NCBI GenBank assembly: GCA_030704615.1
Contig: CM060733.1
Span: forward strand, 4,836,001 to 4,900,000
Reading direction: 5' to 3'
Source: Takakia lepidozioides
Taxonomy: Eukaryota; Plantae; Bryophyta
Length of the DNA stretch: 64,000 nt
Positions 1 to 64,000 of this stretch are shown in pieces; position 1 is the stretch's first letter; the number at the start of each line of letters is the position of its first letter. The notes under the pieces are model-generated. The model was not told the origin of the DNA. It ran no database searches and saw nothing but the letters and a program-made list of their open reading frames with translations. The translations under genes and the position numbers were made by a program.

Positions 1-2875
1 CTGAGCGGCGGGACCGCGAGGTTTTACATTTGTCAAGGTCATCAAGTACAGCTACCGGTGAGGTGTCTGGTCATATCTTACATCAATCTCCCATTGTATC
101 CATCTCCTCGGGTGCACAGAATTCCGCCATCAGTGGTAACCGACGGCGATCTCGAACATATGCGTTGAGTGTGAGCCGTTTGGGAAGCAACTCTGTGTTA
201 ATGATGAATTAAACTATGGCCGGCCTGTTCATTACACACATACGTTATTTACCTCCGTCAACGTTATGCCAGATCCTTTCGGCTGTAATGTTAGTCATCG
301 AAGTTTGAGAGAAATCACGCGTGATCGCGCGTGGTTCCTTCATATATCCTCTTGTGGAGCTATCATGGATCAGTAGTGCCATCAGATGTATCAAAACAAG
401 TTGACTTCATTGTCAGTTTAAGCAATAACAGATCGGGCTGGAGGCTGGAGGTTGGAGGAGAAGAAATTTTCCGATGTTTTTCATATTACGATGGGGAACA
501 ACTGACACGATCATCGTCTATGACTGAATTCGAGTTCCTATCTCGTAATTCAAGCTCCCACGATGGTCGTCTCATTTGTTCCTGAGCGGATTGTGAAGCT
601 CTGCTAAAATCTCTCTTCAAATGGATTGAAGTAATTTTGGCGGCTTCGAAATTCCTTCCCTGACCAACTGATGGCCACCTTGTGGTTGATTGAAATCTGG
701 ATGCACTCGGCTCGTTGTGGTTCTCACTGGTGGTAGAGGCAGAGATCTGTCGCGTGATCACTCGTGGTTCGAAAAGCGGACTTCAGCATCGTCCTGGTTC
801 TCTAGCTGACTGCCAAAGTGTTATATTACCTCAACAGTGCAACATGTGATTGGTCAGAGTGATGTTTTTCTATGCTCACGAATTCTACAACGAAAATGTT
901 GTCATTTGAAGATGTGATGATACTGCAGGCATAGGGAGTTACTTCATGTCAGTTACAGCGAGGGAACTCAAGGTATTCAGATAATCCGTCCCGGAATATT
1001 CCACAGCATCATCCTGGATGATTCATTGATGTGTTTTAGAACACGCACTCAAATCATCGAGGCTGATGGTGTCACTTGTTCCCTGGCGGATTGTTCAAGT
1101 ATCTTATAATCCTAGTCTTTAAGTTGTTTGAAGTCATTCTCCCTGCTTGCATAATCCGATCTCCAACAATTGACAACATCCTCGTGGTGTTTTATTTGGT
1201 TCCTATATCCTTCGTTTGGAGATCCATTATTCTTTTGAGGAACACCAACGATTAACATCGCGCGATCACGCGTGCTTTTCTAAGAGCTGACTTGTTCTGA
1301 TGTCCATCATTGCACACCAAAATGGTGTTACGAGGAGGCAAAATGTCAGCAATTGAACGTCAATCTCCAGTGACATCCTCGTCGTTTTCATGTGGACTGG
1401 ACGCCAAAGGAGGAACACCGTCGCTAACAATCTGTGCAAACAATCTCAACAATCATATGTACTCCAAGGTGCTTGATACTGCGTATGTTCATGTAGCTGA
1501 TTTCTATAGGAGTTTTTTTGCTATTCCCATTCCAACAACATCAGGTCCACTGAGACTGCCATATTCCGAAATCGGAATCAGACACCACTTACATGAAACC
1601 ATCAGCTAAGAATGAAATCTCCAGTTCATTCAATCACAGCCCGGAGAAATATCTCAAGCTGCTGGGCAACTACTTGTGGGCCAGGGTGTTTCTCTGGAGT
1701 CGCATACAATGAATCGAAGATCTAGTTGTGAGCTGACATGCAGGTGATGGTTTTATATTGGTCAATGATGGTGGGCCGTGGCTGATACGGGAGTATGAAT
1801 ATGACAGTCTCTGGGGACCTGATACTGTTCGCATGGGAATAGCAAAACGACTACTATACAATTCAGCTACAGGAACAGCAATAGCATCAAACACCTAGCA
1901 GTAAATATGATTTTTGACATTGCTTGTGACAGCTCCAATCAGTTAGTTGGTGGTTAGTCAGTTGGAGATTATTTAGTTGGTGATCACTTTACGAGTGCTT
2001 TATAGTAAATCGTCAAAAGTACCACAGCCCGTCACAGATGAACCTCGACTGGTCACCCGACACTATTTCCTTGAAGATTTTGCAGAAAACGTCACTCTCT
2101 CCATCAACGTACTCGCCACCGAGCCACTCTCCAGAAGCATACGAGCAGCATACTTACTCCCCAATTGGATACTTTCAGCATCTTACTCCAGGGTCAGTTA
2201 CTTGGACATTATGTTTTGAAGAGCATACGAGTAATTCATCATCTTCGCGATTCACTGAAAGTCTGCAAGACCACCAATTCTTCGAGAAGTACAGCTGAAC
2301 TTCGGTCGCACAAGACATTGTTGGTTGGCGTAATATTGGAGGATATTTTTTGTGAGATCATCACCATATCAACGATTCTCGAGACAACATTTCATGTACT
2401 TCTTCCATCAACCTTCGGAACAACGGAAGAACACAGATTTGAAAATGGTCCCTCCAACCTTGTCAAAATATCGTGATTTTGGGAAATGACTTTCCTCAAA
2501 ATATTCTCATCATAAGTACGTCGGCCGACGTTGTCTTATGCTAATGGAGTTCAGCCCTCCTTCTAGAAGTTGATACTCTCATTGACATGGTTTACGTTAC
2601 TTGTATTGGTCCATGCCGCATGGGGCGAGACTTACTCAAATTGACATGGTTCTGAAATAAAACCTGGTTGTTTATCATCAATGTCTCCTCATTGTCTTTC
2701 ATTTCATTTCATGGTATTGTGTCATTGTGCCATGTTTTGCTTACATATTTGATTGATTTGTCTTGTACGTTACATAGTAACGGCCTTCGTAATCTCAGTC
2801 GCGGTTACGAATATGACTGGTGCTCCAATCATCCATCAGGGCGCGGATCATGAGACGACTTATCACCCGACACCC

Positions 2876-3012
2876 GTTTTATTTATTTATTTTTTAATGT
2901 AATGGAAACACCTGGGAGCCACAGCTCACAAATCAGGCCCTCGGCACTCAGTGCACTTCACCAATTGAGATCAGGCCCTCGGCACTCAGTGCACTTCACC
3001 AATTGAGCTACT
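2876..3012 (-). mobile_element. tRNA-derived SINE family A, internally deleted copy
   Basis: Minus strand starts GTAGCTCAATTGGTGAAGTGCACTGAGTGC (A-box-like). Shares GGAAACACCTGGGAGC..CAGCTCAC(AC)AAATCAGGCCC with the copy at 40.76 kb. A-rich tail at 2876-2896. Contains a 38-bp tandem duplication. Confidence 0.6.
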
Positions 3013-5724
3013 GACTGTTGGTATCTCATTCAACTCTTACTAAACGTCGAGTGAACAATGGAATTTGCTTTATGAGCCAAATAGAAACTGCTTTTTCTCC
3101 TGAAGTTTATACATAATGTTTCTTTATTGCTCATATTATATATTAATAGACAAACAATTATTTATATCTTTACATTTATATTTAAAATGATCCATTTAAA
3201 TTCATTTAAATGATTTAAAAAAATACATATTCAGATATTTCTCCTTATTTCTGGACCAAACTTTAGTCCAGATTTACTTAAAATTGTGTTTAACATTACT
3301 CTCCTCCCTCCAATTTATTGTCATGTGGTCAAGTGCAATCACACTAAAGCTTAGATAATCCAACCTGGACTGCTGCTTCTGCTGTGGAAGCAACAGTGAT
3401 TCAACTGAAAGATCTCTGCTTAAGATGATGTAATCATCAAGTCCATGGAGAGCAGGGTAACAAAACACACTAGCCCTACTACTATTGACAATCGATGGTC
3501 TGTACAAAGCCCAAATGTTTCATGACAATCTTTGCCACCGCCACTGTAGGGAATCCAGATGCCTTACTATGTCCAGAGGTGATACAAGAGGAAACTTACA
3601 GTCACTTCAACTGAAGATCCATTAATAATACGCTGTATGATGGCAGCATGTCTGACAAACTTACAGGAGCCCCCAGCAGAACAGAGGCAGTCGATATTCG
3701 GGGTTGATGTGGCTTAAACACGACTTCATGGCGGTGCTTCGGATCACCGATTCAAATTCGTTTTCATGAGGTGCATGGTCGCGTACGATTATCCGCTGTC
3801 AACAGGCTGCACTCCAGCCAGTAGTATGACCTGAAACCAATCTGCCCGCGCTCGCCTCAGTTCTGCTGAGAAGTCAAAGCGAGGAGTCTGCCCTAGCGAG
3901 TAACCTCCTTCTTTTCACCATTCTTGACCTTTTGTACACAGGGCAGATCTCAGACTATGGTCTGATGGAGATGGTGATAGACAACTAGTTGAGCAATTTC
4001 TTTGCTTTCAGTCTGAGTCTGCCCTGTCTTTTGTCAGTCTGCCTTGTCTACCCTGCTCATTTGCTAACTCCTTTGGTTTGGAGGCAAGCCATAGCCACAG
4101 AATTAATTTTTTTTTCTAGTTTACTTTGTATCCTTCAGCCATTTTGTACTGAAACATCTACAGCAAGAGTATTACCATGTTTCTTTGCTTTCAGTCTGAG
4201 TCTGCCATGTCTACCCTACAGGGCAGGGCTGGATAGGGCTGTCAACTATACTAATGTTGCAGGTCTTAGGTCCGTAGGTAGCTTGTGTTTACATGTGAGA
4301 TGCCGATGAGTAAGGCAGATGCTGAAGATGTGCATCCCTCACCTGCAGGACCTGGGCTTGGTTCCATCGCAGTTTTGTCAACTCGCAACGTATGATGCGA
4401 GCACCTACAGCCACAGCAAGGGCAGAGTTATCACCCTCTTGGTACCACTTCCAAGATATCTTGTAGTTGTTTTTGTTTACCTCCGGCTCTAGCAATGCAG
4501 GCCAGAAATGGAAGCAGACATGAACTCTTCAGTGAAAGGCTATGTTTGTAAATGTGTTTGAGTCTAAAATCCCTTCAATGATACAAGGTTAAGTAAAAAA
4601 ACAAAAAACAAAAACAAAACAAAACAAAACAAGCAAAACAACCATAGGAAAGTAGCGAGTATTGTTTACAGCGAGTGAAGTGGTGACTACATTCAAACTT
4701 TGAACCTCATACTTGGGAATCCGGAATTGGCCCCTCCGGTGATTCCTCAATCGGCTCTTCTACAATTGGCTATTCAGAGTTTGGTACCCACCTACTGCCA
4801 ACCCGAGTGCATCTTGATCGCCACAAAGCGCTGTGTGCTGCTGTGCTTGAGTTTAAGGATGCTGCACGTCGGGCCTGAATTGCCTCCTCACCTCTAAGGC
4901 TACCAATGGCAACATTCAATTGAAGGCTCTTGTTTCTGAACCTATGTTGAATGATCCTAAACCAGTGTTGATAGGTCTATACCAAAGGACTTTTCCTGCA
5001 TTTTGTTCCAACATGTTGAGTATGACGCTGATATGCCGCTTTTCCCGCATGATGCGAGTTCTCCATTCCTTGACATGACCAGACAGATAGGCTTCCATAC
5101 TTTTCAACAAACCACAGGGTGTGCTTGACCAATACGTGCTACAAATTATCAACTTAACCAATTAGCATTGTCATCTATGCTATTTTACTACAAGCATTCC
5201 AATCAACTTGAACAATTAACATTGTCATCTATAAGTGCTATAATTGAAATGCAAAATTTTACTATAAGCATTTCAATCAATATCAAGGGATGTTGTAGAT
5301 ACTCACAATATAGTGTGTAACTAGACCCTCCCCCCAACTCTTGATGAAAGCGCGTCCGAATTCCTCCATGTCTCTACGGTCTCTACAGTGGTTGAGCAAA
5401 CACTCTGAAGGTGTTTCACATAACCCAGAAAACCCTCCTCTCCATCTCCCACGAATTGAAGCAAGTCTTTTATGGAACTCATGTTGGGACGTACTCCTGG
5501 GTCAATGGGATAAAGGGATGAATCAAGCCAGAGATCTATGTTTGTACCTCCTCCTCTTCGTTTTTAAGGGAAGTTTGACTTCGGTGTCCACTCGCCCAGT
5601 AACCGACCTCTCAAATTCAACGGTGCATACTTTCCATCAATTGCAACCTGCACCTTATAAGGAGGCTGCTTGCTCAACGGCAAATTCGTGATCTCCGACA
5701 ATGCCATCTCAGAGCCTGAATGTA

Positions 5725-5952
5725 AAAAGCCAGTACCATGTTTGTTAATTCCTTGGTATTGTCTGACTAATGGAGTGCTCCAATTTTACAAAAGCCAATA
5801 TCTCGTTTTTAATTCCTTGGTTTTGTCTGCCTTGAGTGCTCCAATTTTACAAAAGCCAATATCCCGTTTGTTAATCCCTTGGTATTGTCAGTATCCTGTT
5901 TGTTAATTCCTTGGTATTGTCTGACTACAGGAGTGCTCCAATTTTACAAAAG
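5725..5952. repeat. Short tandem repeat, ~60-bp unit, ~3.5 copies
   Basis: TTAATTCCTTGGTATTGTCTG...GAGTGCTCCAATTTTACAAAAG recurs. Confidence 0.8.
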
Positions 5953-7719
5953 TTGTGATGGTATTAGGAATTGCCTGAAGCTCAGATGCTGATGGCACGT
6001 CTGGATATGGTATATGACCGGCAGTAACACATCAGTAAAGTGTGGCTTCTGTTATCTGATACAAGTACCGAAGTTTCAATTCAACTTATTTGACTTTAAA
6101 CTTATTTCAATTCAACTGGTTTGACTTTAAACTTAAACTTATTTCAATTCAGGCTTGTTTGGCTTCAAACCTATTTGACTTTATTTATCCTATACCTTTC
6201 CACCTTATTTGACTTTATTTATCCGTTTGTTGAAAGAGGTGTCCATCTACTCTCATCCGGCCCATTCTATGCCCCGAAGTACCAGATGAGGTCCTCCCCA
6301 GTGCCTTCACCATCACCATCCGCAGCTTGAATCTGTGATGCCCAGCTGTCAAAGAATACCAATGTGATTAAGCAGAGGCATTCCTTATCCTGTGAAACCA
6401 ACCCAACCAAGTTTCCTTAGTTCCATTCCTGCTCCAAGTTTCCTTACCGGCAAATGATGCAAATTAATCTGGTTCCTGGCATTCACTTCTGTCCAAACCC
6501 AGGTTCCTGGAGAAATGAGATTGGTCAGATCTACTTGGTGGCATGCCATGATGGTGCAAAGAACGGCTTTCTTGCTGAAGACACAAGGACAAGCACATCC
6601 AAAGGGCCTGATCTTATAGCTCCTGTTCCTATGCCTGTAACTAAGACTGTCTGTTTTTCAAGTTCTGATAGTGGTCACTCATTGCAATCCGCACACAGTA
6701 GTGATCAAAAAATGGCGAGCAATGATCAAGGATCTCCGAGAGTAACCAATTTCATCTCAACAGAAAGGAGTCCCCTTCAAGGTGGAGCCGAGTCAAATAA
6801 GGGCTTGGAGGGTGTACAACCAATCTGAGAATTAGGGACGACTCTAATAAGAGGGAAAAACAAGCTGAATTCCTGTGGATCAATAGCTACAAGAGACCAG
6901 CAGGGGTGGATGGTGCATGGGCACTCATAAAGGCACATTCTTTAACATATCATAAATCCGGCAACAAGATAAAGAAGCAGAGGCAGAAATGTTACCTGCC
7001 AGTCTTGGAGTATGTCGAGGCCCCCAACCACAGTACAGGTGTGTTGCTGCTGCTGCCGCTCCCACTTCACCTGATAGCGCACTGGCACTTGCTATCAATG
7101 CCACTATTGAGAAGACCAAGACACAGTTTGCCTTCTACGGCAGCAGGGATTGCTGGGTGGAACTGACGGTCTTCCTCACTTGATTGTCGATGGCGACTAG
7201 GCCCTAATCACTCTAAACCACCATAGATCCACCCAACGAGCTAACTTACACAATACAACATGCAAAATCAGGGACGAGTCTGATGAGAGGGCAAACCAAT
7301 AGATTGAAGAAGAGGTGCCCTCACCACATTGTCCTTGACTTTGTGTCATGACCCGTCAGCCAATGCAGAGGCTTAGCATTGCCGGCTCCCTCTGATCATC
7401 CGTCGCCAGAAACAGATGCAGGCCAAGGTTCATACTGCTGCAGCATAGCAACTCAGCTAAATAGCAACATAGCATTAGAAAAGCATTAGAAAAGCATCAG
7501 TAAAGCCCATTGCTACAGGGCAGGGGGTACACAACTGCAACAGAAACGAACTTGCATTGGATTTCTCGAACCAAAACAAATAACTGGTACAACAGTAGAA
7601 GATCAACAGCTTCAGGTATCTAACTGGAAGCAAACAAGATGGTAAAAACGAAAAGAAAGAAAGAAAGAAGGTAAAGTTGTACTCGGATAGGAGGATACCC
7701 AGGGCGAGAACGTAGCAAT

Positions 7720-7860
7720 GACACTCACTCACTCACTCACTCACCTGCAGGAAACACCTGGTGACTCACTCACCTGCAAGGTCACTCACTCACTCACCTG
7801 CAGGAAGGTCACTCACTCACTCACTCACAAGCAAGGTCACTCACTCACCTGCAGGAAACT
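7720..7860. repeat. (CACT)n / CACCTGCAGGAA compound microsatellite
   Basis: Visible directly in the sequence. Confidence 0.85.
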
Positions 7861-8134
7861 CTGCAGCATTGGAGCCCGATGGAAGCCCGGCGTGCGAGAA
7901 GGGCTGGGAGAAAGAAGCGCACGAGAAAGGGAGGGACGAGAAGCGCGAGAACCTGGCGCTTCCCGCGGAACAATTTGCCACGGTGGAACCGTCATCGTGG
8001 AACTTTTTTGCCACCTTTTTGCCACCATTTTGCCACGATGGCAAAATGGCATTCTAAAATTCGCTGCCTGCCTTGAGCGGCTATAGGAGACATATGAACG
8101 TTGGAACAGCCTTTCTTTGGCCTCAATTTTTTTC

Positions 8135-8250
8135 TAATGCTTACACGCTGAGACTCCCTCCTTGTGTCCAAAATGCTATCCATTGTGAGTATGCTTGAGC
8201 AGTGCGGGTGGCATCAAGTTAGTCCACCATAACCGTGGACGATGAGCCTG
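8135..8250 (-). pseudogene. Displaced 3' fragment of the retroelement C5 DNA methyltransferase (motif VIII onward)
   Basis: Minus strand reads QAHRPRLWWTNLMPPALLKH, then DSILDTRRESQRV after a frameshift. This is the expected continuation of ...LLDAAALGS at 13091. Confidence 0.85.
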
Positions 8251-9715
8251 GGGGGATGCTAGAGTGTGAGCCCAGGAGCCTGTGAGCCCAGGAGCCTGGC
8301 GTGAGCCCAGGACACGTGGCATGATTTTGGGAAAGATGCGGCGTCTATTTCCGTGGAAGAGGACCCATTGCCGCAGAAACACGTCTTCATCCATATTTAC
8401 CCTGCAACCCTGCAACCCCAACCCTTGTCAGCCTTAAGGACCCACCTCAACCCCGACAGTGAACCTCGCCATCCCGCCCCTGTGCATGATACTACGCACT
8501 GACATCATCCATGGGACCATCCATGCATGCAACATTCATCCACAGTGCACATCCAATCTGGCTTCATCCATCCAAAAACATTCATCCTCCATCCATCCAA
8601 CCAAATATTGGTGTGATGGCATATGTCAAATGATTGTCTACTGGACTATGCACATATTCATCTTTGTTGAAAAACTTTTATTGAATGCACACAGTTGAAT
8701 TGGAGAGCAATGTTTAGAAAGAAAACACTTTCAAATTCGCAGGACGCGGGGGAGAGAATGTTTCAATTCAGGGATGTGAATTTCATTGTAGTCCGTGCTC
8801 ATCATTACAACGGATGGTGGGAAGAGAAATGGTGGTGCAACGGAAAACGGAGAGTGTGTCCCCTCATGTTCCATAAATGAATGCCCTCAAATACATCCGT
8901 AGGTGGTGTCAACACTGCTACTGCTACCACCTGAATCTGCTGAACTGCTAGAAGTACTGCTACCACCTGAAACTGCGGCACTATCATCTATGAAGACCTT
9001 TGCGCGGAGGTGCCTGAGCGTCTTCCTGGAACTCCAACGCAAGGGTGGGGAAGAAAGCACAGCTACTTGCACACGAGCAATGCCTTCCGCGTAGTAGGGA
9101 AAGACATAATTAAGAGGTGGGCTCCAGCACAAGTCCCTCAAGTATATGGAAGACAGGGGCCACGGGAGTGCGTTGACATTCCTGCAATCAGAAATGCACC
9201 ATTTGGGCAATAATCAGACAACAGAAGGGGACGCGACAGAGAATATACACAGGGATCAAATAGACAGAAAATGAACTTACTCACATGAAAAGTCATTGTC
9301 CAGGTCCTTGTCGTCTCTGTCGAGGATATCAATTTGCGCAGTGACATCCTTCACATTGGAGGTAGACGAGCCCCCTTGCAACTCGGCGAGTAGGCCAGTG
9401 AAAATATCTGCATCTCCTTCCATACCAAACAAGTGTCTGCCACCTGACTTGCAAGCATGGTAAGAAGCGCCTGCAAGAGACAGAATGATGGAATTAGATT
9501 TTTAGAATTGAGTAAAGAAGGTGCAGAAGGAAAGAAATCGATGACAAAGGCAAGAAGAGAAACCTGTGCCCAGAGTGAGATCTATGATGCGGGCCCCTGG
9601 CCGAGAACAACTCTCAATGATCGTTTGGATAAAAGTCTGGCTTTTTTCACGGGCCCCTCTCCAAGGCGTTCCATTTGGCTTTCGCAAACATACGTGGTTC
9701 CTGAGGTGGTTCCAT
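8251..9715 (-). mobile_element. Displaced right arm of the Mutator-type element, including its terminus
   Basis: Begins GGGGGATGCTAGAGTGTGAGCCC with GTGAGCCCAGG subterminal repeats that match those at 13093-13175. Contains the last methyltransferase exons. The inner boundary is approximate. Confidence 0.7.
8887..9715 (-). pseudogene. C-terminal exons of a beta-class N4/N6 DNA amino-methyltransferase
   Basis: Splicing GT-AG introns 9563-9471 and 9280-9182 gives NGTPWRGAREKSQTFIQTIIESCSRPGARIIDLTLGTG|ASYHACKSGGRHLFGMEGDADIF. This matches motifs X-I-II of N6_N4_Mtase (K...I...S..G..vlD.F.GsG....a....R...G.E.d). Confidence 0.8.
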
Positions 9716-10612
9716 TCTGAGGAATGGCTGGTGGATATAAGGAGGCACTGGCGGACCCTGTGGAGGCTTGCATGGGGCCTTGGAGGCCAAGTTTCATGAG
9801 CTCGTGAGTGTCTACAGAATGCTCTCATGGTCATGCAAGTGAGAGAAGTGAGGAAAAAGAGGGTGTTGGGATGAGAGCATGCTGAGGGATAGGCATTGCT
9901 TTAGCTTCCCTTCCTCGTAGCTTTCCACCTTCTCTGTAGGCCGAGACCTTTCCGTAGGTGGAGGCAAGAGTCAGTCCGGGTTTGGGCTGGGTTGCAGGAG
10001 CGACACTGTGGAGTTGTTTTTGGTGTGGGGGAGTTGTTGTTTTCATTCTTGTGTTTGGATCCCCTCCACACCTCTATGCTTGATTGTGCGTCATGTTAGT
10101 TTTGTGTGGGCGCTTGATTTTATAGGTGGTTGACTCGGGCTTGATCGCCGATCCAACCCTAGAGCATGCTGTCGATGGTGAGGCTGGGTTGATGACCAGT
10201 CAGACCATCTTTGTTTCTCCTGTGGTGAGGTTGGAGGTGATGACCAGCCAACCATGGGAGTGTCTGCAGTAGATGCAGGTGCAGGCTATGTTATGAATCT
10301 AGTATTCCAAACCATAAGCCGCATCAGGTTCTCTACCCGGATACCTTGTGGAGAGGGGGTTACAGACAGTTCATGATCGGTTGAGTGTCAGTTTGTCAAC
10401 ACGGAGATGCCACTAGTTGCTGAGGAAAATGCCGGTACGAGCACTAGCGATACTAGCGATACTAGCGATACTAGCGGGTACACGAGACGAGGTGTGCGGT
10501 TTAGGCCACCTTCACCTCCTGTGTAATCTACGGAAGGTTCTGATTCGGATTGTGAATCACGATGACTCACACCAGCGGTACAAGTTGTTTCCTTGTCATT
10601 GTTGTGGGACAC

Positions 10613-11366
10613 AATGGAGGAGATGTATAGAGCCACCAAGGGGCCACGAAGGTACTCTGGGACGGTGGGCTCCATCGAGTTGGATGATTTCATTCAAGAG
10701 TTTGATAGTTGGTGTGACTTGCAGTAAATGCGCAATCCACAACTGTTTACGCCTTTCATGGCATGGAAGGGGCTGTTTCAGCACCTTGAGGGACCGCCCA
10801 TGGATGATTACCATGAGTTTAGGCGGGGGCACGATATTGAGATCGAGGAGTAGAGGATGTATTGGTCACCCGACTATGTCTCCATCACTAGAGGCACAAG
10901 GGCAGCAGCCGCACCGGCAGCTGCACCAGCACCAGTGGCCGTGCCTGCCTTCAACCCCGTTGTGGAGTTCTTCGAAGAGTTGAGAAGGAATTACCAAGGG
11001 GTGAGGACAGAGAAGTTGAGGAGCTTGCAAGAGTTCCAGAGGAAGCCTATTGAGAGCTTGAGGGAGGCTTTTACTCGCATGAGGCGCTTGATAAATGTAA
11101 CCCAAGGGGTTACGGAAGCTCAGGCAGTCCAATTCTGGTACGGGATATTGGACAAGGAGCTGAGGAGAAGGGTGCGGGATGCAACTCTCCTACAAGTGGC
11201 CCAACCCACCTTAGCAAATGTGTTTTTGCTGGCAGAGCGGATAGAGCTCAACATGGTGGAGGAACGAGTGGTCATGGTGGGATTTGCTAAGGAGGCACCA
11301 CGGGGTAGTGGTATTCCTAGCCAGCCACTACCTCAACGTGCTCAAGGCAACAAGGGGCTCAGGTGA
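10613..11366 (+). pseudogene. Retrotransposon gag-like protein
   Basis: EFFEELRRNYQG..EKLRSLQEFQRKPIESLREAFTRMRRL...AVQFWYGILDKELRRRV has the Retrotrans_gag pattern (F..l.Q...Es..ey..Rf..L...F..GL...lr). Confidence 0.7.
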
Positions 11367-11487
11367 AGCCCAGGGAAGGACAGAGAGGACCTCAGATGCA
11401 GGGGTCTCTTACCGAGGCAGAGGTTACTAGGGCCATTGGGGAGAGCTACACGGGCAGCACCGTGTTGCCAAGGCTACGGCAGCTAGT

Positions 11488-12288
11488 GTGGTGTTGGGGG
11501 CGGCCACATCTGTGTGTCAGGCTCTATTGTTCTCGGCTACCATGATTGCGACGCCGGGGGTAAGACCAGTTGAGGTGTTCAGGCTGGCAGCTACACTCTG
11601 TGAGAGTGGGGAGGTCACTTCATCTTCTGCGGAGATAGTGAGAGGTGTAGTGACGGAGGGATCCTCGGATGTAAGGGTCAAGACTGCCACGGCGGCGGCA
11701 TGGCAAACTGTAGCTGCCAGGTTGGCGGAGCTGCCAGCTAGGCCAGCCATTGAGAGCGCCATGGTGACACCTGGAGTTGCCACGTTAGACAACTATGATG
11801 GCATTTTCTATTTGAGTGGACCGGCAGGCAAGAGGTACCGGCCACTGCGGGTCTTGTTGGACTCGGGAGCTCAGCCACTGATGCTGGGCAGAGCTGCTAT
11901 TACAGGCTTGGGCCTCACGGAGGCGGATATGGAGCCGTGCCCTTTCCAAATACATACATCTCTGGGAGGATTAGAGCAGGCTCGGGGCATCACACGGCAT
12001 GAGTTGGCTATCCGACTACAGCCGGATCATCCTACAGATGGCTCAGTGATGAGAGCCAAGGCCATTGTGACAGATGCGGTCTCGTACGATGTCCTTGTTG
12101 GTGGGGCAGTGTTGTACCCCATGGGCTTCACCCTGGATTTTTGGGAGGAGTCAGCTTCCTATAGGTCTGGATGGCAGTCAGGGGAGGGCCGGCGTGTGCA
12201 GCTCCCTGTGACATTCATAGAAGGAGTTGTGGTTGCCCAGCGAGGCAAGATGCCGTCATTGGCAGTATTCACAGCTGCAGTGACTTAG
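11488..12288 (+). pseudogene. Retropepsin-like aspartic protease region of the polyprotein
   Basis: Catalytic RVLLDSGA and the downstream YDVLVG motif. Confidence 0.8.
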
Positions 12289-12567
12289 CGTGAAAAATTG
12301 TTGGATGACAACACTCATTCAGAGGATGTGTCACCTCCGGGAGAGCAAGATGACATGCATGATATGGCGGAGTTGCCTGCCATGGTTGCTCACACTCCAC
12401 TGTGGGGCTCGAGCAAGGATTTCCAGCGGGTTGCTGATTGTCGGGTGCAACAAGCCTGGGTAGAGGCTTTTGTACCGTCAAGAGAGGAGGACAGTGCGGG
12501 GATTGCACCATGACCACCTCAATTGTCACCATTGGACACCACACCGATTGTGTGACAGTGTCCGGAT

Positions 12568-13094
12568 GAAGGCATTTGCCTTCTGGACTTGTTTGACGGG
12601 ATCAGCACCAGATTGGCTGCTGTTTACAGGCAGGTGTACGAGTTCGGCGTTACCTATACGTGGAGATGGATGAGACTGCACGACGCGTCTCACTCCGTCA
12701 TGTTGCTCAGTTGGTGCAGCAGTACCCTGAGTTGTTGCCGGTGTCTGCGGTTCGTGGATATCAGCAGGCCTTGCTAGCATACATCTCTTTGCTAGGGGCG
12801 CATGATTTGGGGCGGGTTGGCTCCATTGATTTGGTAGTGGCAGGTTGGCCTTGCCAAGAGCATTCATCAGCCAAGCATGGCAATGGATTGCGAGACTCGA
12901 GGTCGGGTCTGTTTTGGGAGATGGTGTGGGTTTTGCGCTACTTATAGCTTCATCAAGCTGTATCTCCAGCATACATCTTGGAGAATGTGCCACTGATGGG
13001 CGATTCTTGGGCCAAGGTGATGGCCAGTTTGCATCAAGTCCGGTTGTGGCTTGGGTCAGCAGTGTTGCTGGATGCAGCTGCATTGGGGTCACGG
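12568..13094 (+). pseudogene. Dnmt3-like cytosine-5 DNA methyltransferase, motifs I-VIII (5' part)
   Basis: LLDLFDGIST (I), YLYVEMD (II), IDLVVAGWPCQ (IV, catalytic PC), GLRDSRSGLFWEM, YILENV (VI), LLDAAALGS (VIII start). One frameshift near 12625 and a TAG at 12945. Confidence 0.9.
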
Positions 13095-13329
13095 GGAGTG
13101 CAGCTACGGCGTGAGCCTAGCCGCGTGAGCCCAAGAGCTTGGCTCATGCTTTGCCCTCTAAGCGTGAGCCCAGGGGTTTAGTGGAGGAAGAAGCAGGCCC
13201 CATACCCGAGTCATTTGTTTAGAGAGGGTCCTATTGTCGTGGAAGCAGTTATAGTGCTTAAAGAAAGGATGGGCAAGAACAAGCCCCAAAATATGACCAC
13301 TCATTGTGAAACAAGCAATGGTTTTTATT

Positions 13330-14520
13330 TATGTAGATGAGGTGAAAATTTGACAGATGACCATCTTCAAGCTTATTTAGGCTTTGTTTGTGAAGAATAT
13401 GTGTAACAAAATGAGCGGTTTATTGTGGAACTTGTTCAGGTTTGTATTATTGAAGATGAGGTGAAAAAAAAGCACATGGTCATTGTGATTGCTTATTTAG
13501 GGTGTCTTTGTGAAGAAGAGGTAAAAAAAAACATTGAGCTATCCTTGTGAAACTTGTTTAGGATTCTGTTATTGAAGAAGAGGTGAAAAAAAAATCAGAT
13601 GGTCATCATGAATGCTTATATAGGGTTTGTTTGTGAAGAAGAGGTGGAAAAAAAAAGCTAAGCTCTATCATTGTCAAACTTGTTTAGGTTTCTGTTATTG
13701 AATAAGAGGTGAAAAAAGAAATCAGATGGTCATTTATTTAGGGTTTGTTTGTGAAGAAGAGGTGAAAAAATTGAGCTCTCATTCTCAAACTTGTTAAGGT
13801 TTATGTTATTGAAGAAGAGGTGAAAAAATATTAGATGGTCATCATGAATGCTTATTTAGGGTTTGTTTGTGAAGAAGAGGTGAAAAAAAAGTTGAGCTCT
13901 ATCATTGTCAAACTTCTTCAGGTTTCTGTTATTGAAGAAGAGGTGAAAAAAAAACCAGACGGTCATCATGAATGCTTATTTAGGGAATAAATTAGGGATT
14001 GTTTGTGAAGAAGAGGTGAAAAAAAAAACTTGAGCTCTACCATTGTCAAACTTCTTAAGGTTTCTGTTATTGAAGAAGAGGTGAAAAAAAACCAGATGGT
14101 CATCATGAATGCTTATTTAGGGTTTGTTTGTGAAGAAGAGGTGAAAAAAATTGAGCTCTATCATTGTCAATCTTGTTCAAGTTTCTGTTGATGAAAAAGA
14201 GGTGAAAAAAAAAATCAGATGGTCATCATGAATAAATTAGGGATTGTTTGTGAAGAAGAGGTGAAAAAAAAACTTGAGCTCTATCATTGTCAAACTTCTT
14301 CAGGTTTTTGTTATTGAAGAAGAGGTGAAAAAAAAATCATATGGTCATCATGAATGCTTATGTAGGGTTTGTTTGTATAGAGGACGTGAAAACAAATGAG
14401 CTGTCATTGTGAAACTTGTTCAGGTGCTTGTTATTCAAGAAGAAGTGGAAAAAAAATACAGATGGTCATCATGAAGCTCATTTACGCAATGCTTCTGTAG
14501 AGGCCGTCAAAAAAAAAAGT
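13330..14520. repeat. Tandem array of ~118-bp dimers built from two alternating ~59-bp subunits
   Basis: Every subunit ends in GAAGAAGAGGTGAAAAAA. Type A is TTGAGCTCTATCATTGTCAAACTT.. and type B is CAGATGGTCATCATGAATGCTTATTTAGGG.. About 10 dimers. Confidence 0.9.
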
Positions 14521-14808
14521 GAGCTTTCATACTGACACTTGTCCATGTTTGGCAGGCCCGCGAACCAAAAACCGTTTTTTTTTTTTTTTTTTTTTGGTTT
14601 GGCCCGGGGAAATATTGGGGGTGGGGGCAGAAGTGGTGTGCGTTGACGCACTCAATTTTAGAGGCTCGTTAACCAAACCCGATGTAAAAATAAACTACCT
14701 TTCAAAACGAGACATCGTTTGTTTGTCCAGATTTAAGAACTGAGTATACATGTTCTACAAACAAGGCAGCCCTTTCCGACATTGCAAAAAATCGCAACAT
14801 ATGCAACA

Positions 14809-17800
14809 CTACTCGATATTGCCAATGTCTCGCTGCAAAAGTGTCCGTACCTCACCAGGACCAAGTGTCGCCTGGTGAATGATTTGGTCTCTTTTGGGAT
14901 CACAATACAGCCTGCGCAAAAAGATGTAGTAAAGATGCTTGCAGGGAACCCATTTCTCTCTCTTTCCTAGAGCTTCCTCACGCATGCACACGAAGTCGGG
15001 ACAGGTACACCCCGGAAAATTCCCCACCGTCACCTGATAGGCCCTGTCGTGCAAAACAGACCCAGATGTGACCAAAGTATAAACCCGTCCACACCCAGGT
15101 GAAGGTACTTCCATTGCTCCTGTTACCCGAGCCTGAAGTAGTTTGGCCGATTCCACCTTCGCATCGTGATCAGGCCCCGAAGCCACCCGATGCACTATTT
15201 TGCCATTCCTTCTCATGGGATGCGAAGTATCGTCTGGAGGAGGCACCATAGCAGCAAGGCCACCAAGAGTTGACGCCACAGATCGGTGCAAACGAAAGCC
15301 GTCGTCCTCCAACTTGCCAATCTCCAGTGTTGTTAGGGAGGTTCCCAGCCGCACTGGCCAAATGGTGGGTGGGGGAGGCTTAGCAATGCAAGAGTCGCGG
15401 ACGGTACCATTCACACAGCGAGCCATATCGTCCGGGCAGAACCAGAATTTGTGCGTCTTCGACTCCTTTGACATATATGGCCGAATCAAACCTGTGAACG
15501 TCGGAGTTGGAGTACCCGCTGAGCCTTTGGCTATCCTGGACTTACACTTTTCATAACTAATGGCCCTCACTGTAGCGCAGCCAACTCTAGACCCTAGAGT
15601 AGTTTGCTCGATGTGCCATTCGGAGTCAGCACAAGGTGACTCCTGCACTGCCCCCCTGTGGTCCTGCTGGAAACCCGCAATTACAGGGGTTGCAGGTAGA
15701 GGACAGGTCTCTGTGGAAGAGGATGCACCAGTAGCCTCTTTCCTACTGGATGCCATGCTTTGTAGTGGAGAAATCTTGGGTACAGAGAAGTTGTCTCTGT
15801 CATGGCGATGTGAATCCCCATCTAATCCTGGAGGTGTATTTAGCTTGCGTTTGCAAGTCCCAAACCTTTCCTCTCCTTCCAGATGGGGCTCTTTTGATTG
15901 GAGAGGCGAGCCCATTGTGCACCTGTTCACTGCCTTTGCCATCTTCGTTGGATCCCCGGACCTTCTTGCAGCCCTCAGCATCAACTCTGTTGTATCTGGT
16001 CCCTTGCCCCCACATCGCCCCCTGAGAAAGTCACAATATCTTGTTTGCTGGGTTAGAGCTCGTACCAGATCATTTGTTGTAGCAATGTACAGATTCTTCT
16101 TGCTTTGCCATATTGCTGCTTCTAGGCGGCGTGAACGCTTTCTGCCAGGTTGCACGACGGCATGTCCGCAATGTCCTCAAGGGACATGTCCTGTGAAAGG
16201 AAAATGAAATAGCGTCATTCATGCAAGCGCGACTGTTCTGGGAACAAGGAAAGAAACTGGGCACATACAAGGGATTGCAGAGGTGAAAGGCAGCTTACAG
16301 TAATCATGAAATCCCCCCATTGCTTGTATCTGAAGTGCCAAAAGACCAACCAGTCTTCCAATTCTTTGACACCATCCTGATCAGTAGCCCCTGACGAGAA
16401 CCACCATGCTCTCACTGTCTGGTACATGGTCTCAGCCTCTTCCATTGTAGTCGCATTTTTGTACATGAAGTAGAGCCTCGTGTGCTCCGCCTGCAGATCT
16501 CTTCTGATGCACCTCTTCGTATGTTTATGCAGGGACTGAGTCCAGTGGAATAGACATGTGCGCTCCCTATTAGGCATGGGTACCTTTGGATCACCAAATC
16601 CAAAAACTCGGCGCACAGCGTTGAAGTTAGCCTGTGCACTATCCGCCATAAACCCGTTGAAATTTATGCTTGTATGTCCATTGGACTCCATGACTGAAAG
16701 CAAACAATTCCACATTATCACCTGGGACTCTGTATCTTCAGACTGCATGTCACAGATGGCAATTGCCATTAGTCTTTTGTAGTTCGGGTCGTAAACATGG
16801 CAAGACATGGTTGTCCAGCCCTTTCACTCGTTTGCAATGATCGAACATCATCCAGAGACTTGAGGGGGCGTCTTTGGATGCAGTGATGGATCACTTCTCC
16901 GTGTTGAGCTCCCCCAACATTAGGAATAGGTGAATGCATTGAGAGTGCCCGGTGGAAACACAGGGTCCATCGACAACATTATGGAGCTCAAGGGAATAAG
17001 TCAATATGACTTTATCCAATCTAGCGTCTTCCCGGGTCAGGGGTCTTTAAAGGTTTACTTGTTAAAGATGTCTACGGTGGGCGAGGGCAGTGGCGTCAGC
17101 CTGGCCAAACGTATGCAACCAGGGGGGGATCTGGAGAACTGGATTCGCTTCCTTGCCCCAGAATGTGCATCTCTAGGAAACTTTTGCTGGCAGCCAGCAC
17201 TATGGCAGATGGTTTGGCTGAAGGGGACTTTGCAAACTCCTCCACGACAAGCCCACGCGCCAACACAACACTATCTCTGCAATCGCCGTGAGACACAGGA
17301 TGGTCGTGAGTCCCAAAATGAATGTAGGCTCGAGTCATGATTTTGCAACGGTGAGTAACGTAGTACATGGAGCAGGGCAATGTGCAATGCAGGAGGGGGC
17401 CACCTTGCAGAACTTACAAACAAATGTACTGGCAGACGGTGGGGCACAACCTGGGATAAAAGGATTGTCGGAGAGTCCTTCCCACTCACTCTCATTTTTA
17501 GCACCGCTCTTCATGAAACGCAGGCAACTTGCATTCACACATCTCAGATGCCCCACACAAACGCTCCTTCTGAATAGTTTACATCGTTGTGGATATTGGA
17601 CGTTTTGGTTTTGCACCATGGATGGCCGTCATGCTTTTTATCCATTCCTTGCAAGAGACCTAAGAGGCCCCCAGCACAAGTTGGTGGATTCAGTTCAAAG
17701 AGGATGTCACCGTCGAAGGAAGGTGGAAGGAAAGGAACCCTTTTTGTTGCGAATGAATCCCACAGTATCCCTACGATTTCGTTTTTGGATCCTGGTTTTC

Positions 17801-18000
17801 CTGACAATGCTTTCAGATGTGGGATGACGCTAATGATTTCCTGAACATCGACGTCCCCTTCAGGAAGACTGTTCATGGGAGCCAGTATTTCTGCCAATTC
17901 ATCATCCGAGGAATCCAACAGTGTCGCAAATGTTGTTGAAGTGGTGTCCTCCTGCTTCATAGTCACATGCCGCTTTCCTTGAATGACAGAGGCAGCTGTC
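14809..18000 (-). pseudogene. MULE-like transposase: GCM/WRKY-fold domain, DDE core, C-terminal SWIM finger
   Basis: DGHPWCKTKTSNI..RSVCVGHLRCVNASC..CKFC..IHFGTHDHP (GCM-like). MFDHCKRV..TTMSCHVYD, FMADSAQANFNAVRRVF and RTCLFHW (MULE D..D..CxxH). CTCPDF..PCKHLYY (SWIM). Frameshifted, with an internal inversion. The 5' end is uncertain. Confidence 0.8.
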
Positions 18001-18883
18001 CCATGAGTCACAATGGAGCCACCGGATTGTCTCCTTTCACTTCGGAACACACGATATTTTCCAGGAAGAACTCTCCATTCCTTGTGTTTCTGTGCAACGT
18101 GCGGCTTCTGCAACAACGTTCTTTTTAGGAGAAGCCATGTGGTGAACATACGATGGTGAGTACCAATACAACTGTGCGACATGGATAGGTAAAAACCTTC
18201 CGGAGGCGATTGCCAAATCCCAAAAGTGTTTGGTAAGACAAGAGGCAGTTGTACAACTGGCCCCACACATCAACCAATAACGGTCAAGGGTATTGAACCA
18301 CACCGCCAAAACAGTTTGGCAGTTGCCAAATTGATGGAGAAGGGAACAAAACTGTTTATTTTGTCAGTGTCACGGGGAAAAGACGGCGCCGTCTTGGATA
18401 TGGCAATCCAATTTGCGTTTTGCGGCGTTCCACAACGTGAACCCGAACAGTGCATTGAGTGCCGAACCCAGGAAATATCCGACGCCGGATGAACGCGGAC
18501 ATGGCATTCCTGACGTTATGTATGTTTTCGTTTTGAAGAAGGCAAAATCCGTGTATGATAGGGCGATGGCATGCCTCATGTGCGCAATATTTCATCCAAA
18601 TCACAAAACATCCACATTTGAAGAAAACGGCCTTATTGATGGCATTAGGGGCGCCCAATAAACCGCAGCCAGTGAGATCGATCCATTTGGGGGGTTAGAA
18701 GGTAGACACGCACATCCTTAACCACATGCATAACTGACGGCTTTAGAGGGTTCCTTACTTTCTCTATTGTTGTTAGTCTAGCTGGAGAGCTGCGGGAGTG
18801 AGAGAGAAGACATAGTAAGAAGACGTAGAAGGCAGTCCCTTTACTTCACGAGTGCGAGAGAGAGGAAAAACGCGCGAGTCAGA

Positions 18884-21800
18884 ATGAGAAATTTGCGCAA
18901 TCTGCAAAACGCTGATGAGCAGGTTGCACAGGATACGTCAACCCACGAATCAGAACAAATCCCAGAGGCGGGCCAGCCTGAAATGGAGGGAAGAAGGGAA
19001 GGGGAGGAGGCTGCCACGGAGACCATTGTGCATGACATGGACATCGTCACCACCACCGTCGGTGAGAAAGAAGCGACACCAAGGGAAGTTGTAAGGACGC
19101 AGCAAGAAGAGGCATCGGTAAGTGGTGTCATGAAACCCAGGGTAATCCTTCTCCCAAACTGCATGAATGTCGCTTGACTGTCGTACCAAGTGCATAGATA
19201 GGATACGAGAGATCCCCTGAAAATTGGGTGCGGCACCGCACTCAGTTTTGAGGGGAGCTCTATCACTTCCATTGTAGGCCGAGGTGAATAAGAAAGTCTT
19301 AGAGGCAGCAGGATCTGAAACGGAACCCTGAGAGGGACAGGGGGAAACTGAGTGCGGTGGCGCATTCATTTCAACTGAATGTTGGGCGATCGCTTGGGCA
19401 TTAGGGAAAGAGGAAGGTGATGTTCATAGTTTAGGTCCGAGAGACAATGGAGTGGCCACCCTGAACTGAGTGCGCCACCGCACTCAGTTTCTAAGCTCCA
19501 TGGAATCATTGAGTTGCTATTGCCTGAGGTGAACGGTAGATAGAAAGTGCGTTTATTCCATAGTGAGATCTCTTATGAGTTCTAAGAATCACATTAAGTC
19601 TAACCTGAAAACTGAGTGCGTTGGCGCACACAGTTCAGAGGTGTGATCGACAATGTTTTTGGACAGACGTGAAGACCCCAATGAACTCAAAACAGAAGTA
19701 GGCAAACAGATTTAATGGCTCCCAGAACTGAGTGCGCCACCGCACTCAGTTTTGGATCACCATAGAATGGTTAGTTTGCTTATGAGAGAGGTGAAACGAA
19801 AGTTAGAAAGTGTGTTTCATTCAAAGTGAGATCTCTTTTGAGTTTTCAGATAGACAGAAACAATAACCTTGAAACTGAGTGCGGTGGCACACTCAGTTTT
19901 GAGGTGAGGTCAACCATCTTTGTGGACAGAGGTAAAGACCCTGGTGTGCTCGAAAGAGAAAGCAGGACAGAGTGGAGGTCTCCCAGAAATGAGTGCGCCA
20001 CCGCACTCAATTTTTTGAGCACCTTTAGATGGTTGATTTGATGATGTCTGAGATGAACTACAAAGTGAAAATGATTGTAGAAATTGGAAAGCATTCTTTT
20101 TTAGTTATGGGGCGAACATTCAGAACACCCTGGAAACTGAGTGTGGTGGCGCACTCAGTTTTAACAATGGACTTGCAGATATTTGAAGACAATATGTAAG
20201 TCGAAGTTGATTTGGAATCCGGTTTTTAACTGAATATATATTTGTACAGTTTTGAGTGTGGTGGCGCACTCAGTTTCTGCCTCTAGAATGAAGCACACAA
20301 TGTGGAAGAGGAAGTGACAAAGGAGCCATTGACTGAGTAGAGATGGAGTGCCTGAAATGAACATAATTTCATAGATGTCATGGAAGGTGTCCAAGAAATG
20401 AGTGCGCCACCGCACTCAATTCCGGTTGACAGGAAAGGAGGGTTATGTGTGTAGTTTTGGAGAACTGATGTTTGTATGTTCCAATCCTTTGTGAGTCTCG
20501 AAAGTGAGTGCGCCACCACACTCAATTCTTGTAGGTGCCAGATCAGGAAAATGTAGCTGTGGAATGACGAAAAGGCTGTAATTGTGGGACGTGCAGGGGA
20601 GGAAAAGAAAAGGATTGCAGCCTGAGAAGCAGCAGCAGCAGCAGGAGGCATTGACTGAGAAGCCTGTTGAAGAAGACGATCATTTCTACGAAGAAAGAGC
20701 GGCAAAGGTCCTCGTGTACCAGAAGGTCAATTCCGCGCAGGTGATCAAGTCTATGCAGGTACCTGGAGGCAAGATTATGATCCCTCTCTGCCGCCTAATA
20801 TCAATGCCAATCGTTCAACCTGCCTTGACCGGGGATGTGTCCAAGTTGGAGTAGGATTTTAGTCACGGATACATAGAGGGGTCTCCAGTGTTTTACGTGT
20901 CCTTGTGCGATGCCAGTGGACAGGAGGTCTTGGTAGACGAGTCAATTGTGAAAAGTTGGGATCTAATATGGCGAGAAGTAAACGAGGAGTTTGAAGCCCA
21001 GATTTTGAGGAGACTATCCACACAAATGTTCTCCGGGAAAATGTTTCATATTTGGGATGACAATCACCGCTTCATGGCCTGGATGAACGTCATAAACAAA
21101 TATCACAGCACAGACGAGGACTGGCACTACCTTGTGGCGTCCATGGTGCTGGATCCGAAAGGAAACGTCACAGCACTTCTGACGGCTATGCATGACATCA
21201 ACAAGTAAGTATAATGCTCACCCTTCATGCCATTAGAATTCTCCGATTTGTTCTGTCTGTTTTGTATTTCCTGGTGAAGGAGGAAGTCATAGTATTTGTG
21301 TGGGACTGCAGGGGAACCGAAAGTGCACACGTGACGACAAATTTGGTCCACACTCTATTCAGGATACAGAAGGTGGGCCAAATGCCACTGGTCACCTTCA
21401 AAAACCTTATCAGTGCTGAGGCTTACAAGAAGTGCGAGACCTCCAAATCCGCCGACACATGGAACAAGCTCACCAGGGAGGCTTTCTATGACTACATGTA
21501 TGTTGTAAGTATTCCCTCCCTAGCTCTGTCTACTTGTTCATTCATAAAACCAGTTGACTAATAAGTTGTATACTGGAGTGTTCAGCAAGAGATTGCGGAG
21601 GCTGGAGAGAAAGGGAAAGCAGAGTATTATGCCAAAAAAGACCCAGGGGAGCGATCCTCAAAAGGAGTGGAAGAATCTATGAACAAGGAGATGGAGGTGG
21701 CGAAGAGGCACTACATGAGCGCGTTCATGAAACAACTTAGAATAGCCGACCCTGCTTTTGGCCCAAAGTTCTTGAATCAGGTCAGGATCCACTGGAACGT

Positions 21801-24086
21801 GAACACCAAGCTCGAAATGATGCAGGAGAAGCTTCATCGCCTGTCCACTGCCGTAGTGGAGCCAGAGGTGAAAGTGAAATGGCTTGAGATTTGGAACGCC
21901 GACCCGACAGTGAAAGATAACCACTGCTTTCCGAAGAGTGAGAAGAACAAGGAAACATGAGTCATAAAGCAATTCAGTGACCATGTTCTCGATATGTGGC
22001 TGCACAAAGCCACGTACTGGGCACAGGGTTTTTCCTCTCCCCTTTCCATTGCCACTGCAAATCTGCATTGCACCGGGAAAAGTCACTTACTCTTCTTAAA
22101 CATCTTTTATCTGAATTGTAGAACTGTTCTTGCGCAGATAGAGGCTCGGGCACAGCTGGTGCTGGAGAAGCAACTGAACGATTACAAGATTACTATGACT
22201 CCACCGACGGATACTCTAGAAGACTACGTCCGCCAATGGAAAGCAGCTTGCTTCGGCACTTGCTTCTTCAGGGAGTTCGCCAAAGAGGGAGGCATCTCGC
22301 GCACTAACGACTTCGAGCAGCAGCATGGATCAAAACAGGCCATGAAGAGGGTTCTATACAGGTCCTAGAGTCATAAATTATGAACTGGTTGAATGTTCTG
22401 AACCCTGTTGCAGATCTTCTCTTCCCTCGTCTTGACACCCTTTTTCCACCCTTCTTTCCTGTCTCACGAAGTTTCGATTTCGTTGCAGCCCTGCTCTTTT
22501 GAATAAACAGTCCCAAAACTGTGTGCGCTGACGCACTCAGTAAAGGGGTGGGCACTTCTGTGTCTCCCAAGCTTTCATTCTACATACGAATATCTGATCC
22601 TGTACTGAACCACACCTGCCCTGGCTTGTAAGTAGGGCCTGGGTGGACAGACCAAAAATTGAGTGCGCTGGCGCACACAGTCAAGGGGTCCTTAAACCAT
22701 TATCTCACACTTTCCCCACTCACTAATATTTCCTCTGTTTTGATTGTGTAGGTACATCAAGAACGTTCTCATTCTAGGCAAGAACTTGAGTCGACACCCG
22801 CACTTTATTGACCTATGGTGTGATCCATCCACCGCTCAGACAATGTACACTGCAGGGATTTTGAAGGATTACGGGACCTCGCATCTTCGAGACTGCTGCT
22901 GGTATATGGATATCCCACGGTTTGGATGCCCTTGGTCTGAGCTTGTGACCCGAAATCAAAATGACAATGCAAAGGCCTTGGCCCCTCTGACGGAGAAGGA
23001 GTTGCACGAGAGAAACTTGAGGATATTGGCTGAGAAAGAGCCTCTTGCACAGAATACGCCAGTCAAGCCTAGAAAGGACAAGGGGAAAGGGAAGGTAAAG
23101 GGGCAGAAAAACACTCCGAATGAGAATGAGATGGAGTCCGTGGTGCAATCGGGGCCAGTGCAGACCCCACCCCCAGCCAGAAAGCCTAACCGAAAGAAGA
23201 AGGGTCTTAAAAAGCCCTACGATGCAATGGAGCACCCATCTAGAATCATTTTTCCGGGCATGTGCGAGCTGGTAAACGACGGGTTCCTGGCCATGATGGA
23301 GACAAGGAAGTCAAGTTACAGTGGTGATCCTTCCAATACGTGGGACAAGCTATGTGCTTTTCTCCAATCGGTAAGCAATTATCATGCATGTGTTTGTGTT
23401 TTGTTTTCTTTGTTTTATTTTTACTCAGATCAGAAAGGTCGCTTATAAAACATCTTCCCCTTCTTACACGCTGTATTGCTTGCAGGCATGGAGGGGGAAG
23501 GAATATTGGGTGAATGGTGCACTGAAACCGCTTGCTTCGGAGATGGTTATTGTGGACATTCCGGACGGGCATCCAGTCCCGGATATTCTGCCCAGTGACA
23601 CCTGCCCAATATGGAACAAATTTGACGAGAGGTATTGGAGTTGGGTGTTTTCCTTTTGCAAGTTTTTCCTTTCCGATGCAGGGGTTCTTGTTATCATACA
23701 ATCTGTCACGATGAGATGTCGCTGGGAGCTGGCAAGCTACTTGAAAGCCTCGGGGATGCGGATTATCAAGACCTGGAATTGTGTCAACAGCCTATATCTG
23801 ACGAAGGGGGATTTCCCAGGGCAAAAGGTACGTTTCAAATACTTTTTTTTTATGTCTTCTCTGTTGAAGTTCCACTGTACTGACTGCTATGAAGTCATGC
23901 GGTTCGCACTGCCTGAATTGAGTGCTTCAGCGCACTCAGTTATGGCGGTGCATGAGCAATGACTCTGAACCCGTTCCATGTGGAATGGGTCTGCACTCCC
24001 ACCCAGATGTGCTATGAAACATTCCTCACTAATTATTGACCTCTTCATCGCAGACCCGTCTATTTGAGGCCGTCTGTCTCGTGAGG
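18884..24086 (+). pseudogene. Multi-exon accessory gene: ParB-like N-terminal domain plus N-terminal half of an N4/N6 amino-methyltransferase
   Basis: IPLCRLISMPIVQPALTGDVSKLE*DFSHGY...FHIWDDNHRFMAW (21056-21070) resembles the ParB DGxHR motif. Later exons read VIVDIPDG (motif IV position, 23555), FCKFFLSDAGVLVII, LKASGMRIIKTW, and exon 24054-24086 TRLFEAVCLVR. GT-AG introns are present. In-frame stops at 20852 and 21958. Confidence 0.7.
19222..20527. repeat. Array of 11 spaced 26-bp palindromes AACTGAGTGCG-N4-CGCACTCAGTT
   Basis: Starts at 19222, 19346, 19464, 19610, 19726, 19873, 19987, 20135, 20250, 20396 and 20502. Further copies at ~14633, 22517, 22657 and 23916. Confidence 0.95.
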
Positions 24087-24282
24087 GTACATCCACTATT
24101 GACTCCCACCATAGTGGTGGGAGTTTGAAGGTTCAAAAAAATGGAGCAAATAGAGGTACATATAGGCCCCAACAACATTCTATTCAAAGGAATTACCTGC
24201 AAGATGGTCTCCCCCATAGTTAAGAATTGGGCTAATATGTGACCCCCACTGACCCTAGTTGTACTAAGAGGAGTCTAAATTC

Positions 24283-24361
24283 ATGAAGACAACGTAGAAA
24301 CACTCTTAAGTAGTCTTCCTGAATCATACGAGCCCATAATTATGTCCTTAAGTAATCAACT
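24283..24361 (+). mobile_element. Copia gag relic
   Basis: Reads EDNVETLLSSLPESYEPIIMSLSNQL, the LLxSLPxSY motif of Copia gag. Confidence 0.55.
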
Positions 24362-24517
24362 CCCCAGACCCACCATTTCCAAATCAATAGTGGAGTGGCT
24401 ATGACCCCACTAAATTGCAGGTCCAGCTGATTTTTTCACCTATGGTTGCTATTCATGCAATTACATGGGGGTTGAAATCTCAAAATTGACAAGAGAAAAT
24501 GTGCCTCCAAATGAAGT

Positions 24518-24560
<43 letters not shown>

Positions 24561-24928
24561 TTTTTAAAAACCAATGGTGGATGTGTGTATGTAATGCTCA
24601 CACACCACAAGGTGAAGTGCTTTTTCCAAAATTGCTAATTTTATGCCAAAAATGGCCTTTGGAGTGCAATCTGTTTTGGGCTCGTTTACCTGCCACGTCA
24701 GCGGTCAACAAGCCTTTTTCAGACCCCAAAACGTAAATGAGAGATCTAAGATATTTTTTGTAGGTGGAAGCTTTTGTTTTTTTTTAATTTTGTTTTTTGC
24801 ATCATACTCGAGGCAAATCCCTTGTCATTAAAGCTTCAGGAGTGGGCCCCATCAGATTAGATCTGCAAAAATTAGGTCGAACTGCAAATTCAAAGTGACC
24901 CGATTCAGGTCGCTTGGGAACTTAAGGG
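24362..24928 (-). mobile_element. Truncated inverted copy of the piggyBac-like non-autonomous element
   Basis: Near-identical reverse complement of 25064-25606. Ends CTTGGGAACTTAAGGG|TTAA. Confidence 0.8.
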
Positions 24929-25063
24929 TTAAAATATAAATAACAATCAAGGGTTTTAATTTTTTTCCCTTCAAATAATCTGTAATAAAGTTCAATCCAA
25001 GGCTTCTGCCCCCTGTTTACCAAGTAGTGAATACGTAATTATCTTATCTCAATAATATTTTAA

Positions 25064-25878
25064 CCCTTAAGTTAGCAACCTGAATGGGGTCACTTTGAAT
25101 TTGCAATTCGACCTAATTTTTGCAGATCTAATCTGATGGGGCCCACTCCTGAAGCTTTAATGACAAGGGATTTGTCTCGAGTATGATGCAAAAAACAAAT
25201 TAAAAAAAAAACAAAAGCTTCCTCCTACAAAAAAATATCTTAGATCTCTCATTTACGTTTAGGGGCCTGAAAAGGGCTTGTTGACCGCTGACGTGGCAGG
25301 TAAACAAGCCCAAAACAGATTGCACTCCAAAGGCCATTTTTGGCATAAAATTAGCAATTTTGGAAAAAGCACTTCACCTTGTGGTGTGTGCCAGCATTAC
25401 ATACACACATCCACCATTGGCTTTTAAAACAATTGTAGAAAAAAAAAAGTACTTCATTTGGAGGCACATTTTCTCTTGTCAATTTTGAGATTTCAACCCC
25501 CATGTAATTGCATGAATAGCAACCATAGGTGAAAAAATCAGCTGGACCTGCAATTTAGTGGGGTCATAGCCACTCCACTATTGATTTGGAAATGGTGGGT
25601 CTTGGGGCAAGCAAAATTGGATAAAGCTAGGTTTTGATTTGGTCAAACCAATTTCTTTCTCACTTTTTCTTTGGGACCTGATATTTGAGGTCCGGGCCAA
25701 CGCTATAATCTCACAATTTCCACGGTGGACTTGGCTCATTTTTTGGTATGTCATGCATAGATGAGCTGGGCCCATTGCTATAAGGCTGGAATCTCTGGAT
25801 GATTTTCGGTAGGTTTCTAGGGGCAATTTACTGCAGCTGGGTACCCAAAATTGGTAAAAAGGCTTGGGAACTTGAGGG
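25064..25878 (+). mobile_element. piggyBac-like non-autonomous element
   Basis: TTAA|CCCTTAAGTT ... AACTTGAGGG|TTAA: TTAA on both flanks with CCC/GGG termini. Confidence 0.75.
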
Positions 25879-25899
25879 TTAAGGAAATTTTCTACTTGG

Positions 25900-26725
25900 A
25901 GTTTTAGGAGTTTTAGGGTGGAGCCATTACACGACTAGCCGCTTGTTCTTCCTCTTTAAGGTGTGTTAAGGTGCAACATGGTGCCATTGAGTCCAAAGCT
26001 AAGACCCGCATTGAAGGACCCTACCTAATCTATGAGATGGTTGCAGGCAATATAGCTCGATTATCAACATCACTCAGTCAAGGAGATTGCTGATGAGGTA
26101 CCCATTGCTGACTCGTTGCATTCAAGACTTCAGTTTGATCTAACCTGTGTGAACGTGGAAGGGAGAAGAAGACTCGAGGCTGACTGTGGGGACTCATTGA
26201 ATAGGTCCAAGCTGCGGCTTCATTCGCTTCATAATACTGTTAGAATACCTTTCTAAACATAAGTTTAGCTTTGGTCTGTTTTAGTTAGCTTTGTTTGATT
26301 CTGGAACTGGCCATCTGTTCGTGAGGATTGGGGTTTTTCCTGCAATGCAGGATTTTTTAATCCCAGTCCAGGCCTGGAGGTGGGGCATCATTTTGACACT
26401 CTGGTCTGCCACACTGGCTCTAATTACTCTGAGTACTACAGCCCTGTATTATGCATTGCTATTTGAGAGCTCTGACCTTGCCACGACTACAGTGGCTCCC
26501 AAGGTGTTAGATTCACACGATCATATCTGGATCTAGACAGTCCCATGCAAAGCTTATGTAGTATCTTCACATGAGTTCAGAATTATTGAACCGGGGGGTA
26601 GCATCACATATGTGATGTTCCACTTTCTACCCTCTCCCAATTCTCCCTGACAGATGATTCATTGTGCCGTCGTTTGTAATGTAGAGAGCAGTTGCAAGCT
26701 ACTCTACCCTAGACATACCGTTACA
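25900..26725 (+). mobile_element. Possible Gypsy integrase-end / LTR relic
   Basis: KL....GPY-like residues near 26000-26030. The segment ends in CCGTTACA. Highly decayed. Confidence 0.3.
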
Positions 26726-27097
26726 AATAAATTAATTCCCAGCAACGTTGATCCTTGCAACGGCTTTGATATGATGAGTTGGCGGTGAGCCTCTCACGCC
26801 TTCACGCGTGTCAGTGACTAGGATCTGATCCGGATTTTGAATAAAAGGTTTCTTAAGCAGGAAATCGGGCGGTATTTTCTTGAGTTCAGTTTCGGTGTAC
26901 GAGAGAGCCGGATGTGCATAGAGAGAGTGTGTTGTGGTTTGGCGGCTCTGTGCGTTCTGTGGCATCTGACCGACTCCTCGTCGTGGGATTCCCGCCTCAT
27001 CGCATGGCCTGCTCTGCCGTGCTACTCCCCGGTTCCATGTGCTTGCAGGAAGAGGAAGGAGAATCCTAACCCTAAGCATGTTTTGAGCATCACAACT

Positions 27098-27206
27098 TGA
27101 CCCTAAGGGCTATTGCCTTTCGGCGGAAGGTGGACACCTTTAATGACATCCAACATGTGGTTTGAACCCCCACCCAGTGAAGCGGTTTGGCTAATGTTGG
27201 TTGTCC
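27098..27206 (-). mobile_element. tRNA-derived SINE family B, degenerate copy
   Basis: Shares AAGGGCTA.TGCC..GGAAGGTGGACACCTT..TGTGGTTTGAACCC..TGGTTGTC with the copy at 39942. Confidence 0.65.
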
Positions 27207-30200
27207 AAGCATTAGACATTGTGGATGATTGGATTAAGCGTTAAAGTGGCAAGGTTACGAATGATTGGGTGCACCATGGACCTCTTCAGCACTTGTTTTG
27301 GACCTCTCTCCAAATTCACCGATCTTGTCCAAATATAATGTTTTTACAATCATTTTAAAGCCTATCTCGCCAGCTTCGTAATGAACTTTGTCAAGTGAAA
27401 CCCGTTATCCTACAAGAATGAAAACGTCCTGAAGTGTCCGGTGGTAGGCCAATCTACCCAAATGTAAAAACTATGCGTCCATTGTGGTGCCAGAAATCAC
27501 CCTACTTTTTTCTAAGAAGTTTACAAGTCAAAAATCCAACCCATGATCGAAACAATGCTATTTATATCCTATCATTTGCTGGAGTAGATGCTGGAGGATG
27601 CCAGCCCATCATGGCCATGACATGCAATATAGTATGTGGCATACTGCTCCAAAATTCCCTTTGTGAATAATGACTTCCAAGTGCGTAACGTACTAGTCTG
27701 GGATTTCCCCTCTAATTTGACAGCCCTGGAATCTATCAAGAAGCAAGGAACAAATAACCGTGGAGAAATCCATGAGGCATACATACATCACGAGTAGGCT
27801 AAAACCGCTCCACAACAAATTCCTTGTCTTCAAATTCGACCAGATACCAGCAACAGAATGAGCTACCCTCTTAAGCAAAGCTTGGTATCCTAGAAAGATG
27901 ATTGCAACTCAAGACTAAAGCAGAGCAGAACAGATCTAACGCTTCCGCCACAGATTCTCCAAGTTGAGGCGAGTTCTCTTGGTGTTTCTGCTTTTCGGGT
28001 GGCGCCACTTGATATCACAGGCTTCTCTCACCTGGATAGGAACAGGTGGAGTCGAAAGCTACACAGAGCTGGATCTGCACACACCTCCCACAAGCACCGG
28101 GCCCCATGCTGCTCACCTTCAATGTCATGGTGCGCGCAGCGAAGGCCTACACAGGCATTCAGACCGGGCCCTGGGGCTTCATGCCAAACCTTACGCCTGT
28201 GAAGGCCCTCGGGTTCGTCACGGAAGTTCCCCGTCATTTGGATTACGGCCCTCCGCCCTGGGCATTTTGGTAATCCAGACAGAGGCAGGAGAAATGTTTG
28301 AGCGGCCTTCAGGACAGGCAAAAGTCTCACCTCGGCCACGATTCTCAGCTCTCGGGTGCGAATTGTACCTCTTTACAAAAGCTGTCGCCACTGCCTCTCC
28401 AAAACAACACGATAATGCTCGGGCCGTGTCACTCAACAAAGCATAAAGGTACCCCACCATCCGTAGCTCTGTTGGATACAGCCCCAGACTGATGATGAAC
28501 AAGACTCGAAGCTCTGTTGCTATCCAAATCGCCAAACATAAAAGGAAGAGAGAAAGAAGGACTCGGGCCCACGACAGTGAGGTGCCTGAGAAGATGGAAG
28601 CTGCTGTGTGTTGGAAGCTTCTGTGGGGTCGTGTGTCCCTTCCATACTTACATTAAGCCCATATCCCATTATTCCCTACCAACTAGTTACTACTTAGAAG
28701 ATGATGTAAACCTGTACAGCTTTATTTACAGGAAACATGAGGTATGTGAACATATGATAGGAAAACCCCAAAACCTGGGAAAGAACGAAAGAACGAGGGA
28801 GGAAAGGGAAGCAAGCTAAACTAAACTATTCAAAGAAGGAATTCACATTTCTTCTAGGGTGGCAGATTGTTTGAGTGGGTAGGTAGTAATAATACCGGCT
28901 AGTGCCGGTATTGCCGGGCGGAGCAATATTGGGTCAGGTGCGACCCATCATCTTCAACCCTCGGCTCTGGACATTTGGGAAGATCTGTGCACGCATGCTG
29001 CGACCATCAGACAGGACGCCGATGCAAACCTCTTCAATTGGGCTTGTGAATGTGGGTTTCAGCATGTTCCTCAGTATTCGAGACATATAGGCGTGAGAAT
29101 CGTTGGGTTTGGCTAAGAAGCTGTGGTGAGTGATTAGAGCAAGAGATATGAAGGACGAGGCAGGGCGGGGTGAGCCGCTGGGCTCGCTACTCTCAAGCGG
29201 AATTTTTGGGTCTTCTTCAAATAGTGACGATTCCATCAAGGTATGTGTCATCTCTCACGAATTGGATTCTGGGTTTGCCATTCCATTGTAATTGTGCAAT
29301 TATCGCCCGGCTCATCTGTGCTCTCTTAAGTTGTTTCATTTGGGAATTTATGTTGCTCTACATGAAATCCTTGAGCGGCCAACATCGATGGGCCTCGAGA
29401 TACCTTCGGGATTGTTACGGAGCCGGTGATTAGCGGATACAGGCTCGTACAGGTCCGTGGAGAGCCCCCGCATCAAGCGATAGGGTATCTAGCACGATTT
29501 TGCAGAGGACCCCAGGAACTTGGGTGGGTGCCTAAGCGCAGGTTAGGTGAGAACAATACAATTACAGTCCATAGGTGGGGGGGACTACCTTTGATCTGAA
29601 CGCTGTTGGTGGGGTGGCTTGATGCTGAAGATCAAGGTTTATAGTTCGCAACTACCCTGATCCACTCAAATTTATTTCGGTTGTTTCTCCACTATGTTGG
29701 TGTTATCAGGAGGAAGAACAAAGCTCTACAGACATCACCGTTCTTGCATTTTGAGTTTCAACTTCTCATGGGAAAAATCCTCAGCAATAGCTTAAGGACT
29801 CTATTGGGTGATTGCTTGGGGTAGGCGGCTGGTTTGAAGTCAAATCAGGCAAGTTTGGCAAATCGGATTGGTACTGGTTGGCAACGTTTTGGTAATATAC
29901 CAAATAAAGCTAAGGGTGAAAGAGTTGAACATTTTTACCCAGCTATCATCCTTTGTGGGGACTCTGTGAATCTTTCTAAGTTGCTCAGCAATGTCAAAAT
30001 CCTGGATTACAGTTTTACCATCCTGAGGTGACCCGACCACACTAATTAGTGACTGCAAAAGCAAGCTTTGTTAGTAAACAGGCCTCAAAAGACCACTTCC
30101 ACAGGTCAAGTTGCCCTCTGTTTCTACCTGAAGTTTGCTTTTCTGTGAGATTCCTTGTGGGGCAGGACACTGCTGCAGTGGAAGATGAAAATGAAGATCA

Positions 30201-30905
30201 GAGCGAGCCTCGGTCAAGGTAGTCCACACAATGTCTGAGCTGATGTTCTGTATCAACTGTAATTGGGCTGCACAGTGGTACATTTGAGCACTATATTGTC
30301 CTACGTCATCAATTTCTTCCCTCCCCTCCCGTCTTTTCCCTTTCCCCAGGGAAGTCGTGGATTGGAGTTTTAATGTGTGACAGGAAAGGGTTTTAATGTT
30401 GACATGATCATTGAAAGTCACAGTGGGAAGTTGGATGCGCTATCCACTTTCCGGCAGTACCTGCTGGCTGTAGGGCAGTTATCCCGGTCCCTATTCTACT
30501 CATTACAGATTTGGTACAGATTATTAAGGACATGGCCCTCTTGGTTTCTCTTTTGAAGTTATTTACTCTATGTCAATCGTGGTTGAGTTTCTTCTATTGG
30601 TAAGGATTTGATATAAGAACGTTTTGCTTGCTAAGGACAACTTTGTGTAATAATGAAAGAAGGCTGTCAAGGGCTGCAGGTTGGTTTGCATGCCAGTAGG
30701 TGTTGTTAAAAAGAGAGCTGCAGCAGGCTGACAATGGTAACTAAGCACATTTTTCACCAGTTTTTCTTACTCTCTGCAAGGTGACACTTAACCAAGCAAG
30801 GGTATAGTGCTCTCCTTGCGTCATCTTCACACCCACCTTGACTGGCTGGAAAGAGAGAGGTACATAGAGAAATCTAACTGGCCCCATTTGACCTTGTGTG
30901 GATAG

Positions 30906-33900
30906 TGGCTGGAACTTTGGGGGCTTCATCAGAACACTTGCATCAAAGGTGATGTCAAACCCTTAGCAATATTTGGCCTCGGAGTGTTTTAATAAGTGGC
31001 AATGTGTAGCTGGAAGGAAAAAGTATTCTCTGTATGTGATGTGTGCATATGGTGCCTTGAAGTGGTAATGCTTTCCATCCAATGTGCCCCCTTTGCTCTT
31101 TCTTCCCTGCACTCAGATTATAACTAGCACAGTACTAGCAGGATAAAATGCCATCCCTTCTTGGCTTCCTCTTGTGTGGTGCATTTCCTTGTGTATGCCC
31201 ATACCCAGCTGTATTGTCATGCTCTACTGCTTTAGTGATGGTGTGGTGGTCTGGATCTCTATGTCCTCTGGCTTTGAATACCCACAATAATTTAGACCCT
31301 TTTCACTTCGAAAATTAACACTGCCTCTATAAAGTATTACTACTGCCAGTATTTAGACAAGGATCAGCTTGAGTCTAACCTTGTTTGTAGGAACTCAATC
31401 CAGGTGCTTTGAAAGTGGTCCTTCAGCCACCATTTCCTCATCTTTTTGGTTTTGTGATTACCATCAGCATTCTGTGTTGGGTAAACTTGTGGGGCAGTCA
31501 GGAGGGGTGCTTCAAGCATACCAGCAGGATCTGGAGGAGTTTCGCATTGGGTTGAAGAAGGAAACGGAGGCAGTGGCTGAGGTCACTGCCCACGCGGTTA
31601 AAGATCTTCCTCTCTCTTTGGAGACAGGCGCAACAGTGGCACAGGTGATTGATACAAACTTATACACAGTGAGAGAAGCTGGGCTGGAGCGTTGTGACTC
31701 ATAGACTGCTTTCACCTTCCCATGCTTGTCAGTGTCGGTGTTACAGCACAACCATCTCAGGCCTTTGGGGCGAGGTTTGGGGCTTGTGTCTCTTCTATCC
31801 TTTTCTTATTTCTTAAAGAGGTTAGATCGAGCCCTCTCTGCTGGGTCAGCTGCAATTTATGCATTTCCCTGAACCTTGATTGCTTGGCCTGCCAAGGTTG
31901 TGATCTAGATTTTTTTACCCTTGGAGACTGCTCTTTCAGCTCATCCTCCATCCAACGCAAACACATGGTGCAAGGTTACAGCAAGATGAGTCTATTAGTA
32001 AATTAATGAGCTTGTTCACTGTAGCTGTGGTGGAAGCATATATGCAATGCTCTTTTGGTGTGTTTGGAAGCAGCTGAGCAACAGCCGCTTCAATGGCTAT
32101 TCCCACTGCCCCCTGACGCAAGGGTGGTAAAAGAGGATTTGCTGATCAAGCTCCTCTCAGCTTAACATTAATCAAAGGGGCAACCTCTGCAGCATAATAT
32201 TCAAAGCCAGGGTGAAGTCTCCAAACGCCCAGCATTTGTGTCATGACATTCTACTAGTCCTTGTACTTCAGTGCAAGGATCTCTTGGTAATAGGAAAAGC
32301 TTACAAACACTTTCATGAAGACTTCTTGGATCCTCTTCAAGTTGCTTCCCATGGTCACAATGCAGGTATCATTGGAGACAGTTGGTCAGACTATAGAGGA
32401 CTTCGGAAGTTCTGTTTGGCGTGGGTAAGTGCTCATTTCTTAAGCTGTTACAGTCCTGCTGTGTTAGGCAACAGTTTGTGAGCACAAGCCAAATTCAATG
32501 TGTGCATTGATTTGATAATCTAGGGCATCAGTGGATTTGGGCGGTCATGGTGGACATTCCTGAAGTGACATGCAGAATTTTATGGTGGTGACAGAACAAC
32601 TGAGATCTTTGCACAAGTGAAAGAGGCAGTGCTGAATGTTGATGAAGAGGCCCCTGCGGCCATAAGCCTTGCCTCACCGAGAACTTTGGCATCCTCTGCT
32701 AGCAGCGGGTAGCCACACTTTCCATCTCAACATGGCCATCCTCCTTACACAGCCTCCATAGACCAGGGATGAAAGCTGGTCTGGTTTGGTCTATTTGAAG
32801 TTGCAAGTGTGCCCCATTTATTCTGAGTAAATGATTTGACTTGTCCTCTGGCAAGAATGTATTGTGCATACACAGTATGTTAAGAGTAACCCTTTATTTG
32901 GTCATCATGATAGGACTTTGGTATTGTATTGGTCTTGGTAGGATGTTTATGAGTCTCAGGACCTGACATCTATGGTTCATGGGACAGTCCAGATGGAATC
33001 CAAGTTGACCTGTCCATGAGTTTGGCCCTCACCTCCCCAAAAGCTCCTGTTGATGGGTGTGTTGTTTGTCATGCATTTTCAGACCTGAACACTTCTTTAT
33101 ACTTCTTTATAGCCTGAAAAGCACAGCTCTTGACATGAGTTCTAATATGTGTGATGTGATTGACAGGAAATATAGCCGCTATGAGGCACAGGTAGCCATC
33201 CTCTCCTCTTTCAATTAATCATGGTTATTATCATAAGAAACTGCCACAGGGATTGCCAGCTAGTGCAAGAAAAAAGGTCTCCTTTATCTGGCCTCCTTTA
33301 TATTTGTGTATGTCCTCATCTCTGAGTAGCCTTCTTTTGAAGGGAGTCTAAAAAGTCCTAAACTTCTTCTGAGGGCTCCTTGTTGATGGCCCCACTTTTT
33401 TGTCACATAAGCTCCTTGAACTTCCTGTGGATATTATAAAATATATGTTTCTTTCTTTCCATTGTCTAAGCCTTTATTGTCATGATGTAGGTGAGTGCAA
33501 TGCAGAGAGATAGCAGCACCTACTGTGATGAACCAGAGGACGAAGAGGAGTATGCAGCCTGGCTTTCAACTTTCAACCTGGACAAATGGTCATCTCTTTT
33601 GTCCTTGTACCTTATTGTTGAGAAATTGTTTGATCTATCTAGCTATTCCGACTTTACAAAGAGGATATTCTTATGTTTGTGTTGGACTCAACACCAATTT
33701 TGAGTGTATCAGTGAGGTCTGAGTTCTGTTGTTGGTTAAATGCAAAAGTATGTTTGCTGCAAAGGTAACCTGAAGGCATGTCATTTCTTGTTTCCAGGAA
33801 AGGCGAAATTGATGAGATTCTGGCTGGCAATCCATTTATGTTAGAGCTTCAGTCCCGAATGGGTAATGCTCACGGCCTCATTTTCTTCAGCAGTAAGGAG

Positions 33901-36703
33901 GAATTCCTATTCATTGTTAAGTCACTTTGTTGTACCATGGCACTCATCCAAACCCTGAAAGCAGGTGATATGAACTCTTAAAACAGACCCTGTGTGTTGC
34001 AATGCTTGTTCAGTAACTTAGGCTACTTTCTTACAGGGTTCTGGTTAGAATTGGCAGCAATACAGGCAGTCTGCATATCCTTGGGTATATGTACTTTGTC
34101 CCTGTTGTTTGTGTTAGAATTAACTAATGATGGCTACATATGTGGCCATTAGCATGTTAAACCTTTGTAACTCAACCAAAGCATACAGGAACACATTGAC
34201 CCTTTCTCTAGCCCAGATTGCTTTGAGAGAACCTAACAGCAGGTTCGTGGTGACGGATTGCAGTGCCAATAGTTGTGGAGCATGATGTTTTCTGGACGCG
34301 CTATTTCTTCCGTATACACAAGCTGCAGCAGATTGAAAATGCTCGGGCCAATCTTGTCAAGAGTGAGATTTTTTCCCTTAGAGAGCTTGTGTCAGTTTGG
34401 GTGCATCCAAACAAAAGGGTAGTGTTTAACCAGCAAAGCTTTACCCTAGGAAGAGTCTGTGAAGGCAAAGTGCCCAGAGCTCCTCTGGGACCAGACGGAA
34501 AAATGAAACACAGAGAGAGAGGTATAGATGGCTTGTCAACACTACACAAATTAATTTTCACTGCTATTTGGTTTTGCAAGGTAGATAATAGTGGTTTTGC
34601 TTATGCCCACTTCAATAGTCAACATGACACATTTCAGTTTACCCTATACGATGCTTTGACCTTGCACTTCCATATGAGGCTGCGTTGCTAGAGTATATGC
34701 AGGGTTCTATGTCCTCTGGGTGTTTGGTGGGGAACAGTATACCCGTGAGAAGAGATTCACTTGTTGCTATGTATTCAAGGGTTTTTGAGTGACTGTTTGG
34801 AATGTCCTCTTGCCTTCAATGTTCTGGCAAATGCAGGGCCTGCAGCTGTAGGAGAACATGCTTTAAGACTAGGTATGACTTCTATGGGTTGGGTGGAAGT
34901 GTGTTTGATTATAACTATGCTTGGTTGGGTAGGGGCAACTGCTGAAGAGGAGGAGGACCTCAGCTGGGATGTGGAGGAAGAAAAGGAAGCTGAGGAAGTT
35001 CAGGAGCCAAAGGTGGATGTGGTAGACAACGCTGAAGCTGCCACATCAGTTGATGTATTGGATGTCACACCAACGGCCATGGCAGTTGAGGGTATGGTCT
35101 TCTACGACTCCTCGATGAATGATTCTGTGACCAAGTTAATATTCAATAGTGGAATGCGTCTCGGTAGATGTTTCGCATTATGACTATTGATTGTGCAGGA
35201 TGTTGACCTGCATAGCCCTGGAAGATGTCTAGAGCTGACCGTGAATCCATCAGATATTATAGCTCACTATTACGCGCAGGTTGGATGGTTTACAAATTTC
35301 GAAGTTGATGATATTCCAGTGGTATCATGAGTTGGGTTTCAGTGTTTCTGTTGTAGTGGGCCGTGTGTCATCGACTTCTTGCATGCTTTTCAGAGACCCA
35401 CGATGAAGAGGAAGCAAAAAGCGAAGGTAGTGCAGGGAGTGAGTGGTTGGTGGTCCCAGAGGAGAAAACTCCAGGGAGCTCTGAGCCCACAAAAAGCACC
35501 CCTTCTTCACCCCGAGTTGAGACGTACGTGGAATTCATTTCCAGATTCTGTGGGTTTTTTTTGGAAGGTTTCATTCTCTGTTTGCATCTAGCGGGTGTTT
35601 CACCTAGGGGTCCCTGTGGAGATTTATGCTGGGCATGAGTACACATAACCACCAGTGGGCATGTTTATGGACATTGCCAGAAAGGTGACTGGTTTCATCT
35701 TCCTGGTTTGCCCTTGTATTATCAGCTGATTGAGCCCTCCACACTTTAAAACGACTTGACCTTCTGCTGTATGCATTGTGGGAGGATAGAAGCAGGGAGG
35801 AAATGGCAGCTGCAGCGCTGAAGAGGCGCATGGATGATGGAGCTGAGGGAGATGAGCCTGAGCTGGAGGATATTGCTGAGCTGACAATTGAAGATGCTCC
35901 ACTAAAGCCCGGTGCGGAAAAGGTCTCAAGTGTTAAAGTGGCAAGTGCCCTCCAATCAGACGAGACAGAGGAGGTACTAAGAATCTTCCGTAGTTACATC
36001 TTTGTTATGTGTCGGTGCAATGACAGGCTGTTCAGTACTCTTATTGGTGGTTCCATACTACACTGGGAAGCAAGCCTAGTATGAAAATAGGTTATGGCCG
36101 TTGGTCATAGTAATTTGGCAAACTATCCTTTGCTTTATCCATGTTTTGTTATGTAGAAAGTAGATACTGTATTTTAAGGATTTAGACTGTTGTAGTTTAT
36201 GCATGAGGAATTCCCAAGGCAGATTGGAAGGTCTTGACACACGGTTAAGTAAACCACTGCACCATGTGAGTTCAAAATGAACATAGGTACCTTTAGTTGG
36301 TTAACAAGTACTGATTGACTGTTCTTTGTGAAGAGGGGGACGAGGGGATCTTTCCAGCCCTGGACTCGCTAAATAGATTGTTTGAAGAAACTGACACGAT
36401 GTCAAATCCACTTAGGATGTGTCAACCCTGACGTGAAGTGTTGGGGCAACAGTTTGGGGGGGTGGGGGGTGACACTGGGGTCGGAAGTGTCACCCTGGAC
36501 TTGGACAAATTGTCCACCGGGGGGGGGGGGGTATAGAAGCATCTATCCCAGTGTTGTCTTTGGCGATTGAAGTGGCACGTCTCTAGAATAAGCTACAATA
36601 CTTAATGAGGTCAAGAAGTCATCTTTGCATGTAAAAATCAATGGGCATTATGGTGATGGTAACCTAAATGATTTCGGCTGCAGGATTGGGGCGAGTGGGA
36701 GTG
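30906..36703 (+). CDS. BSD-domain-containing protein (multi-exon; 5' exons lie further upstream and are unresolved)
   Basis: Spliced exons read GWNFGGFIRTLASK|SGGVLQAYQQDLEEFRIGLKKET..|SLETVGQTIEDFGSSVWRG|..KYSRYEAQ|VSAMQRDSSTYCDEP..|VPIVVEHDVFWTRYFFRIHKL (BSD FW.RYF)|EEEEDLSWD..|DWGEWE*, the typical plant BSD architecture. Confidence 0.9.
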
Positions 36704-37805
36704 ATGGATGAAGCCATACTGCAGCCATTCTGAGTGTTTTCAGGATCTCAAATTCATTGGATATGGTCTATTCGAAAGCAAATTGCTGTTGTCTTTTCTG
36801 TAGACTTTGTATAGCTGTGATTTTCAACGGTACCGTTAACTTTATTCATGCAGCTCGCTTATTGTCTTCATTTAGCTGTAGCATGTGTGAACCTCTGAAA
36901 GTGTTGTTGATGTAGGTCTTTGTAGTGGTGAACAACATAGAGCCTTGAATAAAGTTTGACAGTTCTAGGCGACTAACGCAGAAGTTACCCTGGCTACTGG
37001 CAAAAAGGCATGAACCAATCCTTCCTCAAACTTCTTCTGCCCATGGGAACTAACTCTAGGCAGTTCCTTACAAATAGGTAACATTGCCGGGTAGTATGGG
37101 GATGAAAATGGACAGCCTTGGAGGCCTATGCTCGCCAAATCAATCGAGCAGATAACTTTGAAATTTTTTGTGTGCTCCATCCTTACAGGTATATTTAGCC
37201 AACAAGTGAGTGATTAATGCTCACGATTATCTGGGTTGCTCCTCGGCATCTCCACCCCCTGAGAAGTGGGGAATGTTTGACCTCTTGAGGCAAGGAAATG
37301 GGTGAAACCTTTGGGTACATTCATTATATTGACTCCTCCTACACTTTGTTGATATGTATTCACTATAGGAATGGGAAAGTGGGGCTTGAGAAGGCAGTGT
37401 GTATTTGATGTGTGTTGTGTGCCTCCAGCCTGCCTAGTACGGTCACTAGACTAAAGTTGCCAGCATCTAAGGAACGAATGTCAAAGGACGGGTCGAACCT
37501 CAGCCCAGAGTTACCTGACCATCAAAGGAGAAAGTAAGCTCAAGAGTGGTTTTGTGCTGAGATTGAGTATAACATGATTTAAGCTTCTACTCTGTAAGGC
37601 CTTCCTAACCTTTGATTTCCTACAGAGACAGAAAGACAGAGAGGAATGTAGAGTGGAATGGGCCAAGCCCTTCTGGGTAGCTTTGTCGGAATGAAAATAA
37701 ATGCCCTAGTCCATAGTAATAATTAATTTGGGAATGGTTAAAGACGAACAAATCACTTGAGTGCATGGGAGCAGCCATGGCGAGCTCCCAATGGGGTGAC
37801 ACTAG

Positions 37806-39339
37806 GGGTAACTACCAGTGTTGTGCGGTTCTTGCCATATTGAAGGAACCTCCGGTTCTGGTTCCTTGGTATATTTAAAGAGACGGTTCCGGATCCGGTT
37901 CTTTTTTATGAACCGGTTCCGGTTCCAAAATTCATGAGCAGATTCCGGTTCCGGTTCCGGGTATTTTTTGGGAAGGAACCACCGGTTCCAGTTTCTGGTT
38001 CAGGTTCTCTATTTTTTTAGTTTAAAAATATATATTAAATTTTTGATCGTTTTTTATAAATCTGAAAATGATTTGTGAATCCACATTAGTTATATCAAAT
38101 CTTTGACCGTGTTGAAAAGAAACAACACAACATTCATATACAGGCCTCTGCAATCAACTCCTCGTTGTCATCTAAGTGGACTTCCTCACTATTCAAAAAC
38201 AGACGTGAGAGACGATACAACGTGGAAAAAAAAAAAGTTGTTCCCTCCCTCACACGCTGAGGCGCTGCTCCCTCCCCCACGCGCTGGTGCGCTGATCCCT
38301 CTCCCCTGCGCTGAGGCGCGTTGCTCCTTCCTCCCCGTGCTGCTATGCGCTGCTCCCTCCCCCGCACTGAAGTCGCGCTACTGCAGCAGATCGCGCATAT
38401 TGGAGGTGAGAGACTACGGATCACGGGGGAAAAAAAAACCAAAAAAACAAACCCTAGTGCGGAAACCGGATCCGGAACCGCCACTGACCCCGGTTCTAGT
38501 TCCCAGCCGGTTCCTGGAAAAACCCATACCCGCCGGTTCCGGTACTGGAACCGGCTCGTCCCTTGGGCGCCGGTTCCGAGGAACCGGAACCCCGGAACTG
38601 CCGGTTCCAACCCGCCTAAGCGGGTACCGGCACAACACTGGTAACTACTCGCCTCAGAATTTTGTGTGGCCTCTTCGTAATGAGGCCGCACGGTGCAGAG
38701 GGGACAGGACCTGACAGCGGGCCCCGCTACATTAAAACGATCCCTATTCCCGTTTCTCTTATATATCAAAAAACTACAGTTTGATGGTACAGTGGAGATT
38801 GTGGTCTGGTGGTAGGTCGATGGCGATGCGATGTTGCAGGTCTCGAGATCCATTCCTTGAGCGTGGTTCACGTCGTAGGCGCTGACTACACCTACCTCCA
38901 TGCTATCTCCATGGAGGTAGTATGTAGCTACTCTCATGCAGGTAGTTTCAGCTTGGTTTTGCAACTACCTTCATGTAGAAAATCCTAAAACTACTTGCAT
39001 GGAGGTAGTTGTAAATTAGTCCTGGACGCATGAAGGTAGTTTTCTCCTATATTAATGAGCCGGCAGGCCCCCATCGTCTGACCAGCCTCATTACGATGAG
39101 GCCACACAAAATTCTGAGCCCTGGACAAGTGTCAAGTGGTGGGAGGATTCTATGGGATTGAAAGGTGAGGGGGTTAACGCCACACAAAATTCTGAGCCCT
39201 GGACAAGTGTCAAGTGGTGGGAGTAGGGATTCTATGGGATTGAAAGGTGAGGGGGTTAACGCCACACAAAATTCTGAGCCCTGGACAAGTGTCAAGTGGT
39301 GGGAGTAGGGATTCTATGGGACTGAAAGGTGAGGGGGTT
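37806..39339. mobile_element. Unclassified non-autonomous element with subterminal inverted repeats and a triplicated 3' end; hosts the hAT
   Basis: CTCAGAATTTTGTGTGGCCTC.TCGTAATGAGGC (~38654-38687) is inverted at ~39085-39118. An ~81-bp unit is repeated 3 times at 39101-39339. ACTAG lies on both flanks. Confidence 0.55.
37816..38640. mobile_element. Non-autonomous hAT element (MITE)
   Basis: TIR CAGTGTTGTGC / GCACAACACTG. Perfect 8-bp TSD GTAACTAC. Dense GGAACC/GGTTCC subterminal motifs. Confidence 0.92.
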
Positions 39340-39941
39340 ACTAGTTAACTAGCAGGCCAGTAAAAAACATGCAAACCAGACCTTAACTATATTAATTAAT
39401 AGTGTAGTCTGAGTCAGAGGATAGCGCCCCCAGGATGACCCTGGGTTCAAACCTCATGCAGAATGATTTGTTCTGATGGTATATAACTAGGTTTACAAAC
39501 AATCAATATGTCTTGGAGCCTGGGAGAGCTCTTAGCTAGTGGTCGGGTGTTTGTGTGTTGCTATGCATAACCTATGTTATCTACAGTTCAAAGTGTCCAC
39601 TTTCTGACCCAAAACAGTAATCCTTTAGGATGAAGAGACACTGATAGTAAAAGTATGAGGCCTCCCGAAGGAAACATAAATTATGGTATCTCTTGAACCC
39701 CACCAAGGAGAACACTAGGAATGAGGTAAGAACTTAATGCACACGTGCAACCTGTGACAGGACAGTAAGCCGCTTTCGGCATGTCAAATCTTCCCCACCC
39801 TCTGTTGAGAGTGACATGGAACTAAAGGGAGTATAACTCTAGTTGGGGTTACACAGAATGGATGGAGTGTAACTCCACTCGGTGTAACTCACACTTGGTC
39901 TCAAAATTTCACTAAGTATAAAATGGACTATGAGGATTACA

Positions 39942-40115
39942 TAGTAGTAGTAGTAGTATGACGCCTCCCGAAGGATGGAGTCACTTCACCCCGAAGGGCT
40001 ACTGCCGTCCGCTAGGAAGGTGGACACCTTCATGACACACCAGACCGTGGTTTGAACCCACAACCACATCCAACGTGGTATGTGCCCATTACCACTGGGC
40101 TACATGCTGGTTGTC
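39942..40115 (-). mobile_element. tRNA-derived SINE family B, full length
   Basis: A box TAGCCCAGTGG, B box GGTTCAAACC, (TAC)n tail, and a 12-bp TSD ATGA(G/A)GATTACA. Confidence 0.85.
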
Positions 40116-40732
40116 ATGAAGATTACACAAGATGGAGGTGACACTAATCCCAGGTTACACCAGCTGAGGTGAGAGTATCCCGGGTTCCACTAACAAGGGT
40201 TATAATAGCCTCCTATCAAGAATCGAATCCAAAATCTTGTCACTCATTGCAATCACCCTACCAACACACTACTCACCATTACACCCTTATGGATTCTTAG
40301 GTACTTACTAAGGCTACGCATTGCTCCACACTACTAACGACGACTTCTCAGAATAATGTTCCTGTCGATTGAAAATATATTTTATGCGAAAAACAATAGG
40401 AGCAATGTAAAAACTTAATGCAGACGTGCGATTTGATGGTACTTTTGCCGGATTTAGGTAGCGTCGACTCCTTAAGCTTTGTTGAGAAAAGGGGTACTAG
40501 ACCAGTTATGCAACCCTCTCACGTTGCCTTGTTTACGGCCTTTCAAATATATTTACCTTTAAAAAGAAAGGTAGTAGTGGTTCAGGGTGAAATAACATCA
40601 TAACTTACGTGAGATATATTTTCAATTGTCTAAAAATATAGACAAGAGATAGAGATATAAGGCTAAGAATTTTGACATTTCATTGGCTATTACCATATAT
40701 ATATATATATATATATATATACTTCTGTATAT

Positions 40733-40980
40733 ATTATTATTATTATTATTATTATTTTGGAGAAAGGGAAACACCTGGGAGCGACAGCTCACACAAATCA
40801 GGCCCCTTAATTATAGTAAGAGGAAAAAATAACCTCTTTCAGAGTAACGACACCGTGAAGGCTTTCGCATGGGACACCGCCCAAGGGAAGGGGAGGAACA
40901 TACCATAGCCATCAAGGTAGCAAGGTTTGACCCCATAATCATCTTGGTGGCACTCAATGCACTATCCAACTTAACTATCA
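40733..40980 (-). mobile_element. tRNA-derived SINE family A
   Basis: Minus strand GATAGTTAAGTTGGATAGTGCATTGAGTGCC..GGGGTCAAACC (A and B boxes), with an (AAT)n tail next to an (AT)n tract. Confidence 0.7.
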
Positions 40981-41599
40981 ATTATTTTATTATTTTATTT
41001 ATTTTTTAAATATAACAGGGGACTGAGGCTCTGGTTATTTTATTCAAGTTCAAAAGGCAGAACTGAAGGTTCAAGAAGTACAAGAGGAAAAAATAACCTC
41101 TACCATGAGTGCCATGGAGGCTGACCCAGGAAGACATAGCTTCGTGACCAAATCGTCTAGAGAGGGGGCGGGGAGGAGCCTTCCGGAACCAATAACTCTG
41201 GGAGGCGCGATCTGCCAGCTACCTAGAAATAGAACAAGAAAGAGCAGAACGAGGGGCCCAGAGCCTAAGAAAGGTGCAAGGGAGGTGGGAAGTGCAGGGG
41301 GTGCCAAGGTTGGCTGCCAAAACTCATAGATCCAGGCAGAATCACAACTAAGAGGCCAGTGCCAAGACTAGCTGCCATAAGGCAGAATATAACTATCCAG
41401 GCTGGCTGCAAAAACTCACAGCTCTAGGCAGAACACTACTGAGAGGCCAGTGACCCAAGAAGCCAGAGTTAAGCTCTTACAAGGAAAAACTGCCAACATA
41501 ACTGGGAACCAGAACTAGCAAAACCAAGACATTAATTCAAACTGCCAAAAGACAGCGCTTTTGCTTTGCCTTTCTTATAGGATTTGCAATGGCGCCAAT

Positions 41600-44500
41600 T
41601 CACTTCAGACTCATCACCCCCCAAGGGGAGCGCATGGAACTAAGTGAGTTGCCACTCTTGTAGGATCTCGTCGTTCCAACGCACCCTTGATTCGGACATT
41701 CTGGTGCAAATCCTCCCACCTCTGCCCCAAGATTGGTCAAAGTCTTGGAGGAGCTTGATGGCTCTCCTTTCCGCACATCTGGAAAGAGCTGCCCCCAACA
41801 CAAGCCACCCTTATGAGCCTCAGACAGGAGGTCTGAGTGAGCCTTAAAAATGACAGCCCTAACACAAAAAGGCTTACCCGAGAAAATTAAGGCACATCTA
41901 GCTTTCCAGATATTCCACAGCGTGTGCGCACGAAGCACAGCCCAAACAGGGCAGACTGACCACACCTCACCAGCATTAAAATTCAGCAGCAAGACAGAAG
42001 ATGCATCTGTAGGGACCGAGTTCCAAAGAGCATAATAACGAATAATTTTGGAACAGGTCTTTACAGGAAGAATACGATTAACCAATTTCCAGAGAAATCC
42101 TGAGATCTTCGCAGCCCTGTCCTTCCGCCACACATCCTCCCAGATGCATTTCCAAATAATGGGGGTATTCGGCAAGTGAGCCCTAGTCCATTTAAGGTTC
42201 ATTGATACCTTTGGGTTCAGCAGGGAACAGCCGAGCTTTACAGAGAATGCAAAAAAAAAAAAAAGCAGCCTGTTCTGCCAGATCCATTCGCCAAGATCAA
42301 ATTGAAGCATGGCCAGAGGGGCCAGCAAGAACCACATGAAAAAAGGGTTCGTATGACAGCCATTGTCAGCAGATGGATTCACCACCCCAGTTGTCTTGCA
42401 AACAATGCGAATAGCATAGCAGGAGATCTCCGGTACGGTACCCATAATGGGAGAATGCAGGTAACCAGAGTCTAAAGTCTGAAATTGCCAACCAGAAACC
42501 CAGGAGCCAGATCGAGTTAAGGCAAAAAAGGCCACTTTCAATTCACTGGAGTGGAGCCCAAGCCAGGCTGGAAACTGCCTTTTAATGGCCGGGAAGGATG
42601 TCAGGAAATCCAAGGGAGGGAGGTCAGCAGTCACTGTCTCCCACCCAGCTCTCAATCTAATTCGCGAGAGGGAGTCCTCAGCTGTCTCTGCAGGAATGAG
42701 AGCTCCATTTTTCTACACATGGAAGAAGTTGGAGATACCCGAAGCTCCCCAATGGGCCCAACGAGAAGAACATCTAACCAGCACTCCGAATCTCGGTTAT
42801 AATTTGCGAATAATGGCTGCCTGGGCGTTTCTTCAGGAGTCCGAGGCATAATTTGGGAGAGATGTTCCCTCATGGCCACCCAAGCTTGCCAAATTGATCC
42901 CCAAGCTGCGGAGCCCGAGAGAGCTTTGGAGTTGGAAGACCCCCCTTGCACTGTCCATGTGAGAGAGGGAGGCCAGATCGACGCTGGAGTTGGGCGAGCT
43001 TGAACCAGGTGATGACGGACCAAGAGACTCCAAAGAGATAACGAATGCTTGAAAATTCTAGGAACCCACTTGGCAAGCAAAGCTGAGATCTGGGACTGTG
43101 GGTCAATAATCCCAAGGCCACCATTGCATTTCTTCTGCGTTAGTTGCTGCCAACTTATGAGGGCACGCCGGGTCTGCCCCGGGGAAGAAGCCCCCCAAAT
43201 GAAATTCCGAATCAAGGCTTTCATCTGCCTGATAAAGAGCTTCCCAGGAAACCATACAGAGGCCGAGAACCAACATGAGGCTTCTAAAACTTGGTTCACA
43301 ATAAGAGCTCTACCAACTATGGAAAGGTGGACCGAGCACCAATAATTTAGTTTACTTCTGAGATGAGCCAAGACAGCATCCGCCCTCAGCTGGTCAGAAA
43401 AATCATGCCCCACAAGATGACCCAGCAAGACATGAGACTGCCCATCCTAAAGCCATGAGAGGTCGAGGTCATCTCCCCAAGGTGGACAATGAGCTGCTCC
43501 CGCCCCGTCTCTCAATTTAGATAGAATTCCTTTTGACTTCGTCCAGTTAATGTTCAGTCCAGAAGCCATACAAAATTCAGATAAGGAGAGGAGAGTGCCT
43601 TGGACATTGGCCTCGGAGCTGTTATCCACCAAAAGAGAAGTGTCATCGGCGTAAAGCGAGGATTTGATACTATAGTCTTGGATGGAAGGATGGATGATTC
43701 TAAGACCCACCACCTCAGGTCTGCTCTGAAGGAGATGACTAAGGCCATCAGCCGCTATAATAAAAAGGAAGGGGGAGAGGGGGCAACCCTGATGCACCGA
43801 GCGGGAGAGGGGGAAAGAGGTAGAGATTGACCCGTTCACCAGGACTTTACTGGAGGTTGAGTGGAGAAGGATTCGGATCCAGTGGAGGAAATTGCCTTTA
43901 ATTCCACAAGCTTGAAGAGCACCTAGCAGATAGCTCCACTCAATGTTATCGAATGCCTTCTCGAAGTCCAGCATCAGAAGAGCAAGAGGCTGATTAGATT
44001 CGTATGCAGTGTATAGAGCTTCATGCGCAAGAAGGATATTGTCCAAAATCATACGGTCTTTGAGAAAACCTGTCTGCTCATGCCTTATCAACTTGTAGAG
44101 AAGCGGCTGCAGCATGATGGCTAGAGCTTTAGCTATTATTTTGTAAACTGCGTCCAACAAGGTGATCGGCCTATAGTTCAAAATGGAATCTCGGTCGCCC
44201 TTCTTGTGGATGAGTGTAATTACTCCTTGAGAGATCTGAGAGGGCATTATCCCTTTTTGCAAAATGTCTTCAGTGAAGGAGACAAAGTCATCTCCACACA
44301 CCGTCCAAATAGCTTTAAAAAGCTCAACAGGTAACCCATCAATCCCAGGAGACTTGAAAGAGGCCACTCGCCAAAGCATCTGAAAGCTCCATGGAGGAAA
44401 AGGGGGCAGAAAGCTTTTCTAGTTCAGCCTCAGTGACCACTGACTTAAACATAGAAAGCACTTCAGCACGAGCTGCCAGATGAGCAGGGGCAGACGGTCA

Positions 44501-45796
44501 ATCAGAGAACAAGGAAGCATAGTGGGAAGCTGCCAATGAAGCCATTTTTTTGGGATTTAACACCTGCAGCCCCTGCTCATTTTTCAGGGAAGCAATGGTA
44601 GTAGCCGCACGGCGTTGCTTGGCTTTAAGAAAGAAATACCGAGACATCTTTTTCTCCTTCAAAGACCAATTGATGCCAGCCTTTCTTCTCATGTTTTCTT
44701 CCTTCGCATGAGTGAGCTCAGCCAGATTTCTTTTTGCCAAAAGGTAAGAATCCCATGTTTGAGAGTAAGCCCAGCCCGATTCCATTACCTTCTGGCATTG
44801 AGCTAGGCATTTAAGGAGGGCCTTCTCCTTCTTATTTCTGTTCATGGCGAAAGATCTAGAAAGCTCTTGAGCAATTTTTCTAACAGCCACCAGCTTTTTG
44901 AGGAAGCAAATCGAGGGGGAGGCGAAGTCCTGATCAGAAGACAACCAAGCTTTCTTGATGATCTCAAGATACTCGGGGATAACCAGGATGGAGGGGTTTA
45001 GTTTGAAAAAACCCCTTCCCTTGGCATGTGCCCCAGGCATAGCGAAAGAAGCACTCACCGCTGCATGGTCAAACCCTGGAAGGATAGGCCCTAAGGGTGA
45101 AGGCTTCACCCAGATTGCAGGGGTGGGAGAGCAGTATATATGATCCAGACGGGCCATACAGAGGTCAGGCGGAGTGCGGTTATTGGACCAGGTGAAAAGC
45201 AAGTCGTTCTGAAAATGGATAAAGGAATAAGACATCCCCACCGCAAAGCACAAAGCATTCCAGGCATCAGATTCATTCGAGGACAAGGTATGAGAAGCTG
45301 AACCAAGCCTATCATGAGGATTCTCAACCATATTCAAATCACCAGCTATAATCCAATGGGGTACGTTAGGATGAGCCTGTATCTTGAGCCGAAGGAAAGA
45401 CCAAAATTCGATTCTTTCTGCTACAGAATTGGGGGCATAAAGGTTCACAAAAGCCCATGCCTCAAAAGCAGAATTGATCAAGGAACAAACAACTTGAATT
45501 CTTCTTTGCATCCAGGAATCAACGGAAGAGAAGAAAGAAGTCAAAGAGGGAGAGATCAAAATAGTTGTACCCCCTCTTGAGTCCACGATAGAAGGGTTCC
45601 ACCAAGCTGCATTGCTAGGCCAAAAGGAACTGCCTAAAGCCTGGATTTTAGCTGCATCTAGCTTATGCTCCTGCAGGGAGATAAAAGCATTAGAGCTCCT
45701 AAAGTCCCCGGCCCACTGCTGTAACCTTCACCTCTTAGGCATAGAGGCATCAGATCCAATGCCTCTTATATTCCATGAGGTAAGCGTAAAATTCAT
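41600..45796 (-). pseudogene. LINE ORF2: APE endonuclease - reverse transcriptase - C-terminal domain
   Basis: SWNIRG, LQEHK, NLYAPN, GDLN, ARLD; KSPGIDG, YRPITLL, LDFEKAFD, QGCPLSP, YADD; GGLGI. Several stops and frameshifts. Confidence 0.95.
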
Positions 45797-46664
45797 GGAG
45801 GGAATTCTTGGAAGCCCATGGCATATCCATGACTTGATGGCTTATGTAACAAGAAGAGCAGCAGATGAATAGGTTGGTTAGGCTGGTCATGTAAAGTTGG
45901 CAACACCCTTGTGGCCTCGCGGATCGCATGTGAACCTGACCAGAAAAATCGGATCCCCAAAAGCTTGGAGCTGGAGAAGGATAGATCGAAAGTGTTCGGA
46001 CATCCCCATAGCAGCAAGGCTTAAATTTGAGAAGATTGGCCAACTTGCCATCACTTAGAGATTCTGCTGTTAATCTAGACAGCCAAGGAATTAGCTTAAA
46101 AACCGAGCAGCACTTCACCATACTGCCTGAAAACCGACACCGCGGGAGAAACCTCCGAAAACAAGAGAGAACCGCTCCAGAGCACCACCAGTGATCATCA
46201 AATACGCACAAATGAGATAGGGAGAGCTGATAAAGGCTCACCAATGGGAGTGCCTGGAAATCCTTCTCCACAGGTGCCAGAGCTACCTCCCTTGCCTCCA
46301 AATCCCTAATGTTGAATTAAACCGCCAGTCCATCCGATCAGAGGGGATTTTGAAGCTCCACCTCCAAACCCTTGGCTTTCTCCGATGCCATCAGCAGCTT
46401 CCTCCCAACAGCATACGTTTGAGCCAGCCAAGGCAATTCTACCGCGGAGCCACAACCAGCGGGGAATTTTGCATCAGAAACCCACCTAAACCCCCCCTCG
46501 CCTGCAATATCCTGGTCACACACGTCAGAAAAACGCATGACCGGGAGAACCTGTATGGTATAGGGGAAGTTTGACGAGTTGTCCTTACCCAGATAGGCCC
46601 CGAAGAAGAGGGCAGTGTCAGCAAATAGAGAAAAAGAAGGGAGCTTAGAAGAGAAAAGCTCGAT
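45750..46664 (-). pseudogene. LINE ORF1, C-terminal part
   Basis: Rejoins ORF1 in frame (..VVSKV|IELFSSK..) once the CACTA and one TSD copy are removed. Overlaps the ORF2 start. Confidence 0.7.
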
Positions 46665-47219
46665 CACCCACTACAACAGAACGCGGTATATCTGACTGCG
46701 AGGCCGCGGTAGTCATGGTTTTCCTGACTTTGACCATGACTTCCCTATATTTTTGGACCAAATGGGGCTTCATGTAGTCGTTGAAATGACTGCGTGACTA
46801 CGTAGTCCTCTGGGTGACTACGTTGGTAGACTTCGTCATGACTACATGGCTCCGCTAGACGGAAGGTTGGTCAACGATGGTTGACCAGCGCGAGTTCACC
46901 ACCAAACAGTCGTTGGAATGGCTTCTAGTGTGAAGCTTGGTAGCCAAAAGGTTAATTTTTTTTTAAATTTAAGTTGCTTATAGGGTTGCCCATTAGAAGG
47001 CCGGGACTTAGTTTTTTTTTTTTTTTTTTTTTTCTCCTGCGCGGTTTCTTAGTATCGAGCTGTTGTGTCATGGAACGCGAGGATCGTAGGATAGGGCGTG
47101 GGATGGAGGCTTTGTATTGAGCTACTGATGCGGGGCGAAGCGCAACCTGCACCGCAACCGCAATGGGCTCTTGGCTCATGTTATCTTGGGAGAGTCAGCT
47201 TGGCTTGGCAGTCCGTGTT

Positions 47220-49350
47220 TCAATTTTACCTTTGTGGAAAAGGGTAAAAGGTCCATGGTGACATTGTCAAATTTAGGGTATCCAGAAACATATGTGGTAG
47301 TATTGAGGATACAAAGGGAGTGTTTGAGAATATGGTTGAACGAACCTAGAGTGTGATGATCGCGGGATATGCCCCAGCATGGATGCGGGATGGAGGCATT
47401 GGAGACCTATGAGCAAATGATGTGGGAAGGGTAAAGGCAAACTTGGTCACGTTCGTTTGTAGATGCAATGCGTGTGCGAGCCTGGCAGCCTTGGAAAAGG
47501 GCAAAGAGGTCCATGCTGACATCATCAGAGCTGGAATTGTACGAGATGTCATTCCGAACAATACCCTGGTAGACATGTATGCCAAATGTGGCAGCATCGA
47601 AGTTGCAAAGAGAATGCAAATACTACTTCCATTGAGCGTTTTCATCTGTCTTCCTAGTGCAGATGCTTGGGTGCAACACAGTACAACACAATCCCTGTTC
47701 TATGAACGAGCGTTGATCACGTGGATTTAATGATGGCAGGATTCTTCTTCGACCTGTTTCAGCCTGGTTTGCCTTCCCATCAGACTTGGCCCTGGATTGC
47801 TCGGCAGAGCAGAGCTGGCATATTGAGGGTTTTACAGATCCTTCACGATGATGGGACAACCGCGATCGCAAGGTGTGGCTTTTTTTTAATGTACGATGTG
47901 AAGAAGTTTGTCCATCCTGCAAATGTGGGCTCTTGGCTTTTGGCTCTTGGTAGGAAAGTTGGAAAGCAGGTGCACACTCACATTGTCCAAAGTGGATTCA
48001 CGCCGAACATTTTTCTACTCAACACCCTTGTCAACATGTATATTAAGGGGAGCATCATGGATGATCACCAAGTGTTCAACACAGAATGCCTCAACGATCT
48101 TTGATCATGTGGAATATAATGTTGGCAGGATTTACCAAGCATGGACGTGGTACGAATGCCTTGGAGACCTGTGAGCAAATGATGCGCGAAGGGGTGAGCC
48201 CAACCACATCACGTTTGTTTGTGTTTGCAATGCACGTGCAAGCCTGGAAAAAGGGAAAGAGATCCATGGCTTTGGAGGCTTTGGAGACCTATGAGCAAAT
48301 GATGGGGGAAGGGGTGAAGCCCAGCCACATCATGTTTGTGTGCATTAGCAATGCTTGTGCAAGCCTGGAAGCCCTGGAGAAGGGCAAAGAGGTGCATGGC
48401 GATATCATCAAAGCTGGAATTGTACCAAATGTCATTCTAAACACTGCCTTGGCAGCTCTGGAAAAAGGGAAAGAGGTCCATGGTGACATCTTCAGAGCTG
48501 GAATTGTACCAAATGTCATTCTGAGGCATACCCTGGTGGACATGTATGCAAAGTGGGTGCATCGAGCCCTGGACAAGGGCAAAGAGGTGAATGGCGATAT
48601 CATCAAAGCTGGAATTGTACCAAATGTCATTCTAAACACTGCACTGGCAGCTCTGGAAAAGGGGAAAGAGGTCCATGGTGACATCTTCAGAGCTGGAATT
48701 GTACCAAATGTCATTCTGAACTATACCCTGGTGGACGTGTATGCAAAGTGGGTGCATCGAGCCCTGGACAAGGGCTAAGAGGTGCATGACAATATCATCA
48801 AAGCTGGAATTGTACCAAATGTCATTCTGAACACTGCCCTGACAGCTCTGGAAAAGGGGAAAGAGGTCCATGGTGACATCTTCAGAGCTGGAATTGTACC
48901 AAATGTCATTCTGAACCATACCCTGGTGGACATGTATGCAAAGTGGGTGCATCGAGCCTTGGAGAAGGGCAAAGAGGTGCATGGCGATATCATCAAAGCT
49001 GAAATTGTACCAAATGTCATTCTGAACACTGCCCTGGCAGTTCTGGAAAAAGGGAAAGAGGTCCATGGCGATATCTTCAGAGCTGGAATTGTACCAAATG
49101 TCATTCTGAACAATACCCTAGTGGACATGTATGCAAAATATGGGTGCATCGAGGATGCAAAGGGAGTGTTCAACACTACAGCTGAACGAGATGTGGTGTC
49201 GTGGAGTGCGTGCTTACAGGGTATGCATAGCGGGGACGTGGGATGGAGGCTTTGGAGACCTTGAGCAAATGATGGGGGTAGGGGTGAAGTCCGGGAAAAG
49301 GGCAAAGAGGTGCATGGGGATATCATCAAAGTTGGAATTGTACCAGAGTC
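47220..49350 (+). pseudogene. Captured PLS-class PPR gene fragments with four tandem 195-bp units
   Basis: ACASLAALEKGKEVHADIIRAG..NTLVDMYAKCGSIE and RDVVSW motifs. Unit landmarks at 48382, 48577, 48772 and 48967. Confidence 0.9.
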
Positions 49351-49359
49351 ATTCTGATT

Positions 49360-49585
49360 ACAACCGGTAATCAATCCATTCATCGGCTACATTGTTGTGT
49401 CAAAAGTCCATGCGTAGACTAGAATCCACATGTTCAATGGTGGGCAGGGAAAACTGTTCTTGCTGCCCAAAGCATGTGATAGTCACAAGCCTAGCAATTA
49501 ACTCTGAAAAATGATGGATGACTAATGCCTTGGTTACAACATCCACCCTTGTCAACTCTTGCGATGTTGCAATGAAATATACCTG
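49360..49585 (-). pseudogene. Captured exon of an ABCC/MRP transporter
   Basis: YFIATSQELTRVDVVTKALVIHHFSELIARLVTI..LRMDF resembles ABCC TMD2 ([30 protein letters not shown].TIR). Confidence 0.8.
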
Positions 49586-49619
49586 CAACGGGCATTGATT
49601 AGAAGTTAGCTTTACTTCC

Positions 49620-51025
49620 ATGTCAGCTGCTAGCAGCAAGGCAAGGATGTATGCATGATTTGTGTAGAGTCATGGACAGCTGAAGAGCAGGGATAGAGTG
49701 GGGGTCCAGATTCATTTAAGAAGGTCGGGTTTCAAGCTCCAGATTACCTATCATTCCCTATGGAAGGACAAGTACAAGAAACAGATGGTCAAGTGGAAGC
49801 CGCATCAGCAGCAGCACAATTGATAAAATCAGACATTGTTAATGAAGGCACCTTCTTCAACACATTTCACCTATTTTCCCCTCTTATCAGAGTTGGCACT
49901 CTATTTTCATGTTCAATAGCTACAAGAAATCTGCATGGGTAGATGGTCAACTGGAAGCTGCAGCAGCAGCGGCGGAATTGATAAAATCAGGCACTGCTAA
50001 TGAAGGCACCTTCTTCAACACATTTCACCCTGTTTTTCCCTCTTATCAGTAGCGGCTCTAAATTTTCATGTTGAATTCTGCAAGTTAGCTGGTTGAGTGA
50101 ACCTTTGTAGTTTGGAGTGACTTTTGACATGCTACTGCCAATGTGACAACAAGAAAGAATCCAGAAACAGGTAATGGAGACCACAAGAAGCTGTGGAGTG
50201 AATACTTTTCTGACCCCTGTCAATGGTGGGACAATCAAGGCAAAAAGGTGAATGCCTATTGGATTACAGAGAGGAGAAGATGCAATTGAGCATAGGAACT
50301 AGTGTGATAAGTTGAGTTAGGTGTTTCCTAGAACAATTCGAGGCTTTCATTATTAGCTGTTAGCAGCAAGGCAAGGGTGAATGCATGATTTTGGCAGAGG
50401 CATGGATAGCTGAAGGAGCAGGGATAGAGTGTGGGTCCAGATTCAGCGAAGAGGGCTGGACTTCAAGCTCCTATGATTCCCTGTGGATCAATAGCTACTA
50501 GCAACCTGCATGGATAGATGGTCAATTGGAAGCTGCAGCAGTAGCGGTGGAATTGATAAATCAGGCACTATTAATGAAGGCACCTTCTTCAACACATTTC
50601 ACCCTGTTTTTCCTTCTTATCAGAATTGACCCTAAGTTTCCATGTTGAATTCTGCATGCTAGCTGGTTGAGTGAACCTTTGATAGTTTGGAGTGACTTGA
50701 CATGATACTGCCAATGTGACAACATGAAAGCATCCAGAAACAGGTAACAGAGATGAAGAAAAGCTGTGGAATGAATACTTTTCTTACCCAGTCAATGGTG
50801 GGACAATCCAGGCAAGAAGGTGAATGTCTGTCTGATTATAGAGAGCAGCAGATGTAATTGAGCATATGAACTAGTGTGATAAGTTGAGTTGGGTGTTTCC
50901 TAGAATAAATCTAGGTTGTCATCGTCAGCTGCTAGCAGCAAGGCAAGGATGTATGCATGATTTATGCATAGGCATGGATAGCTGAAGGAGCAGGGATAGA
51001 GTGTGGGTCTAGATTCATCCAAGAG
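49620..51025 (+). repeat. Tandemly duplicated block containing an OSB/PDF-motif exon
   Basis: Block starts recur at ~49625, 50355 and 50927. LWSEYFSDPCQWWDN at ~50190, with a frameshifted second copy at ~50765. Confidence 0.7.
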
Positions 51026-51430
51026 GGCAAAAAGAGGTCCATGGTGACATCGTCAAAGCTGGAATTGTACCGGATGTCATTCTGAACACTACCCTGGTGA
51101 CATGTATGCCAAATGTGGGTGCATTAAGGATGCAAAGGGAGTTTCAACACTATGGCTGACCGAGATGTGGTATCATGGAACGCGATGCTTGCAGGGTATG
51201 CACAGCAGGGCGGACGTGGTATGGAGGTTTTGGAGACCTATGATCAAATGATGGGGGAAAGGGTAAAGCCTGACCACATCACATTTTTGTGCATTTGCGA
51301 TGCATGTGCAAGTCTGACAGCTCTGGAAAGGGCACAGAAGTCCATGGCAACATTGTCAGAGCTGGAAATTTACCAAATGTCATTCTGAACAATACCCTTG
51401 TGGACATGTACATGCAAAATGTGGGTGCAC
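51025..51430 (+). pseudogene. Captured PLS-PPR fragment
   Basis: MADRDVVSWNAMLAGYAQQG..KPDHITFLCICDACASL. Confidence 0.85.
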
Positions 51431-52347
51431 CCTATCCTGCTAATTTGTTGTTATGTTGGAACAGTAACAAACGTAGAAAGGCATACGCATTTTACATCTG
51501 TTGTTATCTTCAGTGCATATGTAGTGTCATTTGCACTTTGTCATACTATTGTTTGAGGAGCAGATTTTGGGACTCAGGTGCTATATTGTAAATTCAACTG
51601 GCAGCAGTTTAAGAGAAGCTCTTACATCTACTGTTGTCTTTATGTTCTTTCCTGTGATTCTTGCATGTGAATAAAGCATTCATTTGCAGAGTCATTTTTT
51701 GTGTCTTTGTTCTTCCCTTTGTTCTTCTCTTTGTTTAGTATTGAATAATACTAACCCTAATCTCTACTAACCCTAATGAAATAAACATAGTCGTGGCTCT
51801 GCCTGTCCAATACATTTAAAAGTTCAAAACAACCCCTCATATGACACCACGTGTCCATATATCAGCATGTCATAGTCAGGATCATGACTGCAAAACCTCC
51901 TCAATACATGCCACATGTCCACATATCAGGATGTTTGTAGTCATGACAATGACTGCAAGACCTCTTCATTATATGCCACGTATCCATATATTAGCATGGT
52001 TGTAGTCAGGATAATGACTGCAGATCCTCCTCAAGGATATGCCACGTGGCAGTTTCGGGAGACGCCATATGGCGCACATCCACAAAACCTCCTGGACTTA
52101 TTAGAAAGAGATACGTGTACAGTTTGCAGCAGCATACTAAGTCATGTATGGTAGAAGTACGTATGACTGCCACATGACAGTAAGATGTATCACTTGGTTC
52201 ATCTGACTGCAGTCATCCATGACCGACCATACTGTACTCATTGTATTGACTTGGTTTGCACGACTTGAATCATAGAAGTCATATGTACCGTTTATGATTA
52301 CGGGATAGTCATATATACAGTCATATATACCGCGATCTGTTGTAGTG

Positions 52348-53937
52348 CACCTTTGACACCACCAGATTGAGCTCGAGAGATGGGGTTAACATTCTTATAT
52401 CCATGTCAGAGATCCATGAACCATGGAAGGTGGAGAGGCCGGAGAGCAGGATTGAGGGACTTCCACCAGGGAACCCAACAATAATAGGCGTGATTCTGAT
52501 GCTTACCACCAAGTAACCATTGGGCGGAATAATATCATTTAGGGAGATCTCAGAAAGGACAACATCCGAGAAAGAAGCCAAGTGAGACAAGCAAAAAGAG
52601 GCCAAATTAGGATGCTCCTCGCCACCTAGAGAGAACACCGCGGGGGAAGAAGGAGGGATAGTCGCAGAAACTGGTGACCGAGAAGGCAGCAGAAAAACTT
52701 TAGGGCTCACCGAAGGAGAACCAGTGAAAGAGTCCCGAAACCTCTTTGCCTGGGGTTGCTCATGAGGGGAGGAGGAGTCCAACCTTTTTCTCACTAATGG
52801 AGAGGGAAGAATGGAGCCCCCTTGCCTAGAAGTCCCCACTGTAGTAGCAAGGGGGAGAGGAGACAAAGGTTCATTTACGTTACCATGCAGGGCAGGGCAG
52901 TCCGCCTTAACATGCCCCTCTCGATGACAATGATGGCAAACAATGGAAAGAATTTCCTCCTGGGTCACAACCGAGATGAAGGAGCCATCCAAGGATGGTA
53001 GCTTAATGGTGTGCGGAATCTTTGCCTTTTCTGGCATAATGACTACCAACCGAGGAATTCCACTATCACAATGATTCTCGAAGTGGCCTCTCTCGATATC
53101 ATCTTTATGCTGCTCAACAAAGAAGTGGTCATTCGGAAGGATGGAACCAATAAACGCTCCAAAATGAGCTCCAATTTCAGGCAAAGAGCGCCAGTAGTTA
53201 CCTGGAAGGAACGGGAGCACGATGGTGCGAGGCTTACAAGTCACCCCCCCCTTGTGCCCCCGTTCAGGAGACCAAGGGAACAAATTTACTCTGTACATTG
53301 ATCTCAGGATGTTGAACTGTAAGGCCTTCTCTGCATGCTCAGCCGATATGAACATGATTGAGTAAAAACCCCGACCGAACAGAATGCAGAAGTGGTGCGT
53401 GAGACCCCCTGCAGGGCCAAGGTGTTCCTGGGTCCAACGCCTGGCCCAGTATCTATCTCTCGCACGACCTGGAAAGTGAACCAGGATACCCGTTTCCTTA
53501 AGCAACAAGGAGTGCTCTTTCACTATATCCATGTCCAATTTAAGAATAGGTTGATTCTCATCAATCACCCCTGCGTTCTCGCTCCACAGCTGAAAAGAGT
53601 CCGCCGAGGGATCGAAGGAGGAAGTCGGACCAACCCCCAGAACACCTGGCCGTTGATGCGAATTGTGAGGGAAATTGTCGTATCTCCTGGGAGGCGCAGC
53701 TTGACTGGGCCTGGCATCTCTGCAGTTGTCTTTCCTATGCTGGGGCACAGCTAATACGAAGGAAGCCATAGCTACTAAAGGCGGCTGCGGAAATGAGAAT
53801 GCAGACAAGTCGGAAACACACGAGGAAGGCTGAGAAATTTGCAAAGCAGAGGGGTGGGGGAAAGAGGATGAGAAACTAGAGCCGCTCGGCCACATCTCGG
53901 GAGCAGGGAACCGCCCAAGGGGGACAGGGCCAGACAA
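52348..53937 (-). pseudogene. LINE ORF1, N-terminal part (RRM/DUF4283-like region plus CCHC knuckle)
   Basis: GRGFYSIMF, LFPWSP, LPFLP..W...IGAHFG, and CHHCHREGHVKADC. Confidence 0.85.
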
Positions 53938-55074
53938 AAGACTAAATCAAGCTGCTCTTGAAAGCAGGAGAGGCGGGAAGAAGAGGGTGTAAAGAAGAGC
54001 ACCGACAGTTTGTTGGGCAGCCATGAAGATGGCACAGACCTCATGACTTGCGAAAGCCATCACCAAGAAGCCCTAGCTGGATCATCGAGCCCGTCTTGAA
54101 CGAACGAAGAAGTTGAGCAAGAGGAAGCTGTTCATCAGCATTGCCGAGACAAAGGGGAAGAAAATGAATGAAAGTGATCAGAAATCATTAGAATTGAGAA
54201 TGAGATGGAAAAAAGCTCAAAAAAGGAGGAGGAAAGAATCATCAAATGAGGGAGGAATATGAAAGAGGAAGAGCCGAGGGGGAAGGAGGCATCCGAGGTC
54301 ACCACAGCCCAAAACTAGGCTGCTTCGCATGCCCCGCAGAGCTCTCCGCCATCGCCACCAACGGTCATCCCTCTTTCCATTCTTTTCTCAATTTGAAACT
54401 TGCTCACCATAAAATCAAAGGGTTGAATTTTTGAGGGTTTTGAAAACCGGATAAACCATTGATTTCTGTTTGATGGTTTCATAATAATTGATATGTAGAA
54501 GTGCCTTAACATTTACATTGAATGTGTGAAAGAAACAATAGAAAGGAAGAAAGTAATATTAGAGCACATTCGTAAAAAAGATTCTCGGATTAGTTTTTTC
54601 CCTCCTTGCTTAAAAATGATGACGATGTTGTGGTGACGATAATAATTTTCAAAATTCAGATTTTTATTTTTATTTTGGCAGCTTTAAAAATGACCAAGAT
54701 TTCATGACACCACTATGATGATGTGGTACTATGGCACGCTATCCCTACCCTACACTAAAACTAATCTCCAACCTTCAGTCCTCACTGGAATTTAATAATG
54801 AAGCCTAGGTGAGAGGGGGTTGTGGGGAGGATTTGACAGGGCCAGCGAGGTCAGCCCTAAGTGCGGGGAGCCAAATTGGAAACAGCCCAAAAATGGGACC
54901 CACTGTCATGAATAACCATGTATATGCCAGCACGGGTTCATCCAAGGAATTGAACCGTACTAACTGGTTCTTACCTACTCCACACAGGTACTAACCAAAT
55001 TTTAGAAGAAATGACCGTCAATTTAGGGAGATTATAATGAATTACCATGGTGTACTGTGAGAGTGCATTAAGTC

Positions 55075-55202
55075 TTACCTCGTTCTCCTAGAGTCCTCCG
55101 TAGGTGGACAGTGAACACCGACACCAACAGATGTAGTTTGGAACCCTCAACCGATTCCGGGGCGGTATGTGCCCACTACCGCTAGGCTACAACTTGGTTG
55201 TT
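55075..55202 (-). mobile_element. SINE family B, degenerate copy upstream of ALS
   Basis: AGGTGGACA..GGTATGTGCCCA.TACC.CT.GGCTACA..TGGTTGT matches the copy at 39942. Confidence 0.65.
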
Positions 55203-55678
55203 AGCGATATATAGTTTAGGCTTCCTTTTATGAGGAGTCCTGCCATTTCTTTCTTGGAGACTTGGAGAACACTCCAACAACAATATCACCTGCAAGGAGT
55301 CAGTGGTTGCACCCAATCTGACAAGGCCATGTCACTCACCCATATCTCAGTCTTTACAAGGAGTACCAATCACGGGGCGGATAGGCAGGCCCTACCTGAG
55401 TCGTAGTGAGTTAGGAACTAGGTACCCGGCTGAATGGAGGGTGGAGATGTGGGACAGGCAGGTAAGTACAAGTAAGTACTTAGAGTGAATGTGTGAGAAT
55501 AAAGGTGGAGGAGATGAGCAGACAACCACAGCACCGCCCTGCCTGCATGCAAGCTTGCACTCCGCATTTTGAACTGGGGAAGAGGAAGAGAGCGTTGCAG
55601 GAATATCACAAGGAGCACAAAAGAGTCTGCTTTGGGTACAAATTTGAGGAGCAAGTGTGAGGGGCTGGTGGGTTAGAA

Positions 55679-58600
55679 ATGGCCCAGGCCTGTTGTGGGG
55701 CTGGAGCTCTTCCAGCACGGGTGGCTTCTTCCCCAGCTGCCGAGCTGCGGTCGCACAGAACCAGAGAACCATGTTCCAGTAATGCCGTGGTGTGCAACAA
55801 GAATGGATGCAATGGGCTTTTAAAGGGCAGCATGGCTCTACCCATCGCTCGTCTTCCTGTCCAACCCGTGGAATTGAGTTCAAGTGGGTTTTTCGCAGGG
55901 ACACCCCTGCAATGTGGAGCTTATGGGTTTCAACCGCAGTCTTCTTGTTCTGCAGACAGAAATACGAGTGTCCTTACAGTGTTGAATGACGCACGGGCCG
56001 TCGAGCAAGTACGTTTGGCTGAAGTTCCTCCCACCGACCTTCTTGGGTCGAGGATTAGCAGTGGGAAGTCGCTGGTTGCGCCAACCCCGGGCCAATTCCA
56101 GTCACGGTATGCGGACGACGAGCCTCGCAAGGGCAGTGACATCCTGGTTGAGGCGCTGGAGAGGGAGGGTGTGAGCACATTGTTTGCTTATCCTGGTGGG
56201 GCGTCCATGGAGATTCACCAGGCTCTCACACGGTCAGGGTCCATACGCAATGTGCTATGTCGGCACGAGCAAGGGGAGATTTTCGCGGCTGAAGGCTATG
56301 CAAAGAGCTCGGGCCGTGTGGGTGTTTGCATCGCCACGTCAGGTCCTGGAGCTACGAATTTGGTGACAGGCCTTGCTGATGCTCTCTTGGATAGTGTACC
56401 TCTGGTTGCGATCACAGGTCAAGTGCCCCGCCGATTCATTGGCACCGATGCCTTCCAAGAGACGCCCATTGTGGAGGTTTGTTCTTCTTGCAGAAATCAC
56501 TGTGTTATATCTCTCAACAATTAAAGGACTCCTGCCACTGATAGCCTCTGATGTTTGTTCAGGTGGATTTAATGTCTTGAGGCTGATGTCTGCCTGCAGT
56601 GCATGGGCCTTTTTCGAAAATATTCAGGGGCCAATTTGGATACCTGGCTGCTTAGGGTTGTGGTACCTGGGAGAAATGCCTCGTCCTTAGGATTGTGTGC
56701 GCTGGAGAGACACATCACAATGCACAAAGCTAGCACAAGACAAGGAAGTAGGTGTAACATGGCGTTCGAAAAATTGTCCTCGCACTTCTACTCTACAACT
56801 TTTACCTGTGCGCATGAAGGAAACTGTTTGACAAAGTAGTTTGTCGAGACTTCTGATAATATCAGCCACTTTTAGGGGAGCTTCTGCACCCATGGACCTC
56901 CAGGGCCTTCTAGGTGAAAAATTAAGTGCATCTTTGTAATGCCCAATTTCCCTTGATCTTGATGGCTGGCCAGTTTGTTGATTCGAATCAAGGTCAAGTA
57001 TAGTTACCGGGCTTTGCTGGAAAGTTGAAGCATTGCAATGTAATACTGTGAATCATTCAATGTAAGTTTGGGTTCTACTCTGTACTTCACATGCGTATAT
57101 GTATTGATCATCCTCCCTTCTGATGCAGGTAACCCGCTCAATTACCAAGCATAACTATCTGGTGATGACTGTAGATGACATCCCTCGCATCATTCGGGAA
57201 GCCTTCTATCTGGCTGCTACAGGCCGGCCTGGTCCAGTGCTGGTTGACATCCCCAAGGACATACAGCAGCAAATGGCTATTCCAGTTTGGTCTCAACCCA
57301 TGAAGCTGCAATCCTACTTGCAGCGGCTACCCCCACGCCCTCAGACCTCACTATTGGACCAAATTCTTCGGCTGATCTCCACTGCAAAGAAGCCTGTGAT
57401 CTACTGTGGTGGCGGGTGCCTGGACGCAAGCAGTGAGCTGAGGGAATTTGTCGAGCTCACAGGCATTCCAGTCACCTCAACCCTGATGGGGCTGGGAACT
57501 TTTCCGGCCTCAGATGGACGGTGCCTCCAGATGCTAGGAATGCATGGTACAGTATACGCAAATTATGCCATCGATCAGTCGGACCTCCTCCTTGCCTTTG
57601 GGGTGCGCTTTGATGACCGTGTTACAGGGAAATTGGAAGCTTTTGCCAGCAGGGCCAGCATTGTGCACATTGATATTGACCCTGCTGAGATTGGGAAAAA
57701 CAAGCAGCCTCACTTATCAATGTGCGCAGACATGAAGCTTGCATTAGAGGGCTTGAATCAGCTGATCAAACAGGTAGGACTAGACATGACTAAACCTATT
57801 GCCTTGTCTTCATGTACATGATGGACTGAACTATAGTCTTGTCTGTCTAATCAAGAAGTTTCTTTGCATGGAGCATGTATGCTACCTTCCAGGGACACAA
57901 AAGCTGAACAAAGTCAATTCACAAGTATCCTCCAGCAAGTTCATTGAAGTTTTGCTTGTTGCAAGCTGTATCAGGGACAGAGGACGGGACCAGATTTTTC
58001 AGCTTGGCGGGCAGAACTTGACAAGCAGAAGAAGAATTGGCCAATGACTTTCCCTCGGTTTAACAACAGTGTCATCGTCCCACAGCTTGCAATTCAGACA
58101 CTGTGTGAGCTGACAGAGGGCAATGCTATCATTTCAACAGGTGTGGGCCAGCATCAGATGTGGGCCGCCCAGTGGTTCAAGTTCAACCAGCCCCGTCGGT
58201 GGCTTACCTCTGGTGGTAAGTGCCTTCTATCTATTTTCTCGTATGCACCTCCCCCTTCTCATTTGTTCGTCTCTGTTCCCATTGGTTGGGGGCAGCACTC
58301 ATGTAGCATCTGCAGCCACAACATGATGATTTAGCATGGGCCACTGAATTTACCAGGTTTCTTGCCTCCCTGTGTTCTTGGCTTCTCTCTCTAAGGTAAC
58401 AAAGTCTCATCAGCATTCATCCATTTGCATCAACTGCTGAATTGTGGCAATTTTAGATGGAATCTGATGAGAAATGGGGAGGTCTGAGATTAATGTTGAG
58501 TTTTTCGACAAAGCTTGAAAAGAGCATTACAAGGCTGGACAGTGTTTGAATCTTTTGACATGCTATCAGGGCTTGGAGCAATGGGTTTTGGTCTGCCTGC

Positions 58601-60601
58601 TGCACTGGGAGCAGCTGCCGCAAATCCCGATATTCCTGTCATTGACATTGATGGAGATGGGAGCTTTGTCATGAACATCCAGGTGTGTGCATTCAGTTTC
58701 CAATTTGGTTAGGGCACTGTGGCCAGTACTGTAGCTGGTCCTGGGCTAAGATCTAGCTTTGCGTGTGACCGGAGCGCCAAGCTGTTAGCTGTGGCCTGTG
58801 TCTGCTAAATCATTCATGCATCTCCAAGTCTTTAAGAGTAAGAATTATCAGAACCTCGCAGGCACTGAAAGTGACAATTGACCAAAGCTGCAACTCTAAC
58901 ATGGAAGGGACACTACGAACAGACATTGGCTCTTAATAGCATTAATATTATCACTCTTCCTCTCCAGTTAGAAAACATTCTACTCAGTTGCAGGGAACTG
59001 GGACCAACCATTGGATGGATCTTGTGGGTGCAGGGTACTAGTGACCTCTTGAAATACTCATGTCTTTGTGGGAGGGGTGTGTTCTTTTGTTGTTGAACTG
59101 GCAGGAGTTGGCTACAATTAGAGTGGAGAAGCTGCCAGTGAAGATAATGGTTCTGAATAATCAGCATTTGGGCATGGTGGTCCAGTGGGAAGATCGCTTC
59201 TATAAGGTGCCCTGCATTGCTTATACCGTATGGCCACTAGAAATCAATCGTTGAGCTTGCTTACAGCTTTCATAGGTTGGAATCATGCAGTGAAGAACGA
59301 AATGTGCTTCTCAGTTGCATGTTATTGCAGTTACAAAAGCTCTTGTGCCTTTTGGCCATACATCCAGCAGGAGATCACCAAGCCAGATGGGTGAGAATCT
59401 CGTTCACAAACTACCAATGCTGTTCACCGTCAAGGGCATCTATTGCAGTTGTTCTCAAATGCAAATTTGACATGTGCCCTCTCACGTACAGGGAAATAGA
59501 GCCCACACATACTTGGGAGATCCTGAAAGTGAAGCAGAGATTTTTCCTGACTTTTGCAAGATTGCTGAGGGCTGCAAGGTACCCCTACCTGCCATGCGCT
59601 GACTGACTCTCTTATTCCTTTTGGTGTCCACTAGATGGGCCAGTGGTTAGGGCATTGCTTGGAAGTCAAAAATATCATTCCGTCAACATTCTGGGTTAGT
59701 TAAACTCAGGTGGGACTATATAGGAAGTTATGGTACGTAGTCCACCGAGCTGTGAGCAGCGGACCCTATGCAATTGGGTAGCCGAGGGTTTCTGTTAGGA
59801 GGAAGTTACATAGGCTCAAGCTGGTATCATTCACATCCTGATGAATCCTCACTCTGGCCAGGGTTTTGATGTATTAGAGCCTGCATGGAAAGGTTGTGTG
59901 GCTATGATAGTTGAACTTTTATGAAGAGAAGTCCAGACTTTAAAGCTGTAGTTTTAAATGTGGTACAGGTACCAGCTGCGCGAGTGACCAGGAAGGAGGA
60001 CCTAAGGGAGGCCATAGCTACAATGCTTGCGACTCCGGGTCCCTATCTGCTGGATGTCATTGTTCCACATGAGGTTTGACAGCACGCTTTTGTAATGTTG
60101 GAATAGATAGTTAATTTGACCTGAAGGTACCTGCAAGGGTGTTTGAAATGTAATGACGCTGGTGTTGGGCAGTCTTGATCTCAACTCAGTATCTATCTCT
60201 TCCTTTCTTTCCTTAAATATTGCTTCCAGATTGTTCTCAGATGCGTGTGAGGGACTAAGAAACTTGGGATGAATTCAATCTCTGGGTGGCTGATGTCAGG
60301 AGGGATCCCTTCCTATAGAGACTTTTCCCTCATGGACATCTAATCAATATTCTTTGCTAATATTATATATCATTGTTGCTTCTGCTGTGGACAGACCAGG
60401 TATGAACAGTTTACAGAGAAAATTACTTGGTAGTCTTAAACCCAGGGGGTGTTTTACTAGTTTTCAGGCAAACTAGAGTTGGCACTCATTAGTTCTGTGG
60501 CTAATGTACTGTGTCAGGAACACGTGGTACCCATGATACCAGGTGGAGCAAGCTTTAAGGACATCATCACAGAAAGTGACGGCCGGAGTTTATCACTCTG
60601 A
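55679..60601 (+). CDS. ALS: Acetolactate synthase (AHAS) catalytic subunit, plastid-targeted, 8 exons
   Basis: Exons 55679-56476, 57129-57773, 57975-58215, 58570-58682, 59105-59206, 59492-59578, 59969-60073 and 60518-60601, all GT-AG and in frame. Motifs [42 protein letters not shown] and QWED. The start could alternatively be 55832. Confidence 0.97.
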
Positions 60602-61289
60602 AACGGGATATTTCAGAGCAAGGTATGATTTTGTTGATTGTCTAGAGTTGTCGCAACATGCACAATGCGGTACGGAGTAGCATACTTAACACAATGAGAC
60701 AGAAAACAAGGGGTTTTCTCATTTCTTATTTTTGATTCAAAGTTGGAAAGCCTGCTTCCCTGTGCTCTTGTAGGGGTTAGTGAGAGAGATTTGAAGCACA
60801 AGTAAATAAGACATTTTCTAAACATGAATGATGTAGGCATTTTTGTCTTCAGCCTACTCAAAACTCATACTGCGGCATTATAAGCAATACACTGACATAC
60901 TAATTTTATTTGACTATCAATAATTATACCACCCACAATTGACAGTCATATATAATGTCTTCCGTTCCAACAACAAGGCGTATGCGTGCGAATACGATCT
61001 GCTTCAATCTCCATCTGCTTTTCCCGCCGTTTTTCCTCTTTTTGAAGAGTTTCGGCCTGTTATCACATCAAACAAAGATTTTCTTGAAGTTCATGTGACA
61101 TTTTCCGAATGCATGAAGGATATAAACTCATAACAGTGAATTAAAATCACTTGAGACCAAGGCAATCAAGGTGCATACCCGTTTATTTTCCTCCATGAGT
61201 TCTCTCAAGTATTCGTTTTTTGCTTGCATTTTATCTAGCACATGCTCCAACGAATATGGGGAAGTGAATCTGTCATTCACAATCATTAT

Positions 61290-64000
61290 GATTTTTTATT
61301 TTATTTTATTTTACTCATAAAGGGACAGAGACCCTTTTAATCAAATTAGATTTTAAAAAGGTTCACAAAAAGGTGGAAAAAATAACCACCAGGGAAGCTC
61401 TAAGCAACTTCTTATCTTGCTGCGAAGCTTCGTTTTAGGAGCTCTGTTGCTTGTTCTACAGATATCCTTTGTACCCCATTTATGCAGCCAAGTTTGTTAA
61501 TTAGCTTCCTCTCTATCGGTTCTGATGGTTTCTATGGCACCTTTTAGCTAAGTCTTAGAAGTGCTAGCTTGTCTTCTGCCTTCGGTGTTTCTATGTGTTT
61601 TATATTCTTATTTCATCTCGCATTAGTGTCTCAAGTGTGCCGCTTTACTCCTGTGCGCCTGTCTTCCCTGTAGAATGTACATTCCAGAGTAGTGCTCCTA
61701 CAGGGTCTGGGCTTTGGGTTTGTTGGTCGAGGCAGGTGGCAGCTAATTTACGGAGGAAGTCATTGCTGTGTTCTAAACTTTGTGACGCGAGCCTTTTTGT
61801 GCCTCCAGTTGAAGTCCCCGTCATCTCCATCACCAGGAGACATCCCAAGCAGTGGGAGTAGTGACTTGCCAGCAGAACCGCATGACAGGTAGATAGGTTC
61901 CGTGAGTGTCATTTTTGCCCCAGGACTATTGAAAATCATCGAGCAACTGCCTCCCGCGTTGTTCTGAAGATCTGGAAACAGCTGCACACAGAATGTTCCA
62001 AGCTTTTCTCCCCTCAGTAAGCAGGTCTTGGTATATGCAGAAGAGCACGGACCTACCCCTAGGGGGTTTCCCCTCATAAACATACGCACATCTCACTTTC
62101 AAAAGGTTCCACAAAGTTAGAGCCCTAAGGCTGGCCCATATAGGGGAAGCAGAATGCATGTGAGCAGGCAGGAAATTCAGCATGAGCAGAGAGTGTGGAG
62201 GGGGGGGTGGGAAAGACTCCCAATTGGCGTAAAAATTCAGAACAAAATACAGCCCTGCTTGTGCTCTCCCTGCAGGACCACATTGCCTCGGGAATTGCGT
62301 TCTTGGCAGATTGTGAAGGAAGCTTGAGAATCACGGGCTCGCTGGATATCCATAAGCAACACTTGTATCCCATTAGAGTGTTGGATGGAAAGGGCAACCC
62401 CAACCCAACCCCCCCGACAGGACAAGAAATGCAATGGGCCTTGCATTCGGACCTCACCTGGTTCCTGAACTACCCCCTGGCTTCTCTTCAGTTTGACCCG
62501 GGGGAGTGGAGCTAGGCTGACGACAACCACTCCCCTTTCTTTGCTTATAAGGTCAAGTTAGGTTATTCCCTCTTCAGGCTAACTACATCCTTCTTTTCTA
62601 GATGGAGTGAAAAATGGAGGCATTTGAATTTGATGCAGGGTGATTGGGATTCGATATGGAAGGATATATGGAAGAAACAAAGGGCTGCTAAAATCTCTGC
62701 ATTTTTGTGGAAACTGGCTCATAGAATTCTTCCAGTAAATGCTAGGACTCATGCTAACTGTTGTTTGTGCATGACCCAGCCAGAGACCATAGAGCATTGT
62801 TTGGTAGACTGCCCCTTCCCTGCCAGAGTTTGGCGACCATTGCCGTTTAATGAAGCCATCCAGGCTGGTAGAGACCTCAAGTCTTCTCCAGATCTGAACA
62901 GAGGGGACTTGTAGTCCGGAAGTGCCTGCAGCAAGGATGGCCAGGCTCTGGCACGTCTGGTACCCACCAATTGTGCCGTTGTAGCTGCGGGCAAAAACTC
63001 ATTGTGCTCCCAAGCAACCCCCACATGCGTGAAACCAACAGATTTCCAGAAGCCCCACTTGGGAAGTGACAACATCTCTGAGTTCATGATGGAATTCCAA
63101 AACATGGGCTGTCTGAATATTTCTGCGAAGCTTACCGGAGGTCTTTGGATTAGCTTGCCTTTTATGGATTGCCAAGCTGCCCAGATTGATTGCCAAGGAC
63201 GGGATCCGAGTTGCACATTAGCATTTTTCCCTTGCACAATCCAACGCAAAGAGTGAGCCCAAAGGGGGGAAGCAGAGGGTATTGCCCCCATTAAATATGG
63301 CTGGATTAGCTTACTCCAGGGGCTATGTCGGTGATTGATAGCTCTAGGAATCCATTTGGCCAGTAGGGCCTTTATTTGCGTCGCTGGGTCCAAAAGGCCC
63401 AGCCCTCCTTTATTTTTCGGTTGACAGAGCTGCTCCCAGGAAATCAGAGCCCTTCTAACTTGGGAGTGCGAGGATGCACCCCATATGAAATTTCGAATGA
63501 GTGCTCTAATCTCCTTTACCATGATTTTTTGTGGATCCCATATAGCTGCAGAGAACCAGGGTCTTTAAGTAGTGTGGGGTTTAGTTTGAAAAAACCCCTA
63601 ACCTTGATTCTGGACCCAGGGGTGTGGAGATCTAGCTGGATATTAGAGTGGTCAAACCCTGGAGGAATTGGATTAATAGCTTTTCTCACAAACCAATTCA
63701 ACAGATGAGCAGAGCAGTAAAACCAATCAAGCCGAGCAAGAGAGAGGTTGGGAGGCTCTCTATTGTTAGCCCATGTGAATCTTAGTTCACCTTCTGCCGG
63801 GTGGGGAGCATCCAATAGACCGACTGCTAGACAGAGAGAGTCCCAAGCGTCTCTTTCGGCGGTAGATAGGCCATGGACATTAGAGCCAGATCTGTCAGTG
63901 TCTAATTCAACCATATTGAAGTCACCTCCTACAATCCAGTGCTGGATATCCATATGCTGCAGCATCTTTGACCTTATAAGAGACCACATGTCAATGCGCT
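61290..64000 (-). mobile_element. Second L1-clade LINE with the RT deleted and an internal inversion
   Basis: Endonuclease motifs (GGDFN, ARLDWFY, DH) join directly to the post-RT region (IRNFIWG, KGGLGLLD). The zf-RVT-like part (CCLC..ETIEHCLVDC) is on the + strand. A-rich tail at ~61290. Confidence 0.88.

Follow-up and report, generated by a model that had tools for sequence, protein, structure and literature searches.

The locus at 10613-13094 of the window (the whole stretch of 64,000 nucleotides analysed here) is almost certainly a copy of a moss Ty3/gypsy retrotransposon that bears a DNMT3-like C5 DNA methyltransferase (DNMT), and sequence comparison places it as an apparent land-plant member of the KnitGypsy-Dnmt3 lineage. 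In the main account of that lineage, the gypsy DNMT3 form is reported from Klebsormidium nitens only, its capture is assigned to the K. nitens lineage, and its role is left open (de Mendoza et al. 2018, PMC5890265). The window copy is a dead pseudogene that has been cut apart. The value of the find lies in the family: a range wider than published, a likely dosage switch between methyltransferase and reverse transcriptase (RT), and Marchantia as a route to testing.

Structure and decay of the window copy

Gag, protease and the first part of the DNMT lie in order on the plus strand. The 5′ non-coding region (9720-10613) has an uncertain left edge (~9700-9890) and was possibly cut by rearrangement; the edge was placed from summed contig depth, which increases from ~1e4 to 5e4 at 9724 and reaches 2-5e5 from position 9876 onward. 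This region had no blastn match among 80 metagenome loci, including peat-moss-like ones, and no LTR pair for the element was present among the repeats within the 64-kb window. A broken gag follows (10614-11409, ATG at 10614; identified by Pfam, tblastn of relatives and translation), with 58% identity across 291 columns to a polyprotein from Marchantia and a Pfam Retrotrans_gag match below the cut-off (E 0.005). The aspartic protease region (11431-12204) carries the catalytic motif LLDSGA at 11854-11871, is 45-47% identical to relatives and has a weak Pfam Asp_protease_2 match (E 0.034). A linker (12205-12567), whose frame is common to protease and motif I, leads into motifs I-VII of a DNMT3-like C5 methyltransferase (12568-13095). 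Three-frame translation located motif I at 12580-12600, motif II at 12651-12671, motif IV (AGWPCQ) at 12840-12857 and motif VI (YILENV) at 12972-12989. The preliminary description had put gag, protease and motifs I, II, IV, VI and VIII on a single strand, and this stands for everything except motif VIII: the DNMT match stops at 13095, where that motif begins, and motif VIII itself is found on the minus strand at 8248-8143.

The DNMT fragment matches Pfam DNA_methylase (PF00145) above the cut-off (E 4e-8), and its best relatives are far beyond chance (E ~1e-62). Identity is 66-73% to bryophyte relatives and 33% to the K. nitens domain. Atlas returned generic DNA_methylase clusters only. The motif order is linear (I-II-IV-VI-VIII), and we therefore rejected a plant DRM identity, DRM order being permuted.

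Decay is extensive. Seven stops interrupt the copy (10725, 10851, 11364; 12286, 12511 and 12553, all in the linker; and 12945), frames break near 11353 in gag and near 12623 in the DNMT, and ~220 codons, including the zinc knuckle and linker, are deleted between 11409 and 11476. Searching the window with 25 relatives (tblastn) recovered neither DNMT motifs IX-X nor the RT, RNase H (RH), integrase (INT) or 3′ repeats of the element. The motifs of an active enzyme (I, IV, VI, VIII and IX-X) do not stand in one frame in the window copy, as they do in relatives.

The host, described beforehand as an apparent land plant, is a moss. A host acetolactate synthase (ALS) gene with introns lies at 55661-60592 on the plus strand; in a tree of 26 rows it clusters with its counterparts from Sphagnum and Physcomitrium (100/99), and its N-domain is 92% identical to that of Physcomitrium. 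The retroelement family is highly repeated in this moss. A single DNA run placed 26,266 contigs on 9000-13400, and summed depth, which is not copy number, is 2e5-1e6 over the element, compared with ~1e4 in the adjoining sequence and 250-1160 across 7900-8127.

Relatives, domain order and trees

Close relatives of the window DNMT, at 60-70% identity, are retroelement polyproteins. A search with the DNMT fragment returned 25 proteins among 2370 candidates (17 from Marchantia, 1 from Calypogeia, 1 from Sphagnum and 6 others), and no host DNMT3 occurs among the named matches in sets of 25 and 76. At least 17 Marchantia gene models labelled as hypothetical proteins (among P0005-P0026) are pieces of the family; several keep Gag-protease (PR)-DNMT as one predicted protein, and four Marchantia proteins, together with the K. 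nitens protein, stop shortly past the DNMT. Searching 1.84 billion representatives with a profile produced 459 matches at E <=1e-30, the best 150 of which score 242-416 bits versus 76 bits for human DNMT3A.

Typing of domain order in 223 related proteins revealed two layouts. The DNMT lies behind PR/Gag or ahead of RT in 50 proteins and between RNase H and integrase in 121 (51 were untyped and 1 was mixed). Species names among members of the PR-DNMT type are K. nitens (KFL_013780020), Closterium (five proteins) and Sphagnum fallax; for the RH-DNMT-INT type they are the chlorophytes Chromochloris, Haematococcus and Scenedesmus. KFL_013780020 has the same knuckle-PR-DNMT order as the window family, and we infer that it is one of the elements described in PMC5890265. 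At the DNA level, 16/80 metagenome loci preserve the full order gag-PR-DNMT-RT-RH-INT-PHD, so that the gag-PR-DNMT linkage is not confined to the present locus. A sister group with RH-DNMT-INT and a PHD finger is represented by proteins P0150-P0341 and by loci L074, L077, L079 and L080. We found no published report of a DNMT-bearing chlorophyte form in a literature search with subscription journals mostly outside its coverage.

Trees separate the same two groups. In an unrooted DNMT tree, the window sequence lies inside a bryophyte group (100/100), and 27 PR-DNMT-side rows, including K. nitens and Closterium, are divided from 23 RH-DNMT-INT rows by a branch with 100/99 support. The kinship with Klebsormidium elements that had been proposed is thereby upheld, the window DNMT, KFL_013780020 and Closterium all falling on one side of this branch. 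The split recurs in a wider DNMT tree of 194 rows (SH-aLRT 98), and an RT tree has a matching one (16 versus 33 rows, SH-aLRT 100). All trees are unrooted and built from rows other than host DNMT3, with rows whose DNMT match fell under 250-290 residues left out and, in three of the trees, chlorophyte-type rows subsampled at random (29 in a further DNMT tree, 33 in the RT tree and 23 in the 50-row DNMT tree, of ~113). Within bryophytes, DNMT branching does not follow host order: Marchantia and peat-moss-like rows group at 97/94 with the window moss outside, a pattern that could reflect old paralogues or horizontal moves.

The methyltransferase domain

The predicted fold of the family DNMT is DNMT3-like. 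When the family profile was compared with PDB sequences, DNMT3A matched best (E 2e-20), followed by DRM2 (2e-7) and HhaI (2e-6). A predicted structure of the intact relative P0003 (pLDDT 92) aligned with DNMT3A/B at Z 29.3 (rmsd 2.5, 273 aligned) and with HhaI at Z 24.7. The catalytic Cys, the motif VI Glu and the motif VIII Arg are invariant in 45/45 rows; the Pro of the PC motif is strictly kept in 30/40 and replaced in some relatives. Substitution patterns suggest that the domain has been under purifying selection, with dN/dS values of 0.25/2.25 (window versus L001), 0.29/1.97 (window versus L004) and 0.16/1.42 (L037 versus L073). The ratio is ~0.11-0.19, and so under 0.2, in distant pairs with finite dS; it is ~0.6 in the close pair L001/L006. 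CpG observed/expected is 0.51-0.58 in the element, 0.48 in the window and 0.42-0.63 in the window's other elements; relative to either of these, the element shows no CpG depletion.

Stop codon, end repeats and proposed mechanism

A conserved in-frame stop commonly separates DNMT from RT in relatives. Both the DNMT end and RT are present in 52 loci and share one frame in 37, and in 36 of these 37 a TAG or TAA, in frame and with CAR as the next codon, lies between the two domains; it is the sole stop in 13. The full CAR-YYA context occurs in 4/36 and CAA-CCC in 31/36, most of the loci being near-copies that come from one kind of source. L027 has two consecutive stops between DNMT and RT, and at least three proteins (P0208, P0352 and P0312) run from DNMT to RT without a stop. 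Following UAG, CAR-YYA is the TMV signal that drives readthrough in plants (PMC2754532).

The ends of relatives have the form TG...CA, and 4-bp target duplications flank 4/4 distinct insertions, one of them mismatched. Relatives also show a split-repeat layout, X-coding-Y-X-Y, with a palindromic CA-NN-TG joint; self-blast detected it in 3/16 loci and reading in two more (together L041, L046, L068 and L071/L072), and it was not found in the other 11/16, several of which are incomplete. DIRS retrotransposons have a tyrosine recombinase instead of a DDE integrase and are not known to produce a target duplication. Since relatives carry an rve integrase, TG...CA ends and 4-bp duplications, assignment to the DIRS class was rejected. 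The stop, RT, integrase and end repeats are all known from relatives and not from the moss family of the window.

We consider it moderately likely that the family consists of KnitGypsy-Dnmt3-lineage elements that methylate their own cDNA through a packaged DNMT dosed by readthrough. The stop between DNMT and RT (UAG/UAA-CAR) would be leaky, giving Gag-PR-DNMT as the main product and RT-RH-INT-PHD by readthrough. With such a stop, more Gag-PR-DNMT than RT-RH-INT-PHD would be produced and packaged, putting DNMT at capsid dosage. The protease would then free the DNMT, which could methylate new cDNA inside the particle, ahead of insertion by the DDE integrase, and the new copy would arrive pre-marked like host chromatin.

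A broader scheme, which we offer tentatively, would unite these elements in one ancient DNMT3-gypsy superclade spanning green plants. Its chlorophyte layout would be RT-RH-DNMT-INT-PHD, and that of streptophytes, Klebsormidium through to the mosses and liverworts, would be Gag-PR-DNMT-leaky stop-RT-RH-INT-PHD. Under this scheme the move of the DNMT would have given capsid-level dosage and cDNA pre-methylation, the integrase would open a circular copy at the CA-NN-TG joint, and the element, being among the most repeated of this moss, could shape bryophyte methylomes. The split-repeat and CA-NN-TG data are compatible with integration by opening of a circle.

Comparison with known elements

The closest described system is KnitGypsy-Dnmt3, which likewise encodes, within a gypsy polyprotein, a DNMT3-like domain that is unrearranged, free of introns and under purifying selection, and which has, according to its figure legend, DIRS-like split repeats (A-coding-B-A-B) of the kind seen here in relatives (PMC5890265). 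The present family differs in its moss host, its 33% DNMT identity, its high repetition, as opposed to the few copies in K. nitens, and the broken state of the window copy. The DNMT of KnitGypsy-Dnmt3 is placed in the Pol ORF, and the main text mentions neither a dividing stop nor a PHD finger, nor where the protease lies (PMC5890265).

Other retroelements also bear C5 methyltransferases, namely SymbioDIRS-Dnmt3 and SymbioLINE-Dnmt (PMC5890265) and the EpiLTRs (bioRxiv 10.64898/2026.05.21.726589), although each is described as an independent capture. The two Symbiodinium elements belong to other classes (tyrosine recombinase and LINE), and the DNMT3 domains of the DIRS form carry out de novo CG methylation in yeast (PMC5890265); EpiLTRs carry a DNMT of another clade (sister to DNMT4) together with DAM and a chromodomain (bioRxiv 10.64898/2026.05.21.726589). 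Host plant DNMT3 proteins (PpDNMT3a/b; Yaari et al. 2019, PMC6453930) share the DNMT3-type catalytic domain and its linear order; judged by their description there, host DNMT3 and DRM genes are set apart by low copy number and no fusion to Gag or protease, and DRMs are moreover permuted. Gypsy-7a_cRei of Chlamydomonas is a green-lineage gypsy element with a PHD finger, as in the present family, but the domain list in its figure legend, on which this comparison is based, includes no DNMT (bioRxiv 10.1101/2022.06.16.496473).

We found no land-plant report of a gypsy-DNMT3 element in the literature searched, with subscription journals mostly outside coverage. Two sources give "streptophytes" for gypsy-Dnmt3 and name no land plant in their available text, though the tree figures and preprint supplements may include land-plant rows (PMC12344493; bioRxiv 10.64898/2026.05.21.726589). 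The accessible parts of these two sources and of PMC11244446, PMC13468544, PMC6453930 and PMC11982613 likewise contain no mention of gypsy-DNMT3 in land plants, and Marchantia is absent from three supplements of PMC5890265.

Alternative explanations

Functions other than cDNA methylation would account for part of these data. The domain may serve the particle as a nucleic-acid-binding or structural component, or act on RNA, with DNA methylation not its job, and this accords with the lack of CpG depletion, with strict retention of the PC-motif Pro in just 30/40 and with the absence of methylation by the K. nitens domain in yeast, which its authors themselves regard as inconclusive (PMC5890265). 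We regard it as improbable given that the catalytic-cycle residues Cys, Glu and Arg do not vary and that the predicted fold is nearest DNMT3, not DNMT2. An active DNMT might instead work after integration, in the nucleus, methylating chromosomal copies or other targets and tuning silencing; the PHD finger that ends family integrases is of a chromatin-reader type, and the stop arrangement would yield plentiful free DNMT. Fusion to Gag nevertheless favours packaging, no targeting module is evident in a DNMT domain on its own and K. nitens, as described in PMC5890265, retains a plant-like methylome, all of which makes a nuclear role rather unlikely. Methylation of cDNA within the particle is the reading we prefer.

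As to origin, the hypothesis that part of the host DNMT3 gene came to lie next to a gag-protease fragment here and nowhere else is very improbable. The locus is indeed rearranged, with neither RT nor integrase, and host DNMT3 is absent from the trees. Such a local capture is contradicted by the family-wide linkage (16/80 loci with the full order), and protease, linker and motif I form one frame that matches relatives throughout, while depth stays high across the protease-DNMT junction. The DNMT is also intronless, whereas the host Dnmt3 of K. nitens has several exons and groups with bryophyte genes, away from the element clade (PMC5890265). More plausible, though still somewhat unlikely, is a history in which bryophytes gained or swapped the element horizontally, with no simple persistence from algal ancestors, a scenario compatible with the preferred mechanism. 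It would explain the 97/94 grouping that leaves the window moss outside; moss-liverwort DNMT identity is 71%, close to the 78% of the central exon of host ALS, the clade nearest the bryophyte group is not Closterium, and no fern, lycophyte or hornwort name occurs among the matches listed. On the other side, the window and peat-moss-like loci are saturated at synonymous sites, so any transfer would be old, the domain order is common to Klebsormidium, Closterium and bryophytes, and paralogous sub-families would produce an identical pattern. Because horizontal moves among bryophytes are possible, presence in embryophytes need not mean vertical persistence, which the preliminary description had suggested.

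This locus itself contributes a further dead copy and an unusual nesting; the wider interest lies in the family. Should the family prove common in mosses and liverworts, a genetic model plant could be used to test why a transposon carries the enzyme that silences it. Open reading frames of the family already sit unlabelled among Marchantia gene models, and such copies can inflate counts of DNA methyltransferases in bryophyte genomes.

Rearrangement of the locus and neighboring elements

The DNMT is split at motif VIII. Its displaced and inverted 3′ piece (8143-8248, minus strand; tblastn, blastn and depth) carries motif VIII together with the beginning of the target-recognition region; a short stretch is deleted within it at 8193, and summed depth peaks at 1.6-4.9e5 over 8128-8279. 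Contigs of other copies run on into motif VIII at 13095, where loose contig ends occur in three runs, and loose ends at the displaced piece show 8248 connected with the 13093 side in other copies. Adjoining the displaced piece is part of a second, less repeated element, likely a DNA transposon end (8249-9695, minus strand, depth ~1e4), of which 8365-9695 is spanned by a single 1928-nt contig. The likely other end of this transposon, at 13096-13200 on the plus strand, is similar to 8249-8400 read in the same direction (77% over 43 nt, E 0.02); the local score is 59, versus a median of 21 and a maximum of 44 in 500 random window stretches, except for one stretch scoring 128 that is most likely a self-overlap. 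Since the sequences at the two cut points are alike in the same orientation, it is likely that a DNA transposon cut the element at motif VIII and that an inversion then turned part of the locus.

The body of the inserted transposon would extend over 13300-23830, as suggested by an array, transposase-like frames, palindromes and a predicted gene. The tandem array (60/123-nt units, ~9 copies of the 123-mer; 13300-14500) lies inside the likely transposon end. Transposase-like frames (~14800-19400, minus strand; motifs judged by eye) stand head-to-head with a predicted gene (~20640-23830, plus strand) that combines a ParB-like part with the N-half of an N4/N6 amino-methyltransferase (Atlas 0.85-0.86, a weak lead), and palindromes occupy 19200-23950 between them. 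The last exon of this gene resembles the N-terminal half that matches a predicted C-terminal half of an amino-methyltransferase-like gene at ~9695-9400 (minus strand, predicted intron ~9563-9471; Atlas N6_N4_Mtase 0.90, 146 features shared, no more than a lead). Neither the amino-methyltransferase-like nor the transposase-like pieces had a Pfam or PDB match. We infer that one inversion, from ~9700 to ~23900, would account for both split genes, the DNMT and the amino-methyltransferase-like one. A cytosine-methyltransferase retroelement would thus likely have been cut by a DNA transposon with a predicted amino-methyltransferase. A comparable arrangement is described for Sola1-1_Ec32 of Ectocarpus (PMC12477816), a DNA transposon with an opposite-strand gene for a ParB-like and N4C/N6A methyltransferase protein, as predicted here for 13096-23830 plus 9695-8249; the window element differs in being fragmented and in a moss, and the likeness is weakly supported.

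Several further features occur downstream. A foldback of ~1.2 kb (24362-25606, arms 90-98% complementary) adjoins the inferred right breakpoint and may be a real rearrangement or an assembly artefact. A LINE with endonuclease and RT domains lies at 41600-46300 on the minus strand, and its RT (43450-44418) was rejected as part of the DNMT element, to which it is unrelated. Pieces of a broken PPR gene at 47238-51410 are amplified in 84- and 195-nt tandem units, and a 541-codon frame with a weak zinc knuckle lies at 52321-53946 (minus strand). A 30-nt inverted pair is present at 46669 and 52318, and the region 46669-52347 and the frame at 52321-53946 are probably further mobile elements.
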